Below, one piece after another: positions 1-64,000 of a stretch of 64,000 nucleotides of DNA. The number at the start of each line of letters is the position of its first letter. Positions within the stretch are counted from its first letter, which is position 1. The notes under the pieces are model-generated. The model was not told where the DNA came from and searched no databases. It worked only from the letters and a program-made list of their open reading frames with translations. The stretch is from Leptonemataceae bacterium (GTDB lineage Bacteria > Spirochaetota > Leptospiria > Leptospirales > Leptonemataceae). The translations under genes were made by a program, and so were the position numbers. Where the stretch lies: assembly GCA_965227295.1 (NCBI GenBank), contig OZ245742.1, positions 1,248,001 through 1,312,000 of the forward strand, given 5' to 3'.

Positions 1-189
1 GGTCACCGGCTCCATCGCAATGAACGAGTCCACGCCCAGAGTAATGTTCACCGCCATGAGAAAAACGAGCAAGACCGAGAGCACGGCCAGGGTTCCCTGT
101 ACGGCGTAACTCATGCGCCGGCCGAAGACGGCCAGCAGTACGGCCGCCCCGCCGGGAATCACGGGAAGCAGAGACAACCAGCCGCTCAC
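1..189 (-). CDS. nuoL: NADH-quinone oxidoreductase subunit L, N-terminal part (runs off window start)
   Basis: GTG at 189 overlaps the nuoK stop; hydrophobic translation VSGWLSLLPVIPGGAAVLLAVFGRRM...; position after nuoK. Confidence 0.7.
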   Translation of the reverse strand, partial: MSGWLSLLPVIPGGAAVLLAVFGRRMSYAVQGTLAVLSVLLVFLMAVNITLGVDSFIAMEPVT

Positions 190-515
190 GACGGCCCCCG
201 GTCTTCGCCCAATTCGGCAATCTCGTCGCTGGCAATGCGCCCGCGGTTCTTGAAGATTAAGATGAGCAGAGATAAACCTACGGCCGCCTCGACGGCCGCG
301 GCGCCGATGGAGAGCATGTAGAGATACTGGCCGGCTTCGGTGCCGCGCCAGAGAAAGTAGTTAAATGCCACAAAGGAAATGTTAATGCCGTTAAGCATGA
401 TCTCCACGCAAATGAGAATCATCATGATGTTCTTGCGCGTGAGTACGCCGTAGAGGCCGGTGCCGGTCAGGACCAGAGAGAGCAGCAGGCAGTTTTGTAG
501 CGTGAAGAAGGACAC
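186..515 (-). CDS. nuoK: NADH-quinone oxidoreductase subunit K
   Basis: RKNIMMILICVEIMLNG and AAVEAAVGL motifs; operon order. Confidence 0.95.
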   Translation of the reverse strand: MSFFTLQNCLLLSLVLTGTGLYGVLTRKNIMMILICVEIMLNGINISFVAFNYFLWRGTEAGQYLYMLSIGAAAVEAAVGLSLLILIFKNRGRIASDEIAELGEDRGPS

Positions 516-1081
516 TAGTCGGTCTCCTTTTCTTGCGCCGGCCGCGGCTTTGCCAGGTTGACCGCGGCGACGATGCCCGCGAGAATCAAGAATGCAGTCA
601 ACTGAAACGAAACGAAGTACGGGCTCTCCGTGCCGTCCGCAAAGAGCAGGCGACCCAGGCTGAGAACGGAACCGAACTCTTCCGGGGCTTCACCGGCGCC
701 GGTGATTTCGGAATCGGGCAGGGCGTTTACGATGAGCGCATACAACAGAGCGCAGCCCGTGATTACGAGCAGCAACACGCGCAGCTTTTCCGGGCCGGTT
801 GCGCTTTCCGCGCGGGCCTGTTCTTCGGAGATGAACGGCGCCGGGTTGATCATCATAACAACGAACGTGAAGAGCACCAGGATGGCGCCGCTGTACACCA
901 GGATCTGCAGCACGCCGACGAACGGTGCGTGCAATAAGATGTAGATGCCCGTCGTGGGCACGAACGAAAAGATGAGCAGGAACGTGGAGCGTACCGGGTT
1001 ACCGATGAGCACCACGGACACGGACAGAAAGACCAGGCTGAAAGCGAGGATTACAAAAAGGGCGTCGGTGAGTTCTCCCAT
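515..1081 (-). CDS. nuoJ: NADH-quinone oxidoreductase subunit J
   Basis: NPVRS and QILVYSGAILVLFTFVVMM motifs. Confidence 0.93.
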   Translation of the reverse strand: MGELTDALFVILAFSLVFLSVSVVLIGNPVRSTFLLIFSFVPTTGIYILLHAPFVGVLQILVYSGAILVLFTFVVMMINPAPFISEEQARAESATGPEKLRVLLLVITGCALLYALIVNALPDSEITGAGEAPEEFGSVLSLGRLLFADGTESPYFVSFQLTAFLILAGIVAAVNLAKPRPAQEKETD

Positions 1082-1103
1082 GTAGTTGCGATGGTTCGTC
1101 TGA

Positions 1104-1571
1104 TTAGTTGTTCAGGAGCCTGTCGATGTCGTAAATGAAGTCCTCGCGTTTGTCGTAAACGCGCGGGACTTTGTTGGTCATTTCGATGGCTTCTTTCGGA
1201 CACGCCTCGACGCAGTAGCCGCAGTAAATACAGCGCAGCATGTCGATGTCAAAGACTTTTGGAATCTTGTCGCGGTCCTGCCATTCGTCCGGCGCGGCCT
1301 GCGCTTCGATGTGAATACACTCCGCCGGACACGCCGTGGCGCACATGAAACAGGCCACGCACTTCATGCGACCCTGGGGATCCCTGGTCAGCCGATGTTC
1401 GCCGCGAAAACGCGCGTTGATATTCGGCTGCTGTTCCGGGTATTGCAGCGTCACCGGTTTGCGAAAAAACTGCGCCAGGGAAATCGCCAGGCCGCGCATG
1501 AGGCGCATGGTGTAATAAAACGCCGAACGAAAACCGGAAAGCGGAACGCGGGATGTCTGGGATTTGTTCAT
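1104..1571 (-). CDS. nuoI: NADH-quinone oxidoreductase subunit I
   Basis: TLQYPE, RFRGEH and two CxxCxxCxxxCP ferredoxin motifs. Confidence 0.96.
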   Translation of the reverse strand: MNKSQTSRVPLSGFRSAFYYTMRLMRGLAISLAQFFRKPVTLQYPEQQPNINARFRGEHRLTRDPQGRMKCVACFMCATACPAECIHIEAQAAPDEWQDRDKIPKVFDIDMLRCIYCGYCVEACPKEAIEMTNKVPRVYDKREDFIYDIDRLLNN

Positions 1572-1590
1572 AAGATTGTCTTAAATGATG

Positions 1591-2661
1591 TTAGCGAGCG
1601 GCAGTCTCGAAGTAGTCGATGTAACGATAGAGTTCGATGACGGCCACGGTCAGGAAGATGTTCGCGACGCCCAGGGGAATGAGGCGATTCCAGCCGAAAC
1701 GCATAAGCTGGTCCCAGCGCACCCGGGGCAGCGTCCAGCGCACCCACATGAAAAAGAAAATCAGCAGCATCGTTTTCGTAAAGTGAATCCCGCCGCTGAT
1801 CACGGCGCCGGCAAATCCTTGCGGGATCGTAACGAACGGCAACGTCCAGCCGCCGAAAAACAGCACGACCATGAGCGCGCACATGACCCACAGCGCCGCG
1901 TACTCGCCGAACATGAACCATCCGAAGCGAATGCCGGAGTACTCGGTATGATAGCCGCCGACGAGTTCCTGCTCGGCCTCGGCCAGGTCGAACGGTGCGC
2001 GATTGGTCTCGGCGAAGGCCGCGATCATGAACAACAGGAACGTCGCCGGTTGCAGGAAGACGTTCCAGGCCGGTAGAAAACCGAGGATCAACGGCCGCTC
2101 GGCCTGTTGCAGAACGGTTTCTACTAAATTAAACGTGCCGGTTAAGAGAATCGTCGCCGCCACGGCCAGGCCCAGGACGATCTCGTAGCTAACGAGTTGC
2201 GCGCAGGCCCGGATGCCGCCGAGCATGGCGTACTGGTTGCCCGAAGACCAGCCGGCGTAGGCGATGCCGTACGAAGCCACCGAAGAAATTGCGAGGATGA
2301 CCACTAACGCAAGATCAACATCAGCTACGACGATGGGTATCATCGCGCCGCCGTCCGTCGCGAGAAAGACCCCCGCCGGAATCAAACCGAACGACATGAG
2401 CCCCGGCAGAAACGTGACGATGGGTGCGGCGAGATAGATCCAGCGATCCGCGCCCTCGGGGCGGAACTGCTCTTTGAAGAGCAGCTTGATGCCGTCCATC
2501 GCGGTCTGGAAGATTCCTGCCGGGCCCATGCGATTGGGGCCCACGCGTCGTTGAATGCGCGCGCTCACCTTGCGTTCCATCCAGACCAGGTTCGGAACGA
2601 TCGACAACATTACCGCCAGGGCAACGCCGGATTTCAGCAGTAGTTCGAGAAAGTAGTCCAT
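1591..2661 (-). CDS. nuoH: NADH-quinone oxidoreductase subunit H
   Basis: ERKVSARIQRRVGPN and AETNRAPFDLAEAEQELVGG motifs. Confidence 0.97.
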   Translation of the reverse strand: MDYFLELLLKSGVALAVMLSIVPNLVWMERKVSARIQRRVGPNRMGPAGIFQTAMDGIKLLFKEQFRPEGADRWIYLAAPIVTFLPGLMSFGLIPAGVFLATDGGAMIPIVVADVDLALVVILAISSVASYGIAYAGWSSGNQYAMLGGIRACAQLVSYEIVLGLAVAATILLTGTFNLVETVLQQAERPLILGFLPAWNVFLQPATFLLFMIAAFAETNRAPFDLAEAEQELVGGYHTEYSGIRFGWFMFGEYAALWVMCALMVVLFFGGWTLPFVTIPQGFAGAVISGGIHFTKTMLLIFFFMWVRWTLPRVRWDQLMRFGWNRLIPLGVANIFLTVAVIELYRYIDYFETAAR

Positions 2662-4112
2662 CAGGTAGCCACGCCCCGCAGTTGCAGCTCGCGCACTTTT
2701 GCGAAGACCTCGCTCACGCTGCGCCCGAACGCGGCCGGTTCCACCGCGGCCTTGAACTTTTGTCGCGAGCCCTGGAAATTCATGAACGATCCCGAAGTCT
2801 CGAAGTGCGTGAGCGTTGACACCATGAGGCTCGCGCGTTTCGCCAGGTCGCTTTCATAAAAGTCGAAGACCGTGACCGTTTCGGCGCGGTCGATGATCGC
2901 CGTGACTTCCGGCGGCGGCGTAAAGTCCGGCACGTTCGAAATGATGACCAGATTGTCGATGTCGCTGTTTGCCAGGTCCGCAAGGTTCGTTGCGACGTCG
3001 CCCAGGATTGTTTCGAATCCGGAGCGGTTCGGATTCTTATCGCCGTGAATCGTGAAACCGGGGAAGGCCTGATCTTCGACGACGTCTTTGCCGAACGCGG
3101 CGATGCGTACGTTCTCGCGATGTTTGACTTCCTCGGACAGAAGTTCGAAGGTCTCACAGTTGTTCCACAGGCCGGCAAGATAGACCGTATTTTTCTGGAA
3201 CAATCGGTCGCCGAGTTTTTCGAAAGCGTCTTTCCAGGGGATCTCAACGACCTGACCGTCCGCAACTTCGCGGCAAAGGTTCAGGCGATCGTCACCGTAC
3301 ACATAGGGAAAACTCAGGCGCCCGTAGTCGCACATCCAGGCTTTGTTCACGGCGTCGTTGCGGCGCGGTCGAATGCGTTTGATCTCGCCCTGGCGATTGG
3401 CGTCCACGTACGTATTGCAACCCACGGAACAGTCGGCGCAGACGGACTCCGCGGACTTCAACTCCCACACGCGCTGGCGATACAAAAAGTCCGAAGAAAC
3501 CAACGCACCCACCGGACAGATGTCCACCGTGTTCATCGACAGCGCATTGTCTAATGTGCGCCCGGGGAAAACTACGATTTCGGAATGATCACCGCGATTA
3601 CCCACGGCGAGTTCGCCGGTGCCGCTGACCTCGTCGGTGAATCGTACGCAACGCGTGCACACGATGCAACGCGAGCCCCAGTACTTCACGTGCGGGCCCA
3701 GCGTGGCTTTCGGGCGCACGACTTTCTCTTCTGCGAAACGGCCGTGGTCCCGCCCGTACTCGTAGCTGTAATTCTGCAAACGGCACTCCCCGGCCTGGTC
3801 GCACTCGGGGCAGTCCAGGGGATGGTTGATCAGCAGAAACTCCATGATCGAGCGTCGCTCCTGCTGTACGTCCTCGCTGATCGTATCGACGTCCATGCCC
3901 TCGGTTACCGGCGTACCGCAGGCGATGACCGGTTTCGGCATGCCGGCGACTTTCACCAGGCACATGCGGCAGTTTCCGGCGATGCTCAGATCCTCATGAT
4001 AACAGTAGTGCGGAACCTCGATGCCGTTCTTGTGGCACGCCTGAATCAGCGACCACTCCGCCGGCACGACATAATCGCGCCCGTTAATCTTTAGTGAAAC
4101 ATTCTTAGCCAT
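2661..4112 (-). CDS. nuoG: NADH-quinone oxidoreductase subunit G (short form, about 483 aa)
   Basis: PHYCYH..GNCRMC, NHPLDCPECDQAGECRLQ, CIVCTRCVRF; start placed at ATG 4112. Confidence 0.93.
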   Translation of the reverse strand: MAKNVSLKINGRDYVVPAEWSLIQACHKNGIEVPHYCYHEDLSIAGNCRMCLVKVAGMPKPVIACGTPVTEGMDVDTISEDVQQERRSIMEFLLINHPLDCPECDQAGECRLQNYSYEYGRDHGRFAEEKVVRPKATLGPHVKYWGSRCIVCTRCVRFTDEVSGTGELAVGNRGDHSEIVVFPGRTLDNALSMNTVDICPVGALVSSDFLYRQRVWELKSAESVCADCSVGCNTYVDANRQGEIKRIRPRRNDAVNKAWMCDYGRLSFPYVYGDDRLNLCREVADGQVVEIPWKDAFEKLGDRLFQKNTVYLAGLWNNCETFELLSEEVKHRENVRIAAFGKDVVEDQAFPGFTIHGDKNPNRSGFETILGDVATNLADLANSDIDNLVIISNVPDFTPPPEVTAIIDRAETVTVFDFYESDLAKRASLMVSTLTHFETSGSFMNFQGSRQKFKAAVEPAAFGRSVSEVFAKVRELQLRGVAT

Positions 4113-5364
4113 TGCTTCGCCTTTCAAATTCGGAGCGGAACTCCGTCACGTAACTCGCCGCCGGCATGGCCGCGGCGTCGGCCAGGGCGCAGATGGTCCG
4201 ACCGCGCATGTTGTTCGTAATCTCAAGCAGCAAGTCGAGATCCTTCGATTGTGTGCCTCCGGCGGCCGACCGCGCGACGATTTTTTCCAGCCAGCCCGTA
4301 CCCTCGCGGCACGGCGTGCACTGGCCGCAACTTTCGTGATGATAAAATCGCATGAGGTTCCAGAGTGCGTCCACCATGTCCGTGTCTTCGTCGAGTACGG
4401 TGATTGCGCCGGAGCCGAGAAAGCTGCCGTAACGGGCGATGCTTTCATAATCGAGGTTCGCTTTTTCAATGCTGTCTCCGGTCAACAGCGGCGTCGACGA
4501 ACCGCCGGGGATTACGGCTTTGATCGCCTTGCCGTTCTTTACGCCGTTGCCGTAGCGGCCGTCGTGGATCAGCGTGCGGAGCGGCGTCCCCAGGGGCACC
4601 TCGTAGTTGCCGGGTTGATTCACGTGACCGGAGAGCGAAAAGATCTTAAAGCCGGGGCTCTTCTCGGTCCCCCATTGCGTGTACCAATCCGCGCCGTTTC
4701 TGACGATGTGCGGAAGATTGCAGATGGTCTCGACGTTGTTGATGATCGTCGGTGCCTGGAACAACCCCGCCACCGCCGGAAACGGCGGCTTGAGCTTCGG
4801 ATAACCGCGATTGCCCTCGATGGATGTGAGCATGGCCGTCTCTTCACCGCAGATGTACGCTCCGGCCCCGCGGACCAGGCTGATCCTGAAGTCGTAGCCT
4901 GTGCCGAAGATGTTCGTACCGAGAAAACCCTTTGCTTCGGCCGCTTTGATCGCCGCGCGCATCCGTTCGTAACCGAGAATGAATTCCCCGCGCAAATAAC
5001 AAAACGCATGATGACAGCCGATGGCGAAACCGGCGATGATCATGCCTTCGATTAACTGGTGCGGATCGCATTCTAAGAGATAACGATCCTTGAAGGTGCC
5101 CGGCTCGGACTCGTCCCCGTTTACGACGAGGTACGTCGGCTTGCCGGTATCTTTCGCGAGAAACGACCACTTGCGTCCCGTGGGAAAGCCGGCCCCCCCG
5201 CGCCCGCGCAGCCCGGAGTCGAGCACGGTCTTGATGATCGCCTCGGGTTCGAGGCCGAGGGCGTTCCGGGCCGTGTCGTACCCGCCGCGGCCGAGATAAT
5301 GCTCCATCGTCCACGCGTTGTCTTCGTGGATGTAGCGGGTGAGTACTGGTTCGAAGTGTTGCAT
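4105..5364 (-). CDS. nuoF: NADH-quinone oxidoreductase subunit F
   Basis: GRGGAGFPTG, GAGAYICGEET, ESCGQCTPCREG. Confidence 0.97.
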   Translation of the reverse strand: MQHFEPVLTRYIHEDNAWTMEHYLGRGGYDTARNALGLEPEAIIKTVLDSGLRGRGGAGFPTGRKWSFLAKDTGKPTYLVVNGDESEPGTFKDRYLLECDPHQLIEGMIIAGFAIGCHHAFCYLRGEFILGYERMRAAIKAAEAKGFLGTNIFGTGYDFRISLVRGAGAYICGEETAMLTSIEGNRGYPKLKPPFPAVAGLFQAPTIINNVETICNLPHIVRNGADWYTQWGTEKSPGFKIFSLSGHVNQPGNYEVPLGTPLRTLIHDGRYGNGVKNGKAIKAVIPGGSSTPLLTGDSIEKANLDYESIARYGSFLGSGAITVLDEDTDMVDALWNLMRFYHHESCGQCTPCREGTGWLEKIVARSAAGGTQSKDLDLLLEITNNMRGRTICALADAAAMPAASYVTEFRSEFERRSNG

Positions 5365-5378
5365 TAGTTTCTGATTGG

Positions 5379-5539
5379 ACTCCGAGGACCGAGGGTCCGA
5401 GGTGAAAGAAAGAGGGAAGTTAAGGGACGGCTATGAAATTCTTCTTCGGATGAATACCTGCATACTAAGATGGCTTTCATAGCAAAACACCCCATCAATC
5501 AACCTCCCATTCTTCCCTCGGTACCTCGGTCCTCGGAGT
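5379..5539. repeat. REP/MITE-like element with 16-bp terminal inverted repeats
   Basis: ACTCCGAGGACCGAGG (5379-5394) and its reverse complement CCTCGGTCCTCGGAGT (5524-5539) between nuoE and nuoF. Confidence 0.8.
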
Positions 5540-5550
5540 AACAAACCTCT

Positions 5551-6129
5551 TCAAGGTACGTCCTGTTTCACGGGTATATGCGGAATCCCCGTCTCCATCC
5601 TCCGCCCGACCTGGCTCGCGTAATCCTTTGCCGACCTGCCCTCGCTTTTCAGCAAGTCCTCCAGCATACTGCGCAATGCTTCACCGCTTATTTTTACATG
5701 ATGCACGGAGTCCACCTGGATCACCGGCGGGCGGTCGCAATCGGCGAGGCACTCGACCTTCTCCAATGAAAACAATCCGTCCTGGGTAATCTCGCCGGGT
5801 TTGATGTTCAGCACCGCTTCGATTTCCCGGAGCGCGTCCTTCGCCCCGCCGAGATCGCACATGAGCGTGCGACAGACCATGAGCCGGTGTTTCCCGTGCC
5901 AGGGCCGCTTAAAGTGCGTATAAAAACTCGTCATGCCCAGGACGTGGGATGGAGCCACCTCGCACAGCTCCGCGGCCAGCTCCATGCCGGCGTCGTCGAT
6001 GCAGCCGAACTCGCGTTCCACGAGACGCAGGATCATCAACAGCGCGGACTTCTTGTTCGGGAAGTCCGCGAGGATCTCGTCCGCCTCGGCGCGGGCCGCC
6101 GTCGATAGTTGTGCGATGTGCGTGCTCAT
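5551..6129 (-). CDS. nuoE: NADH-quinone oxidoreductase subunit E
   Basis: VCRTLMC and VECLADC 2Fe-2S ligands; SFYT. Confidence 0.93.
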   Translation of the reverse strand: MSTHIAQLSTAARAEADEILADFPNKKSALLMILRLVEREFGCIDDAGMELAAELCEVAPSHVLGMTSFYTHFKRPWHGKHRLMVCRTLMCDLGGAKDALREIEAVLNIKPGEITQDGLFSLEKVECLADCDRPPVIQVDSVHHVKISGEALRSMLEDLLKSEGRSAKDYASQVGRRMETGIPHIPVKQDVP

Positions 6130-6151
6130 TCTAATGATAACAAAAAGTAAC

Positions 6152-7363
6152 TTAGCGGTCCAGCTCGCCGGCGATTACGTTGAACGAACCCAGGATCGTT
6201 ACCAGGTCCGCCACCATGTGGCCTTCTAAAATTTTGCTGTAGATCTGGTAATTGTGAAACGACGGCGGCCGGACGCGCAGTCGGTACGGCGACGAACCGC
6301 CGTCGGAAACGATGAAGAAACCCAGTTCGCCGTTGGGCGCTTCGGTCGCGGAGTAACCGGAAGTCTTCGCGGGCTGAATGCCGTGGTTGCCGCCGGGCAT
6401 AATGACTTTGAAGTGATGGATCAACGATTCCATGTCCGTGTAGACGGAGAGTTTGTCCGGGAGCACGTGCTTCTGATCCTCGAAGTTGATCGGGCCCGGT
6501 TCCAGGCGCTCCAGCGCCTGTTCGATGATTCGAATGGACTGGTCCATCTCGTCCAGGCGAATCGCGTAGCGCGCGTAAGAATCGCCCTCGGTATAACACG
6601 GCACGTCGAAGGAAAACTCGGCGTAGTCCATGTACGGACGAAAGCGGCGCAGATCATAGTGCACTCCCGAGGCGCGGGCGATGGGGCCGCTCAGCCCGTA
6701 GTCCAGGGCGTCCTCGCGCGAAATGACGCCGATCCCTTTCGTGCGATTCAGGAAGATGGGATTTTCCAGAAACGAATCGCGGAAGCGGCCGACGGTTTCT
6801 TTGACGCCGACGAGCAGAGCGCGCGTGCGTTCTTCGAAGTCCGCCGGCAGGTCGAAGGCCAGGCCGCCGACGCGGGTGTAGCTGGTCGTCAGGCGCGTGC
6901 CCGTTACGGATTCAAAAACGTCGTAGAGTTTTTCGCGCTCGACGAAGGCCCAGAGAATAGAAGAAAACGCGCCGATGTCCATGGTCATGGCGCCCATCGA
7001 GAAGATGTGATCGGCGATGCGGGACATCTCGGCCAGGATGATGCGGATCAACCGGCAGCGTCGCGGTACGCGGATGTCGAGCAGATCCTCCACGGCCAGG
7101 GCGTAGCCGATGTTGTTGTTCAGCGGCGAGATGTAGTTCATGCGATCGGTCACCGTCACGAACTGATTGTACGAACGATATTCCGCGAGCTTCTCGAAGC
7201 CCGTGTGCAGGAAGCCGATCTCCTGGTCGCAGCGAATTACCTTCTCGCCCTCGATCTCCAGCATGAGCCGCAACGTACCGTGCGTCGCCGGATGCGACGG
7301 GCCCACGTTCATGTGAAGGGTGTTCTCTTTCTCTTCGATGATTTCGGAGGAGTAGGTATACAT
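6152..7363 (-). CDS. nuoD: NADH-quinone oxidoreductase subunit D
   Basis: GPSHPATHGTLRL, DRMNY, EAPNGELG, C-terminal GELDR; start placed at ATG 7363. Confidence 0.96.
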   Translation of the reverse strand: MYTYSSEIIEEKENTLHMNVGPSHPATHGTLRLMLEIEGEKVIRCDQEIGFLHTGFEKLAEYRSYNQFVTVTDRMNYISPLNNNIGYALAVEDLLDIRVPRRCRLIRIILAEMSRIADHIFSMGAMTMDIGAFSSILWAFVEREKLYDVFESVTGTRLTTSYTRVGGLAFDLPADFEERTRALLVGVKETVGRFRDSFLENPIFLNRTKGIGVISREDALDYGLSGPIARASGVHYDLRRFRPYMDYAEFSFDVPCYTEGDSYARYAIRLDEMDQSIRIIEQALERLEPGPINFEDQKHVLPDKLSVYTDMESLIHHFKVIMPGGNHGIQPAKTSGYSATEAPNGELGFFIVSDGGSSPYRLRVRPPSFHNYQIYSKILEGHMVADLVTILGSFNVIAGELDR

Positions 7364-7514
7364 GCAGATGGCGTAACAAGGAAGACCGAAACGCTTCGAT
7401 TTTGATTTAGACGCGGCCCCCGGAAACGGCCAGTACTTTCCAGGCCCGCTCTGCGGAACGCGGGGTAAAAAGTAAGGGGGTCGTGAGATTCGATCTGATT
7501 GAAGGTGTGACGCC

Positions 7515-9179
7515 TCAGTCGAGGCGGATTCCCAGGGACTCCTGTGCTTCGGCACCGTCCAACTGTGTGCCGGGGGAAGTATCGAGGCCGCCCTCCGATC
7601 CGTAATAAATGAAGACCCTGCCCGGTATACCGAAGCCCGTATCCGAAACGGCAAGATCGTTGTAGCCGTTGCCGTCCCAGTCCCCTGTCTGCAAGTCGAT
7701 TCCGAACGTGCTCGCCGTGCCGGTGAACTGGTACAGAAGGTCCGCCCCGCCGACGCTTGCCGGAATGCTTGAACCGCCCGGAATGATGCTCACCAGCCCG
7801 AGCCCCGGAAACGTTGTGATCATTTCGGGAATGCCGTCGTTGTTCAGGTCGCCGGCACCGGCGCTGCTGCTGTCCGAAGCGACGGCGGGGGTAAACATCG
7901 CGTCCGCAGACGTTTGCACGCTCGACGTGAAACCGGCCGCGGTGCTCAAAAAGAGATACGTAAGATCGGCGTTGGCGGCAATCAATATGTCGCCCCGGCC
8001 GTCGTTGTTGAAGTCCGCGAACTGCGGGTCCACGCCGAGTTCGCCGCCGCCCACGCCGGAGAAGGTGGCGTCCGCCGTGCCGAGGCTGGCCGTGGCCGCA
8101 CCGCCCGCGATGCCGCTTGCGCTTCCGGAGAATATGTAGACGCGACCGTCGACTCCGCCGGCCGCCCACCCTATAGACGACACCGCCAGTTCGGCGAAAC
8201 CGTCGCCGTCTACGTCCGCGATTTGCAGAAAAGAGCCGGCCTCGTCGTTCGCGTTCTCGGCGCTCAGCACGGTCGTAGCCGTGGCGGACGGACCGGCCGC
8301 GCTTCCGTAGTAGATGCGCACGGTGCCGGCGCTGCCGTTTTCGAGGGTGGCGCCGGCGGCGATGTCGTCGTAGCCGTCCCCGTTGAGATCGCCCGCGGCC
8401 ACGGCGTCTCCCAACTGGGCGTTCAGCGGTCCCGACATCGTGACGTCGGCCTCCGTTGAGGCCGTGGTTGCAATCCCGCCGGCCCGGCCGTAGAAAACGT
8501 AGACCGCCCCGGAGTTGGCGAAAGGTGTCTCCACGTCCATGGCGCCGACGATCAAATCGGAGTAGCCGTCCCCGTTGACGTCGCCGCTGACCACGTCGTT
8601 CGCGAACTGATCGCCCGTCGCCGCTCCGTCGATGACGGTATCCGGTGCCGCCGTGGACAGGCCGCTGTCGATCCGGGCACCGCCGTGATACACGTAGACG
8701 CGGCCCGGAACCCCCGTGCGCCGGCCGGCCAGTACCAGATCGCGATACCCATCGCCGTTTAGATCGCGATTGTGTTGCTTCGTGATGCTCAGGGTTGTGA
8801 GGTCGGATGACGGCGACGGGAAGATCGACCGCACCCGGACCGTGAGCGTGTGTTGGCTGCCCTCACGCCAGGTCAGCGGCAGGCGATAGGAGAACGCGTT
8901 CCCGACCAGCGTTGCCGTCTCAAAGCTGCCGCCGTCAGCGGATACCTCAACGCCGAACACGCCCGTGGAAGAAGCTACGGTGCCCGTAAAGAATCCACTC
9001 ACGGCGTCCCCTCCATCGCGAAAGTTGGAAGTAAGTAAGGCCCCGTCGGGCACCTGGACCAGGAACGCCGTGAGTGGATTGCACAGTACGTCCATGGATA
9101 CGCAGTCCGCCCGGGTGTGATTGCACTGTGCGCAAAGCAATAGCGCACCGGCTGCAACGAAACGGGGAAAAACGTTCAT
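7515..9179 (-). CDS. FG-GAP/integrin-alpha-like repeat protein, probable lipoprotein
   Basis: About six DxNxDGxxD repeats with GxVYV(Y/F)xG segments; signal peptide with Cys. Confidence 0.85.
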   Translation of the reverse strand: MNVFPRFVAAGALLLCAQCNHTRADCVSMDVLCNPLTAFLVQVPDGALLTSNFRDGGDAVSGFFTGTVASSTGVFGVEVSADGGSFETATLVGNAFSYRLPLTWREGSQHTLTVRVRSIFPSPSSDLTTLSITKQHNRDLNGDGYRDLVLAGRRTGVPGRVYVYHGGARIDSGLSTAAPDTVIDGAATGDQFANDVVSGDVNGDGYSDLIVGAMDVETPFANSGAVYVFYGRAGGIATTASTEADVTMSGPLNAQLGDAVAAGDLNGDGYDDIAAGATLENGSAGTVRIYYGSAAGPSATATTVLSAENANDEAGSFLQIADVDGDGFAELAVSSIGWAAGGVDGRVYIFSGSASGIAGGAATASLGTADATFSGVGGGELGVDPQFADFNNDGRGDILIAANADLTYLFLSTAAGFTSSVQTSADAMFTPAVASDSSSAGAGDLNNDGIPEMITTFPGLGLVSIIPGGSSIPASVGGADLLYQFTGTASTFGIDLQTGDWDGNGYNDLAVSDTGFGIPGRVFIYYGSEGGLDTSPGTQLDGAEAQESLGIRLD

Positions 9180-9724
9180 AGATTCCTGGAATGCCCCCGC
9201 GTGGCCGCGTAGACCGGAAAGCTCGCCCGCTCGCCGCGACCGCGGAGCGGGTAGTCTTTGCGCAGCGGATGCCCGTCGTAGTCGTCGGGCATGAGGATGC
9301 GCTTCAGATTCGGATGATCGCTGAAGCGGATGCCGTACAAATCGTAAACTTCACGTTCGCACCAGTTAGCGCCCGCGAAGATCGACGCAACCGATGCAAT
9401 CTCGGCGCCGTTCTCCGGAAGATGGCAGGTGAAGCGGACGCGCTGGCCCAGTTCCGGCGAAAGCAGGACATAGACGACGGCGTAACGCCCCGGTCGCGGC
9501 TCGGAGTAGTCGGCGTAGTCGACAGCACTCAGGTCGATGAAGTACGTAAAGCGCAGCTCCGGATCCTGTTTGATCGCTCGCAGCAAGCCGAAGATTGCGA
9601 GCGCCTCGACCTCGAAGGACCAGCCGCCCGGTTCCTCCCGGGCCTCGCCGCGTAGCGCACCGCCCGCATGTTTCTCAATGCGTTCCCGAGTATGCGCCTT
9701 GTTTTCGGGGCGATGAATGATCAT
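9176..9724 (-). CDS. nuoC: NADH-quinone oxidoreductase subunit C
   Basis: ANWCEREVYDLYGIRFSDHPNLKRIL..GHPLRKDYP. Confidence 0.96.
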   Translation of the reverse strand: MIIHRPENKAHTRERIEKHAGGALRGEAREEPGGWSFEVEALAIFGLLRAIKQDPELRFTYFIDLSAVDYADYSEPRPGRYAVVYVLLSPELGQRVRFTCHLPENGAEIASVASIFAGANWCEREVYDLYGIRFSDHPNLKRILMPDDYDGHPLRKDYPLRGRGERASFPVYAATRGHSRNL

Positions 9725-9743
9725 AGACTCATCTTGCTAAAAG

Positions 9744-10220
9744 TTAGCGAGTGACGTATTCCGCCGAGCGATGTTCGCCGCGCTGCGCTTTTTTCTGGAT
9801 CATCAACAGCGCGTCGATGAACGCCTCCGGCCGCGGCGGGCAACCGGGGATGTAGGCGTCCACGGGAATGAACTGGTCCACGCCCTGAATCAACGTGTAG
9901 GTATTGAAGACGCCGCCCGTGGAAGCGCAGGCGCCCATCGAGATGCACCACTTCGGTTCGGGCATCTGTTCCCAGATGCGTGTGAGCACCGGCATCATCT
10001 TAAGCGAGATGCGCCCGCTCACGATCAACAGGTCCGACTGACGTGGGGAGAACTTCAGAACCTCGGCGCCGAAGCGCGACGAGTCGTACTTCGGCATGTA
10101 GGACGCCATCATCTCAATGGCGCAGCAGGCCACGCCGAAGGGCATGGGCCACAGCGACTTCGCGCGCGCATAGTTGATGATGGTATCCAGGCGCGTTGTG
10201 GAAAAATCAAAATCGGACAT
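9744..10220 (-). CDS. nuoB: NADH-quinone oxidoreductase subunit B
   Basis: [27 protein letters not shown]. Confidence 0.97.
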
Positions 10221-10242
10221 AGCTCATAAATTGCGTGCGCGA

Positions 10243-10599
10243 TCAATCCCACTCCAGCACGCGTTTACGAATCTCGTACCACATGCCCACGGCGACGACG
10301 ATCAAAAACGGCAGCACGGACACCAGCGAACCGACGCCGAACTCGCGGTACCCCACGGCCCAGGGCAGCAGGAAGATCGTCTCGATGTCGAAGAGCATGA
10401 ACAGCAACGCCACGGCGTAGAACTTTACCGGGAATGGTTTGTGTGGATCGTCGAGCTGGTCCATGCCGCACTCGTACGGTGTGAACTTATTTTTCGAAAC
10501 CAGGCGCGGGCCGAGAAAGGCCGAGAGCGCCAGCCCGCCGACGCCGACCAGCGTGGCGATGAGCATATAGAGACCGAGGGGCAGGTATTCTTCGAGCAT
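10243..10599 (-). CDS. nuoA: NADH-quinone oxidoreductase subunit A
   Basis: PYECG and FDIETIFLLPWA; start placed at ATG 10599. Confidence 0.95.
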   Translation of the reverse strand: MLEEYLPLGLYMLIATLVGVGGLALSAFLGPRLVSKNKFTPYECGMDQLDDPHKPFPVKFYAVALLFMLFDIETIFLLPWAVGYREFGVGSLVSVLPFLIVVAVGMWYEIRKRVLEWD

Positions 10600-10712
10600 G
10601 GCACGGCTTTGCGCCGACGCACGGCGACACTGGCAGTCAATCACAGGATGGGCGACCTGGCCAGTCTTTTCCAGTTTGACGGGACGGTCGTTCGGCGTCG
10701 CATATACCCTGG

Positions 10713-12596
10713 ATGGCGTCTTTCTTCAATAGTACAGAGCGAATCGCCCTGCTGCTGGTCGCTGCTTTTGTGCTGCTGCTTTTGCCCGCGCTCCCCGTGC
10801 CCGTCGTCTACCAAATCGACGGATCGTTCTACGCCTACGCCGGCTGGAACATGTGGCAGACCGGCGATTGGCTCGTACCGCAGTACATCAATCCGAACCC
10901 CTATTGTTTTCCCGCGCTGGAAGAGCCGCGTTATCAAAAGCTCATCCTGCATTACTGGCTCACCGCCGGTTCCGTCGGCGCCTTCGGTTCCTCCCTGCTC
11001 GCCACGCGCCTGCCGTCGCTGCTCTTCACGGCGTTCATTGCGCTCTTGATCCCCGCGTTCGCCCGGCGGCTTTTCGCGAGCGCCCGTGCCGGCCTCATTG
11101 CCGTGGCGGTCTTTCTGTCGTGTTTCTTAACGTTCGAGTATGCCCGCGTCGCCATGACGGACATGACGAACATCTTCTTTGCCTGGGCGGGCATGCTGGC
11201 GTTCTTTCGCTGGTACTTCGGCGGCCGCGACATGCGCTTCGCGTTGCTCGCCTGGATTCTGGTGGGCCTGTCCGGCATGAACAAGGGACCGCCGGGACCC
11301 ATGTTTACGATCGGCCTCGCCGCGCCGTACTTGCTGATTGTCGAAGGCCGCGAGCGCTGGCGTACGTTGTGGCAGGGTACGGTCTACGGCCTGGGCCCGC
11401 TGGTGTTTCTCGTGCTCGTCCTCTGGTGGCCGGCCTACATGTACTTCTTCGTGATGGGCGACGAGTTTTTAGCGGGGCTTTTGGGACTCGAGTACGCCGA
11501 TCGCATGGCCGGGCCGTTCCAGAATTTCATTACGCATTTGTTCGATAAGTCGTACCCGCTCATGTCCGTCACGAATACGTTGCCCTGGTCGCTGATTGTG
11601 CTGGCGTTTGTATTTACGAAAGCCGGCCGCGATCTCTTCCGTAATCGTGCCGGCGACGCCGAAGCGACACCGGCGCAGCAAAGGTACATTATGATGTACT
11701 TAGTCGCCTGGGCCGTTGTGCCGCTGCTCACCGCCATGTTTGCCGGATTGTACAAGCCGAACTACCTCATCCCCGGCCTGCTGCCGTTTTGTTTGCTCGC
11801 GGGCACGCTCATTGATCGCGGCCTCGACGTGAAAAACGGCGGTGCCTTTTACGGCTGGCCGCGCCGCGTGGTCGGCATCTTCATCGTGGCCGCATTTGTT
11901 TTGATCCTGGTGCTCGCATTGATTCTCGCCGCGGCGATTCCGGTCTTCGGTGAGCTGCCGGTACGTTTTTCACCGGGATACCTGTTGTATCTGCTGCTGC
12001 CCCTGGCAGGCCTGGCGGGGACGATGTATCTTTTTTTCGTGCACCGGCGGTATCCCGCGGCGCTCACGGCGCTGGCGCTTTCTATGACGGCGGTCTACAT
12101 GTCCGCACTCTGGGCCGTGCCCCGGGCGGTGAACCAGCGTCCCGAGCCGGAGATGGCGGCGTTTCTAAAGAGTCTTCCGCAAGATGTTAACGCGGGTACG
12201 TTTCACTTCACACGCTATCAGACGCCCTGGTTCATGGTGGACGGCAATCGCAAACTGTCTCCGGCCCAAATCCGCGAGGACGGCGTCGCCTGTTACGCCC
12301 AGTTCGACCCGCTCATCGCCCCGCACTCGGCGGCCTTCGCCGCACTTAAGCGCGACTCCGATGAGCCCTGGGTCTTTCTGATGATGGATTACTCCACGAC
12401 CACGGGCACGCCGATCCACTTTCCGGCGCCGGAGGGCTATCACGTCGTGCGCGAGTATCTCTACTGGCGGAACGAGCCGTACTCGCTGGTCCTGCGCCGG
12501 GTGTTCGGCCTCGAAGCGGAGGACCCGCAGGACGAGGACTTCAAGCGCTACTATATCCTCGCGAACGACGCGGCGAAAGTGAAGTTGGGTGAGTGA
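10713..12596 (+). CDS. ArnT/GT39-like (GT-C) membrane glycosyltransferase
   Basis: Multi-TM; D-x-x-x-Y..WNMWQTGDWLVP, RLPS, ARVAMTDM, KGP motifs. Confidence 0.8.
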   Translation: MASFFNSTERIALLLVAAFVLLLLPALPVPVVYQIDGSFYAYAGWNMWQTGDWLVPQYINPNPYCFPALEEPRYQKLILHYWLTAGSVGAFGSSLLATRLPSLLFTAFIALLIPAFARRLFASARAGLIAVAVFLSCFLTFEYARVAMTDMTNIFFAWAGMLAFFRWYFGGRDMRFALLAWILVGLSGMNKGPPGPMFTIGLAAPYLLIVEGRERWRTLWQGTVYGLGPLVFLVLVLWWPAYMYFFVMGDEFLAGLLGLEYADRMAGPFQNFITHLFDKSYPLMSVTNTLPWSLIVLAFVFTKAGRDLFRNRAGDAEATPAQQRYIMMYLVAWAVVPLLTAMFAGLYKPNYLIPGLLPFCLLAGTLIDRGLDVKNGGAFYGWPRRVVGIFIVAAFVLILVLALILAAAIPVFGELPVRFSPGYLLYLLLPLAGLAGTMYLFFVHRRYPAALTALALSMTAVYMSALWAVPRAVNQRPEPEMAAFLKSLPQDVNAGTFHFTRYQTPWFMVDGNRKLSPAQIREDGVACYAQFDPLIAPHSAAFAALKRDSDEPWVFLMMDYSTTTGTPIHFPAPEGYHVVREYLYWRNEPYSLVLRRVFGLEAEDPQDEDFKRYYILANDAAKVKLGE

Positions 12597-12626
12597 GTCG
12601 GTCTAATACGATGAGGATTCATTCCT

Positions 12627-15056
12627 TCACCGCTCCCCCACCGCAAAGTACGCCCCGGGCTTTCCGTCCGGTTCTGTCACGGCCGCGTTTTTCGTAACCG
12701 CCAGCGGATGGTGTTTGCGTTTTTCGGCGTCTTCGTTCGGTGTGCCCGCGACCACGAAGCGTGCGCCGTTGCCGTCGGCCCTGGCCGCGACCGCGTGCAA
12801 TGCGCCGCCGCCGAAGGTCGTCCACAGCACGCGTTCTTTGAAGCCGGGCGAAACGACCAACAACGCCGCGCCGCCGGCGTAAACCTCGCCCGTCCTCTGG
12901 CCGGCCACCGTGAGCAACCGCCCGTTGGGAATGCAACACGCCGACGACCCCGCCAGGTACACAAAGCCGCGCTCATCGACAGCCAGGCCACCGTCCTTCG
13001 CGCGGAACGTGTTGCCGCGATTCTTTTTCGAAACCAGGCGGGGAATGGCGAACTGGCCGCGAATCAATTTCGCGGAGCGCGGATCGATCTGCGCGTAGTA
13101 GAGAATGTGCGCGGATGCAAGGGCCCAGGGATCGTTGTAGAGATCACTCTTGACCAGCGTGCCGGTCTTGAGGTCCTCGCCGTTCCAGCGAAAGATCGTA
13201 TTGCCGCCGGCACTTTCGCCGCTCACGTACAGAAAACCGTCGCCGCCCATCGTCACGCGATACAAACGCGTGTCGGCCATATCGTTGCCGACGGACTGCG
13301 CCCGGAAACCCCAGAGCTGCTTCTGCCAGGCCAGGTCATGGATGGCGCGGAATTCCAGGAACGCTACCTGGACCGGGTTCTTGTTGCGTTTATTGTCGAA
13401 GCCCGTTACGTACACACGGCCCGTCTCCGCCGAGATCTCCACATCCGTCACGTAACTGCGTTTCAACGTAACTTTAGCGACGGGGCGATCGACTTCGTCG
13501 TAGACCGCTACGGTCTTCCGTGAGAGCGTCGCAATGCGCCCGTCCTGTGCCACGGCGATGCGTTCCACCGGGGCGTCGGTCTGTACGGAGCGCACGGGTT
13601 TCAGCGCATGGGAAAACGCGAGCCAGCCACTCTCCGCGGCTACGACAACTGTGTCGCGGTTTGTCGCGAGATCGTTCACGCGCCCGGTGGTTTCGAAAAC
13701 GGCCTTCACCGCGGAGCCGTCCGCGTTCATTCGCAGGATGCGCCCACGCGCGCCCCGGTTTACCGCGAGCAGAACGTCGCCGTCCGGGAGAATCGCCGTG
13801 CCCACCGATTGGTCTGCGTCGGTCGCGTAACCCGCCGTCTGCGGATCGAGGCCCAGGGTAATCTCCGGGCCGTCCTGCGGGGTGTAGCGAACCAGGCCGA
13901 TGTTCTTAACAATCTTTTTTCCGCACTTAAGGCGGCCCTTCTTATCCCGGTGTGATTCCGTAAAGAATGCGGATGCATACAGGTTGCGGCCGTCCGGCGA
14001 GAACAACGCGCTGCGCTGGTAACACTCGCCCGTGGTGACCTCGGGCACGGGTCGGTACCGGTCGTCGCCGGTCCAGAGTTTCGCGTCGCGTTTTGCGTAG
14101 GTCGTGAACAACCGGCCGCCCGCGGTAAAACCGCCGCCCTTATACCACATGTACATCCGCGGCAACCAGCGCTGTTTCGCCCGCGGGTCGGGGTTCCGAT
14201 AAAAGACGCCCTGTTGTGTGCTCGCATAGACACGGTCTCCCGCGGCGCCCACGATCACCGCCGGGCCGGGTTTGTTGCCCGTGGCGTTCATGTAATCGTT
14301 CAGCAACTTGTGGTGATCCGGATCGTTCGGCGGCACACCGAAGGGCTGCGGTACCCAGCGTTGCTTTGCGAAGTCGGCGAAGTAGATCGCCGTCTTGCCG
14401 TTGACGAGGTCGGCGCGTTGAGCGCGCAATGAAACGTAAATCGCTCCGGAGTCCGAGAGCGCGAAGCCGTTGATGCCGTGGGGGGCCTTCGGCAACGCGC
14501 GGGGGATAGGTTCACTCCAGGTATTTGCCGCGATGTCGTAAACGAAGAGCCGGCCCTCGTGTTTGCCGCCGGGGCAGTAGATCTTACCGTCGTAACTTTT
14601 AGCCAGTGCAATCTTACGACAGTCGTACTTTCGCCCGCCGCTCTCAATCGCTCCCAGGTCAACCCAGGTTCCGGCGCTTTCGTCCAGGCGGTAGAGCCGG
14701 TCGTAAGCGTGATTCACCGTATAGATGTTTTCGCCCGCGGCCAGAATGGGACGAAGGGCGTAACGATTGATCGGCGGGGCGATGCGCCGCCAGGTGCCGT
14801 TCGTGTAACGATAGACGCCGTCCTCGGGGCCGACGCCGCGTTTTTCCGCGGGCGGCGTGTCGGAATCAATGGCGGCGTAGATCGCTTCGTCCGTGAAGGC
14901 CATGGATACCAGGCGGTAGTCGGCCCGGGGCAGGCCGTCGTCGAAATGTTCCCAGCCGGCCTTGAGATGGTCGGTACTCTGTGCGACCAGGCCGGCCGCG
15001 CAGGCGACGGCGATCGTCATAATAATAGAAACAGGTACAAGGCGCTTTGTAAGCAT
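12627..15056 (-). CDS. Secreted hypothetical protein, probable beta-propeller
   Basis: Long ORF with signal peptide from ATG 15056; beta-strand-rich repeats. Confidence 0.6.
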   Translation of the reverse strand: MLTKRLVPVSIIMTIAVACAAGLVAQSTDHLKAGWEHFDDGLPRADYRLVSMAFTDEAIYAAIDSDTPPAEKRGVGPEDGVYRYTNGTWRRIAPPINRYALRPILAAGENIYTVNHAYDRLYRLDESAGTWVDLGAIESGGRKYDCRKIALAKSYDGKIYCPGGKHEGRLFVYDIAANTWSEPIPRALPKAPHGINGFALSDSGAIYVSLRAQRADLVNGKTAIYFADFAKQRWVPQPFGVPPNDPDHHKLLNDYMNATGNKPGPAVIVGAAGDRVYASTQQGVFYRNPDPRAKQRWLPRMYMWYKGGGFTAGGRLFTTYAKRDAKLWTGDDRYRPVPEVTTGECYQRSALFSPDGRNLYASAFFTESHRDKKGRLKCGKKIVKNIGLVRYTPQDGPEITLGLDPQTAGYATDADQSVGTAILPDGDVLLAVNRGARGRILRMNADGSAVKAVFETTGRVNDLATNRDTVVVAAESGWLAFSHALKPVRSVQTDAPVERIAVAQDGRIATLSRKTVAVYDEVDRPVAKVTLKRSYVTDVEISAETGRVYVTGFDNKRNKNPVQVAFLEFRAIHDLAWQKQLWGFRAQSVGNDMADTRLYRVTMGGDGFLYVSGESAGGNTIFRWNGEDLKTGTLVKSDLYNDPWALASAHILYYAQIDPRSAKLIRGQFAIPRLVSKKNRGNTFRAKDGGLAVDERGFVYLAGSSACCIPNGRLLTVAGQRTGEVYAGGAALLVVSPGFKERVLWTTFGGGALHAVAARADGNGARFVVAGTPNEDAEKRKHHPLAVTKNAAVTEPDGKPGAYFAVGER

Positions 15057-15120
15057 AGAGTTCTCTCCCGGCCGCGGGATCGACGTTGACAGAGCCGTTC
15101 CCGAAACCAGAGTTAGACGC

Positions 15121-15798
15121 ATGCTTAAGCTCTACGGATTTCCCATCAGCAATTTTTATAACAAAGTAAAACTCGCGTTTTTGGAAAAAGGCGTGAACTT
15201 TGAAGAGGTCCGCGGCGCCCCCGGTCAGGATGCGGAGACCCTGGCGAAGAGTCCCATGGGCAAAATCCCGTACCTGGAACTGGAGGACGGTCGCTTTCTT
15301 TCCGAGTCATCGGTGATCCTCGAGTACGTGGAGAGTGTGCAGCCCGATCCGCCGATGATGCCCCGCGATCCCTACGCCGCGGCCGAAGTGCGTCGGCTCA
15401 TGTCGCTCGTGGACGATTACTTCGATGCGGCGGCGCGCCCGCTCTACGGTCCGGCCGCGCGCGGAACCGAGGTGCAGCCGATCTTGCTCGAACGCGGCGA
15501 AAAAACGATTCGTCGCGCGATGGGGGCGCTGGTGCGACTCGGGCGGTTTGCGCCGTTTGTAGCGGGTGCGGAGTACACGTATGCTGATGCGACAGCCTTT
15601 GCGACGCTTCCGATTGTGCGTACAACCATACAAAAGTTAAAGGGCGACGATCTTTTTGCAACCGCCGGCGCCGAATTTGTCAAAAAGTATGATGATTGGG
15701 AGGCGATGATGCTCGAGCGGCCCGCCACAAAAAAAGTGGAACGCGGTCGCAAGGCGTCCATGCGCGCGCAGGCTCTGGTGGAACGGGCAGGGGGTTAG
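15121..15798 (+). CDS. Glutathione S-transferase family protein
   Basis: MLKLYGFPISN, SPMGKIPYL, SESSVILEY. Confidence 0.92.
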   Translation: MLKLYGFPISNFYNKVKLAFLEKGVNFEEVRGAPGQDAETLAKSPMGKIPYLELEDGRFLSESSVILEYVESVQPDPPMMPRDPYAAAEVRRLMSLVDDYFDAAARPLYGPAARGTEVQPILLERGEKTIRRAMGALVRLGRFAPFVAGAEYTYADATAFATLPIVRTTIQKLKGDDLFATAGAEFVKKYDDWEAMMLERPATKKVERGRKASMRAQALVERAGG

Positions 15799-15827
15799 GT
15801 TTTGCCCAGAAGAAACTAACGCGGAAC

Positions 15828-16637
15828 CTACAGCCGCCGGTGTTCCAGCGAAGGCATGCGTTCCCGAACTTCCCGCAACCGTTCCGGATCTACGGTCGCC
15901 GTAATCACCCCGGGACTTTCGCCCGCATCGGCCAGCACTTCTCCCCACGGGTCCACGATCATGGCGTGGCCGAAGCTTTCGCGTTTGCCGTAGTGATTGC
16001 CGCACTGTGCCGGGGCGACGACGTAGCTCGTGTTCTCCACGGCCCGGGATCGAACCAGGAGATCCCAGTGAGCGCGCCCGGTGTAAGCCGTAAACGCCGC
16101 CGGAATAAAAATTAGCGTCGCGTTATTGGCGGCCAGCTTTCGGTACAATTCCGGGAAGCGCACATCGTAGCAAATCGAAAGACCCACGTCGCCGAATTCC
16201 GACGAACGCGCGACCACGGCCTCCGCTCCCGGCGCGACGTAGCCGGACTCACGATACGTGACACCGTCGGGGATGTTCACATCGAACAAATGGATCTTGC
16301 GATAACGTGCGATTTCGTTGCCGTGGGCATCGACGAACAGCGCCGTGTTGAAGATGCGCCCGTCGTCCGCGAGTTCGATGATCCCGCCGACGAGGGCGAT
16401 GTTGTGTTGCCGCGCGGCCTCGATTAAAAACTCGGGGCCGGCCTTTGCAATGTCTGCGGCGCGTTCTTTCATTTCACGTTCCGGGCCCAGGAACGCGAAG
16501 ACCTCGGGCAGGCCGGCGAGTTCGGCGCCGTCGCCGGCGGCGCGGGCGATGAGTTCGCCGGCGGATTTCAGATTGGCCGCGATGTCGGGGATGGACGTCA
16601 TCTGGACGGCGGCGATTGTGTAGGGACGGGGGATCAC
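15828..16637 (-). CDS. Carbon-nitrogen hydrolase (Nit1-like amidase)
   Basis: LPE, YRKIHLFDV, ICYDVRFPE catalytic triad. Confidence 0.93.
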   Translation of the reverse strand: MIPRPYTIAAVQMTSIPDIAANLKSAGELIARAAGDGAELAGLPEVFAFLGPEREMKERAADIAKAGPEFLIEAARQHNIALVGGIIELADDGRIFNTALFVDAHGNEIARYRKIHLFDVNIPDGVTYRESGYVAPGAEAVVARSSEFGDVGLSICYDVRFPELYRKLAANNATLIFIPAAFTAYTGRAHWDLLVRSRAVENTSYVVAPAQCGNHYGKRESFGHAMIVDPWGEVLADAGESPGVITATVDPERLREVRERMPSLEHRRL

Positions 16638-17431
16638 TAGGTTAGTTTGTAGATGTTCTTAGGGCAAAGTTCATTCGTATAATATTCGAGTATTGGCTTG
16701 GAAAACATTGGCTGCGCATGGTACACACCGTTCATGTGTTTAATGAAGCCCGCCAGTGTAAATTCATTCCATTCTTCAAAAAAGGTTCCGGCCTCTTGGA
16801 CTCGTGATAGTTCTGCGGTCGGATAGTTGACGATGATTCCCTTATTGTAGATGACGATAAAATCGAAACATGTGCCACTATCGAGCCCTTCCTCATGTGC
16901 CGCTTTTTGTATATTGTCCCAAGTTTTTCTATAGTCGGGATTGGCAATCAAGGTGAAAATAAAAGCGGGGATCATGCGAGAGTGGGCTACTTTTTCGCTT
17001 GAGTGCGACGCCAAGCTTACTATTGGTCCCCGTGCGCGCCGAAGTTTTTTCAGTGAAGCAGTTTGCTTGAGGCTGCGCTTTAATTCATCGTAGTGAGAAA
17101 GATTTGGCTTAAGCTCTATCGCCAAGTCCACTCCGTCTGCAAGGATTAGGGTAAATTTTCCGGTTTGATCGACAAGATTCGGATGGATGGGATTTAGCAG
17201 GACAGTATCTATGGAGTGTGAGGATTCTCCGAATGAATCCCTGATAATGCCCTTTGCTACGCGATATGGGTATGGAAAGTAGCGCCCTATGAATACATTG
17301 AAATGGTTTTCTCGAAAGTCAGAAATCTCTTGAGGCGTGCCTCGGCCTGCCTTTGAAGCTTTTCTAAATGCTTGCTGCAATTCTTCTGACTCAAACTTGA
17401 GTAGATCCAGGAACATTGCGTAGTATATCAT
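16637..17431 (-). CDS. AT-richer hypothetical protein, DUF6602-like / possible PD-(D/E)xK fold
   Basis: RE..F..FIGRYFP..YRVAKGII.DS....S..ID and AIELK pattern; codon usage visibly unlike neighbours. Confidence 0.6.
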   Translation of the reverse strand: MIYYAMFLDLLKFESEELQQAFRKASKAGRGTPQEISDFRENHFNVFIGRYFPYPYRVAKGIIRDSFGESSHSIDTVLLNPIHPNLVDQTGKFTLILADGVDLAIELKPNLSHYDELKRSLKQTASLKKLRRARGPIVSLASHSSEKVAHSRMIPAFIFTLIANPDYRKTWDNIQKAAHEEGLDSGTCFDFIVIYNKGIIVNYPTAELSRVQEAGTFFEEWNEFTLAGFIKHMNGVYHAQPMFSKPILEYYTNELCPKNIYKLT

Positions 17432-17745
17432 TTTGCACAGGCGGACTTGCCGAGTAAAAAAAGAAAATCAATATGCCATTCCTGTGCATGGGATTGCAAG
17501 GGCGGCGCCGTCAGGCGCAAGTCCAAAGCGCAGCGGAGGACCGAAGGCGAAACCGGAGCCTGGAAAGAAGAAAGCGTGGTCGCCGCGTCAGCGGGGATGC
17601 GCCCAAAAACATTCCCAAAAAAGCTCTGTATGGGCTCGAAGATCTGTTCAAGTATTCGGGTCGCAGGGTGCCCATTCGCACGACTACATTTTTCCGCTTT
17701 ACACCACGGCTCTGATTTTCCTGTATACCCCCAGGGGTATAAGTT

Positions 17746-20700
17746 ATGACCGATGCTTCGTTGCCGAACGACAACTGGACCGCCCGCCTCGCCGCGATCT
17801 TCGTGCGCAATCGCCGGCTGTCCCTGCTGCTGACCATCGCGCTGTTCGCCTGGGGAATCGGATCGTATCTCGTTACGCCGAAGCAGTACAATCCGCGCAT
17901 CGTGGCGCCGGCCTTTCAAATCTTCGTGGAGTTTCCCGGCGCTTCCCGGAGCGAGGTGCTTGAGCAAGTCGTGAAACCCATGGAGAACGTCGTCGCGGAC
18001 ATTCCCGGTGTCGAGGACGTCTTCACCGTTACCGAGCAGGGCGGCCGCGCCGTGGCCACGATCAACTTCTACGTCGGCGAGGACCTGGACTCGGCAAAGA
18101 TCGCCCTCGACGATCGCGTACGCAGCAATCTCGATCTGTCTCCGCTCGGCCTGAGTCCGCCGTTGATCCAATCCGTGGACCCCGACGATGTGCCGGTTAT
18201 GACCGTTGCGTTGACTTCCCACGAGGTCGATCCCGTGGCGCTCCGTAAGTTCGCCTTTCGTTTGCGTGATCGCCTCACCGGTATTCCCGGCGCGTCGAAC
18301 CTGGAAGTTGTCGGCGGGCGGCGGCGTGAACTGGCGATTCAGATCGATCCCATCAAACTCGCCAACGGCGGCGTGGGTGTGCAGGACATTGAACGCGCAT
18401 TGCAACGAGCGAACGTCTATCTGCCGCTCGGCGAAATCAAAACCGACGAACGTTACATCCCCCTGGAAGGAGATTCATCCGTCCAGCGTCCCGAGGATCT
18501 CGCGAACCTGGCCGTGGTGAGCGGTGACTTCGGGCAACTGACGTTGAGTGATGTGGCCACGATCCATGAGCGCGTCGTCGAAGCGGAGCACCACGTACGC
18601 CATGTTACGGCGCAGAGCCTTACGGACGGCGCAGAACCGCCGCATACGGTTCTGCTCAGCATTGCGAAGACCAAAGACGCCAATATCTCCGACGTTACCG
18701 GCGCCGTGCAGGAGCGACTGAACGAGCTGGATGCTAACTTTACACCACAGAATATTAATACCGCCGTGATCGTCAACGAGGGCCGCGTGGCCCGCGAGGA
18801 GATCGGCGGCCTGGTAACGAACCTGTTCACGGCCGTGGCCATTGTCGTGGTGATCCTGCTCATCTTCCTCGATCGCCGCGCCGCGATTCTCGTGGCCGTT
18901 TCGATTCCGCTCACGCTGGCCTGCGTCTTCGGCGCGGGTTATCTGCTCGGCCACAACATCAATCGCATTACGCTCTTCGCGCTCATTCTGTCCCTCGGGC
19001 TGCTCGTGGACAATGCCACCGTCGTCATCGAAAACATCGTACGGCGATTGCAGGAAGGCGTGCAGGATGCGAAGGCGATCATCATCGACGCGGTGGGTGA
19101 GGTGGGACCGGGCCTGTTCATGTCCACGGTGACGACGGTGCTCGCCTTCTTGCCGATGGCCTTCGTTACGGGGATGATGGGCCCGTACATGGGGCCGATT
19201 CCGTTCTTCGTGCCGGCGGCGCTGGTATTTTCGCTGCTGCTTTCGTTTACGATCAATCCCTACATGGCCTCGGCCTTACTGCAAAGAACCGGAGCCGGGC
19301 CCGCCCGGGAACGCAAACCTACACTGCCTGGATTCTTAGAGCGCCTGTTGCAACTCGGCCCGGCCGCCTTCGAAGCCTACCGCCGTACGTTGCACGACCT
19401 GCTGACGAATCGTCGCCGCCGCACCGTGTGGATGAGCGTCATCGGACTTGCGCTGCTCGCTTCGTTCGTACTGCCCGGCGTGGCCCTTGTGAAGTTTCGC
19501 ATGCTGCCGAAGGCCGATCGCGAACAGTTCTTCCTCTACGTGGACATGCCCGCGGGCACGTCGCTCGAACGCACGTTCACCGCGGCTCAGGCCTTCGAGG
19601 ACTTTCTCTTGAGCGAGCCCGAGGTTCGCATGATCCAGAGTTACGTCGGCCGGCCGCCCATCCTCGATTTCAACGGCCTCTTTCGCGGAGTCAGCGCGCG
19701 CTCGGAAAGCCGGCACGCCACGCTGCGGGTTGGCCTCTCGCATCCGGACGATCGTCCCATGACCTCCGAGGAACTCGTCCTGGAACTGCGGCCGCGCTTA
19801 ATTGCTGCTACGCAGAAGTTTGCGCCCGAAGCGCAGCTGACTTTCGTGGAAGACCCGCCCGGTCCGCCGGTGCTGTCCACGATGCTCGTTCGCCTGCAGG
19901 GTTATGATGATGCCCTGCTGGAACAAACGGCGCTGGATCTGTTGCCCCGGGTCCGCGAGATCGACGGCGTGACCGATCTCGACAGCTCCGTGCCCGAGGA
20001 CACCGAGACGTTGCGCATTGTCGTAAACCAGGAACGGGCGAGCCGCTCGCGCCTGAGTCCGGCGCAAATCGTGGAGACGCTCTCCGCCGCCTACGACGGC
20101 AGCATCCTCGGGATTTATCACAACCCCGCTAACATCGAACAGGAGTACATTACGCTCCGCTACGATCGTCGCTTCCGGGCGGATCCGGCCGTTCTGCAAA
20201 ACGTCTATCTCTACAACGATCTCGGCATTCGTGTGCGCCTGCTGGACCTGGCGCGCGTCGTTCCCGTGGAAACACCGAAGCCGCTGCGGCGCGAAAACCG
20301 AAGCAACACCGTCTACCTGCTCGGCGAAATGGGCGATCGCTCCATTACCTACGCGGCCATCGATCTTTTGTATCTGCTGGTGGATTATGCGCCGGAGATC
20401 AACGGCCGCAGGGGAGAGCTGGAATCCTGGTCGCTCTTCGGTGCGAAGTATCGTTTCCCGGACGGACGGATCGTGGATGTGAGCATCGGCGGCGAGTGGG
20501 AGCTCACGCTGGAGGTCTTTCGCGATCTCGGTATCGCCATGGGCGTCGCCATCTTTCTCGTATACTTCGTACTCACGGCGCAATTCAAGTCGTTCCGCGA
20601 ACCGCTGATCATCATGTCGACGATCCCGCTGTCGCTCATCGGTGTGCTGCCCGGGTTCATGGTGCTGGGCTGGATCACCGGCGAATACTTCACGGCGACG

Positions 20701-21018
20701 TCGATGATCGGCGTCATCGCTCTCGCGGGCATCGCCGTGAACAACTCGATCATTTTGCTTGAATACTTAAATTCACTTAAAGGAAAGCTAAGCCTGGAGG
20801 CGGCCCTGGTTGAGGCGGGCACCACGCGCTTTCGGCCGATTCTGCTCACCACGGTGACGACGATCCTCGGTTCCACCACGATTGCGGGAGATCCCGTATG
20901 GGCCGGCCTGGCCTACGCGATCATCTTCGGCCTGGGAGTATCGTCGCTGTTGACGTTGATCGTATTTCCCGTGCTGTTTTTGATGATTAAGGGGCGGGAC
21001 TGGCCGGCGGTGTCGTGA
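17746..21018 (+). CDS. RND efflux permease (AcrB/CzcA family)
   Basis: 1090 aa; GLLVDNATVVIENI, GIAVNNSIIL, RFRPILLT. Confidence 0.93.
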   Translation: MTDASLPNDNWTARLAAIFVRNRRLSLLLTIALFAWGIGSYLVTPKQYNPRIVAPAFQIFVEFPGASRSEVLEQVVKPMENVVADIPGVEDVFTVTEQGGRAVATINFYVGEDLDSAKIALDDRVRSNLDLSPLGLSPPLIQSVDPDDVPVMTVALTSHEVDPVALRKFAFRLRDRLTGIPGASNLEVVGGRRRELAIQIDPIKLANGGVGVQDIERALQRANVYLPLGEIKTDERYIPLEGDSSVQRPEDLANLAVVSGDFGQLTLSDVATIHERVVEAEHHVRHVTAQSLTDGAEPPHTVLLSIAKTKDANISDVTGAVQERLNELDANFTPQNINTAVIVNEGRVAREEIGGLVTNLFTAVAIVVVILLIFLDRRAAILVAVSIPLTLACVFGAGYLLGHNINRITLFALILSLGLLVDNATVVIENIVRRLQEGVQDAKAIIIDAVGEVGPGLFMSTVTTVLAFLPMAFVTGMMGPYMGPIPFFVPAALVFSLLLSFTINPYMASALLQRTGAGPARERKPTLPGFLERLLQLGPAAFEAYRRTLHDLLTNRRRRTVWMSVIGLALLASFVLPGVALVKFRMLPKADREQFFLYVDMPAGTSLERTFTAAQAFEDFLLSEPEVRMIQSYVGRPPILDFNGLFRGVSARSESRHATLRVGLSHPDDRPMTSEELVLELRPRLIAATQKFAPEAQLTFVEDPPGPPVLSTMLVRLQGYDDALLEQTALDLLPRVREIDGVTDLDSSVPEDTETLRIVVNQERASRSRLSPAQIVETLSAAYDGSILGIYHNPANIEQEYITLRYDRRFRADPAVLQNVYLYNDLGIRVRLLDLARVVPVETPKPLRRENRSNTVYLLGEMGDRSITYAAIDLLYLLVDYAPEINGRRGELESWSLFGAKYRFPDGRIVDVSIGGEWELTLEVFRDLGIAMGVAIFLVYFVLTAQFKSFREPLIIMSTIPLSLIGVLPGFMVLGWITGEYFTATSMIGVIALAGIAVNNSIILLEYLNSLKGKLSLEAALVEAGTTRFRPILLTTVTTILGSTTIAGDPVWAGLAYAIIFGLGVSSLLTLIVFPVLFLMIKGRDWPAVS

Positions 21019-21598
21019 TGCGTTCAAGTTCGCCGACAACGAACTTTTCCAGTTCCGGAAAAAACCGTTCAAAATCGTCGGCGAAATCGACGTACTGTTC
21101 TTCCAGCACGGCGATGCTCTTGTCCATCTCGGGGTTGAACTTTGACCGCCGGGAAAGTCCCCACAGCGCACGTTCAATTCCGCTGAGCTTTGCGTAGTTG
21201 GCGAGCCAGTCGTTGGCCATCATGAACGGCAGAAAGCCGCGCACTCGTTCCGGCAACAGGCGCCGGTTTTTTCGGAACGTTTTGTACACACGACGCGTGA
21301 ATTGCTTCAACGGTTCGTCGTGATACTCGTCCCAGTTATCGGCGAGGAAGTGGTCGTAGAACACATCGACGATGACCGGGGCATACTTGCCGAAACGCGG
21401 GCGCAGGCGATCTTTGCTTTCGTGCACGATCGCGTGGCTGTCCGTGTAGGCATCGATGGCCCGGTGCAACAGGATGCCGTGCTGCACCCGCTGCGGATAG
21501 TCCGCGAATTTCTTGCCGCGCACCGAGTCCGCAATGAAGTTGCCGATCATCAGCTCATCGTCGTCGCCGGACAGATAGATGTGCGCGAGAAAGTTCAT
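20987..21598 (-). CDS. acpH: Acyl carrier protein phosphodiesterase
   Basis: MNFLAH..GNFIAD..LHRAIDAYTDSH..DVFYDHFL. Confidence 0.85.
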   Translation of the reverse strand: MNFLAHIYLSGDDDELMIGNFIADSVRGKKFADYPQRVQHGILLHRAIDAYTDSHAIVHESKDRLRPRFGKYAPVIVDVFYDHFLADNWDEYHDEPLKQFTRRVYKTFRKNRRLLPERVRGFLPFMMANDWLANYAKLSGIERALWGLSRRSKFNPEMDKSIAVLEEQYVDFADDFERFFPELEKFVVGELERITTPPASPAP

Positions 21599-21655
21599 GC
21601 GGTGTAGTGTCTAATATAGACGCATCCCGTCCCTCTGCGACCGGAAAAATCGTAC

Positions 21656-22017
21656 ATGCAATCGCAAATAACGCTGCGGCCCATGACGGGCGACGATGCC
21701 GTCGAAACCCTGCGCATCTTCCAATCCTCTATTCGCGAAGTCGCCGCCGCAGACTACGACGCGGATCAGATCGAGACCTGGGCCACGGCCTATGAGGATC
21801 CGGAACTCTGGTGGCGTTCGTTTGCCGGCAGCGCGGCGTGGGTGGCCGCTGATGTTGCGGGAGTCCTCGTCGGTTTCGTGAACTATGCTTTGAACCCCAC
21901 CCCGGACATTCCGGCCGGCCGGGCATACCTGGATCGTCTCTACGTTGCCCCGAAATTCCAGGGCCGCGGAGCCGCCACCGCTCTCGTGCATGCTGCTGCG
22001 GCTCGCTTAATAAAAGA
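21656..22017 (+). pseudogene. C-terminally truncated GNAT acetyltransferase
   Basis: LYVAPKFQGRGAA acetyl-CoA motif; the frame then runs directly into the antisense of the nitroreductase with no GNAT C-terminal strand. Confidence 0.6.
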
Positions 22018-22608
22018 TCATCCAAAGTTACGGCTGTCGCCGAACTTAGACGTAAATACGATCTCATCCAGTTCCCGGCGGGCTCGCGGGGCGACCTCTC
22101 GGGCCTGCAGGTCGTCGGGCAGGATGGACGGGTCGCCGGGATAACCCAGCACACCCATGGCGATGGGCTCGAAGTCATCCGGGATACCCAGGTCCTTGCG
22201 GGCCTTCTCGCGATCATAACCGGCCATCTCGTGGACGAAGATGCCCATGGACACCGCCTGGAGCGAGAGATTGCCCACGGCCAGGCCCACATCGTGGGGC
22301 GCGGAGCCGTTGGGATCCCCGCTGCCCGTAAAGGTCTTTTTGGCGACACTTAAGAAAACAACCGGGGCGTTCTGTGCCCAGTTCTGATTGAACTCGCCCA
22401 GACAATCAAAGAGGCGTCGGTAGTCTTCGGGGTTGTTTTGTTTCGCGGCGACGAGAAAGCGCCAGGGCTGTTCGTTGTAACTGGAGGCGGCCCAGCGCGC
22501 CGCTTCGAAGAGCAGCTTCAGGTCTTCTTCCGGGACGGCGCGATCGGCGTAAGCGCGTGGGCTGCGGCGCTCGCGGATGACTTCAAGGAGACGGGGATCG
22601 ATATTCAT
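22018..22608 (-). CDS. Nitroreductase family protein
   Basis: RRSPRAY and AARWAASSYNEQPWRF. Confidence 0.93.
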   Translation of the reverse strand: MNIDPRLLEVIRERRSPRAYADRAVPEEDLKLLFEAARWAASSYNEQPWRFLVAAKQNNPEDYRRLFDCLGEFNQNWAQNAPVVFLSVAKKTFTGSGDPNGSAPHDVGLAVGNLSLQAVSMGIFVHEMAGYDREKARKDLGIPDDFEPIAMGVLGYPGDPSILPDDLQAREVAPRARRELDEIVFTSKFGDSRNFG

Positions 22609-22825
22609 GTGCCTTCAGGTAAGCGGAGGTCATCGCGATACGTCCACTGAATTTCCGGAGCGTCGCCGGAAGCCCGTCGGTCGTGCGGCAAAACATATGA
22701 GGTGAGCCGTTGCGAAGCCGGGGTGAACGGTCCGTGCGGGATTGCGGTGTTCGTAAGCAGCAGACCAGGATTTGGGGGCAGGATCCGGAGGAACGTTGTA
22801 GACGATCGAACTCGTCAGGAAATGA

Positions 22826-24421
22826 TTGATCCTCTTCAAAAAGGACGCGGCGGATACCATGTACAATCGATTGCTACAGCGTTACGAGGGGTTGGACCTG
22901 GTCATCCGGCGCAAGGCCCGGTTCCTGCTATCGATCAATCTCTTTCTTCTCGTGTTGCTTCCGCTCGCCTTCATCGGCACTTCGTTCTACACGGAGTACA
23001 ATCTCATCATGGGTGGCTCGCTGGGCGGCTGTTTCCTGGTCATCGTTGTGACCACGGCCGCGTTGATCCTCGGCGCCTACAACTTCGCGGCCCATGGTGT
23101 CCTCCTCGCCATCTTCGTTGCGCTGTGGACGTTGATCTTTGCGGACGTGAATCGCGATCCCGTCGCCTGGCTCGACACGGTCGCCCTGATTCCCGGCGGC
23201 CTGGCGTTGGTTCCGCTCCTCGCCCTGCGTCGGCCCGCGGTGGTCTTCGGGTACCTGGCCGTGAATCTCGTGGTCCTCGCCGCGTTGTCGCAGCAGGCCG
23301 TGAACGAAAAGGCCATCGACGAACTGCAGCGCGCGGACTTCTTGTCCGACAACGCCCTGGCTTTTATTACGATCTCGGTCGTCGGCTTTTTGATCGCGCG
23401 GCTCAACGAGGGGTTGTTGTTGCATTTGCGCAATCTGCTCGACGAAAGTGATGAGCGCGCCCGGGAACGCGAGCAGGTCATTACGCTCCTGCGCCGGACT
23501 TCGGAGGGTTTGCAGTCCACCGCGCGCAGCCTGGTGGACCAGGTCCGTGTGTTTTCCGACGAAACGAATTCCCAGGCCGCCTCGGTGGAACAATTAACTT
23601 CTGCAATTACGGAGTTAAGCCAGTCCAACGAAAGCATTTCCGATTTGCATCGACGCCAGCAGGTCTCCCTCGCTGAAGCAGACGAGCGCATCGATCAACT
23701 ACAGAAATTGATTAGTCGTGCCGAAGAAGAAATTCGTTCCGTGGACGCCGCCCGCGACGCGTTGCGTAAAGAAACCGAGGCGACCCACCAGGATATGTCT
23801 CAGGCCCAGAAGGAACTGCACGCGGTGTGGGAGAACTTCGGCAACGTCGTGGACGTGGTAAAAATCATTCACGACATTTCCGAGAAGACGAACATGCTCG
23901 CGCTGAACGCTTCCATTGAAGCGGCCCGGGCCGGGGAACACGGCCGTGGTTTTGCCGTGGTCGCGGACGAAGTCTCCAAGCTCGCCGACATGGCGTCTTC
24001 GAATGCCAGAACCATCAGTGATCTTGTCAACCAGAACCGTGACGGATTACATGCTTCCCTGGAACGCCTCGCTGAGTTTCGCAACGCCCTGGAATCCATG
24101 GTGGACGGCGGCGAGCGCCTGGATCGCGCGAACGCCTCGGTCACGAGCTTCCTGCGCGAGGATCTGCAACTCAAACGCGAGCTCGGCGAACGCACGGCGG
24201 AGATCAAAAACGCTTCGGAACAACTGGCGGTGGCCATGCGCGAGTTCGTGCCCGCCTTCCAGGAAATCATGAGCACGGCGGCTTCCATCAACGATGCCAC
24301 GCAACGCATTGCCGAGGGTGCGAACAGTCTTCAGAACGAAGCCGCGAGAGTCCAGCGCACCGGTGACGATCTCAATGAAGTGCTCGGCGATCAGGCGGCC
24401 CAGGGTTCTCTGAGCAGTTAG
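22826..24421 (+). CDS. Methyl-accepting chemotaxis protein with multi-TM N-terminus
   Basis: ISEKTNMLALNASIEAARAGEHGRGFAVVADEVSKLA. Confidence 0.95.
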   Translation: MILFKKDAADTMYNRLLQRYEGLDLVIRRKARFLLSINLFLLVLLPLAFIGTSFYTEYNLIMGGSLGGCFLVIVVTTAALILGAYNFAAHGVLLAIFVALWTLIFADVNRDPVAWLDTVALIPGGLALVPLLALRRPAVVFGYLAVNLVVLAALSQQAVNEKAIDELQRADFLSDNALAFITISVVGFLIARLNEGLLLHLRNLLDESDERAREREQVITLLRRTSEGLQSTARSLVDQVRVFSDETNSQAASVEQLTSAITELSQSNESISDLHRRQQVSLAEADERIDQLQKLISRAEEEIRSVDAARDALRKETEATHQDMSQAQKELHAVWENFGNVVDVVKIIHDISEKTNMLALNASIEAARAGEHGRGFAVVADEVSKLADMASSNARTISDLVNQNRDGLHASLERLAEFRNALESMVDGGERLDRANASVTSFLREDLQLKRELGERTAEIKNASEQLAVAMREFVPAFQEIMSTAASINDATQRIAEGANSLQNEAARVQRTGDDLNEVLGDQAAQGSLSS

Positions 24422-24500
24422 TGTCCGCTGCGCAGGTCGTTCGAGTAAGATTCGCCTTAAAAATCCTTGCGGGAAAGTCTCGCTTGCTGATAAATACAAC

Positions 24501-25736
24501 ATGCGAAGCACCTTACGCGCGCATACAGTGCTGCTTCTTTTGATTGCCGTTGTGTCCGCCGGTTCGTCGGCCTGCATCGCCCTGCCCGAGCTTCCATTCG
24601 TTCCGTATCAGGAGGAGTCTTGCGCCGCCGGTGACTTCGACTGCGCGCCGGAGATCCTGCTTTCGTACATCTTCTACTATTCCGTCGCCGCCGCGGCTGT
24701 GGATACCACCGAGGTTTGCACGCCGCAGCAGGTCGGCGGCAATCTCCAGGGCTGCGGCGCGCTGAGCATCTCCGGGCGGGCCATTACCTTTGCCGGCGGC
24801 ACCGGCGGTTACATGGACGGCGTCGGCACGGCGGCGCAATTCAACAATCCCCAGGCCCTCGCCACGGATGGAACGTTTCTGTATATTGCCGATCGCCAGA
24901 ACCACCGCATTCGTAAGATCGAACTCTCCACGGTAACGGTGAGCACCGTCGCCGGAGACGGCTCCGCCGCGTTCAACGATGCCACCGGGACGTCCGCACA
25001 GTTTAACTTTCCCACGGGGATGACTACGGACGGCACGAATCTCTACGTCGCCGATCGCATCAACCATCGCATTCGCAAGATCGATATCGCCACGAGCGCC
25101 GTGACGACCCTTGCCGGCAACGGTTCAGCCGGATTCATGGACGGCGTCGGCACCGGGGCGCAGGTTTCGTTTCCCGCCGGCGTAACCACGGACGGGACTT
25201 ATGTTTACGTTGCCGACACGAGCAACAATCGCATCCGCCGAATCGACATCGCGACGCAAACCGTTACGACGATTGCAGGAGATGGAACCGGAGCTTCCGT
25301 GGACGGCACGGGAACCGGGGCGCAGTTCAGTCAGCCGGCGGGCATCGCGATGGACGGCACGAATCTCTACGTCAGCGACCGGACGGGGGACGTGATTCGA
25401 AAGATTGAAATCGCCACAACCGTCGTAACGACGCTCGCCGGGAGCGGCACCGGCGGATACATGGACGGTACCGGCACCGCGGCGCAATTTGATACTCCCG
25501 AGGGTCTCGTGACCGACGGCAGCGCGGTCTACGTTGCCGAAGAAGGGAACAATCGCGTCCGCAGGGTCGATCTGGGGACGGCCGAGGTCACGACTGTGGC
25601 CGGGGACGGGACGAGCGCGGTCACCGACGGCACAGGGAGCGGTGCGCAATTCAGCCAGCCCTACGGAATCACCTCGGACGGCGCGTTCCTTTATGTCTCC
25701 GACGGCTTCGGTGACACCATCCGGCGGTTGGACTGA
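24501..25736 (+). CDS. NHL-repeat beta-propeller protein, probable lipoprotein
   Basis: About six copies of DGxGTxAQFxxPxGxxxDGxxLYVADxxNxRIRKID. Confidence 0.88.
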   Translation: MRSTLRAHTVLLLLIAVVSAGSSACIALPELPFVPYQEESCAAGDFDCAPEILLSYIFYYSVAAAAVDTTEVCTPQQVGGNLQGCGALSISGRAITFAGGTGGYMDGVGTAAQFNNPQALATDGTFLYIADRQNHRIRKIELSTVTVSTVAGDGSAAFNDATGTSAQFNFPTGMTTDGTNLYVADRINHRIRKIDIATSAVTTLAGNGSAGFMDGVGTGAQVSFPAGVTTDGTYVYVADTSNNRIRRIDIATQTVTTIAGDGTGASVDGTGTGAQFSQPAGIAMDGTNLYVSDRTGDVIRKIEIATTVVTTLAGSGTGGYMDGTGTAAQFDTPEGLVTDGSAVYVAEEGNNRVRRVDLGTAEVTTVAGDGTSAVTDGTGSGAQFSQPYGITSDGAFLYVSDGFGDTIRRLD

Positions 25737-25906
25737 GCGCGATAAGTCGGCGGTTTCGCGGACAAACTGCTAAAAAACGTCTGAATTTCGAAATATAGAC
25801 CTTTGATTGGGCCGAATTCTTAAATCCGGTCGATTATCTAATGCGTTTCGATATAGAATCCTCGCAAATAACAGGCACCGGCAACGGTGCAAAACAGAGG
25901 TTCATA

Positions 25907-26812
25907 ATGATCATGCGATTTGCAACGGTGCTCGTTCTCTCGGGCGCCATCTCATCTTCCATCTGGGCGGGAGGCGGCGGTTCGAAGCCTCTCGAAGGAA
26001 CGCATCCCATTGTACTCTCCCACGGCCTCATGGGCTGGGGTGAAGAATCCAACGGGATCATTTCGATCATCGATTACTGGGGCGGCATGGGCGAGTACCT
26101 GAGTTCTCAAGGAGCTACTGTATACGCTCCGACGAAAGAACCGGGCAGCTCAAACGAAGTCCGTGCTCAGGATCTGGCCGATCGGGTGAACTACTGGATG
26201 GCCGCCAACGGCGTTGAGAAGGTCCACTTTCTGGGACACTCTCAGGGTCCGCTGGATGTGCGCTATGCAGTGGCCAACCTCGGCCTCGCATCGAAGACGG
26301 CTTCGGTTACGTCTCTCAACGGCGTGAACCGCGGCACCGGTCTGGCCGACGGCCTCGCTCCGCTCATCGCCAACGGCGTTGTCAGCGGTGTTCTCGAATT
26401 CTTCGTGAACCTGCTCTACGTCACCGACGAGAGTGATGCCGAGGCGGTCATCCAATCGCTGTCCACCGACGGCATGACCGCGTTCAACTCCTACACCCCG
26501 GATGTCTCCGGAGTCCGCTACTACTCCTACGGATCGGCCCTGAACGGATTCAACCTGATTCAGGCTCCCGTCGGAAGTCTCCTGTGGAGCTTTACCGGCA
26601 ATGAATCCGAAGCCGTTCACGGTTTCGCGAACGACGGTTTCGTTCCTCTGAGTTCCCAGAAATGGGGCGAGTGGAAAGGCGGTCCGGACGATCCTCCCTC
26701 AAGCGGCGTCGACCATCTCATGTGCGCCAACACGCTGTACCTCGGTCAGACCTGGTACGATGTGGAAGGTTACTTCCTGAAGATGGCGAAAAACATGAAG
26801 GCCGGTCAGTAA
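25907..26812 (+). CDS. Secreted lipase (alpha/beta hydrolase)
   Basis: HPIVLSHG oxyanion region, GHSQG nucleophile, NDGFV, DHL; GAGG before ATG 25907. Confidence 0.9.
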   Translation: MIMRFATVLVLSGAISSSIWAGGGGSKPLEGTHPIVLSHGLMGWGEESNGIISIIDYWGGMGEYLSSQGATVYAPTKEPGSSNEVRAQDLADRVNYWMAANGVEKVHFLGHSQGPLDVRYAVANLGLASKTASVTSLNGVNRGTGLADGLAPLIANGVVSGVLEFFVNLLYVTDESDAEAVIQSLSTDGMTAFNSYTPDVSGVRYYSYGSALNGFNLIQAPVGSLLWSFTGNESEAVHGFANDGFVPLSSQKWGEWKGGPDDPPSSGVDHLMCANTLYLGQTWYDVEGYFLKMAKNMKAGQ

Positions 26813-26844
26813 GGATCACAATCAGCAAGCAAATTGAACTCTCC

Positions 26845-26878
26845 GGCGCCGCGTTGCGAAAGCGATGCGGCGCTTTTT
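26845..26878 (+). terminator. Rho-independent terminator
   Basis: GGCGCCGCGTTGC-GAAA-GCGATGCGGCGC hairpin followed by a T-run, just after the lipase. Confidence 0.8.
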
Positions 26879-27007
26879 CATGTACACACTGCCGGGCCTA
26901 AAACTGCACATCGAGGATGGAAATGTCGTCGAGGGCCGCTTCGCTGTTAGATTGATCCGCGTTCGGGTTTCGCTTGCCGTCCGGCGGGGCCCTCGTAGAA
27001 TCCAGGC

Positions 27008-27871
27008 ATGTTTACGTTCTGGATCGTCCTGTGGCTCGTTGCCGCGACTGTATTGATAGCCCTGATTTCCCTGCTGCTATCCCGCCTGCCGTCCTCGCTG
27101 CACGTTGCCGCGATCCTGCTGATCGGGCTTGCCGTATCGGCCTATCTTTTCGCCACGAACTTTGCGACGGCGGCGGGATCGTTTTTGTATTTGAAGTTGC
27201 TGACCCTGGTTGTGAGCGCTCTGATTCTTGCCGGCCTGCGGTTCTGGAAGTGGACGCGTTATTCCTGGGCCCTGATCCTCGGCTATCTCATTCTGTGGCT
27301 GAACATCTTTGAGGCCGTGGCCTTTGAAATCTTCGACGTTGTAACCGGCGGACCGGAGCGCCTCTACGGCGGCAACCTGCTGAACGCCGCGGCGGGAATC
27401 ATCTTGCTGTTGACCCAGGCCCGGCCGCGGCTCATTGCTACGGACTCCGGCGATCCCGGGCGAAACCTTTTTTACGACCTGGGGCCGCTCTGGGTCTTAG
27501 TTTACACCGTGTGGAACTTTACGTTCGTGTACGGGACGAATCCGCCGGGACACCCGACGGGGGAGTGGGCCGGCATGGCCTGCGTACATCTCGGTGCGCC
27601 GCTGTTGCTCGTCCTCTTTGCCCGAGATTCCCGGCTCTATATTCAAATGCGCACTTACGCGCTCTATCTCAGCATTGCGCTCGTGCTGCTCGTTCCGTAT
27701 GCGCCGTTCGTACATCGCACACCGAACTGGCACAGCTTCGCTGCGGCGGACTTCCTGGCCGGCATGTCGCTAACGTTCGCTGTGTTGTTGTTACTGAAGC
27801 ACCTGCGCGCGGGTCGTCACGGCAACTTGCCGGCCAACCCGGTGGAATGGTTGGCCGGAAGATTGCCGTGA
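27008..27871 (+). CDS. Multi-pass membrane protein (DUF5692-like)
   Basis: Hydrophobic; LNIFEAV, NLLNAAAG, YTVWNFTFVY. Confidence 0.6.
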   Translation: MFTFWIVLWLVAATVLIALISLLLSRLPSSLHVAAILLIGLAVSAYLFATNFATAAGSFLYLKLLTLVVSALILAGLRFWKWTRYSWALILGYLILWLNIFEAVAFEIFDVVTGGPERLYGGNLLNAAAGIILLLTQARPRLIATDSGDPGRNLFYDLGPLWVLVYTVWNFTFVYGTNPPGHPTGEWAGMACVHLGAPLLLVLFARDSRLYIQMRTYALYLSIALVLLVPYAPFVHRTPNWHSFAAADFLAGMSLTFAVLLLLKHLRAGRHGNLPANPVEWLAGRLP

Positions 27872-27872
27872 C

Positions 27873-28859
27873 GTGCCTGAACGAAACGATTCACGAGGCG
27901 CCGAGGATTTTCACGGCAACACAATTCAGAGTAATCGTGAAATCGTATCCGTGCGGGTCTTCGACGCGCCGCGCGATCTTGTGTATCGCATGTTTACCGA
28001 GGCGGGGCACGTCGATCGCTGGTGGGGGCCGCGAGGCTTTCGAAACACAACGCATTCCATGGACGTGCGCGTCGGCGGTATCTGGAATTACACGATGCAT
28101 GGCCCGGACGGCGTCGATTATGCCAATGAAGTCCGCTACCTGGAGCTCGTGCGACCGGAGCGCATTGTCTACGACCATGGGGTGCCCGGCGAAGAGCCGA
28201 TGTTTCGCACGACCATTACACTCGAAGAAGCCGGCCATCGCACGCGGCTGACGATGCGCATGTTGTTCCCCACGGCCGAAGAGCGCGACGCCGTCGTAAA
28301 GAAGCACGGCGCCGAAGAAGGGTTGCATCAAACGCTGGATTGTCTCGACGCGCATTTGCTCATGCAGGATGCTCCGGATGCCTTCGTCATTTCGCGCGAG
28401 TTTGCGGCCGCGCGGGACATGGTGTGGACGGTCTGGACCGAGAAGGATCATCTCGGCCGCTGGTTCGGTCCGAAGGGCTTCGCAATTCGTGCGCGGGACT
28501 TTGATTTTCGTCCGGGCGGGCGCTACCTTTACTCGCTGCACGGTGACGACGGTTCCGAGATGTGGGCGAAATTCGAATACCAGATCATCGAGGCGCCGGA
28601 GCGCATCGTCTTCGTGAATTCATTCTCGAATCCCGAGGGCGACACGGTGTGCCATCCCGGCCACGAAAACTGGCCGCTGCGAACGCTGACGAACATCTTG
28701 TTCACGGAAAACGAGAACCGGACGATCGTTACGGTGCGTTGGATTCCGCTGGACGCTACGCCGGAAGAACTGCGCACCTTCCAGGCAGGCCACGAGTCTA
28801 TGACCGGCGGTTGGACGGGAACGCTGGACCAATTGCGCGATCACCTGACGACACTGTAA
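27873..28859 (+). CDS. Tandem SRPBCC/AHSA1 domain protein
   Basis: Two copies of R.F.A.R..V..W(W/F)GP.GF...D.R.GG. Confidence 0.88.
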   Translation: MPERNDSRGAEDFHGNTIQSNREIVSVRVFDAPRDLVYRMFTEAGHVDRWWGPRGFRNTTHSMDVRVGGIWNYTMHGPDGVDYANEVRYLELVRPERIVYDHGVPGEEPMFRTTITLEEAGHRTRLTMRMLFPTAEERDAVVKKHGAEEGLHQTLDCLDAHLLMQDAPDAFVISREFAAARDMVWTVWTEKDHLGRWFGPKGFAIRARDFDFRPGGRYLYSLHGDDGSEMWAKFEYQIIEAPERIVFVNSFSNPEGDTVCHPGHENWPLRTLTNILFTENENRTIVTVRWIPLDATPEELRTFQAGHESMTGGWTGTLDQLRDHLTTL

Positions 28860-28945
28860 CGATGGCAAAGCTCAGCCTGTTTGCGGGACGCGGATATTTA
28901 ACAGCGGCACGGTTCTGTTGAGCTGCGTGCCGGCGGAGTGAATCA

Positions 28946-29190
28946 ATGTTTCAGTATGATGCGACCTTCAGCAGTTTTTCCGTGAACGACCTGGACCGGG
29001 CACGAGAGTTCTACGGCAAGGTTCTGGGCCTGAAGATCGCGGAATTTGAGGGCATGGGTTTGCAGCTCAATCTGGCCGACGGCTGCAACGTCTTTGTCTA
29101 TCCGAAAGAGAATCACGAGCCGGCATCGCATACGGTCTTGAACTTCGTGGTGAGCGACATCGAAGCCTCGGCCAGGTCCCTGCGCGCGGA
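28946..29190 (+). pseudogene. Truncated VOC/glyoxalase protein
   Basis: FSVNDLDRAREFYGKVLGL..TVLNFVVSDIEA; the VOC C-terminus is missing. Confidence 0.7.
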
Positions 29191-30431
29191 CCGCCGGCGA
29201 AGTATTCGTTGAGGTCGCCGGGCGGATTTTCCAGCGCAAAGCTTTCGACCTGATCCGGCGGCAGACTGTGAAAGGAAGCGTTGCTCGAACCGCTTGCCTC
29301 CGGATCGTCGCCTACGGCCGGCTCGTGGACCCGGGCCAGTTGTGAATGAGCCGCGTAGGGCGAACCGGCTTTTTGGTAATCGGCGAAGAGACAGTCCACG
29401 CCCTGGATCTCGGCCTGGCCGCTGCTCCGGCCGGCCGGACCGATGGGCGACTGACCGTCGCAATTAAAAACGAAACCGCCGCTCCGGGCCGCCACGCTGG
29501 CCTGCATGATTTGCATGCCGCACGAAGGTATGATGTGCGCGTCGACGTGTCCGCCCCGGGGCAGTGTTCGTTCGATGTTCCTGCGCAGGCGAGCGTCGGC
29601 GTGGTCGAGGCAGATCTCGACGCCGTAGGCGAGTCGTGCGTCGCGGCCGATGTTTTGTTCGAAGATCGCGTGTACGTCGAATGCGCTGCGTTTTGCATCG
29701 CCGTCGGAAAGATCGATGAAGGGATACGCGGTCATTTGTTCGGTGATGACGTTCTTGCCGTCCGGTTCGTACAATACGAAGTCCTCGTTCGAGACGAAGT
29801 ACTTTTCGGTCGTCATGAGATGCGTGGAAGATTCACCCTCCAGTTTCACGGGCACATTGCTCACGATGATGTCGCGATTGCGCACCTCACACACCGGATA
29901 CGAGTGGCAAACCTTGATGAAGTCCACGAGCATGTCGAAGAGTACGTTCTTCAGCGGTCCGAAAGCCGCCTGCCATTGCTCCGCGAGATTCCGTACGACG
30001 TTGTTGCGGACCAGGGTGCGATTGCTGTCGAAGATGTGCTCCGGGTCGGCAAGGCGGGTCGTTATGGCGCTGCCGAAAAAGAAGATCCAGCCGGCGTATT
30101 TTTCATGATGAAACTTTTGCTTCAGTTTTTCCCGCAGTAGTTCCACCGGATCTTTTTGATCGTCGTCGAAGATGTAGGGCCCGTGCAGGCCGTGAAAATA
30201 GAACTCCGGAGCGACGAAAACGGTGATGATGTCCTTTTCGGCCTGGATTTTACTGCGTGCCGTTTCCACGGCGGCCTCCATGACGGCCACGCGCCGGTCG
30301 AGGTCCCGTTCGACATCCGCGTTCCCGAGATACGTTCCGACCACCGATCCTCCGTCGGCGGGGCCGATGGTAAGGAGTCCGGCAGGAGTCGCGGGGATGG
30401 CGAAGCCGATGAAGCGAATTTTTTTATGCAT
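29067..30431 (-). CDS. Hypothetical protein with nitrilase-like E-K-C motifs; native C-terminus probably lost near 29188
   Basis: FVAPEFYF, TEKYF, GVEICLDH; last about 40 codons lie antisense to the VOC gene. Confidence 0.6.
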   Translation of the reverse strand: MHKKIRFIGFAIPATPAGLLTIGPADGGSVVGTYLGNADVERDLDRRVAVMEAAVETARSKIQAEKDIITVFVAPEFYFHGLHGPYIFDDDQKDPVELLREKLKQKFHHEKYAGWIFFFGSAITTRLADPEHIFDSNRTLVRNNVVRNLAEQWQAAFGPLKNVLFDMLVDFIKVCHSYPVCEVRNRDIIVSNVPVKLEGESSTHLMTTEKYFVSNEDFVLYEPDGKNVITEQMTAYPFIDLSDGDAKRSAFDVHAIFEQNIGRDARLAYGVEICLDHADARLRRNIERTLPRGGHVDAHIIPSCGMQIMQASVAARSGGFVFNCDGQSPIGPAGRSSGQAEIQGVDCLFADYQKAGSPYAAHSQLARVHEPAVGDDPEASGSSNASFHSLPPDQVESFALENPPGDLNEYFAGGPRAGTWPRLRCRSPRSSRPYAMPARDSLSDRQRRCSRRPD

Positions 30432-30513
30432 CGGCGCTTCTAATATGCGCCGGTTAAAAATCAATGATGTACGTTTATGTTAATAATTAGCCATTGATGG
30501 CTAACGCGCGTTC

Positions 30514-31725
30514 TTAGAGGAGCCCCCCGCGCTTGATGCGGCTGCCGAATTTGCGTCGAAGTTCATCTAAGACCTGCTCTTCCCGCCGGCGCCGCGGCTC
30601 GTTCGTGGCTTCCTGCGTTTCGGCAAACAGATCCATCTGCGTCGCCGGGCGGGCCGTCTCATCTTGCTGCTCTTCGTCGCCCCACAACAAGTTCGACATG
30701 CCGATGCCGATCAAACGCACGCGCTTACCGCGACGGTCGAAGTCGTGAAACAGGGCGAGGGCCGCGTCGCGCATCGTTAACGTGTCGTCGGTGGGATGAT
30801 CCAGCGTGCGTGAGCGCGTAAACGTTTCGAAGCCCGTGAGGCGAATCTTCAAAGTCACCGTGCGACCGGTGCAGCCTTCGCCGCGCATGCGAAAGGCCAG
30901 GTCGTCAGCGATCTCGTAGAGCACGCGCTCCAGACGCTCGCTGTCGTCGACGTCTTCTTCGAAGGTCGTCTCCTCGCTGATGGACTTGCGCCGGCCGTAG
31001 GGCTCCACCGGACGATCGTCGATGCCGTTCGCAAGATTCCAGAAGTGCCGCCCGTGTTTGCCCAGCACGCGTTCGAGTTTTTCCGGATCCGCCGCGGCGA
31101 CGTCGCCGATGTCCCAGAGGCCGAGGTGTTGTAGTTTCTGCACCGTGCGCGCGCCCGCGCCCCAAAGACGTTTTAAAGGTAACTTAGCGAGAAACTCGCG
31201 CTCGCGTCCCGGCTCGCAGATGGCCAGGCCGTCCGGTTTATCGAGGTCGCTGGCGATCTTCGCAATGAATTTATTCGGCGCGATGCCGACGCTGGCGATG
31301 AGTTGCGTCGTGTCTTTGATCTTCGCCTTGATGGCACGACCCAGTTCCGGCTGCGGACCGAAGAGTCGTTCGGTTCCGGTACAATCCAGAAACGCCTCGT
31401 CGATGCTGACTTTCTGTACGACCGGCGCGAAGCTCGCCAGGACTTCCATGACCTGCTTCGAAAGTTCGCTGTAGCGCGCGTACCGGCCGGGCACGTAGAT
31501 GCCGTGCGGGCAAAGTTTGTAAGCACGGCCGATGGGCATGGCCGAATGTATGCCGAACTTCCGCGCGGCATAGTTGCACGTGGAGACGACGCCCCGCCCG
31601 CGGCCTTCTTTCGGATCGGCGCCGACGATTAACGGCTTGCCGCGATACTCGGGATGGTCGAGTTCCTCGACGGCCGCGAAGAAGGCGTCCATGTCGACGT
31701 GGACGATGGTGCGGGGGGATGGCAT
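30514..31725 (-). CDS. dinB: DNA polymerase IV
   Basis: HVDMDAFFAAVE, YAARKFGI, SIDEAFLD. Confidence 0.96.
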   Translation of the reverse strand: MPSPRTIVHVDMDAFFAAVEELDHPEYRGKPLIVGADPKEGRGRGVVSTCNYAARKFGIHSAMPIGRAYKLCPHGIYVPGRYARYSELSKQVMEVLASFAPVVQKVSIDEAFLDCTGTERLFGPQPELGRAIKAKIKDTTQLIASVGIAPNKFIAKIASDLDKPDGLAICEPGREREFLAKLPLKRLWGAGARTVQKLQHLGLWDIGDVAAADPEKLERVLGKHGRHFWNLANGIDDRPVEPYGRRKSISEETTFEEDVDDSERLERVLYEIADDLAFRMRGEGCTGRTVTLKIRLTGFETFTRSRTLDHPTDDTLTMRDAALALFHDFDRRGKRVRLIGIGMSNLLWGDEEQQDETARPATQMDLFAETQEATNEPRRRREEQVLDELRRKFGSRIKRGGLL

Positions 31726-31757
31726 GGATGTAGTATCTTCGCCTGGGCAAAATATTT

Positions 31758-32171
31758 CTACTCCGCTTTCATTTCATCCTGCTCCACCATCATCGTGCCG
31801 ATCCACCACTGATTCCCGCACGGATCTTTGACACCGCCGCGTTTATCCGGATCGCCGTCTTTCCGCACGGGTTCCGCGATCACTTCGCCGCCGGCCGCGA
31901 CGGCGGCCTTGAACGTACGATCCACATCTTCGACGTAGACGTGCACCATGGCGGGCTGCGGTTCCCAATCGTCTCCCACTCCGCCGATCATCACGATGGA
32001 ATCGTGCACGCGCACTTCGATGTGCATGATCGAACCGTCCGGTCGATCGAAACGCCGCATGACGACGGCGTTGAACGTCTTCTTCAGAAAGTCTACGATC
32101 TTCTGCGGTTCGCGGGCCGCAAGATACGCGGAGACGGAGGGATAGTCGGCGGGTTTGTAGAGTCGCTTCAT
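31758..32171 (-). CDS. VOC/glyoxalase (PhnB-like) protein
   Basis: DGSIMHIEV and RGGVKDPCGNQWWI. Confidence 0.88.
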   Translation of the reverse strand: MKRLYKPADYPSVSAYLAAREPQKIVDFLKKTFNAVVMRRFDRPDGSIMHIEVRVHDSIVMIGGVGDDWEPQPAMVHVYVEDVDRTFKAAVAAGGEVIAEPVRKDGDPDKRGGVKDPCGNQWWIGTMMVEQDEMKAE

Positions 32172-32275
32172 GAGTTCGATCTATCCCGATACGCCAAATC
32201 GCGCAACCGAATCCCGCCGCTTTACTCCGATATCCCCCGGAATTCCTGTGGTAAAAAAAGAAACGGAACCGCTCT

Positions 32276-33295
32276 TTGACGTTCGTGCAGAGCCTCTACT
32301 ACATCCGCCGCGGAAAACTCGAATGGCGGGACATTGCGGAACCGGAGATCGGCGCGCCGGAGCAGGCCGTCGTGGAGCCGCTCGTTGCCGGCCGCTGCGA
32401 TCTGGATTACTTCATCGCGCTCGGTGTTACGCCGCTCACGCCGCCGTCGCCCATCGGCCACGAATTGATCGGGCGAATCACCGCCGTGGGTTCCGGCGTG
32501 CGGAACTTTAACGTCGGCGATCGTGTCGTGGTGCCGTTTCACATCTCGTGCGGTCACTGCCGGAATTGCCGCAAGGATCTGCCGGCGTTTTGCAATTCGG
32601 TAAGCCACGGCGCAACCTACGGCATCTCGGATTTCGGTGACTTCGGCGGCAGTCTCTCGGACGCGCTGCTCATTCCGTACGCCGACGCGATGTTGCACCG
32701 GGTGCCCGACGCTGTGAGCGCCGTGGACGCGGTGGCGTGCAGCGATAATCTTACCGACGGTTGGAGGACCGTCGCTCCGTACGTCGATGCGGCGGAATCG
32801 AAGCAGGTCCTCGTGGTCGGCGGCTCGTCCGTGGGTCTCTACGCGCTGATGGCCGCGAAGGCCCTGGGCCAGGAGGCGCACTACGTCGACACGCATCCCG
32901 ATCGATTGCGCATCGCCGAGTCCCTGGGCGCAAAAATATTAAATGTAGATGATCCGAACTTAACGCGCCGCTATGCGCTGACCGTGGATTCAAGCGCGTC
33001 GGAAGCCGGGCTCCGGAAGGCCCTGCTTGCAGTGGAACCCGGCGGGATCTGTACCAGCACGGGCATCTACTTCGGCGACGTCAGCATTCCGTTCTGGGAA
33101 ATGTACAATACCGATGTGACGTTAAAGATCGGCCGGGCCGAGGCGGGCGTCTACATTCCGGAGATTCTACAGTACATCGAACGCGGCTCGCTGAAACCGG
33201 GTGACGTCATCACGGACACGATCGACTGGAAGGATGCAGCGCAACGCTACAAACAAAAGGCCGTGAAGATGATCGTCGTGAAGGAAGCCGCTTAG
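32276..33295 (+). CDS. Zn-dependent alcohol dehydrogenase family protein
   Basis: GHE, GDRVVVPFHISCGHCRNC..C. Confidence 0.92.
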   Translation: MTFVQSLYYIRRGKLEWRDIAEPEIGAPEQAVVEPLVAGRCDLDYFIALGVTPLTPPSPIGHELIGRITAVGSGVRNFNVGDRVVVPFHISCGHCRNCRKDLPAFCNSVSHGATYGISDFGDFGGSLSDALLIPYADAMLHRVPDAVSAVDAVACSDNLTDGWRTVAPYVDAAESKQVLVVGGSSVGLYALMAAKALGQEAHYVDTHPDRLRIAESLGAKILNVDDPNLTRRYALTVDSSASEAGLRKALLAVEPGGICTSTGIYFGDVSIPFWEMYNTDVTLKIGRAEAGVYIPEILQYIERGSLKPGDVITDTIDWKDAAQRYKQKAVKMIVVKEAA

Positions 33296-33347
33296 TTTTA
33301 CGGCGCCGATCGCGCCGAAGGTCCGTGTGCCGAACCGCACTTGCGAA

Positions 33348-34205
33348 TCACCCCACGCTGATGTTCAGGTTGTCCACCACACCCGCGTACTGTTTGCGAA
33401 ACTGCCGCGGCGTGAGCCCGCTGAATTCGCGAAACATGCGAATGAGATGTGACTGGTCGGCGAAGTTCTGTTCGTGGGCCAGCTCCGTATCGTTGAGGAA
33501 CTCGTCACTGCGCAGCCGATCCAGGGTGCGGCGAAAACGACAAATGCGCGCAAAGGTACGCGGAGTGATACCTACGCTCGCGCGAAACTTACGTTCCAGG
33601 CTGCGTTCGGAGACGCCGAGCTTTATCGCAAGAGCGGCGATCTGTATGTCCCCACCGGCCTGATTGATTTCCGAGAGGCCGAAGCGTACGACCCAGTCCC
33701 CGTCGTCCCGGGAGCCGGCCGTGAGCACGCTCAACTGTCGGCAGAGCAATTTCAGGCGATCGGCGGCACGCGGTGTTTCGTCGAGTTGCTGCGTAAGAGT
33801 TCCTACAATTCCGGAGCGCAGTTCGTTCGGATGCGCGCAGCTGTCAGTGAGGTCCGCGGCATGGATGTGAAAGAGCGCACCCAGGGCGTCCGGTTGCAGG
33901 GCGGCGCCGACGGTTGCAACCCGGCCGTTGAGACTCATGGCGATGGGTTTTGTGGCCGGTCCGCAAACGCAGAGATCCGGCAAAGCGAACTCTTGCGTGA
34001 CGTCGAAGCGGCCGTTGTGACCGGGCTGGAAGATGAGAAAGCCGCTGCTCTCGGCGGTGAGGCGAAAGTCCCGACTTACCGCCGGTCCTTCCGCCTCGCC
34101 CTCGACGGACCAGAAGTAGCGTACGAACGGCCGAAGATTTTCCGGCGGTTCGATGCGTTGGTACTTCAGACCGGTTGCGGGTTGTTCTGCGGTTGCTTTG
34201 CCCAT
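33348..34205 (-). CDS. AraC-family transcriptional regulator
   Basis: SERSLERKF..VGITP and FADQSHLIRMFREFSGLTP; start uncertain. Confidence 0.88.
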   Translation of the reverse strand: MGKATAEQPATGLKYQRIEPPENLRPFVRYFWSVEGEAEGPAVSRDFRLTAESSGFLIFQPGHNGRFDVTQEFALPDLCVCGPATKPIAMSLNGRVATVGAALQPDALGALFHIHAADLTDSCAHPNELRSGIVGTLTQQLDETPRAADRLKLLCRQLSVLTAGSRDDGDWVVRFGLSEINQAGGDIQIAALAIKLGVSERSLERKFRASVGITPRTFARICRFRRTLDRLRSDEFLNDTELAHEQNFADQSHLIRMFREFSGLTPRQFRKQYAGVVDNLNISVG

Positions 34206-35017
34206 ACTCCGGTTCCGGCCGTGCGCTGAACGTACTCCTGGAAGTCCCGGGGCTTGCGATCCAGCGCTTCGATTACCCCATGGGACAGGCTGGAATTGCG
34301 CCCGTCCAGTACTTCCCGAAACAAATAATCGACCATGCTTACGACTTCCGGCGGCAGCCCGGCCTCGATCATGCCGGCGTTGTAGGCGTCGATCGGTACA
34401 GCCTGGTATTCGATGCGTTCGCCCAGGGACGCGCCGATTTCCTGCGCGCATTCGGCGAAGGTCATGAGCCGCGGGCCGGTGAGTTCGTAGAGTTTGTTGC
34501 GATGTTGCTCGCTGTTCGTAAGCGCAGCCGTGACGACGTCGGCGATGTCTTCGACATCCACGAAGGGTTCGAGCACGTCCTCCACGGGCAGGACGATGTG
34601 CCGTTGTTGCACGTTATCGAGCAGAAAGCTTTCGCTGAAGTTCTGCATGAACCAGCTGCAGCGCACCACGGTCCAGGCGAGTCCGGAGTCCATGACGATT
34701 TGTTCGCATTTCTGCGCCTCGGGTTCGCCGCGGCCGGAAAGCAGCACCAGGTGTTCCACGTTTTCTCGTTTCGCGCTTTCGGCGAACGCCGCGATGGCTT
34801 CCGAAGCGCCGGGCACGGCCAGGTCCGGATAGAACACGACATAGGCGGCCCGGATTCCGCGCAGGGCCGGCCCCCAGGTCTCGGGTTCGTTCCATTCGAA
34901 ACGCGGTGTGCTGCTGCGTGAAGCCGCGCGATGCGAGATGTTCTGCGCTCGCAATCGTTCCACAACCCGCCGTCCGGTCTTCCCGGTGGCGCCGGTGATT
35001 AAGATATCTTGATTCAT
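34166..35017 (-). CDS. NmrA-like NAD(P)-binding protein
   Basis: ILITGATGKTG, WFMQNF, YELTGP. Confidence 0.9.
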   Translation of the reverse strand: MNQDILITGATGKTGRRVVERLRAQNISHRAASRSSTPRFEWNEPETWGPALRGIRAAYVVFYPDLAVPGASEAIAAFAESAKRENVEHLVLLSGRGEPEAQKCEQIVMDSGLAWTVVRCSWFMQNFSESFLLDNVQQRHIVLPVEDVLEPFVDVEDIADVVTAALTNSEQHRNKLYELTGPRLMTFAECAQEIGASLGERIEYQAVPIDAYNAGMIEAGLPPEVVSMVDYLFREVLDGRNSSLSHGVIEALDRKPRDFQEYVQRTAGTGVWAKQPQNNPQPV

Positions 35018-35130
35018 AGGTTTCTCCAAAATTACCGACCAGGGCCGGCTGATGTTAGAGATCCTACGCGAAATCGCCGCGGGAAAATTGGACGAATCCG
35101 ACAATGCGCGAATCCGCACCGCTCCGCCAC

Positions 35131-35815
35131 CGCTACTTAATCTTACGGTTCGGGGCGTATCTGAACGTTCAGCGAGTTTTCGGTAGCTTAAGAGCTGTGT
35201 CTCCCGACGTTTGCCGTGAGACACACAGGGTAGGTTTCGCTACGAAGGCGGGGATCTTTTTGCTACGGCTGAGCGGGAGTTGTGGTATGTCGTTTTGTTA
35301 AGAATGCTGCGTTCGACCCGGACGCTGGTTTGCGACTCGGCTCCCGTAACGTTTCTTGCGACGAAGACGCCGCTCCGGTCCGCTTTACCACAAACCCCGG
35401 CACAACCTCCGCACGTCAGTTGGAACCAGTCGTGCCCATAAAAGTCTTAATGTACACTGGCCGCGACTTACATCACGATTCGGGGCGTGCTCGAACAAAC
35501 AAAAACGTTTCCGGTAGTTCAAGAGCTGTGTCCCGCACGCGCGGCCGTGAGACACATAAAGTAAATTGCGGAACCTTGAAGGGGTTTTTATGGCTACGGC
35601 GAAGCGGGAGTTGTGGTGTTTCGTTTTGCAAAGCACGCTGAATTCGACCCGGACGCGGGTTTGCGACTCAGTTCCGGCAGCGTTTCTTGCCGCGAAGACG
35701 CCGTTCCGGTGCGCCTTACCACATTCCCCGGCATAACCTCCGTTCATCTGCTGGAACCAGCCGTACCCATAAAAGTCTTAATGTACACTGGCCTCAACTT
35801 ACAACACAGTTCTGG
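35131..35815. repeat. Diverged tandem duplication, period 331 bp (about two copies), probably non-coding
   Basis: ACTTA anchors at 35135, 35466, 35797; AAGAGCTGTGTC at 35190 and 35521; identical CCCATAAAAGTCTTAATGTACACTGGCC in both copies. Confidence 0.85.
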
Positions 35816-35827
35816 ACTTCTGCGATT

Positions 35828-36766
35828 TCAACAGCCGTGGCTGACGGCGATGCCGTAACGATCACCGAGATAACACTGCACGGACTCGCGTTCGGTATCG
35901 GTGAGCAGCCGTTCGTAGAGCAGGAACTCGGCCACGGCGCCTTTGAGATAGATCAGGCTGCCCGGGTCCTGTCGGCCGCCGATGTAAAGGTTGTCCGTAT
36001 AGGCGCCGTCGGAATCGGCGGTGAACGTCGACGGATTGTAGGACGGCTCCGTTCCGTTGAGGTACAGGCGATGACTGGCGTGTGTTCCCTGGAAGGTGTG
36101 CGTGGCAATGCGCGGGACACCGTCGTTCCCCCAGTTCGTATCCAGGGTGCGCGTGGACGCGGTCAGGGCCTGGGCCGTCGGAGCGCCGCGACGGACGTAC
36201 AGGGTGTCGTTGAAGTTCATGTTCAAGTACATGCCGTCGCCGATGTTGGAATCGACGCTGTGCTCGTAGAGGAGGCGCGTCGGCTGGGCCGTGGAGTTGC
36301 TGTAGAAGACCGTAAAGATCGTAAAGTGCTGGATCTTCACGGAGGCCACGCTCAGTAGATTGCCGACGGTGCTGTCCGTGTCGCCGCCCTCGAAGACAAT
36401 GGCCGGTCGATTGTTGAACAGCGCATCCGCCGCGGTCCAGGCCGGATGCAGCGTGGTATCGTCCTGCGACGCCGCCGTGGGGGAAGTGCCGAGGTTGTTC
36501 CACGATTCCACCCGCCCGTTGTTGAATACGATGTTCTCCTCGTCGGCACGATAGCGTAGCAGCAGACTGTCCGTCACCGAGAGGACGGCATCCGGTGTGA
36601 TGGTGACGACAGGCACCGACAGGCCGGCGGCCAACAGGGCGAGCAATGTTACGTCGCGGCCGCTATCGGAGTCTTCGCGCGGATAGATGCCCGTCACAGG
36701 ATGCTGGTACATGCAACCGGTACAGAATAACAACGCGGCAAAGAATGTTAGGACGCGGCGGGCCAT
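35828..36766 (-). CDS. Probable lipoprotein with LamG/concanavalin-like domain
   Basis: Signal peptide ..FCTGC; LYIGG..LKGAVAEFLLYERLL..YLGDRYG. Confidence 0.7.
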   Translation of the reverse strand: MARRVLTFFAALLFCTGCMYQHPVTGIYPREDSDSGRDVTLLALLAAGLSVPVVTITPDAVLSVTDSLLLRYRADEENIVFNNGRVESWNNLGTSPTAASQDDTTLHPAWTAADALFNNRPAIVFEGGDTDSTVGNLLSVASVKIQHFTIFTVFYSNSTAQPTRLLYEHSVDSNIGDGMYLNMNFNDTLYVRRGAPTAQALTASTRTLDTNWGNDGVPRIATHTFQGTHASHRLYLNGTEPSYNPSTFTADSDGAYTDNLYIGGRQDPGSLIYLKGAVAEFLLYERLLTDTERESVQCYLGDRYGIAVSHGC

Positions 36767-36812
36767 GCTTATGCGAATGATACCATTCGGGAGCGGAGCG
36801 GCACAGTAAAAA

Positions 36813-37409
36813 TCAACACCGTAGAATCTTGCGAACACGTTTTTTGAGAGCCGGCAGCACGTCTTCTGCGAACCAGGGTTGCTTCTTCATCCACAGTTGG
36901 TTGCGCGGCGATGGATGGGGCAGCGGGATCATCGGCGTAGGCTTTGTTTTTAAGTACGTCTTCCAGGCGCGCACGGTGTCGGTGAGGTTGTCTTTGCGTC
37001 GGTCCGCGAGCATCCATTCCTGGGAGTAGATGCCCGCGAGGACGATCAGCTCCAGGCGCGTGAGTTTTTGCATGATGTCGTCGTGCCACGTCTGCCGGCA
37101 CTCCGGCCGCGGCGGCAGGTCGCCGGACTTGCCGGTGCCGGGATAACAAAAGCCCGCGGGCAACAACGCGAAGTTCTTTGCATCGTAAAACTCCTCGTCG
37201 CTCACGCCCAGCCACTCGCGCAGACGTTTGCCGCTGGGGTCGTTCCAGGGAATGCCGCTCTCGTGCGCCCGCACCCCCGGGGCCTGGCCGGCAATCAGAA
37301 TCTTCGCGGACGCGTGCAGTTGGAAGATCGGCTTCGGACCGAGGGGCAGATGCTCTTTACAGATGGTGCAGGCGCGAAGGTCTTTCAGAAGTTGTGGGAA
37401 GGTGGGCAT
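36813..37409 (-). CDS. Uracil-DNA glycosylase superfamily protein
   Basis: GQAPG, FCYPG, LPHPSPRN. Confidence 0.9.
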   Translation of the reverse strand: MPTFPQLLKDLRACTICKEHLPLGPKPIFQLHASAKILIAGQAPGVRAHESGIPWNDPSGKRLREWLGVSDEEFYDAKNFALLPAGFCYPGTGKSGDLPPRPECRQTWHDDIMQKLTRLELIVLAGIYSQEWMLADRRKDNLTDTVRAWKTYLKTKPTPMIPLPHPSPRNQLWMKKQPWFAEDVLPALKKRVRKILRC

Positions 37410-37548
37410 GATTCACAGTATGTCCCGTGATCAGCATGGTCAAGCCTGAGGCAGGCGTATGCATGAGAATATTTAAGTACCATTTAAAATAGTCCCGCTT
37501 CAAAAAAAGTGGTCGCGTCGCATTGAGGATGTCGATATTTTGAGCTGT

Positions 37549-38259
37549 ATGGGGGCGACTTCTCCGACAAAGACATTCACATACGTTGGAAACGGTGTGT
37601 ACTCCGTGCCGGAGGCGGCTCGACTCACGGGCATCCAGCCCGGCCGCATTCGTCGTTGGACGAAGGGTTATGATTTTCGGAAACGGGATCGTAGCCGCTC
37701 TCAGTCTTCCGCCTTATTTGCGGGTAGCTATAGGGATGTCGGCGGAAAGCCGGGGCTGAGTTTTCTTGATCTTATAGAGATTCGTTTCGTAGAAGCCTTC
37801 CGCAGCTATGGTGTAAGCTTGCAGGCAATTCGGATCGCCGCTCATCGCGCGGCCATTGAGTTAAACGTCGAGCACCCCTTCGCGACAAGTCGCTTCTACA
37901 CGGATCGGCATCGAATATTTTTGCGAGCCGCTGAGCAAGATCAGAATGTCGAATTGATCGATCTGGTAGGCAATCAGTACGCCATCGATGAAATACTCAC
38001 CCCTCACTTGATCGAAGGAATGGAATTTTCGGCATCCGATCTGGCCGAACGATGGTGGCCCCTCGGCAAACAGAAAGATGTATTAATTGATCCGAATCGC
38101 AGGTTCGGTCAGCCCGTTATTGGTTCTGTAAACATTCCTACTGTGATACTTGCCGGGGCATACGAAGCGAATGGCTCATACGAGGCTGTGGCCGAATGGA
38201 TGGAAGTCGATGAGCTGGCTGTACGGCTGGCCGTGGAATTCGAAAAAAGCCTGGCATAA
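37549..38259 (+). CDS. HTH + DUF433 antitoxin (VapB45-like)
   Basis: YSVPEAARLTGI, SFLDLIE, IDPNRRFGQPVI. Confidence 0.8.
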   Translation: MGATSPTKTFTYVGNGVYSVPEAARLTGIQPGRIRRWTKGYDFRKRDRSRSQSSALFAGSYRDVGGKPGLSFLDLIEIRFVEAFRSYGVSLQAIRIAAHRAAIELNVEHPFATSRFYTDRHRIFLRAAEQDQNVELIDLVGNQYAIDEILTPHLIEGMEFSASDLAERWWPLGKQKDVLIDPNRRFGQPVIGSVNIPTVILAGAYEANGSYEAVAEWMEVDELAVRLAVEFEKSLA

Positions 38260-38260
38260 A

Positions 38261-38656
38261 GTGAAAAAATTCTTCTTCGACACGAATGTGACCCCAAAGA
38301 TTTGCCGGGCGCTTCGGGAATTGGATTCTCAGTCCGAAATTGCGCATCTAAACGAAGTCTTCGATCCAGGTACGGCTGACACGGAGTGCATCTCCGCCCT
38401 TGCTCGCGATGGCCATGAAGTGGTCTTGACCGCCGATCTTCAGATCTTCAAGAATCCCCACGAAAGGCGTGCATGGCAAGAAACGGATCTGTGCATTTTT
38501 ACCCTGACGAAGGGCTACACGAAACTTGCTTTCTGGGAGCAGGCAGTGTTGCTAATACGCCTGTGGCCTGATGTAAAGAAGCGCGCTGCCAGAGCGAAGC
38601 CCCGTGAGATCTACGAACTTCCGCTCCGGGGCGGCAATATCAAAAAAATCTCCTGA
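38261..38656 (+). CDS. PIN-like toxin (VapC45-like)
   Basis: FFFDTN..D..VLTADLQI..E acidic pattern; GTG 2 nt after the antitoxin stop. Confidence 0.78.
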   Translation: MKKFFFDTNVTPKICRALRELDSQSEIAHLNEVFDPGTADTECISALARDGHEVVLTADLQIFKNPHERRAWQETDLCIFTLTKGYTKLAFWEQAVLLIRLWPDVKKRAARAKPREIYELPLRGGNIKKIS

Positions 38657-38780
38657 AATCAGCATGCCGCTCTTCCGGCCTGTCTGACCTAATCCGCCTC
38701 TCGTTACGCGAAATACAATTGACGAAAAACGTGTCGCATATCTTCCTGTCCAAAAGGCCGTATCCGGTCGGGAGCTTTGC

Positions 38781-40277
38781 ATGAGACGATACTTCAGCAC
38801 ACGCGCGGTTCACCTCGGATTGTGGACGCTCTTTCTGATGGCCGCCTGCGTTTTCCTCTGGAATCTTCTGTATGGCCCGTCCACCTGGACGGTCTTTCGC
38901 ACGACCATCCTCGAACTGGAGGTTTCCCTGGCGCTCCGGGTGGATTCGCTGTCCACGCTCCTGTTCGCCATGGTCTCGTTGCTCGGTGCCGCCATCGCGC
39001 GTTACGGCATTCGATACCTGGACGGCGAAGAACGGCAGTGGTACTTCTATCGTTACCTGGCGCTCACCGTTGTGGCGGTGTCGTTGTTCGTGCTTTCTTC
39101 TAACTTGCTGATGCTCTACGCCGCCTGGCTGGTGACGAGCTACGGCCTGCACAAGCTGCTCATTTACTACAGCGATCGCCCCCAGGCAATCTACGCCGCG
39201 CGCAAGAAGATCATCATCTCCCGCATCGGTGACGCCGTGCTGATCGCGGGCATCGCGCTCACGTACAACATCTTCGGTACGTTCGAGTTCGACGAAATCT
39301 TCGCCGAGGTGGCCTACATTTCCGCGGACTCTCCCGACGGACGCATGCTGGCCGTAGTCGGTTTTCTCTTCGTGGCCGGCGCCATGACCAAGTCGGCGCA
39401 ATTTCCGTTTCACTTCTGGTTGCCGGAAACCATGGAGACCCCCGCGCCGGTTTCCGCGCTCATGCACGCCGGCATCATCAACGCCGGCGGATTTTTGATC
39501 ACACGGTTGAGTCCCATCTTACAGGAAGCGACCGCGGCGCATCTCTTGCTTGTGCTCGTCGGCGCGTTCACGGCCGTCTTCGGTGTGCTGGTGATGATTA
39601 CGCAGAACGACATCAAAAAGAAGCTCGCCTACTCCACGATCGCGCAGATGGGCATGATGATGTTCGCCTGCGGTCTCAGCGCGTATACCGTGGCGCTCTT
39701 TCACATGTTCGCCCACAGCTTTTATAAGGCTCACGCCTTTCTTTCCACCGGTTCACTCATCGAAGAAACGAAGAAGATCGGCTTCAAACTCGTGCCGCCG
39801 CCGACCTTTGCCCTGTTGCTCATGAGTTTGATCGGACTGGGCATGGTGCTCTTCGGCCTGGAGTATGAGAACGGGAAACACTTCGCGCTCTTTACGTACG
39901 GCGCGGTGCTGTTCCTGGGGCTGTTTCAGAACATCGGCTCCGCGAAAGGGGAGCGTTATCCGGTACTGCGCGTCGGCCTCGGCATCTTCATCGGCCTCGG
40001 CATTGCCATCGGAGTCTACGCCCTGATTGAATACTCCATCGGTCGCTTCCTGCTGGGGCATATTCCGGAGGCCCTGGAGTCCGGCTCCTGGGCTTCGCCG
40101 CACGGCCTCGTCAGTCTTACGGCCTATGCGGTCTTCGTGGTCGGTCTGTGGCTGAGCGCCGCGCTCCAACGCCCTGCCGGCCCGCGTATGCGTCGCCTGT
40201 ACATGTATTTGTGGAACGGGGGATACTTCTCGCAGCAATCCACGCGAATCATTGCGAGCCTGGCTCCGGTTCGCTGA
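38781..40277 (+). CDS. dabB: DAB inorganic carbon pump, membrane subunit (NuoL-like)
   Basis: KSAQFPFHFWLPETMETPAPVSALMHAG and AHSFYKAHAFL; adjacent to dabA. Confidence 0.88.
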   Translation: MRRYFSTRAVHLGLWTLFLMAACVFLWNLLYGPSTWTVFRTTILELEVSLALRVDSLSTLLFAMVSLLGAAIARYGIRYLDGEERQWYFYRYLALTVVAVSLFVLSSNLLMLYAAWLVTSYGLHKLLIYYSDRPQAIYAARKKIIISRIGDAVLIAGIALTYNIFGTFEFDEIFAEVAYISADSPDGRMLAVVGFLFVAGAMTKSAQFPFHFWLPETMETPAPVSALMHAGIINAGGFLITRLSPILQEATAAHLLLVLVGAFTAVFGVLVMITQNDIKKKLAYSTIAQMGMMMFACGLSAYTVALFHMFAHSFYKAHAFLSTGSLIEETKKIGFKLVPPPTFALLLMSLIGLGMVLFGLEYENGKHFALFTYGAVLFLGLFQNIGSAKGERYPVLRVGLGIFIGLGIAIGVYALIEYSIGRFLLGHIPEALESGSWASPHGLVSLTAYAVFVVGLWLSAALQRPAGPRMRRLYMYLWNGGYFSQQSTRIIASLAPVR

Positions 40278-40299
40278 CTTTTAACGGGAGTAACTTAGC

Positions 40300-42786
40300 A
40301 TGCAACAAGAAACCACCATCAGTACCGCTCCGAATCCTGAGTCGCTGGAAGATGTGTGCAGGCTCATTGAAGACAGTCTGCGCATCGCCGCCCCGGCCTG
40401 GCCGCTGCAGCATACCACCGCGGTCAATCCGTTCTGGTTTTTGCGGGATAAGACGTTTTACGAAACCGCCGTGGAGCTTACGCCCATCATTCATGCGCCG
40501 TTGTTCCTCCCCCTGGACGAGTACCTGAAGCGCTTTGATCGCGGCGAGATCAACGAGGACGCCCTGCTTACGGTCATTCACGAGGCGCGGGAGTTCGACT
40601 ACGACATTCCGGAGACCGTCAACGTCTTCGTGAACATCAGTCGCACCACCGAGAGTACGTCGCGCAAACATCCGAGCCTCGCGGAACACCTGCGTGACGA
40701 TCTCTTCTGGCATCGCACGGTGGTGAACGAAGTCGGCAAGTATGCCGCCGCGTACTTCGACGAGCACCAGGCCCTCGCAAAGTTTCCGTGGTACGATGAG
40801 TCGTTCTGGCAGGGCTGGCTGCAGGCCCGGGAGTGGGACAGTTCCATGGAAGCCCTCGGCGTGCCGCATTTCGCAACCTACGTCCGGGAATTCGCAGACC
40901 TCGGTCCCGCCGAAGCCGTCGCGTACATGCTGGATCGCATAGGGCTTGTTTCTTATGAAGGCCGCCGCGTGTACCTGCAACGACTCATCGCCACGGTCCT
41001 GGGCTGGGCCGCGCGCTTTCGGTACGACGAGTGGCAGGTGCAGTTGGAGCTTCCCCCGGATCGGCCGGCGCAGTTGATCGAACTGCTCGCGGTGCGCATG
41101 GCGTACGACTACGGTCTCTTTCAGCACGCCGGGGACAACGGTGAGGCCACGAAACTTTCGTACTGGCGTATGGCGTATAACGAAATCAACGAGCGTGCAT
41201 CGAAACGTTATCATCCCTTTCGTTTGCATTCGGTCTGGCAGGCCGCGGCGGAGCGTTCGTATCAAAAGCGTGTAGTGCGCGATCTGCAATTTCGCGACGG
41301 GGCGAAACTTGCGCCGGAGGTACAGATGGCGTTTTGCATCGACGTGCGTTCGGAGATGATTCGCCGGCACATCGAAGCGGAGCATTCGGACGTGGAGACC
41401 ATCGGCTTCGCCGGATTCTTCGGCCTGCCCATCGAATACCAGCGGCTGGATGAACGCGGTCCCGGTCGGCGGTTGCCGGTGTTGCTCGCTCCGGCGTTGC
41501 GCGTGCAGGAAAGCGCGAAGGGCGGTGCCAACGCCGACGGTGCGGCGGCCATGAAAGCACGTCGTCGTCCGGGGGATTCGTTTTTGCTGAGTTACTTCAA
41601 GAACATGCGCAAGGCGACGCTCTCGTCTTTTCTGTATGTGGAATTCTTCGGCATTCTCTCGATGGAGAACATGTTGCGTCGAACCTGGCAGAGCATTCTG
41701 CGCACCCTGCGCGGTGAGAGCATGCCTCGTCGCTTCGATGACCGCGCGTCGGGACCGGACATGCATCATCTTACAAAAGCGGACGGTACGCCGCTTAATG
41801 CGTCGGCGAAAGCGGGCACGGTGGCCGGCGTCTTGCGCAGCATGGGCCTGCGGGATCGTTTCGCGAAACTCGTGGTGCTGGCCGGACACGGATCGGCCAC
41901 GACCAACAATGCTTTTGCTTCATCGCTCGACTGCGGCGCCTGCGGCGGTCATGCCGGTGATGTGAACGCGCGATTGCTCGCCGCCGTGTTGAACGATGCG
42001 GACGTTCGCGCGGCTCTTGCGAAAGACCACGGCATCACGATTCCCGAAACGACGTTCTTTATTCCAGCCGTCCACGAGACCGTAACCGACGACATCTATC
42101 TGCTGGATGAAGAAACCGTACCGCTGGCCTATCAGGACGCCGTGAGCAAACTGCGCCATGCGCTGAGACGCGCATCGAAACGCACGCGACTAGAGCGCCG
42201 CTTTGCCCGCTCGCCGGTGGTGGATCGCCACACGTATCGCCGTTCGCGCAACTGGTCCGAGGTGCGTCCGGAGTGGGGCCTCGCCGGTAACGCGTGTTTC
42301 ATCGTCGCGCCGCGGGAACGAACGCGGGGCATGAACTTCATGTCGCGTTCGTTTTTGCATAACTACGACTGGGCGAAGGACGATCAGTTCGCCGTACTCG
42401 AAGCCATTATGACCGCGCCCATGGTCGTGACGAACTGGATCAACCTGCAGTACTACGCATCCGCCGTCGCGCCGGAAGTCTACGGGGCCGGCAGCAAGGT
42501 CCTGCATAACGTCGTCGATGAAAGCGGCGTAGTCGAAGGCAACGGTGGTGATCTGCGCGTGGGTCTGCCGATTCAATCCGTGCACGACGGCGAACGGCTG
42601 GTCCACGAACCGTTGCGGTTGAGCGTCTTCATCGAAGCGCCGCGCAAGGAAATCGAAGCGATTATTGAAAAGCACCAGGTCGTTCGGGAACTGGTGGACC
42701 ATGAGTGGCTGCACCTGCTGCACATCGACACAAAAACCGGCAGCGTGGAACGCCGGCATCCGGGAGGTGTGTATTCGCGCGTGTAA
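40300..42786 (+). CDS. dabA: DAB inorganic carbon pump, DUF2309 subunit
   Basis: AVNPF, FCIDVRSE, GFAGFFG, GHG, LDCGACGG, WSEVRPEWGLAGNA. Confidence 0.93.
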   Translation: MQQETTISTAPNPESLEDVCRLIEDSLRIAAPAWPLQHTTAVNPFWFLRDKTFYETAVELTPIIHAPLFLPLDEYLKRFDRGEINEDALLTVIHEAREFDYDIPETVNVFVNISRTTESTSRKHPSLAEHLRDDLFWHRTVVNEVGKYAAAYFDEHQALAKFPWYDESFWQGWLQAREWDSSMEALGVPHFATYVREFADLGPAEAVAYMLDRIGLVSYEGRRVYLQRLIATVLGWAARFRYDEWQVQLELPPDRPAQLIELLAVRMAYDYGLFQHAGDNGEATKLSYWRMAYNEINERASKRYHPFRLHSVWQAAAERSYQKRVVRDLQFRDGAKLAPEVQMAFCIDVRSEMIRRHIEAEHSDVETIGFAGFFGLPIEYQRLDERGPGRRLPVLLAPALRVQESAKGGANADGAAAMKARRRPGDSFLLSYFKNMRKATLSSFLYVEFFGILSMENMLRRTWQSILRTLRGESMPRRFDDRASGPDMHHLTKADGTPLNASAKAGTVAGVLRSMGLRDRFAKLVVLAGHGSATTNNAFASSLDCGACGGHAGDVNARLLAAVLNDADVRAALAKDHGITIPETTFFIPAVHETVTDDIYLLDEETVPLAYQDAVSKLRHALRRASKRTRLERRFARSPVVDRHTYRRSRNWSEVRPEWGLAGNACFIVAPRERTRGMNFMSRSFLHNYDWAKDDQFAVLEAIMTAPMVVTNWINLQYYASAVAPEVYGAGSKVLHNVVDESGVVEGNGGDLRVGLPIQSVHDGERLVHEPLRLSVFIEAPRKEIEAIIEKHQVVRELVDHEWLHLLHIDTKTGSVERRHPGGVYSRV

Positions 42787-42808
42787 GTTGCTTCGCGAAA
42801 GGCGCGGT

Positions 42809-43114
42809 CTACTTGATCAACGACACCAATTCATTGAGTGAGCAGTTTTTTTCGACGGGATGCCGGAGGGGTTTCGTAAGATTCAGCCGGTAGGTGTTAC
42901 GGCGACCTTCTTTTTGTCGTTTGATGTAGCCGCTCTCTTCGAGATCGGCGACGATGCGCTGTACCGCCCGCTCCGTAATGCCGACTTTCAGCGCCACGTC
43001 CCGCAGCACGCTTTCGGGATCGCGGGCCAGGCAGATGAGCACGTGCGAGTGGTTCGAAAGAAAGGTCCAGCCGGCCTCGGTGGATTTTGGTTTTACGGCG
43101 CTTTTCTTGTTCAT
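42809..43114 (-). CDS. Winged-helix transcriptional regulator
   Basis: WTFLSNHSHVL..GITERAVQRIV..GRRNTY; start could be 43138. Confidence 0.85.
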   Translation of the reverse strand: MNKKSAVKPKSTEAGWTFLSNHSHVLICLARDPESVLRDVALKVGITERAVQRIVADLEESGYIKRQKEGRRNTYRLNLTKPLRHPVEKNCSLNELVSLIK

Positions 43115-43230
43115 GACGACACCTGAAGCAGGAAACATGAATGATGTGTCATAAATAGCGCACGTGGCAGGAAATAACAAGTCAAAAAGCCGTGCCGGAA
43201 CGAACCGGCACGGCCCTGTCGCGATCGATC

Positions 43231-43980
43231 TCAGCGTCGCAGTTTCGAAAGCAACCGCAGGAATTCGATGTACAGCCAGATCAGCGTGACCATAAGTCCG
43301 AAGGCCGCGTACCATTCCATGTACCTGGGTGCCCCGGCTGCTTCGCCGCGTTCAATGAAGTCGAAGTCCAGAACCAGGTTCAGCGCCGCAATCACGACCA
43401 CGAACAAACTGAAGCCGATCCCGATGAGTCCGCTTTCGTGAATGTACGGGACCGACGTACCGAAGAGGTTCGCGCCGATGCTCACGAGATAGATCAACGC
43501 GATCCCGCCGGTGGCCGCCGCAATTCCCAAACGAAAGTTTTGTGTAACTTTGATGAGTCCGCTTTTGTAGACCATGAGCAGGGAGAACAACGTGCCGAAG
43601 GTCAGCATCACCGCCTGAATGACGATGCCCGGGTACTGCGCTTCGAAGACGGCGGAGAGCGCGCCCAGAAAGCAACCCTCCGCGGCGGCGTAGAGCGGTG
43701 CCGTGTACGGCGACGCCGTCGGTTTGAAGATCGTGACTAGCGCCAGCACCGCGCCGACACCTACCCCGCCCCACATGAACCAGGGCATGAGTTCGGTCTG
43801 CCCTTGAAAGAACTGATTCCAGGTATAGATCGCCGGAACCAGGAGAATGCCGAGGAGGATAACGGTCTTCGTGGCCGCGCCCTGCACGGTCATAGTCTCG
43901 CTGCCCGCCGCCGCGCTATCGTACGGACCGACAGCCTGTTGGAATGCGCTGTCACTCAGCGCAGGATTGGAAGTTCGCAT
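43231..43980 (-). CDS. Bax inhibitor-1/YccA family membrane protein
   Basis: MRTSNPAL, LVLDFDFIE, EWYAAFGLMVTLIWLYIEFLRLL. Confidence 0.9.
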   Translation of the reverse strand: MRTSNPALSDSAFQQAVGPYDSAAAGSETMTVQGAATKTVILLGILLVPAIYTWNQFFQGQTELMPWFMWGGVGVGAVLALVTIFKPTASPYTAPLYAAAEGCFLGALSAVFEAQYPGIVIQAVMLTFGTLFSLLMVYKSGLIKVTQNFRLGIAAATGGIALIYLVSIGANLFGTSVPYIHESGLIGIGFSLFVVVIAALNLVLDFDFIERGEAAGAPRYMEWYAAFGLMVTLIWLYIEFLRLLSKLRR

Positions 43981-44049
43981 GCGTGATTGTCCGGCCCCCG
44001 TGCTCGCGCACAAGACATTTGTGTTTATTTATGATATCGCCGGCGACGG

Positions 44050-45405
44050 TTATTTCACATGAATCACGGCGATCATCACATCGTCCTTAAAACCTGCGAA
44101 GTCGTGGCGATTTCGGATGCGTTCCAGCACCGCCTCGATCAATGCCTCGCCGTCGAGTTCTTCGAGGCCGGCCAGAAGGACTTCCGCGTGAATGTCCGCG
44201 GTCTCACTGCCGTTGGAGCTTGCGTACTCGGTGAGACCGTCGGTGTAGAGAAAAAATCTGTCGCCCGGTTCCAGAGAGAAGGCCAGCTCTTGCGCGATGG
44301 GCCGCGCCACGCGATAGCCGAGCACGGAACCCTGCGTACGAATTTCCCGGAACGGCCGGCCCTGGGGTGCGTACATGGCCGCGGGATGACCGGCGTTCGC
44401 CAATCGCGCGCGCATGCGTTTGAAATCGAACATTACGTATACCGCCGACGCGTGATGACTGCCGAAGTCCCGGGACATGGTTTCGTCCAGGTGCTCCATC
44501 ATCTCCACGGGTTCCAGGCGCAGTCGGTACGGCATGCGCGCGAGTAGAACCTTAAGGGCCGCCGTCATCATGGCGCTGGAAATGCCGTGACCGGAGACGT
44601 CGGCCAGGAAGAGGCCCAGGTCGCCTTCGCGCAGGCGCACCAGGTCGTAAAAATCACCGCCGGTTTGATTCTCCGGCGAACGGTAGACGTCCAGGCGCAG
44701 GCGATCGTTCTCGCGGAAAGACGGAAAAAGATTCTCGTGTACTTTCTGCGCCATCGAAAGGTCGGCGCTCTCTTTCGCGATCTTACCGCGAAGTTCCAGA
44801 TAACGAACGCAGGCGAAGAGCAACACCGATTCGAGAAAGAGCGCGAGCAGGGCGGCCCATATCAATGTAAAGACGTGCTGAACCAGGAGCGCTTCGGATG
44901 CCTCGAAGTCCTGGAAGAACAAGATGTGGGCCAGCAAGAAGAGCAACACCGGCCAGCCGGAAAAACGGCCGGGGCGCAGGGCCTGCGATAATGTAAACGC
45001 GAGGTACGTTAAGAACTTTTCGTTTACATCCGCCGCACTCTCGGGCATGCCGAAGTGATACACGACGAGAAAGAGGGCGATGTAGTATACGGAGTAAAAG
45101 TATGAGTTCCACCGGTGGTGGACTTCTTTGAATGCGAAGAATGTGGTGACGACGGCGACGGCCACCAGGGATTCCATGAGTTCCGTTTGCGTACTTGCGT
45201 AAAGACCGGAGCCGTCCTCGAAGAAACCGAAGCTGAATTGAATCAGGCGCAGCAGGATTGTGCTCGCCCCGAAGATCAAGAGCGCGATGCGTTCAATGGA
45301 AGCGAGCAGGGCGCGCAACTGGCGGCCGTCCACGCCGCGGGGGACCTGGTTGCGCCAGAGGACGGTGTTCAGGAGATACGAGTAGCTTTTGGTCAGGTCG
45401 CGCAT
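44050..45405 (-). CDS. Membrane-bound SpoIIE/PP2C phosphatase
   Basis: GGDFYD, ADVSGHG, NAGHP, YTDGL, DD. Confidence 0.92.
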   Translation of the reverse strand: MRDLTKSYSYLLNTVLWRNQVPRGVDGRQLRALLASIERIALLIFGASTILLRLIQFSFGFFEDGSGLYASTQTELMESLVAVAVVTTFFAFKEVHHRWNSYFYSVYYIALFLVVYHFGMPESAADVNEKFLTYLAFTLSQALRPGRFSGWPVLLFLLAHILFFQDFEASEALLVQHVFTLIWAALLALFLESVLLFACVRYLELRGKIAKESADLSMAQKVHENLFPSFRENDRLRLDVYRSPENQTGGDFYDLVRLREGDLGLFLADVSGHGISSAMMTAALKVLLARMPYRLRLEPVEMMEHLDETMSRDFGSHHASAVYVMFDFKRMRARLANAGHPAAMYAPQGRPFREIRTQGSVLGYRVARPIAQELAFSLEPGDRFFLYTDGLTEYASSNGSETADIHAEVLLAGLEELDGEALIEAVLERIRNRHDFAGFKDDVMIAVIHVK

Positions 45406-45413
45406 GCCGCGGG

Positions 45414-45884
45414 TCAGCGCGCGGGGTAGTACACGATTTCGCGGACGATGGAGCCCTCGACGCGCAGTCCGATGTTCCAGCCCGTACGCAAGAAGTCATC
45501 CAGTTTTCTGAGCACCTTCAAACAGCGTGCCCGCGAACCGCAGGGATGGTGCAAGGCATGCGACGTGGCGTGAAAGGCCCATACCCCGGGATGAGTTGTT
45601 AATATCGTTACGAAGTGAGGCCCGTATTTTGCGACTTCGTCACCGTCGCGGACTTCATAAACAATGTGCGAGACATAGCGGCGGTTCGTTATGCGCGTTT
45701 CGATGCCCGATTCCACGTGCGGGTAGACGGAGTCCTCGGAGTAAACCGCGGAAGTTGTAAGTAATACTGAAAGTGCGAGCAGGAGGAAGAATGACTCCGA
45801 GGACCGAGGAAACCGAGGAGTTTTGGGAGGGGCGGCGTAGCCTGCACGTGTTCGGACTGCGAGAGCTGTCTTAGCCCGACCCAT
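45414..45884 (-). CDS. Hypothetical exported protein; start uncertain because it lies inside a repeat
   Basis: Signal-like FFLLLALSVLLTTSAVYS followed by a globular domain. Confidence 0.5.
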   Translation of the reverse strand: MGRAKTALAVRTRAGYAAPPKTPRFPRSSESFFLLLALSVLLTTSAVYSEDSVYPHVESGIETRITNRRYVSHIVYEVRDGDEVAKYGPHFVTILTTHPGVWAFHATSHALHHPCGSRARCLKVLRKLDDFLRTGWNIGLRVEGSIVREIVYYPAR

Positions 45885-45929
45885 CTTTTCAGCTCCTCAT
45901 GTTCTCCTCGAACCCTCGGTCCTCGGAGT
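45794..45929. repeat. REP/MITE-like element, second copy
   Basis: ACTCCGAGGACCGAGG at 45794-45809 and CCTCGGTCCTCGGAGT at 45914-45929. Confidence 0.8.
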
Positions 45930-46168
45930 TAATCCTTCTTTTTCTTCTTCAGCAACTTCCCGAGATTCTGCAACGATTGCGGCGACGCCTTCGCGGCCTC
46001 TTTGTTCTGTTCCTGAATTTCCTTGTAAACTTCTGTTCGGTGCACACTAACAGAACGCGGCGCCCGGATGCCCAGTTTGATCTGGTCGCCCTTGATGTCC
46101 ACGACCACGATCTCAATGTCGTCACCGATCATAATGGACTCGTTGATTCTGCGCGCGAGGACGAGCAC
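45929..46168 (-). CDS. csrA: Carbon storage regulator
   Basis: [34 protein letters not shown]. Confidence 0.97.
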
Positions 46169-46624
46169 TCAGGCACCCCCCTCGTCGAGATGTTCCAGGA
46201 TCGGAACGCGTACGTGGTGTTTGCCGTGATGTGAAATGACCTGGCGGCCCAGATTCTCCGCGCCTTTGCGGTACACCAGGATCGGGCCCTGCAGGTTTGC
46301 GGTCATCTTCTCGGGGCTGTCCTCGGGAATCGTGACGATGGAAAAAATCTCGCAGTCCTCGACCTTTTCGGTGCCCAGGGATTGCAGATCACCGGGGGCC
46401 ACCTGCGGTTTGTAAGCTTCGATGAACAGAGCCGGATCGATGACCACGAAGGCCAGGTTCGGATCGTTTACGGACTGGAGCCACTGAAACGGGCTCTCGC
46501 CGGATTCCGCGAGCATTACGAATTCGTGGAACTCCTGAAAACCGAAGAGACCGTCCGGGAATCGGATCAGCTCTCCGGATTCGACTTCCACTTCGCCGAG
46601 GGCTTTCGTAGTCAACGTTGGCAT
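46169..46624 (-). CDS. fliW: Flagellar assembly factor FliW
   Basis: FPDGLFGF, FQWLQS, MTANLQGP. Confidence 0.95.
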   Translation of the reverse strand: MPTLTTKALGEVEVESGELIRFPDGLFGFQEFHEFVMLAESGESPFQWLQSVNDPNLAFVVIDPALFIEAYKPQVAPGDLQSLGTEKVEDCEIFSIVTIPEDSPEKMTANLQGPILVYRKGAENLGRQVISHHGKHHVRVPILEHLDEGGA

Positions 46625-46656
46625 AAAAGAAAATACTAACCTTTGCGGGAATTACC

Positions 46657-47922
46657 TTAGCGCAGGAAATCCATCAGCTGCGGGCGGATGATGCGCGAGC
46701 CGACGTTCAGCGAGTACTGGTGAATCGTTTCAAGCCACTTAAGATTCATGATGGTCTCCGGGAAATCAATGCCCTCGCTTTCGGCGAGCAGCTCCTGCAT
46801 GTGCCCCTTATCCCAGGCGACGCGTTTGTCGTGTTCTTCCACGCGATTCTGGCGCGCGCCGACCTCGGCGCGATAACGTAACAGATTGTTCAGCGTTTCG
46901 TCGATGTTCGCCAGATCCCGGCCGCCGATTTCGGTGACGTCGCCGGCGAGCAGATCGTCGCGCAGTTTGATCAAAACATCGAAGGAACTCAGACCGGATA
47001 CCCGCGCGGAGTCGGCAAAATTGTTCGGCGGTTGCGAGTCGTCCGCGGAAATCAGCCCGAGATCTTGCAAGACGGTGCTGCCTTCCATATCTTCGAGCCA
47101 GATCTGATGCGGCGACGTGGACGACAGAGAAACAAAGTCCTGGCCGATGATCGACGCTTCCACCTCGAGGTTCGCGGCGTTGATCTTCGCAACGATGTCG
47201 TTGGCCGTATCGCCGGCGGCCACGCGAATTTCGGCGCCGTCGATGCGGAAAACCTGGTCGGTCGTGGCGCGATAGCCGGAGGTATCGGCAGACCCGGTCA
47301 CGGTCATGTTCGTTCCCCACAACGCTTTGTTGCCCGGAAAGTTCACGTCGATGTACTGATCGCGTTCGACCTCACGCAATTGTTTGCCGATGTCGCCGTG
47401 ATAGCGCACGCTTACGATTTGATTCTCTAACGTAACACCGTCGGCACCTTGAATGTTGGCCTGCACCGCTTCGAAGGGCGGGCGCTCCAGGGCGTGACCG
47501 GCGAACAGATAACGACCGGTGGCGTCCCGGGCGTTGCCGAGTTCGATCATGGCGCGCAGGTGTTGATCGATTTCTTTGGCGATGGCGTAGCGATCTTCGT
47601 TCTTTTCGCCGCCGTAGGTTCCGTTCGCACCCTGCACGGCCAGCACGCGGACGCGTTGCAGAATATCGGTAACCCGGGCCATCTCGCCGTCCACCAGGTC
47701 CAGGCGATTCTTTGCGTGCATGAGGTTCGTGTCGAACTGTTCGAGTTCATTGACGCGCGTGCGAAAGTACATTTGGTTTGTTGCAGCGGAAGGATCGTCC
47801 GCCGGCCGGCCGATGCGCCGTCCGGTTGCGAGCTGATCCTGTACTTTGTCGAACTCCCGCTGGTGCCGCTGCGTATTGCGCACCAGTGTGTTGTTTTTCA
47901 TGATATCAGTTATACGCATCAT
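46657..47922 (-). CDS. flgL: Flagellar hook-associated protein 3
   Basis: TGRRIGRPADDP, GRYLFAG, C-terminal LMDFLR. Confidence 0.93.
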   Translation of the reverse strand: MMRITDIMKNNTLVRNTQRHQREFDKVQDQLATGRRIGRPADDPSAATNQMYFRTRVNELEQFDTNLMHAKNRLDLVDGEMARVTDILQRVRVLAVQGANGTYGGEKNEDRYAIAKEIDQHLRAMIELGNARDATGRYLFAGHALERPPFEAVQANIQGADGVTLENQIVSVRYHGDIGKQLREVERDQYIDVNFPGNKALWGTNMTVTGSADTSGYRATTDQVFRIDGAEIRVAAGDTANDIVAKINAANLEVEASIIGQDFVSLSSTSPHQIWLEDMEGSTVLQDLGLISADDSQPPNNFADSARVSGLSSFDVLIKLRDDLLAGDVTEIGGRDLANIDETLNNLLRYRAEVGARQNRVEEHDKRVAWDKGHMQELLAESEGIDFPETIMNLKWLETIHQYSLNVGSRIIRPQLMDFLR

Positions 47923-47997
47923 AAGGTTATCCTAGGATCGATCGTCGTTGCCCCTGGCGCTCTAGCTTCACAAACTCTTTATCTTAAACCCTCGTTC

Positions 47998-48013
47998 CCT
48001 CGGTCCTCGGAGT
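47998..48013. repeat. Single arm of the REP/MITE-like repeat
   Basis: CCTCGGTCCTCGGAGT between flgK and flgL. Confidence 0.75.
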
Positions 48014-48024
48014 AGATTTTTTAG

Positions 48025-49971
48025 TTAAGCACCCATCCGATTGATGATCACTTCCAGCAGTTGATCCATTGTGTTGATCACGCGGGCGCTCGCGTTGTAC
48101 GCGTGCTGGAACTGCACCATGTTCGACATCTCTTCGTCGAGGCTCACGCCCATCACCGACTGACGAAAGTTGTTCAGTGAAACGAGGTCGTCCTTCAAAC
48201 GCAGCGAGGCGTCCGTGGCCGTGCGGGACTCGGTGCCGAGCTTCGCGATCAACGCGTTGTAGAATTCCTCGGCGTTCACCTCGCGGCCGACCATGTGCGA
48301 GTCCTGTTTCAACGACGCCGCGATCAACAGCGCGTTCGAACCGTCGCCGATGCCGCCCGGAGTGTTGTAATCGCCGGTGCCGCCGACGTCCCGGCCGCGA
48401 CCCGCGGCCACGCTGGCCGGATCCCGGCCCACGTCGTCGGAGACTTCCATGTAGGCGGCCGGATGAAAGACCGGCGTCAGCGTAAGGTCTTCCAGCGGCG
48501 CCCGCAGTTTCGAAAGTTCGTTGATGCGCCGGTAGTCGAAGGCCCCGGCCTGTCCGCTACTCTGGAGGACACCGGCATAGCCGACTAACAGCTCGCCGCT
48601 GTCTTCTAAGTGGCGAATCATGAAATTCGTGCGGCGATCACCCTCGGGCAGATCGGCGCGGGTGGCCTTAAACGAAAGCTGGTTGTCGTGGTTCAGGTAC
48701 GCCACGACGCCGGCGCCGGAGTCGTTAATGCGCCCGATGATCTCATCCATAGTTTCGTCGCGGGAGTAGTCGATGCGCACCGGCGAGTTGTTCGGGTCGT
48801 TCTTGTGCAGCGTGATGGTGCCGTCCACGCCGACGCGTTGCGTGGCGTCGATCTCGTTGGTACCGGTCACGCGAAAGAGGGCCGTGACTTCCGCGGAGCC
48901 GTCCTGGTTAAGGTCGAAGTTCCCGGAGGCGTTCTGGATGATGTACGAGCCGCGGGCGTTTGCGGACAGCGGACGCAGGTCAAAGAAGTCTTTGTTCGTG
49001 GTGCCGTTCATGCCGAAGCCGTCGCGGTGCACCTCGTTGACGATGTCGCTGATGTTCAGCGCGAAGGAATCCACGCTGTCGATGCGGTCTACGATGGAAA
49101 CGTCGCGCATCTCCAGCAGGCCGAGCAGCTTGCCGCCGCCGAGTACGATGTCGCGATCGTTGTGCTCCCACAGAACTTTGGCCATGCCCTCGTTCTGCGG
49201 ATCGGGTACGGTCTTTAACTTACGCTGGATTTCACCTTGTACTAAAGCTTGCTCGCCGATGAACACGAACAGTTCGTCGCGGTCGTTGCGCCCCACGCGC
49301 ACGTTCACAATTTTGGAAAGTTCTTCCAGGGCCGCGTCGCGTTTGTCCTTAAGATCGTTGGGCATGTCACCCAGGGCCTCGATCTTCAGAATGCGTTCGT
49401 TGAGATCGCGAATCTGACCGGCCAGAGAGTTGAGGCGATCCACTTCCGTGATTACCTCGCGGTTCGCGCGCTCACGCAAATCCGCGAGCTTGCCGTAGAC
49501 ATCATTGACGCGCGTCGCGAGGGCGCGACCGCGTTCCACGACCACTTCACGATGGGACATGTCCGCCGGAAAGTTGGCGAGCTCCTGCCAGGAGGCCCAG
49601 AAGTTGTTGGAAAGATTTCGCAGCGAGTTGTCGGAGGGTTCGTTGAATACGACCTCCATTTGCTCCAGATAGAGCTGCTTCGTATCCCAGAAATTTTTGT
49701 CGTTCTCCGCGACGATGATTTGATCGTCGTAAAACGCGTCGCGGATGCGTTCGATCTGCGCGACTTGAGCGCCCTGTCCCAACTGCCCTTTGGAGTTGGC
49801 CCGGTTCAGAGACGGGTTGTAGAGCGGGTCCATCGAGGTCATGGTGACCCGCTGGCGCGCGTAGTGTTCGTTGTCCGCGTTTGATATGTTATGGCCGGTC
49901 GTATTCAGCGCGGTCTGATGCGTAAACAGACCCCGCTTGCCGATTTCCAGGCCGCCGAATGTTGATCCCAT
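48025..49971 (-). CDS. flgK: Flagellar hook-associated protein 1
   Basis: [14 protein letters not shown] and [23 protein letters not shown]. Confidence 0.96.
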
Positions 49972-50104
49972 GGCGATCTCCCGGGTGCCGCCTCCGAATC
50001 GGGGCGCACCACCATGCTAGATCCGTCGGCGGAAGAGGAAAAAACCTGAACGGATTTTTAGTTTCGCACTTTACAAATCTCCAGTATGTTCTATTCTCTG
50101 GATT

Positions 50105-50389
50105 ATGTCACATGAGCAGGTCAATCGCATCCTGGCTCAGCACGGCCTCCAGCGCACGCCGTACACGGGCTGGCTGGCGAACCCCGCGGGCGGCCCCGAA
50201 TCCGCGATCTATGCGGGCGTCGACAGTCACGGCCGGCATTTCTTCCTGAGTTCCGGCGGTGCCACCCTCGCCACGTACGGCGAATTCGCCCGCGGCCGGG
50301 AAGTGACCATCCGTTCTCCCGAGGGCGGTAGCGATTTCAGTGTATGTCTGTTTACGCTGTGGATGCTGCTCGGCGAAACGGCGGCTTAG
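50105..50389 (+). CDS. Hypothetical protein
   Basis: 94-aa ORF with genome-typical codon usage, divergent from flgK. Confidence 0.5.
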   Translation: MSHEQVNRILAQHGLQRTPYTGWLANPAGGPESAIYAGVDSHGRHFFLSSGGATLATYGEFARGREVTIRSPEGGSDFSVCLFTLWMLLGETAA

Positions 50390-50449
50390 GTCTTGAATGA
50401 TTTCTCGCCCTGTGCACAGTTGGAGAGGATGGTTTGATGGGACGGTCCT

Positions 50450-51415
50450 CTATCTCCGGGACAGAATTTTCGCGATCCGATTGACGAGATATTGATCGAA
50501 GTCCGGGTGATTGGCGATTTCAAAGAGTTCGGCTCTGCCAGCGATATGCATTCTGAAGGATGCAAGGAACTCCTGCAAACTATCGGGCTTGCTACTGTTT
50601 ATATATCCGATAATACCGTTTATTGATTGTATTGCCTTGCGGGCTCGCTCCTCGGGGTAGAAATTATACACTATGCCTTCCAGGATCTCTTTCGGGTCCT
50701 GGCCGGTCGGCGGGATCGGCGACTCTTCGTAGGATCCAAATCTCCAGAAATAGACATCGTAATAGATGGATTCTATAATGTCGTGATCGGATGAAAACTC
50801 AGAATAATATCCAGGATCTAAGAACTCGCGATCTCTCTGGATATAGCACTGGGTCCCGGGCGAGCGAAAATTACCGATGATCCGTTTCGTCTTGTCCGCG
50901 ACAACGATCAATACCCCGGAAGGAAGTTCTCTGTAGAGCGCGATAACCGCGGCATGCAGCGAAATTCCGGCCTGTTTCTGAATCGTTTCCAATGCGGATC
51001 GCAGGTTTTCTTTTGCGAGACCCTGAATCCATTCCAGTGGCGCCAGCAATTCAGAAGCGAATCGATTTGCTTCCGCCTCCATAGCGTTATATATGTGCGC
51101 ATTGCCGATGTGGTTCCACGAATCGGTGTGGCAGCAAATCGTGCCGACGTGCCAGGGGATGAATAAGTGTCCGAGTTCGTGGGCTATTGTGAAGCGCTTT
51201 CGTGTTCTTGGAATGGTCGTATTGAGAATGATCTCCGGTTTCTCGTGACCCGTGTCTGCGCCGACTATGATCGCGTCGACATGGAAGGGAATAACGATCT
51301 CCTTGATCCTTGCGAAGCGGCGTGCGAAAGCAAAGATATCGACCGCTCGATTGTACTGGTATCTTTCCCGGACTCTCCTTGCGATAGCAAGTTCCGCCCG
51401 TAAATCAGTATCCAT
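50450..51415 (-). CDS. ImmA/IrrE family metallo-endopeptidase with C-terminal extension
   Basis: RKRFTIAHELGH (HExxH) and EAEANRFASELL. Confidence 0.9.
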   Translation of the reverse strand: MDTDLRAELAIARRVRERYQYNRAVDIFAFARRFARIKEIVIPFHVDAIIVGADTGHEKPEIILNTTIPRTRKRFTIAHELGHLFIPWHVGTICCHTDSWNHIGNAHIYNAMEAEANRFASELLAPLEWIQGLAKENLRSALETIQKQAGISLHAAVIALYRELPSGVLIVVADKTKRIIGNFRSPGTQCYIQRDREFLDPGYYSEFSSDHDIIESIYYDVYFWRFGSYEESPIPPTGQDPKEILEGIVYNFYPEERARKAIQSINGIIGYINSSKPDSLQEFLASFRMHIAGRAELFEIANHPDFDQYLVNRIAKILSRR

Positions 51416-51736
51416 CTATTTCAAATGACCGGACTGCTTTAACCAGTCGAATAAGCTCCTGGCTTCCTCTGGAGAGGCCGCACGGGCTGCGATTTGCTGG
51501 CCACTATGTTGATGAACAATATCGTCGAAGGGGATGCCGTTTTGTCGTGCGAAGAGAATGTAACGCAGGAAATCCGGCCGTTCCACCCAGTAACCGTACT
51601 CCATCTCATTCATACCGAGAAACTCGTGCAGCTTAAGACTGGAGTCGGATTCGTGCCACTCGTCAATTGCGTCATCGATTTCATCGGCCAAAAAGCGGCC
51701 TTCCAGGCAGGATTGTACGAAATTTTTATACATCAA
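51416..51736 (-). CDS. Small acidic protein, candidate immunity protein/antitoxin
   Basis: Overlaps the toxin stop and abuts the protease start; DEIDDAIDEWH..LHEFLGM. Confidence 0.6.
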   Translation of the reverse strand: MMYKNFVQSCLEGRFLADEIDDAIDEWHESDSSLKLHEFLGMNEMEYGYWVERPDFLRYILFARQNGIPFDDIVHQHSGQQIAARAASPEEARSLFDWLKQSGHLK

Positions 51737-51956
51737 GAGTCCTCCCTTTCACAGCTTCTTTGATAAAATGCCCTGTGATCGCGTCCAGGCTGCCCAGGTG
51801 CTTTCCCCTTTTGTTAAAGGCTTCTATTTCTCCGTGCTGAGAATCCCACGTAAAATAACGATCATGGCGGGGGGAGCGCCAGACCTTCCGCCCCTCTCGA
51901 ATGCCGAAATACTCGCAGTTCGTAAAAAGAAAGCAATTATCCGGCGGTACGCGCAA
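51726..51956 (-). CDS. Stand-alone colicin E3-like ribonuclease domain
   Basis: RYFTWDSQHGEIEAFNKRGKHLGSLDAITG closely resembles the colicin E3 cytotoxic motif YEWDSQHGELEGY..GQHLGSFDPKTG; TTG start. Confidence 0.8.
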   Translation of the reverse strand: MRVPPDNCFLFTNCEYFGIREGRKVWRSPRHDRYFTWDSQHGEIEAFNKRGKHLGSLDAITGHFIKEAVKGRTLDV

Positions 51957-52148
51957 AATAGACCAGAGTCCCCGGGGTACAAGCGTATTTTTTGACCCCT
52001 TGTACCATCACCGCGACATATTTTCTCAAAAAGTGACGGGCGGATGAATTGTACCAGTGCTTTTTTGAATTTTTCTCAAACTCCCGCGCCCCTCGTACCA
52101 CCATGGAAAAACAATTGCCGCAAAGCCCGCCCCGGGATTCCGGAGCAT

Positions 52149-54761
52149 ATGACCGCATTCCTGAAGGACTGGCCGTTCGATCGGCGCATGCGTCTGCTCG
52201 GCGCCTACTTCCTCATCTACGTTGCTCTGCTTACTGTAAACCGTCTCATCTTCACGCTCGCCTACGCGTATCGTCTGGAAGATGAGCCGTTCACGAACGT
52301 CCTGCTCGCCTTCGCCATCGGTCTGCGTTTCGACGGTTCCGCGGCGGCCACGCTCATCGCCCCGTTCTTTTTGCTGGCGAGTGTGAACTTCTTAAATCGC
52401 TTCGCCGTGTATCGTTCCGTATGGAGCTTCGGTCCCATCGTCGTGCTGGTGGGAGTCATCGCGCTTTGCGTCGCCGATCTCATCTACTACGAGAACGGCA
52501 ACAAACACATCGGCTACGAGGCCTTCGCCTTTCTCGGCGACATCGGCCTGCTGTTCGGTTCCGCGCTGAGCCAGGATCCGTTGCGTGTCGTCGGTGGATT
52601 GCTGGCGCTCGGCCTGGTCATCGGCGGTGCTGTCTATCTCTACGCGCGTTACGTTCGCACGGAGTACGTCCCCGAGCGCATCGGCAAGGGCATCGGCCGT
52701 TTCGTGGTGTTGACCCTGCTGCTGATCATCGCGTTTCGCTCCGGATTGCAGGAGCGCATCATGCGTGCCGGGGAAGCCATCATCTCGCAGAATGATTTTT
52801 TAAACAACGTCGGCCTCAATCCGGTGTTCACCACGGTGGCGGATCTACGCAGCTTCTCCGTACCGGACTATCAGACCATGCCTCTCGATGAGGCCGTTTA
52901 CCTCGTGCGCCGGGAACTGGATTACGAAGGGGCAAGCTTCGTAAGCGACGAGTATCCCTTGCTGCGCAAGACCGCAACGACGCGCAACGGTCGCCCGCCG
53001 AACATCGTGCTCATCCTCATGGAAAACTGGACCGGTAAGTTCATCAAACCCATCGGCGGCGGCATGGTGGACGGCAAAGAAGTGACTCCGCGTTTCAATC
53101 AACTGGCCAACGAAGGTGTCTTCTTTCGAAACTTTGTGGCCACCGGCGGGCGCACGACGAGCGGGTTATTGGCCACGCTGACGGGTATGCCGGAAAAACC
53201 GGGCCTCACTGTTTTTCGTACGCACCACGTCGTGGGTACCTTTCGCGGCCTGCCGGAAATTTTGCGCGAGCTGGGTTACCATACCCTCTTCGTAACCGGC
53301 GGTCCGCTGGAGTTTACGAACAAGATCAACATCCTGCCGCAGTGGGGATTCACGGAAGTCCTGGGTCGTCGTCACATGGCGAAGATGGGCGATTACGAGG
53401 CCGACGCCTGGGGTTACTACGATGAAGACATCTTTCGTGTGTTCCGGGATCGCCTGTCCGCCCTGCACGCCGAGAATCCCGATCGTCCTTTCTTTGCCGT
53501 GGCGGAGTCACTCACGACGCACTATCCCTACGAGTTGCCCCACGAACGCTTCGCCATCTTCGACGACAGCACGCGGGACTACGAATTCCTGAACGTCTAT
53601 CACTACTCCGACTGGGCCCTGGGCGAACTCATGGACCGCCTGCGCACGGAGCCGTACTTCGACGACACCCTCTTTGTAATTATGGCGGATCATACTCACC
53701 ACCGCTATCTCAATTATTACGAGGACCGGCAAATCCCCGCCCTGTTCTATCAACCGTCTCGCCTGCGTCCCGAGGTGCGGGAACAGATCGCCACCCAGAC
53801 CGATCTCATTCCCACGCTGTTGAGCATGGTCGGGAAAGAAACCTACTTCTCCGCCATGGGCCGGGATCTCTTCGCGCCGGACATCAGCGAGTCGGCGTAC
53901 TTCGTCCACGGAAACTACTTCGGCTGGATCGAGAAGGATATCTTCTATTATCAGCTAACGGACGCGCTCTTCGGCGTCGGCTACAAACCCGACGAAACCG
54001 ATTTCGAAAAACCGCCGTGCGTCAGCGAACGCGGCGACTGTGACGTCTATCAACGCAAGAGCCTCGCGTTTCTCAATGCGAGCAATCGTCTCATCGATGC
54101 CAATCGCGTGTATCCGCCGGCGACGACGGACGGCCCGGAGCCTGTCGCGGCGAAAGACCTGGAACGGACGGGGTGTCCGGTGCACTCCGGAATTCTGGAG
54201 CGGGACCTGGAAGCCCGGGCCCTGGCGTTCGAAGCAGTGCGGGAAGCGGCGCGCTCTCCCTGGATTCCGCGTGCCACCGTGATCAACCAAATGTTAACAT
54301 ACATTCCGCCGACGAAGTCTGCACGCCGGGAGACGGCGGCCGCGTACTACGACAGCCAGTACTTTAAAGATGCCCGCGCCCGGCGTCCGGTGCGACCGAC
54401 CCGGCGTGAAGAGCAGGGCGTGGGCGCGGAACAACGTTCCGACGTCGGCGTGCATCTTTTGAAAATGGCCCCGGACTATCGTAGCGCCGAAGTCATTATG
54501 CGCATTGAAACGATCATCGAGAATCCGGAGGCCCTGGCGCTTGTACGGGAACGGGAGCAGGCCATGCTGGAGCGCGCGGCCCAACGGAAGGCGGACGACG
54601 CATCCACGGATGACGGGAGCGAATCGGCAAAGACACCCATGGTCCACCAGGATGTGCGCATGGGTCTCTCCCGATGGAAGCGCCACGACTGTCGTTGGTA
54701 TCCGGACCTGCCGGTGGGCAAGAACACGCAGGCGGGCAAACCGTCCGGGCCGCGGCCTTAG
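52149..54761 (+). CDS. LTA synthase/sulfatase family membrane protein with C-terminal extension
   Basis: Several N-terminal TMs, PNIVLILMEN, RTTSG, TTHYPY, ADH. Confidence 0.88.
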   Translation: MTAFLKDWPFDRRMRLLGAYFLIYVALLTVNRLIFTLAYAYRLEDEPFTNVLLAFAIGLRFDGSAAATLIAPFFLLASVNFLNRFAVYRSVWSFGPIVVLVGVIALCVADLIYYENGNKHIGYEAFAFLGDIGLLFGSALSQDPLRVVGGLLALGLVIGGAVYLYARYVRTEYVPERIGKGIGRFVVLTLLLIIAFRSGLQERIMRAGEAIISQNDFLNNVGLNPVFTTVADLRSFSVPDYQTMPLDEAVYLVRRELDYEGASFVSDEYPLLRKTATTRNGRPPNIVLILMENWTGKFIKPIGGGMVDGKEVTPRFNQLANEGVFFRNFVATGGRTTSGLLATLTGMPEKPGLTVFRTHHVVGTFRGLPEILRELGYHTLFVTGGPLEFTNKINILPQWGFTEVLGRRHMAKMGDYEADAWGYYDEDIFRVFRDRLSALHAENPDRPFFAVAESLTTHYPYELPHERFAIFDDSTRDYEFLNVYHYSDWALGELMDRLRTEPYFDDTLFVIMADHTHHRYLNYYEDRQIPALFYQPSRLRPEVREQIATQTDLIPTLLSMVGKETYFSAMGRDLFAPDISESAYFVHGNYFGWIEKDIFYYQLTDALFGVGYKPDETDFEKPPCVSERGDCDVYQRKSLAFLNASNRLIDANRVYPPATTDGPEPVAAKDLERTGCPVHSGILERDLEARALAFEAVREAARSPWIPRATVINQMLTYIPPTKSARRETAAAYYDSQYFKDARARRPVRPTRREEQGVGAEQRSDVGVHLLKMAPDYRSAEVIMRIETIIENPEALALVREREQAMLERAAQRKADDASTDDGSESAKTPMVHQDVRMGLSRWKRHDCRWYPDLPVGKNTQAGKPSGPRP

Positions 54762-54772
54762 CGCGGCAACCG

Positions 54773-55720
54773 TTAATCGATGCGTAAGATCTGATTGCCG
54801 GCACTTACGTAGAGGTCGTCGTCGACGGGGACCAGTCCGGCGGCGTTCGTAATCGTGGTGGAAAAGGGAAAGAACACAAAGCCGCGCCGTCCACCGAGAG
54901 ACATACGATACAGGTTGTTTACGCCGGCCGCATATACTCTTACGCCGTCGGTGGTGAGATGAGTCAACGTATCCTCGCTTACTTCAATGTCCGGGTCCGT
55001 GTCACGGTAGGCCTCGTCCAGGGCGTAGGCCCGCAATCGGCTGCCGCCCTCGTAAATCCAGAACAGGGCGTTGCCGTTCGTCGTCAGGTCCACGCCGTTG
55101 TGGATGCCCGACACCAGCAACTCGGCCGAACCTCCGTCCCGGGGGACGGTCACGACGCGGTCCGCTTCAAGGACAAAGATGCGATCGAGATCCAGCGCGA
55201 CAGCCCGGACGTCGGTGAAACCCGAGGCGAGTTCGATGATGTTGCCCGTAAGCACATCCACCCGGACCAGGGTCTGGTTGGAAAGCAGAGCATACACGTA
55301 TTGACTGCTGCTCGTGATGCTGAGGGGGGTGGCTGCAAACGTGGCGACGGATACGACCTGAGACGTGCGAATGTCCGCGCGACGAAGCCGCAGGTTGTCC
55401 TGGTCGGCGATGTAAAGACCGTTGCAGTCCGTGCTGATGTCACCCGGATGGCCGAAGCTGGCGGCTGTCGCAATGCCGTCCAGGTTGCCCGCCATGCTGC
55501 TGCCGACGAAGACCGACGCCGCCGGTTGCAGCCGAATCGCTTGCATTTCCTGGCCGTTGATTAGATTGCAGGTGATGGAATCGAGGTAGACGGCGTAGCC
55601 GCCCAGAAAGAGCAGAGCGTTGACCTCGTCATCGCTGCTCGCCTGGCTCCGGCAGGAGCCGATGAGGCTCAGGCAAACGAGCAACGTGAGTCGCATAAGG
55701 CCGTTGATTCTGCGGTTCAT
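54773..55720 (-). CDS. Probable lipoprotein with NHL-like beta-propeller
   Basis: Lipobox LIGSC; DGIATAASFGHPGDISTD..LYIAD. Confidence 0.65.
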   Translation of the reverse strand: MNRRINGLMRLTLLVCLSLIGSCRSQASSDDEVNALLFLGGYAVYLDSITCNLINGQEMQAIRLQPAASVFVGSSMAGNLDGIATAASFGHPGDISTDCNGLYIADQDNLRLRRADIRTSQVVSVATFAATPLSITSSSQYVYALLSNQTLVRVDVLTGNIIELASGFTDVRAVALDLDRIFVLEADRVVTVPRDGGSAELLVSGIHNGVDLTTNGNALFWIYEGGSRLRAYALDEAYRDTDPDIEVSEDTLTHLTTDGVRVYAAGVNNLYRMSLGGRRGFVFFPFSTTITNAAGLVPVDDDLYVSAGNQILRID

Positions 55721-55745
55721 AAAGCGTCCTCAATAAGATTACGTA

Positions 55746-57452
55746 GTGCAATCGGATGGCAATGAAAAAAAACCGGCGCCGGATTCCCGCGTGAATCTGG
55801 CGCACACTGTATTGAGAGATGCGCTCGATGCAAAAGGTTTCGCCGAATTTACCGTTCGGGGCGAAAGCATGTATCCGTTGCTTCGTCCCGGGATGACGAT
55901 CCGCGTTGTTCGCTGTGCGGAGAAAGATCTGCGCGTGGGAGACATCATCATCTTCCGCAGCCGCGACGATCTTCTGGCACATCGAATCGTCGCAAAGCAT
56001 GGCTCCTCCCTCTGGATCGCAAAAGGGGATAATACCTTCATTTCGGACGACCCCGTCGCTTTCGAGGAGATCCTCGGCCGGGTCATCGCCGTCGCCGGGG
56101 AGGAGTACATCTACGGTTCTCGCGACGTGATGCTTGCGCGGCTCTCGCACCGTCAGGGTCGCATCGTTTCCGAACTGCGTTCTCGCAGCGAACGCCGACG
56201 ATCGTCGACCGGCCGGCGCGTGAAACGCGAGAACGTCCTGGCCTGGCCGCTGCGCCTGGCGTTGCGTCCGTATCTGTGGTTGGTGCGTCTCATCGCGGCC
56301 GGACATCCGAACCGCGACGGCGGGCGCCTGCCCATGGACGACACAGTCGACATACATCCGGGCACGCTGCAAATGGTTCGCCGTCGTGCCGCGGTCGCCG
56401 GCCGGCCCGCCACGGATTTGAGCTGGGTCGCCGTGGATCCGTTGATCGGTTTTCTGGGCGATGCGTTGCGAACTTCACCGCCGCGACCGGAACGCCTGGC
56501 GAAGTACATGCAGACCTGGAACGCCGCGGTGCGGGCGCTGCGTTGCCTGGCGGACGCAAACATTCAGACAATCATCTTTAAGGGCCTGGTCTTCGCGGAA
56601 GAACTCTACGACAGCCCGTTGCATCGTCCCATGCGTGATGTGGATTTGCTCGTGCGCCCGGACGACTTCGCGGCGGCGTGTCGCTGTTTGTCGGCCGCGG
56701 GTTTTATGATTCATGACGACTTTCCGGAGCGGCGCCCCCATGCGGTTTCGGACGCGGAAGTTTTCCCGGCGGATGCGTGGGCGCCGGGAGAGCTGACCTT
56801 CGTCGATGAGCGCGGAGTGGAGATCGATCTGCACTGGCATCTGATTCCGGAACACTGGCTACGCCCATGCCGTAACATACTTTTAGATGAAGTCTGGCGA
56901 GACGCTCGCCCCTTTCAATTCGAAGGCGGCAGTGTCTGGACCATGAGTGACGTACATACGGCCGCGTACCTGACGTTGAATCTGAGCCGCAACGCTTATC
57001 GTTCTTTATTCGCGTACCTGGATCTGGATCGATTGTGGCGCCGGCAGGGCCGTGACTTCGCGCAAGAGTTCTTCGATACGTGTCGGCGCTGGCGCATTCG
57101 CATCGCCGCGGATTATGCCCTTCGTTACTTGAAGTATTTGTGCGACACTCCGGTACAGATTTCGCGGCGACTGCGCCTGCGTCCGGGTCTGCCGCGGCCG
57201 GTTCGTCTCTTAAAAGATTCGCGACGCTGGCGCAGTGACGGTTACATGTACTTCGTGCAACTGGCGACACTGGACCGGCTGCGCGACGCCCTGGGCGTCA
57301 TCGTGCGGTTGGTTCTTCCTCCGCGCGGTTGGTTGCGACGACGCTACGGTGAGCGGGCTTCGTTCGTCCATCACTGGAGGCACGTCTTTCGTGCTTTGAC
57401 GGAACGGCGGACGAACTCAGGGAATGCGGACGGAACCGATGGGACTCGTTGA
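55746..57452 (+). CDS. S24/S26 peptidase fused to a nucleotidyltransferase (NTP_transf_5-like)
   Basis: N-term GESMYPLL..GDIIIF..AHRIV..KGDN; C-term FKG..LY..RPMRDVDLLV..IDLHW. Confidence 0.85.
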   Translation: MQSDGNEKKPAPDSRVNLAHTVLRDALDAKGFAEFTVRGESMYPLLRPGMTIRVVRCAEKDLRVGDIIIFRSRDDLLAHRIVAKHGSSLWIAKGDNTFISDDPVAFEEILGRVIAVAGEEYIYGSRDVMLARLSHRQGRIVSELRSRSERRRSSTGRRVKRENVLAWPLRLALRPYLWLVRLIAAGHPNRDGGRLPMDDTVDIHPGTLQMVRRRAAVAGRPATDLSWVAVDPLIGFLGDALRTSPPRPERLAKYMQTWNAAVRALRCLADANIQTIIFKGLVFAEELYDSPLHRPMRDVDLLVRPDDFAAACRCLSAAGFMIHDDFPERRPHAVSDAEVFPADAWAPGELTFVDERGVEIDLHWHLIPEHWLRPCRNILLDEVWRDARPFQFEGGSVWTMSDVHTAAYLTLNLSRNAYRSLFAYLDLDRLWRRQGRDFAQEFFDTCRRWRIRIAADYALRYLKYLCDTPVQISRRLRLRPGLPRPVRLLKDSRRWRSDGYMYFVQLATLDRLRDALGVIVRLVLPPRGWLRRRYGERASFVHHWRHVFRALTERRTNSGNADGTDGTR

Positions 57453-57902
57453 ACAGGAGTCGGCCGCGTCCGTGTCTGTCGGGCAGGCTTCGTAGAGTTT
57501 CAGGGTGCCCCCGTGTTCCGCGAGCATGCCGGCGGAAACCGTAATCAGAATGGTGTGTCGATCGCCGGCGGCCACTTCCAGTTCCAGCGGCTGGGCGTAC
57601 TCTTCGTCTCCTCGCGGGTTTTGTAAGAGCAGGGGCGCGGGCCGGTCGTCGATCCAGGCGCGGATTTCTTTCAGTAAAATGATTTCATGAAAGCGCCCCG
57701 GGTTCTCCACTTCTATGCGTCCGACTTCCACGGCCGCCGATCGATCCGGCGGCACGGTCACCGCCTGGCGAAACAAGAATCGGGCGCGCGCCCGTCCGTC
57801 GTCTAATGTTGTACCAAAGAATATTAACGCAACAAAGAATGCCGTGATTCCGGCGCTCCAGAGAAGAGCCATTGTAGTCACGGAAGCACGGATGGTACTC
57901 AT
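57417..57902 (-). CDS. Small membrane-anchored hypothetical protein
   Basis: ATG at 57902 overlaps the methyltransferase stop (ATGA); one N-terminal TM. Confidence 0.55.
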   Translation of the reverse strand: MSTIRASVTTMALLWSAGITAFFVALIFFGTTLDDGRARARFLFRQAVTVPPDRSAAVEVGRIEVENPGRFHEIILLKEIRAWIDDRPAPLLLQNPRGDEEYAQPLELEVAAGDRHTILITVSAGMLAEHGGTLKLYEACPTDTDAADSCSTSPIGSVRIP

Positions 57903-58735
57903 GATGCCGCGCCTGTCAGGGCGAAGTGCACCTGCTCGACGGCCGGGGCGAGGGCGCCCTCTTCGACGTCGACAATGTGCAGGCCGGCCGCGGCGAACTC
58001 GGCTTCGACTTCCGCGCGGTTCCGGAAGTAGTGAATGAACTCCACTCGAAAATGATCGCCGGACTGCACGGCCGTGTTGCCGAAGCTCAGGCAAGCGAGC
58101 GCCTTTTTCCACGCCATGAAGCGCCGACCGATCCCCGGGCCGATGTAGGCCGAGAGCACGATCACGCCGGATTCTCGTAACATTCGTTTACACTTTCTTA
58201 AGAGGTCCTCCCGGTGGCGTCGCCCGGGTATGCACGAGTACATGCCCGGAGAAATGATGACAACGTCGTAGAGCGGGGCGTCGGCATCATCCGGAAAGGC
58301 CGCGATGTTTTTGTCGAAAGGAACGACGCCGCGTTCGAAGTGAGCGCGGTCACCGAAACTCTGCGTATTTTGCCGCGCGCTTTCGAGGATGGCCGGGATG
58401 CCCTCGACGCCGGTGACGTGAAAGCCATGGTCGAGGAGCACCAGGGCCTCCCGGCCGCCGCCGCAAAAAAGGTCCAGGGCTTGCGGCGGCGCGGACTTGC
58501 TCCGGCCCCGGGCAATGGGAAAGACCCGGCGTTCGTACATAAGCCGTTCGCCCTCGGAAAGAAAACCGCTCCGATTCATGGCCGGCCCCTGCCAGACCGC
58601 GGCATGGCCGCTGTAGAGTCCGGCGCTGAACCGGGAGAGCCGGTCCGGTGGTAGAATGCAGAGCGTGGTCACGTCGACGGCGTTGCGGACGACGGTGGCG
58701 ATCTTGCGTAGAATGCGTACCAGAAGAATCTTCAT
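57899..58735 (-). CDS. Class I SAM-dependent methyltransferase
   Basis: ALDLFCGGGRE, VTGVE, YDVV. Confidence 0.88.
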   Translation of the reverse strand: MKILLVRILRKIATVVRNAVDVTTLCILPPDRLSRFSAGLYSGHAAVWQGPAMNRSGFLSEGERLMYERRVFPIARGRSKSAPPQALDLFCGGGREALVLLDHGFHVTGVEGIPAILESARQNTQSFGDRAHFERGVVPFDKNIAAFPDDADAPLYDVVIISPGMYSCIPGRRHREDLLRKCKRMLRESGVIVLSAYIGPGIGRRFMAWKKALACLSFGNTAVQSGDHFRVEFIHYFRNRAEVEAEFAAAGLHIVDVEEGALAPAVEQVHFALTGAAS

Positions 58736-58759
58736 AGAATTCGATGAGTGCGTTCGTTT

Positions 58760-60967
58760 TCAAAACGGCCGCACGAAACCTTTCTCCCGCAGCCGGAACG
58801 GATCGAGCCGTTCCGCGTTCTTTTTATGATTCGTGACAGCGTCCGCCGACAGGCCGATCTCCGCGCCGATTTGCGCGAGGCGTGCGTGACAGTGCGCTGC
58901 CGTAACTTTCCAGGAACTACAGTTACGAAAAAGTTCCGCCGCCGCGTGTAAATCCTGTTCCGCGGCCGGACTTGCGACGGCAAGGTGGCGGGCCCGGAGC
59001 AAATGGCTTTCGCCGGCCAGGTTTTCCAGTTCGGCGTCCGCAGGATACAACGTGCGCGCCCACCGGAGCCACGGCAACGCCGAATCCACGGCGGCCGCAA
59101 CCGCCGCGGGGTCTCCGGAACTTTCGGGATTCCGGGGTTTGAGTACCCACACGAGCCAGGCGTTCTTATGTCGATACGGCTCCAGTGCCTCCAGTGCCTG
59201 CTCGCGCGCAAAGACCGCGAAGCCATGATACGTGACACCGACGCAGAGGATGAGTGCGGCCACGGCCGGCCAGGTATTTCGGGGCGCAGGCGACGGCATT
59301 GGATCCGCATCCTGTTTCGATGAAGGCAATGCCAGAAGGACGGCTAACGCTACGAGCACCATGGCCGCATAGAACGGCTGAATGAAATGATAGTTCATAA
59401 GACCCTGGAGCAGAAACGAAACGAGGGCCGTGCCCGCGGCGAGGGCCAGTGTGCCTGGCAGGCCCGGGACGAATAGACTGCGCCGGGCCGACTCGATCGC
59501 GTAGGCCGTGAGAAAGAGGATCAGAGCGGCGAAGGGGATGCCTGCATCGAGGCACAGTTGCAGGAGCAGGTTGTGTGCGTGCAGTCCGGCTCCCTGCATA
59601 CGGTAGTCGTGGGCAAGATGATAGAAGCCCGCGCCGCGGAGATCCGGTATCGGCATCGCGGCCAGCACGGAGTAGTGATTCGCGCCCGTGCCGAACAACG
59701 GTACTTCGGCGATTGCATTCAGGGCCAGTGTCCATAAAGCGAATCGCTGGCGTAATGTCGTAAACAAAAAGAAGTCCGGGTCCGTGCTGCGATCTTTCAT
59801 GAACCACAACCAGACCACAACGCCGGCCATCAGCGCGAGAACGCCCGCACCCACGAAAACGATGCGCCGATGGGAACGGGCGGAATCCGGCTTAGATTCT
59901 TCTGAGTGTAATCTTACAAATGCGAGGGCGAACAGAAAAACCGCGATCGCCATTCCGCTGAGGTACGCGAAGCGCGCGGCCGTTGTTATGAGTAAAAAGC
60001 CCAGAACCGGGACGATCCCCAGGGCGACGCCCATGCCGATCCGGTGCGCAAACTTTTCGGTTTGCGGGCCGTGCTTCGAAAAGAGTGATCGCAAGATTGC
60101 CGGCACGGCAACGAGCAGGGGCAGCAGGAAAACCAGCCAGCCGCCGGCATCGTTGGAGTTGACGCCGCCCAGGCTGTCCTTCTTGGCAAAGAAAAGATCC
60201 ATTGTTGGAACGCTGCGAAAGAGATGCTGTGCGCCGACTGCGAGCCAGCCCAGGTTCAGCAAGCATACACCGATCCACACCAGCGCCGTGCCTGCCGCAT
60301 CTTCCCGGGCGCGGGCGTACGTAAATAAGAAGAGAAAGACGAGCACAATGCTCAGACCGACGGCCGGTATGCTCTGGTAGTAGTTGGGCGCTACCAGGCC
60401 GGCGATGACAAACCACAGCCAGGCCGAGCCCCCGGCAATCAAGAAGACCGGATGCCGCCGCCGCAAACTTTGTAGAACCTTTTGAAGATCGTCGGCGTAC
60501 TCTACGCCGAGGTACGCCGCGGCACAGACCAGCGGCAGGATGCCGCCGGGGTTCCAAACGTAGACCCACAAGAACGGAAACGATAAGAACCAGAGCAACG
60601 TCGCCAGAGCGACCATCCGCGGCGGAACCCCGCGCCAGATCGCGATTAACATTAGAAAAAAGTAAGCGTAGAACCAGAACCGGTGATAGAACCGCAGGCC
60701 CGTTATGCCGGTATCGATGTAAATCGACGCGGCCCGGACCGCCGTGACAAAAACCAACAGTGCGCCAAGACATGCGATAGCGGCGAATGCGTCTCGTCTG
60801 TTTTGATGAGATTGTTCGCCACCGAAGTAGCGTGCACCTGCCAGAGAGACGAGCAAGATCCCCAGGGTAGGCCACAGGAGTTCTCGTACAAAAGTGTACT
60901 GAACGCCCGCGGACAGGCCGCTGCAGAGCAACACGGCCAGAATCAATATCCGAAGGGCCCACATCAT
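58760..60967 (-). CDS. O-antigen ligase (Wzy_C) family membrane protein with TPR-like C-terminus
   Basis: RFALW..PLFGTG..HAHNLLLQLCLDAG; many TMs. Confidence 0.82.
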   Translation of the reverse strand: MMWALRILILAVLLCSGLSAGVQYTFVRELLWPTLGILLVSLAGARYFGGEQSHQNRRDAFAAIACLGALLVFVTAVRAASIYIDTGITGLRFYHRFWFYAYFFLMLIAIWRGVPPRMVALATLLWFLSFPFLWVYVWNPGGILPLVCAAAYLGVEYADDLQKVLQSLRRRHPVFLIAGGSAWLWFVIAGLVAPNYYQSIPAVGLSIVLVFLFLFTYARAREDAAGTALVWIGVCLLNLGWLAVGAQHLFRSVPTMDLFFAKKDSLGGVNSNDAGGWLVFLLPLLVAVPAILRSLFSKHGPQTEKFAHRIGMGVALGIVPVLGFLLITTAARFAYLSGMAIAVFLFALAFVRLHSEESKPDSARSHRRIVFVGAGVLALMAGVVVWLWFMKDRSTDPDFFLFTTLRQRFALWTLALNAIAEVPLFGTGANHYSVLAAMPIPDLRGAGFYHLAHDYRMQGAGLHAHNLLLQLCLDAGIPFAALILFLTAYAIESARRSLFVPGLPGTLALAAGTALVSFLLQGLMNYHFIQPFYAAMVLVALAVLLALPSSKQDADPMPSPAPRNTWPAVAALILCVGVTYHGFAVFAREQALEALEPYRHKNAWLVWVLKPRNPESSGDPAAVAAAVDSALPWLRWARTLYPADAELENLAGESHLLRARHLAVASPAAEQDLHAAAELFRNCSSWKVTAAHCHARLAQIGAEIGLSADAVTNHKKNAERLDPFRLREKGFVRPF

Positions 60968-61031
60968 AAAAAAAACATAGTGATTTAATCAAACGGTGTG
61001 CGTAAATATGATTTATAGTTGACGTTCACTC

Positions 61032-61391
61032 ATGGCCGGTGTCACTTTCGCACTCATGACTGAAACACAGAATCGCCCTCCGGAAAGTCAGGGCATCGCC
61101 ATTACTGAGGAGACTCGATTTCAAGCGCACGAAGATCTTTCGTGGCGTGAAATCGAAGGACAAATGGTTTGCATGAACCTGAAGTCCGGCGAGTACTTTA
61201 CGTTCAACGGAGTCGGCCGGGAAATCTGGCAGGCTGTTGCGGACGAGCGCGGTAATACGCGGGACATCGTCGCGAAGATTGTAAGTGAGTATGCGGTCGA
61301 AGAAAGTGTTGCGCAAAAGGATAGTAAAGAATTCTTAAGAAACTTGCTGGAAGCCGGTTTGATTCGGCCTGTGGATAGTCAACAAAATTGA
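61032..61391 (+). CDS. PqqD-family RiPP recognition element (RRE)
   Basis: WREIEGQMV..GEYFTFNGVGREIW..IVSEYAV....A..D...FL..L.EAGLI; start could be 61056. Confidence 0.92.
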   Translation: MAGVTFALMTETQNRPPESQGIAITEETRFQAHEDLSWREIEGQMVCMNLKSGEYFTFNGVGREIWQAVADERGNTRDIVAKIVSEYAVEESVAQKDSKEFLRNLLEAGLIRPVDSQQN

Positions 61392-61432
61392 TGAATCGTT
61401 CATCGACGACAGTTTAACTTTCGAGGGTAACT

Positions 61433-61585
61433 ATGAAAAACGAAAAGAAAAAGTATGAGTCGCCGTCACTGGAAAGCCGGAATGGCGGTAAAGACTACGC
61501 CGCTCCGACGTTCGAGCGCCACAATCCGCTCAACGAAGTGTCGGCAACCTACTACTATACGTACTACTACTATTACTACTACTGA
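61433..61585 (+). CDS. Putative RiPP precursor, 50 aa, poly-tyrosine core (below the ORF-track size cutoff)
   Basis: GAGGG RBS at 61423-61427; MKNEKKKYESPSLESRNGGKDYAAPTFERHNPLNEVSATYYYTYYYYYYY; fills the gap between the RRE and kinase genes. Confidence 0.88.
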   Translation: MKNEKKKYESPSLESRNGGKDYAAPTFERHNPLNEVSATYYYTYYYYYYY

Positions 61586-61594
61586 GAGAAAGCG

Positions 61595-62680
61595 GTGATC
61601 GGGTTACCGGGGCTTCCCATCGAAGTAGCCGGCCCGCCTTCTCCGGTGCGGGATGCAGTCGAAGCGGCTTTCGGCTTCTGCGCATTTCGAAATAGTAGCG
61701 ATACAAATCACATACGGCTGGAGGTTCGTTTTCTCGATAGCGAGTCCGAATCTCTGGCGGCCCGGGTTCCGGGATTCCTGAGCGCCCGCGTGGCGCTTCT
61801 GGAGCAGGAGCCTTCGCCCGTGTCCTCCGGTCTGGCTTACGTCAGTGAAGGGGGCAGCCGGCAGGGTTCCGGAACCGTCCTTGCAGATCCGCATTCCATA
61901 TGCGCGGCCTGGAGCGACTCCGCAGAGTCGCTGTCCTTATACGTCCGCAAGCGACGGCCAGAACCGGGCCTTTTGCCGTCCGTGCAAGCCCTGCTGATCC
62001 CCCTGCTGCGCGACCTTCTCCTTCGAAGAGATGCCTGTCTCCTTCATGCAGGCTCGGTCCGCACGCGGAACGATGAGGGATTGCTGGTCCTCGGAGATAA
62101 TGGAGCTGGAAAGACTACGGCCGTTCTGGCGCTGGCCCGGGCGGGAGGAGCCTTGCTTGCCGACGATCTGAACGTTTTGCGCAGGGCCGAGAGCGATGCT
62201 CGCCCATCGTTTGAAATCTGCGCGGTCCCGGAAGCGATCAATCTGACCGAGGACGAGAACACGGCGCGCTTTTTTCCGGAGCTGGCCGGTAGTCTGGGGC
62301 GAGCCCGGCCGGAGAACGATCGGCCGAAGGTAGCGGTTGCGCCCGATGAAGTCCTGCAACGACTCGGGGCGACGTCACGAACGGATCGTTGCTTCGCGAA
62401 CGGAGTTTTGATTCTGGATATCACGCCGGAGACTCCGTCCGCGTCGGAACGATTCGAAAGACTGCCGGCAGCACAGGTGTTGCCGTTGCTCCTGCGGGCC
62501 AACGTCTTCGCCGGTGGACAATCACCGGGAGCGGCCTTCGCAAATCTCGCGGAGTTTGTGGAAACCGTTCCGGGATACCGTGTGCGCACGGGGCCCGACC
62601 CGGCTGAAATGGCCCGGGAGATCTTGAACTACTTTGGGCATACACACGTAGCCGGGAGCATTCCCGGAGGGAGAGCATAA
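61595..62680 (+). CDS. HPr-kinase-related P-loop kinase
   Basis: LLHAGSV..GDNGAGKTT..LLADD. Confidence 0.87.
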   Translation: MIGLPGLPIEVAGPPSPVRDAVEAAFGFCAFRNSSDTNHIRLEVRFLDSESESLAARVPGFLSARVALLEQEPSPVSSGLAYVSEGGSRQGSGTVLADPHSICAAWSDSAESLSLYVRKRRPEPGLLPSVQALLIPLLRDLLLRRDACLLHAGSVRTRNDEGLLVLGDNGAGKTTAVLALARAGGALLADDLNVLRRAESDARPSFEICAVPEAINLTEDENTARFFPELAGSLGRARPENDRPKVAVAPDEVLQRLGATSRTDRCFANGVLILDITPETPSASERFERLPAAQVLPLLLRANVFAGGQSPGAAFANLAEFVETVPGYRVRTGPDPAEMAREILNYFGHTHVAGSIPGGRA

Positions 62681-64000
62681 ATGAACGCAAGCGCGGAGAA
62701 CACAGCACAGTCCTGGCCGCAAATGGAAGCCCTGCAGCGTCTCATGCGAGTCAGATCGCTGTTGCAAGACGGGCTGTCTTCGCTACCGGCCCTGATCGAC
62801 ATCCTGGCCGGCGACGATCCCACCGCGGCGGCCGAGGCGCACCAGGGTTTGATGGGCATGCTCCCGCTGGCATCCCTCTATGAACGGCGGCCCGAGGATT
62901 TTGTCGTCGCGGATGCGGACGAAATTCGCGCACCGATCCCGGATTGGCTGAAGGCGTCGTGTGATGGATGGGGGACCACGGAAGACTTCGCCTCTTTATG
63001 CGTGGAGCGTCTTGCGGAATTCCGCACCGGAGCACCGGAGCGTGCTCGCGTATTGCTGGAGCGCCTGGTAAACTTCTGGGGTATTCGGCGCCGGCTGGCC
63101 GAACTGCTCGAGGCGCGCGGTTTGAGCGATCTGCGCCGGACGTACGAAGAACTCATCGTCGAGACGGATGACATTCATTTTCCCGAGCAGATCTGCCTTT
63201 CGCCGACCCAGGCCTGTCAGCTCAAATGTTCGTTTTGTTACTCCGCGGATCTTCCTAATGTACACAAAGATGATATTAGCGACTCGAAGACACTTGAGCT
63301 GCTCGACTGGATGCATTCTAAGAACATTAAGCGTCTGAGTTTCGCCGGCGGCGAGCCCACATTGTTCCGCTACTTTCCGGCGCTCATTCGCAAAGCCGCC
63401 GAATACAAAATGGAAATCTTTCTTACGACGAACGGCCTCATGGCGCCGGCCGTCGTAGACGCGCTCATCGAAGTTCGACCGTTGTGCATCACCATGCATC
63501 TTACCGAAGAGGTTCTGGACGCACCGAAGCTCCTGGCACTCTTCGAACGCAACGCTCGGTCTTTCCTTGACCAGGGCATCTATACGATCATCCGGGCGAA
63601 CTTCATGGAGCCGGAGCAGGACCTGGAGCGCTACTTTCACACGGCGGAGAAACTGGGCATCAAAGAGATTCGTTGCGCCGTGCCCGTTCCCTCCGAACAA
63701 AGCGGTCACGATTACGTGCGCGAAGAGGACATGGACGCCATGGGGCGTTATCTCGGGGACTTCGTCGCCGGCGGGGCCCGGCGCGGTATCAAAACGGTAC
63801 TCAGTAAACCCTTTCCGGTCTGCAAACTTCCGGAGCACGCGGCGAAGGCCTTCCTGGCCAACGGCTCTCTCGGCGTGAATTGTCCGGTCCATCTTACGGA
63901 CTACTCGCACAACATCATGCTGTATCCGGACGGGAGTTTTTCGCCCTGCCTCGCTTTGAATATGAAGAGCGGCACGACCATCTACGATTATGACGGTGTC
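62681..64000 (+). CDS. Radical SAM enzyme with probable SPASM/twitch region (partial; absent from ORF track because no stop lies in the window)
   Basis: Open frame from ATG 62681 to the end; CQLKCSFC at 63215-63238, FAGGEP, TTNG, then NCPV..MLYPDGSFSPC. Confidence 0.92.
   Translation, partial: MNASAENTAQSWPQMEALQRLMRVRSLLQDGLSSLPALIDILAGDDPTAAAEAHQGLMGMLPLASLYERRPEDFVVADADEIRAPIPDWLKASCDGWGTTEDFASLCVERLAEFRTGAPERARVLLERLVNFWGIRRRLAELLEARGLSDLRRTYEELIVETDDIHFPEQICLSPTQACQLKCSFCYSADLPNVHKDDISDSKTLELLDWMHSKNIKRLSFAGGEPTLFRYFPALIRKAAEYKMEIFLTTNGLMAPAVVDALIEVRPLCITMHLTEEVLDAPKLLALFERNARSFLDQGIYTIIRANFMEPEQDLERYFHTAEKLGIKEIRCAVPVPSEQSGHDYVREEDMDAMGRYLGDFVAGGARRGIKTVLSKPFPVCKLPEHAAKAFLANGSLGVNCPVHLTDYSHNIMLYPDGSFSPCLALNMKSGTTIYDYDGV

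Follow-up and report, generated by a model that had tools for sequence, protein, structure and literature searches.

Related peptide systems

Among the systems most similar to the locus studied here are linear polyphosphorylated peptides (LPPs) and lasso peptides of the paeninodin and pseudomycoidin type. LPPs were described by Popov et al. (Nat Commun 2026, PMC13381572). [quoted passage not shown] Their precursors of 35-200 aa have long and variable cores behind a leader with the motif YxxPxVLxHQxIxFETxxS, and Ser at core position 3 is phosphorylated. The kinase LppK failed to phosphorylate a Ser-to-Tyr variant, and the same text contains 0 occurrences of the word "radical" (PMC13381572). In pseudomycoidin, the available part of the source (PMC6993621) states that PsmK phosphorylates the C-terminal Ser and that PsmN is required for the addition of hexose to the phosphate.

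Gene content of the locus

The window, that is, the whole stretch of 64,000 nucleotides analysed here, ends in an operon with a short tyrosine-rich ORF. All genes that the initial annotation had named in this region were recovered in place:

55746-57452, plus strand: fusion protein, 568 aa as listed ORF, with an S26-like peptidase and an NTP_transf_5 domain
57417-57902, minus strand: small ORF without family assignment (ORF listing 57417-58112, shorter start likely)
57899-58735, minus strand: class I SAM-dependent methyltransferase (Methyltransf_25/12/11, E 4e-7 to 3e-6)
58760-60967, minus strand, divergent from the operon: O-antigen-ligase-like (Wzy_C) polytopic membrane protein (Pfam Wzy_C, E 1.9e-11)
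61032-61391, plus strand: discrete PqqD-type RRE (Pfam PqqD, E 1.5e-16)
61433-61585, plus strand: precursor peptide gene, 50 aa, with leader YxxPx4HxP[LI] and Tyr-rich C-terminal core
61562-61582, plus strand: seven Tyr codons, mixed TAC and TAT, followed at once by the stop codon
61595-62680, plus strand: HprK-like (PEPCK-fold P-loop) kinase, by profile, model fold and motifs
62681-64000, plus strand: predicted radical SAM (rSAM) peptide maturase (Radical_SAM, E 4.5e-13)

The precursor ORF is thus placed between the PqqD/RRE gene and the kinase gene, and the rSAM ATG at 62681 immediately follows the kinase stop codon. The rSAM gene (487 aa) ends 144 nt past the window (L003 2681-4144). Retrieval of the downstream sequence, which the initial annotation had proposed, extended the operon by an MsbA-like ABC exporter (MsbA being the best NCBIfam match, E 1.3e-83, under the family cut-off), a B12-dependent rSAM and a metallo-beta-lactamase (MBL)-fold protein. 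This second rSAM lies just outside the window, beyond the view of the initial annotation, and is conserved in relatives. The MBL-fold hydrolase was found at the studied locus only and has a weak likeness to the phosphodiesterase NAPE-PLD (E 0.009). An LtaS-like sulfatase-family gene and the Wzy_C gene adjoin the cluster. The window had been noted to lack a lasso cyclase and a B2 protease; likewise, no Asn-synthase-like or B2 gene was found in the window or within 14 kb downstream, and the AsnB-like genes of this genome are located far from the cluster.

On the minus strand, the ORF listed at 57417-58112 had no Pfam or NCBIfam match and likely starts at an internal ATG at 57902, overlapping the methyltransferase stop codon as ATGA. 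The best NCBIfam match of the methyltransferase was a daptide-type RiPP methyltransferase (30.6 bits versus a cut-off of 175).

A tyrosine-rich precursor and its probable recognition element

The C-terminal end of the 50-aa precursor is TYYYTYYYYYYY, and a GAGGG Shine-Dalgarno-like site is located 6 nt 5' of its ATG. In the 5,938,550-base genome, which has a G+C content of 60%, no frame contains a run of at least five Tyr codons other than the one at 61562-61582, and base composition predicts 0.01 such runs per genome. An alignment of seven precursors showed that K20, Y22, P25, H30 and the Tyr run are invariant, while none of the seven contains an acidic residue after the leader. The core consists of 8-12 residues, is almost pure Tyr and lacks Cys. 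Of the 11 close-family ORFs with a start codon, 10 end in Tyr and one in Ser, and all three poly-Tyr ORFs found beside distant rSAM relatives end in Tyr as well. Two related loci (L006 and L022) encode the same peptide with synonymous TAC/TAT differences. Two precursor leaders weakly matched the NCBIfam model lasso_cyano (E 0.004 and 0.023, under the cut-off).

The PqqD protein had the lasso PqqD chaperone as its best NCBIfam match (E 2.3e-13, under the cut-off). Its closest solved relatives were the lasso B1 proteins TbiB1 (E 2.2e-8), PbaB1 (E 2e-6) and TfuB1 (E 2.6e-5), to which it is nearer in sequence than to LppB (E 0.25). A complex predicted for the RRE and the precursor scored 0.55, where the best of three controls scored 0.02; at least 74% of the contacts were shared between runs and the partner pLDDT was at least 53. 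Of 80 solved complexes, 58 reached the mark used for such predictions, as did 2 of 110 mismatched pairs; among these, seven of the solved complexes and both mismatches had scores of 0.60 or less. Since solved RRE-leader complexes resemble the tested pair, the pass may reflect memorised structures, and the structure prediction lends weak support to the pairing.

Predicted modifying enzymes

Sequence profiles identify the HprK-like protein weakly (Hpr_kinase_C, E 1.3e-3; HprK_rel_A, E 2.8e-5). Its AlphaFold model (pLDDT 79.8) matched ATP-PEPCK and HprK/P folds with E-values of about 1e-7, the P-loop GDNGAGKTT (residue 167) and the motif LLADD (residue 187) are present, and a homologue at a related locus (L028) scored above the Pfam Hpr_kinase_C cut-off (34.2 versus 33.3 bits).

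In the fusion protein, Pfam assigned residues 34-114 to Peptidase_S24 and residues 256-465 to NTP_transf_5 (E 3.1e-35). The peptidase domain matched the NCBIfam model sigpep_I_arch with an E-value of 1.7e-12 (47.5 bits, under the cut-off of 51.85). Its best solved relatives were SEC11A/C (E about 0.01), with whose motifs GESMYP (Ser41), AHRIV (His79) and KGDNT (Asp95) align. The S26-like domain is a candidate leader peptidase, resembling archaeal and ER-type signal peptidase I. A search for close homologues of the fusion returned two matches, itself and one at an E-value of 8e-5, and the peptidase is joined to the NTP transferase in this genome only.

The rSAM contains cysteines that are invariant in eight homologues, namely C179, C183 and C186 (CX3CX2C) and a C-terminal set of seven at positions 381, 401, 423, 464, 467, 475 and 479. 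The Pfam SPASM model did not match, and the enzyme is SPASM-like by its cysteine pattern only. In the structural model (pLDDT 83.5) the first 166 residues form a wholly helical N-terminal domain that is not an RRE. The best Foldseek matches were SuiB (E 7e-12), SkfB, CteB and anSME, with E-values ranging from 7e-12 to 5e-7. The NCBIfam models WgkB, KxxxW, SkfB, PapB, nif11, CbpB, MftC and StsB gave 22-33 bits against cut-offs of 265-650. For the B12-dependent rSAM, the nearest solved relatives were CysS (3e-19) and TokK (3e-17), and the best NCBIfam family was KedN5 (E 2e-35; 122 bits, far under the cut-off of 700).

Conservation in related genomes

Following the suggestion of the initial annotation, the neighbourhoods of rSAM homologues were scanned for short Tyr-rich ORFs. 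Close homologues occur at 19 loci, and a short poly-Tyr coding sequence was present in 12 of 12, a count that covers only those loci whose expected precursor site is in view. This bears out the proposal that the ORF is the precursor of a RiPP-type cluster. Of the 12 sequences, 11 have a start codon as well as a Shine-Dalgarno-like site; the one at L005 has no in-frame start. Beside distant rSAM relatives, a short Tyr-rich ORF with the same leader motif was present at three of four loci. Although close-family rSAMs are only 30-42% identical to that of the window, their loci retain the Tyr core together with K, Y, P and H of the leader. The hosts are distant anaerobic bacteria, Nitrospirota and Desulfobacterales among them. 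Such a poly-Tyr gene, recurring among peptide-modifying enzymes in distant anaerobes, looks like a real family of peptide natural products.

The conserved core comprises the RRE, the precursor, the HprK-like kinase, the SPASM-like rSAM, NTP_transf_5 and the B12-dependent rSAM, usually with an ABC exporter. The two rSAMs are the partners most tightly conserved with the poly-Tyr ORF across three phyla, while envelope genes are not conserved. The RRE gene immediately precedes that of the precursor at all 11 loci where its position is in view, and kinase homologues occur in 13 related loci (24-36% identity). Stand-alone NTP_transf_5 genes recur, and the link between this enzyme and the kinase is underlined by HprK-NTP_transf_5 fusions in L006 and L007. 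The gene set originally proposed was thus retained in part: the RRE, kinase, rSAM and NTP_transf_5 recur, but the methyltransferase, the Wzy_C gene and the small membrane protein gene had no tblastn match at any related locus, which leaves their membership of the cluster unsupported. The NTP_transf_5 half of the fusion recurs while its S26 domain is specific to this genome.

A lasso-type B2 protease is encoded at four related loci (L006, L022, L018 and L064). In L006 and L022, an AsnB-like protein, the B2 protease and a B1 protein are encoded directly upstream of the poly-Tyr ORF; the AsnB-like enzyme scored above the cut-off for glutamine-hydrolysing asparagine synthase and below both lasso-cyclase cut-offs. 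A small third rSAM, a Kdo/WaaP-like kinase and the B2 protease, all present in relatives, are absent from this genome, so pathways may differ between genomes.

Proposed pathway and alternative explanations

We are highly confident that the cluster is a genuine RiPP system and that the 50-aa poly-Tyr peptide is its precursor. The best explanation of the data overall, which we consider likely, is a RiPP gene cluster whose substrate is this peptide with its Tyr-rich core. A seven-step pathway can be proposed, whose outline has about an even chance of being right. The RRE would bind the leader via YxxPx4HxP[LI] and deliver the substrate to the modifying enzymes. The SPASM-like rSAM may act on the aromatic core, crosslinking the side chains of Tyr (or Trp) to adjacent residues by C-C or C-O bonds. 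As the core lacks Cys, a crosslink through carbon or oxygen is its most likely reaction, although it could instead catalyse epimerisation, decarboxylation of the C-terminal Tyr or another reaction. The B12-dependent rSAM, being of the CysS/TokK/KedN5 type, would add one or more C-methyl groups. The HprK-like kinase would phosphorylate a hydroxyl, for which the C-terminal residue is the best candidate, and the NTP_transf_5 domain may attach a further group to the phosphate, as PsmN does in pseudomycoidin. Given that LppK was inactive on the Ser-to-Tyr variant, Tyr phosphorylation by this kinase family has no known precedent (PMC13381572). The leader would be cut by the fused signal-peptidase-like domain here and by the lasso-type B2 protease in other genomes, after which the MsbA-like ABC pump would export a product only about 8-12 residues long.

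A bolder reading, which we put forward tentatively, is that the locus defines a RiPP class whose core, for the first time, is essentially homopolymeric, an oligo-Tyr densely crosslinked and C-methylated by two or three rSAMs. Lasso- and LPP-type kinase and transferase would attach a phosphate-linked cap to the C-terminal Tyr before export. If this were true, the product could have redox activity or promote adhesion on the surface of anaerobes, and the class-defining modification would be new chemistry. The initial annotation knew of no characterised RiPP class with such a core, and our own literature searches likewise turned up no account of a core made of Tyr alone.

Several other explanations were weighed against the favoured one. 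The PQQ and mycofactocin pathways pair a SPASM rSAM with a PqqD-type protein, acting on a Tyr-containing peptide. The poly-Tyr peptide might similarly serve as a scaffold, or be consumed as a donor, for a small molecule derived from Tyr, such as a redox cofactor or signal, its many Tyr residues providing several units from each peptide. The adjacent PqqD protein and SPASM-like rSAM, the prevalence of C-terminal Tyr in close-family and distant ORFs and the weakly NAPE-PLD-like hydrolase of this locus fit such a role. Still, we regard it as improbable: mycofactocin and PQQ rSAM models scored far under their cut-offs (mycofact_rSAM, 23.7 bits versus 265), no mycofactocin or PQQ partner genes turned up when the cluster was scanned with Pfam and NCBIfam, and a leader peptidase with a dedicated ABC exporter suits an exported peptide better. 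Quite improbable, too, is a plain LPP-type system, in which the peptide would be linear and only (poly)phosphorylated and decorated while the rSAMs act on something else, such as a sugar or lipid made by the nearby envelope genes. The locus has each of the five LPP core gene types and a leader motif in register, and it shares the setting among polysaccharide genes described in the available text of PMC13381572, given the adjoining Wzy_C and LtaS-like genes. Against this, both rSAMs, but not the envelope genes, are tightly conserved with the poly-Tyr ORF over three phyla, the rSAM fold is of the peptide-maturase type, no Ser occupies the core position phosphorylated by LppK, and the LPP paper, in its available text, does not use the word "radical".

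It is very unlikely that the product is a non-canonical lasso-type or head-to-tail macrocycle closed via the C-terminal carboxylate by an Asn-synthase-like enzyme. The upstream AsnB-like, B2 and B1 genes of L006 and L022, the B2-like genes of L018 and L064 and the weak lasso_cyano matches point in that direction, but neither enzyme type is encoded in the window or the 14 kb that follow, the seven aligned precursors have no core Asp or Glu for an isopeptide bond, and the L006/L022 enzyme scores as a true asparagine synthase. Finally, an untranslated intergenic (TAY)n simple repeat read as an ORF by chance is an extremely unlikely explanation, which the comparative data contradict. AT-rich genomes in the phylum often carry pure (TAT)n microsatellites; (TAY)7 matched 67 of 401 genomes, and counts for the reversed control pattern were similar. 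The run studied here is, however, the sole one in a 60% G+C genome, combines mixed codons with a Shine-Dalgarno-like site and a conserved leader motif, and recurs in the same arrangement at all 12 assessable related loci. Among 30 loci from the microsatellite scan, 10 had an ORF with at least six Tyr, and none of these 10 contained the leader motif or a C-terminal run.

Comparison with known systems

In its accessory genes and leader, the RiPP cluster we propose resembles LPP clusters as described in the available text of PMC13381572. [quoted passage not shown] On this match, the system is built on a described toolkit and has relatives. It differs in that the FET part of the leader and core Ser3 are absent, the core is Tyr-only, the hosts lie outside Bacillota, and two or three rSAMs are conserved where that text gives LPP none. 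Moreover, LPPs are defined by a linear product with polyphosphorylation as its primary modification and by the lack of further enzymes that modify the core, whereas two conserved rSAMs accompany the precursor here. The expectation of an undescribed class is only partly upheld: the leader motif and accessory enzymes fit the lasso/LPP toolkit, and the Tyr-only core and the rSAMs do not.

Lasso peptides of the paeninodin and pseudomycoidin type, as far as described in the available part of PMC6993621, share the split B1 (PqqD), the HprK-like kinase, the PsmN-like NTP transferase, the ABC exporter and the YxxP leader, and their kinase targets the hydroxyl of the C-terminal residue. That residue is Ser in the lasso peptides, whereas it is Tyr here (Ser in one homologue). 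The locus further differs by its added rSAMs, the lack of a cyclase in the window and a core without the acidic residue (Asp/Glu at position 7-9) needed for the macrolactam. Of the parts of lasso-style leader processing, B1 and YxxP occur here, and B2 is absent from this genome but present at the four related loci.

With SPASM/twitch maturases such as SuiB (streptide), SkfB, CteB and the cyclophane-forming enzymes, the rSAM shares CX3CX2C, a C-terminal auxiliary-cluster Cys region, its fold, a probable RRE dependence and an adjoining precursor gene. In contrast to these, it has an N-terminal helical domain, reaches no curated family cut-off, and its presumed substrate is a homopolymer-like Tyr run without Cys, Lys or known three-residue motifs. 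CysS-, TokK- and KedN5-type enzymes methylate iteratively. The B12-dependent rSAM has their B12-binding and rSAM domains, but while those enzymes act on small molecules, it occurs in a ribosomal-peptide context.

The poly-tyrosine operon

The initial annotation had placed a poly-tyrosine ORF, a PqqD-type protein (RRE), an HprK-like kinase and a radical SAM enzyme (rSAM) in one operon, which we confirmed. Its continuation beyond the window end was read from 18 kb fetched from window position 60001 (L003).

Genes of the operon
61032-61391 (+): PqqD, first gene of the tight operon
61433-61585 (+): 50-aa ORF (precursor), MKNEKKKYESPSLESRNGGKDYAAPTFERHNPLNEVSATYYYTYYYYYYY, with a GAGGG site 5' of its ATG
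61595-62680 (+): HprK-like gene, third in the operon
ATG 62681 (+) to L003 4144: rSAM gene, 487 aa, starting immediately after the kinase stop codon
L003 4152-5903: ABC exporter, 583 aa, without a peptidase domain; best NCBIfam match MsbA
L003 5846-8047: B12-binding rSAM (B12-rSAM), 733 aa as the listed ORF, start uncertain; 3' of the ABC exporter
L003 8060-9550: metallo-beta-lactamase (MBL)-fold protein, 496 aa, last of the operon

The B12-rSAM, which is conserved, thus lies just outside the window, and convergent TPR and HAD genes follow the MBL-fold gene. A Wzy_C gene, a methyltransferase gene and a small ORF point away from PqqD, and a 568-aa signal-peptidase-like/NTP_transf_5 fusion converges on them. 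To the left of the fusion are genes for an LtaS-like sulfatase-family protein and a beta-propeller protein, followed by unrelated flagellar and carbon-transport genes; therefore, we place the left border of the cluster between 52044 and 55746. The flagellar genes upstream of the cluster encode FliW, a flagellin-like protein and FlgK (46169-49971, -), and G+C falls to 0.50-0.53 at 50000-52000, beside an M78 peptidase gene. A DabB-like (Proton_antipo_M) and DabA gene pair at 38781-42786, unrelated to the poly-tyrosine cluster, is probably an inorganic-carbon transporter. In a promoter and terminator scan of 60700-61700, predicted sites were no more numerous than in shuffled sequence.

The short ORF as a precursor gene

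The seven-codon tyrosine run mixes TAC and TAT codons. No other run of at least five tyrosine codons occurs, whatever the frame, in this 5.94-Mb genome of 59.8% G+C, where 0.01 such runs are expected from composition. A Shine-Dalgarno-like site was found in all ten ORFs examined in the window and related loci. Two of these loci, L006 and L022, encode an identical peptide with different tyrosine codons. Across seven aligned precursors, K20, Y22, P25, H30 and the tyrosine run are invariant. The window leader has two YxxP copies, at approximately residues 8-13 and 22-27 (61433-61520), and the other precursors align with the second copy only.

A protein-database search with the 50-aa precursor returned itself alone (one of one candidate), which says little because short ORFs are rarely called. 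When nine precursors were scanned against NCBIfam at E up to 10, seven had no family and two gave sub-threshold matches to the lasso_cyano leader. Scanning the DNA of 401 genomes of the window's phylum for (TAY)7 matched 67 genomes, mostly through pure (TAT)n, and a reversed control pattern gave a similar result. Among the 30 loci returned, 10 had an ORF with at least six tyrosines, none of them precursor-like. Pure (TAT)n microsatellites were very common in one AT-rich family of this sample, with (TAY)7 in 29 of 38 genomes and again a similar reversed control.

Related loci and their distribution

A word-indexed search with the window rSAM found 10 proteins including itself, at 34-41% identity. 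In an exhaustive profile search, 20 cluster representatives scored E 2e-99 or better, with a gap to 1e-77 behind them, and 182 rSAM representatives scored E 1e-30 or better; the enzyme has few relatives. From the ESM Atlas, only an 85-member rSAM cluster was returned.

The close-homologue set comprised 19 loci, the window included; the other 18 came from species genomes (four, L004-L007), metagenomes (11, L018-L028) and a 401-genome sample of the phylum of L007 (three, L064-L066). Loci L008-L010 were left out before any count, as their rSAM matches were weak (27-30% identity over 80-140 residues). Several close loci represent the same or sister lineages, leaving approximately six independent lineages. 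The expected precursor site was in view in 12 of the 19 loci, and all 12 had a short coding sequence ending in a tyrosine run; the seven others (L019, L020, L021, L024-L027) were unscored because their contigs end before the site. Together with three of four loci with distant rSAM relatives, this bears out the expected presence of short tyrosine-rich ORFs near rSAM homologues, and comparative genomics thereby supports the proposal of a conserved RiPP system with a poly-tyrosine precursor.

Precursors in related loci
L004: MQEDVAKNTVTGSENQEIKKTYETPLFKGHPPLMSVSQWYYYYYYYWY
L018: MEKDHEMKVLETKEANSKKKTYETPVLTRHDALDSVSAVTYYYYWY
L007: MKKEYEAPMFVKHDPLESVAAVTYYYYYY
L028: MKKEYEAPMFIKHDPLESVAAVTYYYYYY
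L006 and L022: MKNYEKPIFMKHKAIESAATVYYYYYYY
L023: MKSYEKPVFMKHKAIETAAAYIYYYYYYS
L064: MKKSYVAPQFFKHNPLESVSSTYYYYYYY
L065 and L066: MKKSYVAPQFFKHNPLESVSATYYYYYYY
L016 (distant), tyrosine-rich short ORF: MQKTEEKALKTLSYVKPKTKKHKPVDIVKGSGSLYYYSLYYTYYYYYYY
L017 (distant), tyrosine-rich short ORF: MEQKIKTAYKKPEMTKHEPIKIVQGSGCSGLYYASLYYYY
L015 (distant), 6660-6866 (-): tyrosine-rich ORF, 68 aa, ends YYYYTTYYY

L005 (1-140) contains the same peptide region as L028 with no in-frame start; across a G5A6 run, an ATG is found shifted by one base from the frame. Either an assembly error or a true frameshift may explain this.

Among 401 sampled genomes of the window's phylum, a close rSAM was found only in the window's own. 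Three other genomes of this sample contained distant relatives (E 3e-60 to 2e-39), each with a tyrosine-rich short ORF beside the rSAM (L015, L016 and L017). The leader pattern Y-x2-P-x4-H-x-P-[VI] is kept in L016 and L017. A fourth distant relative, L067, had no tyrosine-rich short ORF within the 9.4 kb in view. The L015 ORF has a signal-peptide-like hydrophobic stretch, then a cysteine and a Tyr/Thr-rich tail at its end, and may represent a variant that is secreted or lipid-anchored. In L016, six rSAM-domain genes, one of them B12-binding, stand in a row 3' of the precursor (7627-17247). Going by record titles, hosts among the related loci include Nitrospirota and Desulfobacterales. In the phylum of L007, 4 of the 401 genomes sampled contained a close rSAM, with L007's own counted; in that of L006, the only one among 351 was L006's own. 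Across the genomes searched, the system occurs rarely and patchily.

Conserved and variable genes

We assessed gene recurrence over the related loci by tblastn and Pfam. A PqqD protein lies directly upstream of the precursor in all 11 loci with this site in view. Also recurring with the precursor are the HprK-like kinase, a 470-520-aa rSAM, a stand-alone NTP_transf_5 protein and a 690-810-aa B12-rSAM. An MsbA-like ABC exporter is present in most loci and is missing between rSAM and NTP_transf_5 in L064-L066. L006 (4545-6701, -) and L007 (18391-20523, +) encode HprK-NTP_transf_5 single proteins of 710-718 aa; fusion in one protein argues that both activities have the same substrate.

Other genes vary. 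Related loci often contain a third rSAM (306-366 aa), some a Kdo/WaaP-like kinase (L006, L007, L018 and L028) or a lasso-type B2 (Transglut_core3) protease (L006, L022, L018 and L064); none of the three was found in the window's genome. In L064, a gene for a CAAX/Rce1-like membrane protease (12362-13105) lies 3' of the B2-like gene; CAAX/Rce1-like proteins often accompany bacteriocin loci. In L006 (6835-9774) and L022 (2695-5720), an AsnB-like gene, scoring above the asparagine-synthase cut-off and below both lasso-cyclase cut-offs, precedes the poly-tyrosine ORF together with genes for a B2 protease and a B1 protein. These Nitrospirota-type loci thus have a lasso-like gene order, yet their core lacks an acidic residue. 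The Wzy_C gene, the methyltransferase and the small ORF, which the initial annotation had counted as cluster members, had no counterpart in the other loci, so that their membership lacks support; the same search found none for the window's MBL-fold protein, nor, by tblastn, for the S26 domain.

Predicted enzymes and pathway

The rSAM contains CX3CX2C (C179, C183 and C186) and seven invariant C-terminal cysteines with SPASM-like spacing; the Pfam SPASM model did not match it, and no curated NCBIfam rSAM family came near its cut-off. In its structural model (pLDDT 83.5), which resembles SuiB, SkfB, BlsE, DesII, ChlB, CteB and anSME, the N-terminal 166 residues are all-helical and not an RRE. For the B12-rSAM, the closest solved structures are CysS and TokK, and the closest NCBIfam family, KedN5, is far below cut-off. 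The kinase model (pLDDT 79.8) matches PEPCK and HprK/P and keeps a P-loop and an Asp-Asp motif, a pair whose equivalent is needed for activity in the pseudomycoidin kinase PsmK (PMC6993621). The best alignment of the peptidase domain is to SEC11A/C, and it retains the Ser, His and Asp motifs.

The accessory kit is that of lasso and linear polyphosphorylated peptide (LPP) systems. We propose that the RRE would guide the rSAM enzymes in aromatic crosslinking and C-methylation of the peptide, after which a hydroxyl, probably C-terminal, would be phosphorylated and further decorated; last, the leader would be removed and the product exported. A methoxy extension, in which the methyltransferase would form O-methyl-Tyr for a CysS-like enzyme to extend, was also considered; with the methyltransferase unconserved, it stays no more than a lead.

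RiPP classes are defined by the action of their enzymes on the core peptide. An almost tyrosine-only core offers radical enzymes only aromatic rings, benzylic carbons and the backbone; therefore, what the conserved SPASM-like and B12-dependent rSAMs do to it is likely to be informative chemistry. The system is a small one that sequence defines completely. It also poses a sharp question for HprK-like kinases, namely their target in a core without serine. Known ones act on serine, and tyrosine was rejected in one test (PMC13381572).

Comparison with LPP and lasso systems

In the literature searched, which thinly covers subscription journals, we found no description of a tyrosine-only RiPP core; the one paper found for an HPr kinase with an rSAM refers to the kinase in lasso clusters only. 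Among described systems, the LPP family comes closest. According to PMC13381572, LPP leaders follow YxxPxVLxHQxIxFETxxS with cleavage after Thr-1, and core Ser3 is polyphosphorylated, a Ser3-to-Tyr variant being unphosphorylated. The poly-tyrosine leaders have Tyr, Pro, a hydrophobic residue, His and Leu/Ile in the same register, and the window peptidase domain is of the archaeal/ER type described there for the LPP peptidase LppS. Thr adjoins the first Tyr in most of the seven aligned precursors, which by analogy would suit a Thr-1 (LPP) or Thr-2 (lasso) cleavage rule. In all seven, the aromatic stretch comes right after a small-residue pattern, [VA]-[SA]-[AQT], which would suit a signal-peptidase-type cut, at Ala39/Thr40 in the window peptide. 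In pseudomycoidin, the kinase target is the C-terminal Ser, and adding hexose to the phosphate requires the NTP transferase (PsmN) (PMC6993621). The last residue of every poly-tyrosine ORF is Tyr, except in L023 (Ser), which may fit a kinase aimed at the last residue's hydroxyl.

Compared with LPP, the poly-tyrosine core is tyrosine-only, without Ser at the phosphorylated position. The rSAM enzymes are its precursor's most faithful partners, and by sequence the window RRE resembles lasso B1 proteins more closely than it does LppB, the LPP RRE. Record titles place related loci in Nitrospirota and Desulfobacterales, whereas PMC13381572 describes LPP as Bacillota-restricted. The poly-tyrosine family thus joins the recognition, kinase and transferase kit of lasso and LPP systems to rSAM maturases and extends this kit outside Bacillota.

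Follow-up and report, generated by a model that had tools for sequence, protein, structure and literature searches.

Besides streptide, the RiPPs cross-linked by radical SAM/SPASM enzymes include darobactin, the triceptides and the ryptides, the triceptides being three-residue cyclophanes in which a radical SAM enzyme of the 3-CyFE type cross-links an aromatic-x-x motif. The combination of a PqqD-type chaperone with a SPASM enzyme is also at work on the way from PqqA to PQQ and from MftA to mycofactocin, where the target is a Tyr near the C-terminus of the peptide and where further enzymes are required. As for B12 radical SAM enzymes, the one in the biphenomycin-like pbs system joins two ortho-Tyr residues by a C-C bond, after an MNIO enzyme has produced the rings from the Phe residues of an FHAFRF motif (PMC12257519), and CysS and TokK are iterative C-methylases, CysS lengthening the methoxy group on an aryl ring to ethoxy, isopropoxy and butoxy (PMC12846815). 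Clusters for phosphorylated lasso peptides (paeninodin, pseudomycoidin and Bsf type) consist of the genes A, B1, B2, C, D, K and N. Lasso leaders carry the motif Y-x-x-P-x-L at positions -17 to -12 (PMC10368454), and in these clusters the kinase phosphorylates Ser while the nucleotidyltransferase adds a hexose on the phosphate (PMC9266682, PMC7533575).

In the window, by which we mean the whole 64-kb stretch of DNA analyzed here, a short ORF encodes the 50-aa peptide MKNEKKKYESPSLESRNGGKDYAAPTFERHNPLNEVSATYYYTYYYYYYY, with four Lys among its first seven residues and ten Tyr among its last eleven (Table 1). With high probability this is the precursor of a RiPP, of a so far unnamed family that is apparently rare and undescribed. 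Full-text searches, with most subscription journals and supplements outside their scope, gave no paper on a Tyr-rich or poly-tyrosine RiPP precursor among the matches listed, the one related finding being the work on biphenomycin, and no curated family covers a Tyr-run precursor. The frame is open from position 61418, without any start codon earlier than the ATG, and the tail is coded ACC TAC TAC TAT ACG TAC TAC TAC TAT TAC TAC TAC TGA, i.e. with TAC and TAT in the ratio 8:2 in the Tyr run of the core. A good ribosome binding site, the ATG, the Lys-rich start, these very tail codons and the stop right after the run had all been listed in the first-pass annotation, and were borne out by reading and translating the sequence. 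The same annotation took the ORF to be hidden, which it is not, as the exact 50-aa sequence is already present, nameless, in the public NCBI/ENA protein collection.

Table 1. Features of the precursor locus, numbered from the first nucleotide of the window.
Feature	Position	Strand	Basis or remark
S24/S26-type peptidase domain (residues 34-114) fused to NTP_transf_5 nucleotidyltransferase (residues 256-465)	55746..57452	+	PF00717, PF14907
SAM-dependent methyltransferase, 278 aa	57899..58735	-	Methyltransf_25/12/11; cluster membership uncertain
Wzy_C / O-antigen-ligase-like membrane protein, 735 aa	58760..60967	-	PF04932, E 1.9e-11; cluster membership uncertain
PqqD-family peptide chaperone (RiPP recognition element), 119 aa	61032..61391	+	PF05402, E 1.5e-16
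Shine-Dalgarno-like GAGGG	61423..61427	+	Read from sequence; 5 bases 5' of precursor ATG
Precursor peptide gene	61433..61585	+	50 codons + TGA; ATG at 61433, TGA at 61583-61585
Predicted leader, residues 1-38	61433..61546	+	Boundary deduced from the lasso-type spacing (-17)
Leader recognition motif Y-A-A-P-T-F, Tyr22 to Phe27	61496..61513	+	Lasso-type Y-x-x-P-x-L/F at -17 to -12
Predicted core, residues 39-50	61547..61582	+	Thr, 3 Tyr, Thr, 7 Tyr
HPr-kinase-like kinase, 361 aa	61595..62680	+	Weak PF07475 and TIGR04352 matches
Radical SAM/SPASM peptide maturase, 487 aa	62681..64000	+	PF04055; continues to window-equivalent 64144

Out of 19 TRF rows for the window, the sole period-3 array is the Tyr-run stretch (61549-61583; 11.7 copies, 82% matches), which would fit an ORF arising by accident from a (TAC)n microsatellite, or an error in the assembly. 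Against this, Logan contigs from two runs cover 61000-62700 with no differing letters and no gaps, and thereby agree base for base also on the TAC repeat count, a point that the first-pass annotation had singled out for checking; the two runs (X1 at depth 208 and X2 at depth 9.8, from one study) may be the source of the assembly and so do not count as independent support. A search through all six frames of the whole 5.94-Mb genome (5,938,550 bases) for at least six Tyr per 11-residue window had the precursor as its single match. Moreover, the Tyr frame is kept in other loci despite differing TAC/TAT orders and a G+C content ranging from 37% to 60%, and the stop codon always comes directly after the run. 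Conserved loci, family peptides and synonymous turnover, as described in the following, refute the microsatellite and artefact explanations, to which we assign practically no probability.

Relatives of the radical SAM/SPASM gene were found in a total of 19 loci (the window, plus 4 out of 7 rows, plus 11, plus 3), while L021-L023, with 27-30% identity over 80-140 residues in the radical SAM core only, were dropped. Six of the 19 (L025, L026, L027, L030, L032 and L033) were too short to judge. A small same-strand ORF ending in a Tyr run is found in 12 of the 13 loci whose sequence upstream of the radical SAM/SPASM gene was long enough to assess, corresponding to about ten distinct peptides since several loci are near-identical, and the 13th locus (L031) starts within a peptide, partial for that reason, that ends I-F-F-Y-F. 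A Y-x-x-P-like string in L038 turned out to be a chance occurrence, overlapping the kinase ORF in a different frame, whereas extension of the flank revealed the true peptide at a more upstream position. By means of a profile search of 1.84 billion proteins, 29 matches were obtained at E <= 0.001, of which 28 are peptides of 29-60 aa with the same leader and Tyr tail, counted from sequences alone, without genomic context; the remaining one (P0013), a 1000-aa repeat protein, was dropped. Synonymous to nonsynonymous codon differences between loci (of 26 codons) amounted to 5:0 (L019/L028), 10:1 (L018/L034), 9:1 (L020/L034) and 7:2 (L018/L020). The earlier claim of a selected peptide, as opposed to a random repeat, is thus upheld by conservation in all but one of the 13 assessable loci, by the 28 additional members of the family and by the synonymous exchange of TAC and TAT.

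Peptides with Tyr cores occur in Nitrospirota and Desulfobacterales MAGs, in a Syntrophotaleaceae homologue (naming of the source) and in the phylum of the window genome itself. The cluster was not found in the two genomes of the same genus, and no radical SAM orthologue turned up in a search of 40 other genomes belonging to this genus, family or order, where the highest score apart from self was 42.6 bits, versus 1130.6 for self; the "matches" counted for 22 of the 41 genomes are generic radical SAM cores. The G+C content of the cluster (0.594) equals that of the genome (0.598), and consequently gives no sign of recent transfer. No Pfam or NCBIfam family matches the window peptide, and when 32 family peptides were compared with curated models the sole matches were four weak ones, with E 0.0057 at best, to NF033528, a model for lasso precursors.

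In addition to the recognition motif, the leader holds an earlier, degenerate Y-x-x-P copy (Tyr8-Pro11), and the family pattern reads Y-x-x-P-x-F...H-x-P-L-x-S-V. Both the Tyr and the Pro of the motif are invariant in 32 aligned peptides, and Phe at -12, His at -9, Pro at -7 and Leu at -6 are found in 28, 27, 27 and 26 of 33, respectively. With Tyr22 placed at -17 by the lasso spacing, Ala38 becomes -1 and Thr39 becomes +1, and the cleavage site predicted by this analogy, Ala38/Thr39, has about an even chance of being correct. The first-pass annotation had put the cut at the same place, i.e. after L-N-E-V-S-A, by a lasso Thr(-2) rule; the position does fit the spacing of the motif, but the residue at -2 is Ser in this peptide instead of Thr, and Ser (20), Ala (7), Gly (4) or Thr (2) in the 33 family members.

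The predicted core is 12 residues long in the window peptide, versus 8 in 17 of the 33 family cores. Family cores are dominated by Tyr (216 of 312 residues, about 70%), followed by Thr (35) and Ser (8), with Val, Ile, Phe and Trp also represented; 21 of 33 peptides end in Tyr. Asp, Glu and Cys are found in none of the 33 predicted cores, in agreement with the earlier remark that the residues for a lasso ring or for thioethers are lacking. Cores devoid of Cys rule out a sactipeptide or other thioether peptide, and with no Asp or Glu no lasso ring can form.

The precursor belongs to a tight co-directional row consisting of the PqqD chaperone, the precursor, the HPr-kinase-like kinase, the radical SAM/SPASM enzyme, an ABC exporter and a B12 radical SAM enzyme, with an NTP_transf_5 nucleotidyltransferase nearby, and wherever a relative of the radical SAM enzyme could be read in its surroundings, this gene set recurs. 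Being short, with a one-codon-family run, and lying directly before an operon, the ORF might be suspected of being a regulatory leader peptide, whose Tyr codons sense charged tRNA-Tyr and attenuate the downstream genes in the way that His, Phe and Trp operon leaders act by attenuation, and a stable hairpin does follow the peptide stop in three of five sister loci (z -4.8, -2.4 and -2.0). We consider this highly improbable, seeing that just nine bases separate the precursor stop from the kinase gene, that searches gave neither a terminator-like site nor an Rfam match, that the downstream genes encode peptide-modifying enzymes rather than Tyr biosynthesis, and that the N-terminal part shows conservation at the protein level and fits a motif for chaperone binding, which attenuation does not need. 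The Tyr run also ends exactly at the stop codon.

Compared with the phosphorylated lasso clusters, the shared components are the leader motif Y-x-x-P-x-L/F, a discrete PqqD-type B1, an HPr-kinase-like K, an "uncharacterised nucleotidyltransferase" N, an ABC exporter D (here without a peptidase domain) and, in five sister loci, a B2 transglutaminase-like peptidase before B1. The best NCBIfam matches of the PqqD protein are lasso PqqD chaperones, below the cut-off (50.1 of 80 bits), and its orthologues are located directly before the precursor in seven loci. Co-folding of the PqqD protein with the precursor scored 0.52, versus 0.01 for the best control. Of 80 solved complexes, 58 reach the mark applied, as do two of 110 mismatched pairs; just 7 of those 80 complexes, together with both passing mismatches, do so at scores of 0.60 or lower. 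No fewer than 72% of the contacts are common to the runs, with a partner pLDDT of at least 54. This model lends weak support to a PqqD-leader pairing, and may reflect no more than likeness to solved lasso B1-leader complexes. The B2 peptidase directly precedes the PqqD gene in L017, L019, L024, L028 and L029, with scores of 19.6-31.3 bits for the sister-locus peptidases against a cut-off of 33 (NF033537).

What the loci do not share with lasso clusters is a cyclase above cut-off; in its place each cluster has between two and four radical SAM genes. The ATP-dependent lasso cyclase is an asparagine synthetase homologue, and no ORF of the window cluster matches PF00733, the nearest AsnB-like matches in the window genome being more than 160 kb away, and no locus has a lasso cyclase above the curated cut-off. 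The AsnB-type gene of L019, L028 and L029 has an intact MCGICG N-terminus, and passes the cut-off for glutamine-hydrolysing asparagine synthase (400.6 of 267.1 bits) but fails that for lasso cyclase (232.3 of 525 bits). A true lasso peptide, with neither such a cyclase nor a ring-closing Asp or Glu at core positions 7-9, was therefore rejected.

The composition of the clusters varies. NTP_transf_5 occurs in the window and in 9 of 15 loci (L017, L019, L020, L024, L027, L028, L031, L032 and L034), with stand-alone genes in sister clusters, and a Kdo/WaaP-like kinase in 7 of 15 (L019, L020, L024, L028, L030, L032 and L034); in L019, kinase and nucleotidyltransferase are fused in one 717-aa protein. 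The window cluster is without the second radical SAM gene (about 326 aa), the Kdo/WaaP-like kinase and the B2 peptidase of many sisters, and, given these three missing genes, may be reduced or partly decayed. A search for the B2 peptidase (PF13471) in the window genome, which is 93.55% complete, gave no match at E <= 0.01. The peptidase-NTP_transf_5 fusion, which scores 47.5 of 51.85 bits with the model for archaeal-type signal peptidase I, is by its domains a candidate leader peptidase and tailoring enzyme. Neither the methyltransferase, which is specific to the window genome's version of the cluster, nor the Wzy_C / O-antigen-ligase-like gene, which is divergent from the PqqD gene, has a match in the other loci.

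HPr-kinase-like genes are present in 9 of the first 16 loci, i.e. the window and 8 of the other 15, and in L039, with two such genes in L020. The strict motif His...G-x-x-G-x-G-K-T...D-D is found in the window protein, in L019, in L028 and in two L039 proteins, and, if the first position may be either Gly or Ala, in all seven proteins compared; a homologue search with the kinase returned just itself and one weak match. His, G-x-x-G-x-G-K-S/T and D-D make up the catalytic motif of the lasso precursor kinase BsfK (PMC10368454). The core could serve mainly to carry O-linked groups, its many Tyr and Thr hydroxyls being loaded with phosphate, nucleotide or sugar by the kinase(s) and the nucleotidyltransferase; this loading would then define the class, the radical SAM enzymes having a minor role such as epimerisation or a single methylation, an explanation that overlaps with the one preferred here and was the first option of the first-pass annotation. 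In its favor are the kinases of both types and the nucleotidyltransferases listed above, including the fusion in L019, the known action of the same pair in lasso clusters, Ser phosphorylation and hexose addition (PMC9266682, PMC7533575), and the hydroxyl borne by nearly all core residues. We nevertheless regard it as unlikely. BsfK, the one lasso kinase tried on a Tyr substitute, left the Ser3Tyr variant unphosphorylated (PMC10368454); the tail in L031 is mostly Phe, which has no hydroxyl, and other cores include Trp, Phe, Val and Ile; and nothing else in the gene set is as constant or as costly as the radical SAM genes, of which a cluster has two to four.

The radical SAM/SPASM maturase is itself rare, with nine relatives in 5.8 billion proteins. 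Eight sequences share invariant C179, C183 and C186 (CxxxCxxC) and seven invariant C-terminal Cys, and the AF2 model (pLDDT 83.5) has a helical N-terminal extension of 165 residues. SuiB, the enzyme of streptide (SuiB/StrB), is the best match both by sequence (E 2.9e-14) and by fold (Z 20.8, rmsd 4.0, 294 aligned). Over residues 167-487, it is followed by anSME (Z 20.1) and SkfB (19.4), and ChlB is also matched, these four being tied within about 2 Z, so that the fold cannot tell cross-linking from thioether formation, oxidation or epimerisation. In both streptide and the present loci a small precursor stands beside a SPASM enzyme, but here the chaperone is a separate PqqD protein, identity is only 17-18%, and the helical extension takes the place of the built-in recognition domain. 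Relative to the SPASM cross-linked RiPPs in general, the core is a homopolymer and not a spaced motif, and the B12 radical SAM enzyme, kinase and nucleotidyltransferase are extra. The Tyr run supplies aromatic-x-x triplets, and no triceptide- or cyclophane-named NCBIfam model is found among the best 25 of 51 matches to the maturase. By analogy with these systems, aromatic side chains are the likely targets of the SPASM enzyme.

In the B12 radical SAM enzyme, which combines a B12-binding domain (PF02310) with PF04055, the nearest sequences are CysS (E 1.1e-36) and TokK (1.4e-29), the same two that top the Foldseek matches, and the KedN5 C-methyltransferase subfamily is matched below its cut-off (E 2.1e-35; 122 of 700 bits). 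By this kinship the enzyme may be a class B (cobalamin) radical SAM methylase, with a peptide substrate and methylation itself both presumed by analogy, as CysS and TokK act on small carrier-bound molecules, not peptides, and have about 19% identity to it. As a further likeness to CysS, an ordinary SAM methyltransferase is found nearby in the window cluster, not conserved in the sister loci. With the biphenomycin-like pbs system the locus would share a RiPP whose Tyr-type rings are acted on by a B12 radical SAM enzyme, but there is no MNIO here and the B12 enzyme is nearest to CysS/TokK. As a lead only, residues 440-733 of the enzyme score 0.83-0.84 to DUF4080 fragments in the ESM Atlas.

The pairing of a PqqD-type chaperone with a SPASM enzyme, and a Tyr at or near the C-terminus of the peptide (C-terminal in 21 of 33), are shared with PQQ and mycofactocin, and PqqE is among the fold matches of the maturase (Z 18.3). 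Nonetheless, a peptide that serves as sacrificial source of a small Tyr-derived molecule, e.g. a redox cofactor or quinone, is in our opinion improbable: the window enzyme reaches 23.6 of 265 bits with the mycofactocin maturase (MftC) model and the L020 orthologue 29.9 of 381 bits with that of PqqE, the scanned cluster genes match no family of the further PQQ or mycofactocin steps, the core has many Tyr instead of one, and a dedicated ABC exporter and leader peptidase favor a secreted peptide.

All enzyme matches in the cluster lie below the curated cut-off of any named family, and each reaction proposed is consequently an analogy. The first-pass annotation saw in the core a scaffold for O-modification or aryl coupling, with which the conserved neighbors are consistent, as they include candidate enzymes for both, i.e. 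the HPr-kinase-like kinase and nucleotidyltransferase on the one side and the radical SAM/SPASM and B12 radical SAM enzymes on the other. Tyr cross-linking, C-methylation and O-phosphorylation of the core are what we infer from these analogies. In the first step, the PqqD protein would very likely bind the leader and offer the core to the enzymes. The SPASM enzyme would then abstract a hydrogen from the core, leading to C-C or ether cross-links that involve Tyr rings, a step whose chances we judge to be evenly balanced, and at least one C-methyl group could be added by the B12 radical SAM enzyme, with nearly the same chances. More tentatively, a core hydroxyl might be phosphorylated by the kinase (Thr39 or Thr43 being likelier than Tyr), and the phosphate extended by the nucleotidyltransferase as in the phosphorylated lasso peptides. 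The leader would be cut at the predicted, evenly weighted site, with the fused S24/S26-type domain as a rather doubtful candidate for the peptidase in the window genome and the lasso B2 peptidase in that role in sister loci. Finally, the product would probably be exported by the ABC transporter.

Taken as a whole, the cluster can tentatively be read as a new RiPP class grown from a phosphorylated-lasso cluster, in which radical SAM enzymes have replaced the cyclase to make a fused polyaromatic Tyr ladder. According to the same reading, the leader, the B1 protein, the B2 peptidase, the kinase, the nucleotidyltransferase and the exporter would have been kept, and two to four radical SAM enzymes would stitch and methylate a core of typically eight residues into a rigid ladder. 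To our knowledge, such a scaffold has no counterpart among known natural products. If true, the ladder would be synthesized in the absence of oxygen, and it might show redox activity or bind metals.

A core of almost nothing but Tyr, kept by selection across distant lineages, makes an unusually clear lead for genome mining, and a tractable one, with a tiny substrate, few adjacent enzymes and expected mass shifts that are easily read (-2 Da per cross-link, +14 per methyl and +80 per phosphate). It might bring to light new reactions of radical SAM enzymes on aromatic rings. It also indicates that lasso-type leader recognition and cleavage are re-usable by a quite different maturation route, which bears on how RiPP classes evolve and on how mining tools classify such clusters.

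The small ORF ends in the codons ACC TAC TAC TAT ACG TAC TAC TAC TAT TAC TAC TAC, and its translation gives a product of 50 residues in which Tyr occupies ten of the final 11. No start codon was found further upstream in its frame. The first-pass annotation had read the ribosome-binding site, the ATG and the tail in just this way, but it had also called the ORF hidden; the exact peptide is already present, unnamed, in public protein collections, i.e. gene callers do see it. A six-frame scan of the genome (5,938,550 bases) found no other stretch with at least six Tyr per 11 residues, and the repeat is the sole period-3 array detected by TRF in the 64-kb window. The surrounding region (61000-62700), in which the TAC repeat count had been marked earlier for a check of read support, is reproduced with 0 differences by contigs from two public runs, both belonging to a single study and possibly the assembly's own source.

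The genes from the PqqD gene to the exporter gene form a co-directional row with gaps of 41, 9, 0 and 7 bases, and the listed start of the B12 radical SAM gene overlaps the exporter end by 58 bases. Farther upstream lie a sulfatase, an M78 peptidase-like gene and flagellar genes, while no asparagine-synthetase-type gene was found near the ORF. The S24/S26-type peptidase domain of the upstream fusion comes near the cut-off of the archaeal signal peptidase I model (47.5 of 51.85 bits). In none of the sister loci was the nucleotidyltransferase seen fused to such a domain; there it is separate or joined to the kinase (L019:2545-4698, 717 aa). A listed 231-aa ORF (57417-58112, minus strand), which overlaps the methyltransferase ORF by about 210 bases and has no family match, probably has a start listed too early or is not a gene. 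Elsewhere in the window, a DabB-like protein of the proton antiporter family paired with DabA (38781-42786), a probable inorganic carbon uptake system, is followed by a SpoIIE-type phosphatase and flagellar hook-associated genes (44050-49971).

Features of the Tyr-peptide cluster and hairpins in sister loci; window-equivalent (w.e.) coordinates carry the window numbering past its end at 64000
Feature	Position	Strand	Remark
Peptidase (S24/S26-type) domain + NTP_transf_5 nucleotidyltransferase fusion	55746-57452		upstream of PqqD gene
SAM methyltransferase	57899-58735	-	upstream of PqqD gene
Wzy_C-like membrane protein		-	upstream of PqqD gene
PqqD-family protein	61032-61391	+
Shine-Dalgarno-like GAGGG	61423-61427	+	read from sequence
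Precursor ORF	ATG 61433, TGA 61583-61585	+	read from sequence, translated
HPr-kinase-like protein	61595-62680	+
Radical SAM/SPASM protein	62681 to w.e. 64144	+
ABC exporter without peptidase domain	w.e. 64152-65903	+
B12-binding radical SAM protein, 733 aa	TTG start w.e. 65846 (as listed), end w.e. 68047		after exporter
Metallo-beta-lactamase-fold protein, 496 aa			12 bases after B12 radical SAM gene
Hairpin after precursor stop	L019:7772-7850		z -4.8
Hairpin after precursor stop	L017:7713-7810		z -2.4
Hairpin after precursor stop	L024:4838-4930		z -2.0

The radical SAM protein is of a rare family, with nine relatives at 34-41% identity recovered from 5.8 billion proteins by word-seeded searching; an orthologue was found in 0 of 40 related genomes. 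Alignment-based scans, with the protein and its relatives as query, identified orthologous loci in species genomes (four, after exclusion of three further weak rows) and in metagenome contigs (11), and a sample of 401 genomes from the window's own phylum added three more distant relatives. Out of the total of 19 loci, including the window, six break off inside the kinase or radical SAM gene, or shortly ahead of it, and were left out. In 12 of the 13 assessable loci, a small ORF with a terminal Tyr run and an immediate stop lies upstream on the same strand; the contig of the 13th (L031) begins within a peptide with the C-terminus I-F-F-Y-F. Several loci are near-identical, so that the distinct peptides number about ten. 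A search with a five-peptide profile gave 29 matches at E <= 0.001 among 1.84 billion representative proteins. One of them, an unrelated repeat protein, was discarded; the other 28 peptides are 29-60 residues long, combine the same leader with a Tyr tail, and are known without genomic context.

Close loci, compared over 26 codons, differ mostly by synonymous changes (synonymous/nonsynonymous: L019/L028, 5/0; L018/L034, 10/1; L020/L034, 9/1; L018/L020, 7/2), and the order of TAC and TAT varies by locus over a G+C range of 0.37-0.60. These two observations establish that the ORF is a selected peptide and not a repeat, as the first-pass annotation had mainly maintained, and a chance repeat or artefact is left with next to no probability.

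Variants were also observed among the loci. The Phe-rich tail in L031 (L031:1-48), which precedes a kinase gene and a radical SAM gene of 30% identity, would argue against the hydroxyl being essential. The distant relatives from the window's phylum (L039:6760, L040:8435 and L041:6896 (-)) keep Tyr-run peptides with other linkers, i.e. a G-S-G stretch and then L-Y-Y-x-S-L-Y-Y, the leader of L041 being quite different, and their clusters have two additional small radical SAM genes. In the MAG contig L018, the precursor frame (31-138) contains no start codon (ATG, GTG or TTG) downstream of the preceding stop, and an ATG stands in another frame directly before an A run, likely the result of an assembly indel.

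The gene set conserved across loci, as identified by tblastn and Pfam, consists of a PqqD chaperone, the precursor, a large SPASM radical SAM enzyme, an ABC exporter, a B12 radical SAM enzyme, an HPr-kinase-like protein (two copies in L020, joined to the nucleotidyltransferase in L019) and NTP_transf_5. In many loci a second, ~326-aa radical SAM protein is encoded in addition, as is a Kdo/WaaP-like kinase. Immediately 5' of the PqqD gene, L017, L019, L024, L028 and L029 encode a transglutaminase-like protein, whose sole NCBIfam match is the lasso B2 peptidase, slightly below cut-off. In addition, a group of three closely related loci encodes an asparagine synthase (L019:4835-6730, L028 and L029) that keeps the MCGICG amidotransferase N-terminus and scores above the cut-off for true glutamine-hydrolysing asparagine synthase, not above that for the lasso cyclase. 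A full asparagine synthase adjoins B2-B1-precursor in this subclade only, and might amidate the peptide C-terminus. A search of the window's genome found neither B2 nor the small radical SAM gene nor a Kdo-like kinase. Among the loci compared, the peptidase-nucleotidyltransferase fusion, methyltransferase, Wzy_C-like protein and beta-lactamase-fold protein occur in this genome alone. The window's cluster is a reduced one, and its core is atypically long.

Two same-genus genomes conserve the flagellar genes (46000-49972) and a block from about window-equivalent 72480 (L001:12480, in the stretch downstream of the window) at 70-78% identity, and in both these flanks lie only ~3.5 kb apart. About 22 kb including the whole cluster is therefore specific to the window's genome. 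This stretch (~50000 to ~72480) holds the M78 peptidase-like gene, a 905-aa sulfatase, the entire Tyr-peptide cluster, a TPR protein and a HAD hydrolase; the G+C of the cluster does not differ from that of the genome, and the stretch is a variable island that G+C does not set apart. Among named records, the cluster occurs in MAGs of Nitrospirota and Desulfobacterales, one radical SAM homologue is labelled Syntrophotaleaceae by its source, and in the window's phylum a relative was found in 4 of 401 sampled genomes, the window's own included.

One Tyr and one Pro are invariant in the leaders of 32 aligned peptides, and the leader Tyr precedes the first Tyr of the run by 18 or 19 residues for 31 of the 33 distinct peptides. 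For lasso leaders, PMC10368454 describes a conserved Y-x-x-P-x-L spanning positions -17 to -12, and this -17 rule was applied to the 33 peptides; all core boundaries are accordingly predictions. Leader positions are dominated by Phe at -12 (28/33), His at -9 (27/33), Pro at -7 (27/33) and Leu at -6 (26/33), the -2 residue is small (Ser 20, Ala 7, Gly 4, Thr 2), and +1 is most often Thr (14) or Val (11). Predicted core length has a sharp mode of eight residues (17/33). Tyr accounts for 216 of 312 core residues and is C-terminal in 21 peptides, while Asp, Glu and Cys occur in 0 of 33 cores. In the window peptide the rule would place the cut between Ala38 and Thr39, releasing the same 12-residue core as had been proposed from the lasso analogy. 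The curated lasso precursor model matched 4 of 32 peptides weakly and no other model matched. The window leader has a second, degenerate Y-x-x-P copy (Tyr8-Pro11), a duplication shared with the family peptide P0039. The modal core falls inside the lasso ring size of 7-9, with the C-terminus as the cores' only carboxylate. Long cores of 28 and 20 residues (P0033 and P0036), with several Tyr runs split by Thr, Arg or Ser-Lys-Pro, may be multi-unit cores.

Stable hairpins directly 3' of the precursor stop were observed in three of five folded sister loci and may set the precursor:enzyme transcript ratio. The window has none, because its gap to the next gene is only 9 bases. The same short gap, the finding of neither a terminator nor an Rfam match, and the conservation of the leader as protein make a Tyr-sensing attenuator very improbable.

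All enzyme assignments are under curated cut-offs. The SPASM enzyme keeps CxxxCxxC and seven further invariant Cys in the alignment, and its model (pLDDT 83.5) has a helical N-terminal extension of ~165 residues. The nearest fold to its core and SPASM part is SuiB (Z 20.8, rmsd 4.0, 294 aligned), also its top sequence match, followed by anSME (Z 20.1), SkfB (19.4) and ChlB (18.7). The modelled fold thus suggests a peptide-modifying SPASM enzyme and, these four being closely tied, does not single out a reaction. The B12 enzyme is nearest, by both sequence and fold, to the iterative C-methylases CysS (E 1.1e-36) and TokK (1.4e-29), and matches the KedN5 C-methyltransferase subfamily below cut-off. 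The kinase has the same His, G-x-x-G-x-G-K-T and D-D motif that has been reported in lasso precursor kinases. According to passages in PMC9266682, PMC10368454 and PMC7533575, such kinases phosphorylate a precursor Ser in lasso clusters, B1 accelerates this step, and a nucleotidyltransferase puts a hexose on the phosphate. The co-fold of PqqD and precursor scored 0.52 vs 0.01 for the best control (contact agreement at least 72%, partner pLDDT at least 54). Of 80 solved complexes, 58 reach the mark applied, as do two of 110 mismatched pairs; at 0.60 or under, only seven of the solved complexes do so, along with both passing mismatches. This lends the modelled pairing weak support, and the score may show likeness only, because lasso B1-leader complexes are solved.

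Sequence comparison shows the ORF to be a conserved precursor tied to the PqqD/SPASM/B12/kinase/exporter enzyme set, and the general account is probable. In the mechanism that we favor, each chemical step of which is tentative and given an even chance at best, the PqqD protein would hold the leader while the SPASM enzyme cross-links the Tyr-rich core, the B12 enzyme would methylate carbon, and kinase and nucleotidyltransferase would decorate a hydroxyl; the leader would be removed at Ala38|Thr39 and the exporter would release the product. The reduced cluster, the atypically long core and the assignments under cut-offs count against this mechanism, as does BsfK, which the relevant part of PMC10368454 describes as not accepting Tyr instead of Ser. 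A mainly O-decorated scaffold, which overlaps with the favored mechanism, seems unlikely. Still less probable is that the peptide is sacrificed to supply a small molecule derived from Tyr, as happens for PQQ or mycofactocin, since scores against the curated models fall far short and the cluster has an exporter.

Compared with known systems, the Tyr-peptide system is like a hybrid, sharing the front end of phosphorylated lasso peptides (leader, B1, B2, kinase, nucleotidyltransferase and exporter) and the kind of maturation enzymes found in radical SAM RiPPs. As a lasso peptide it was rejected: three of four defining features tested are absent from the window (B2, cyclase and an acidic acceptor residue), the last being missing in all 33 predicted family cores, and no locus examined has a lasso cyclase above the curated cut-off. 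The system is a member of "radical SAM/SPASM RiPP with PqqD-type recognition element". No curated Pfam/NCBIfam model (June 2026 release) covers the peptide or names the enzymes, and no description of a Tyr-run precursor was found in the main texts of openly searchable papers. The ORF is a real and rare gene for the precursor of a RiPP family that is apparently undescribed, and this family has a fair chance of proving to be a new class when its modification is established.
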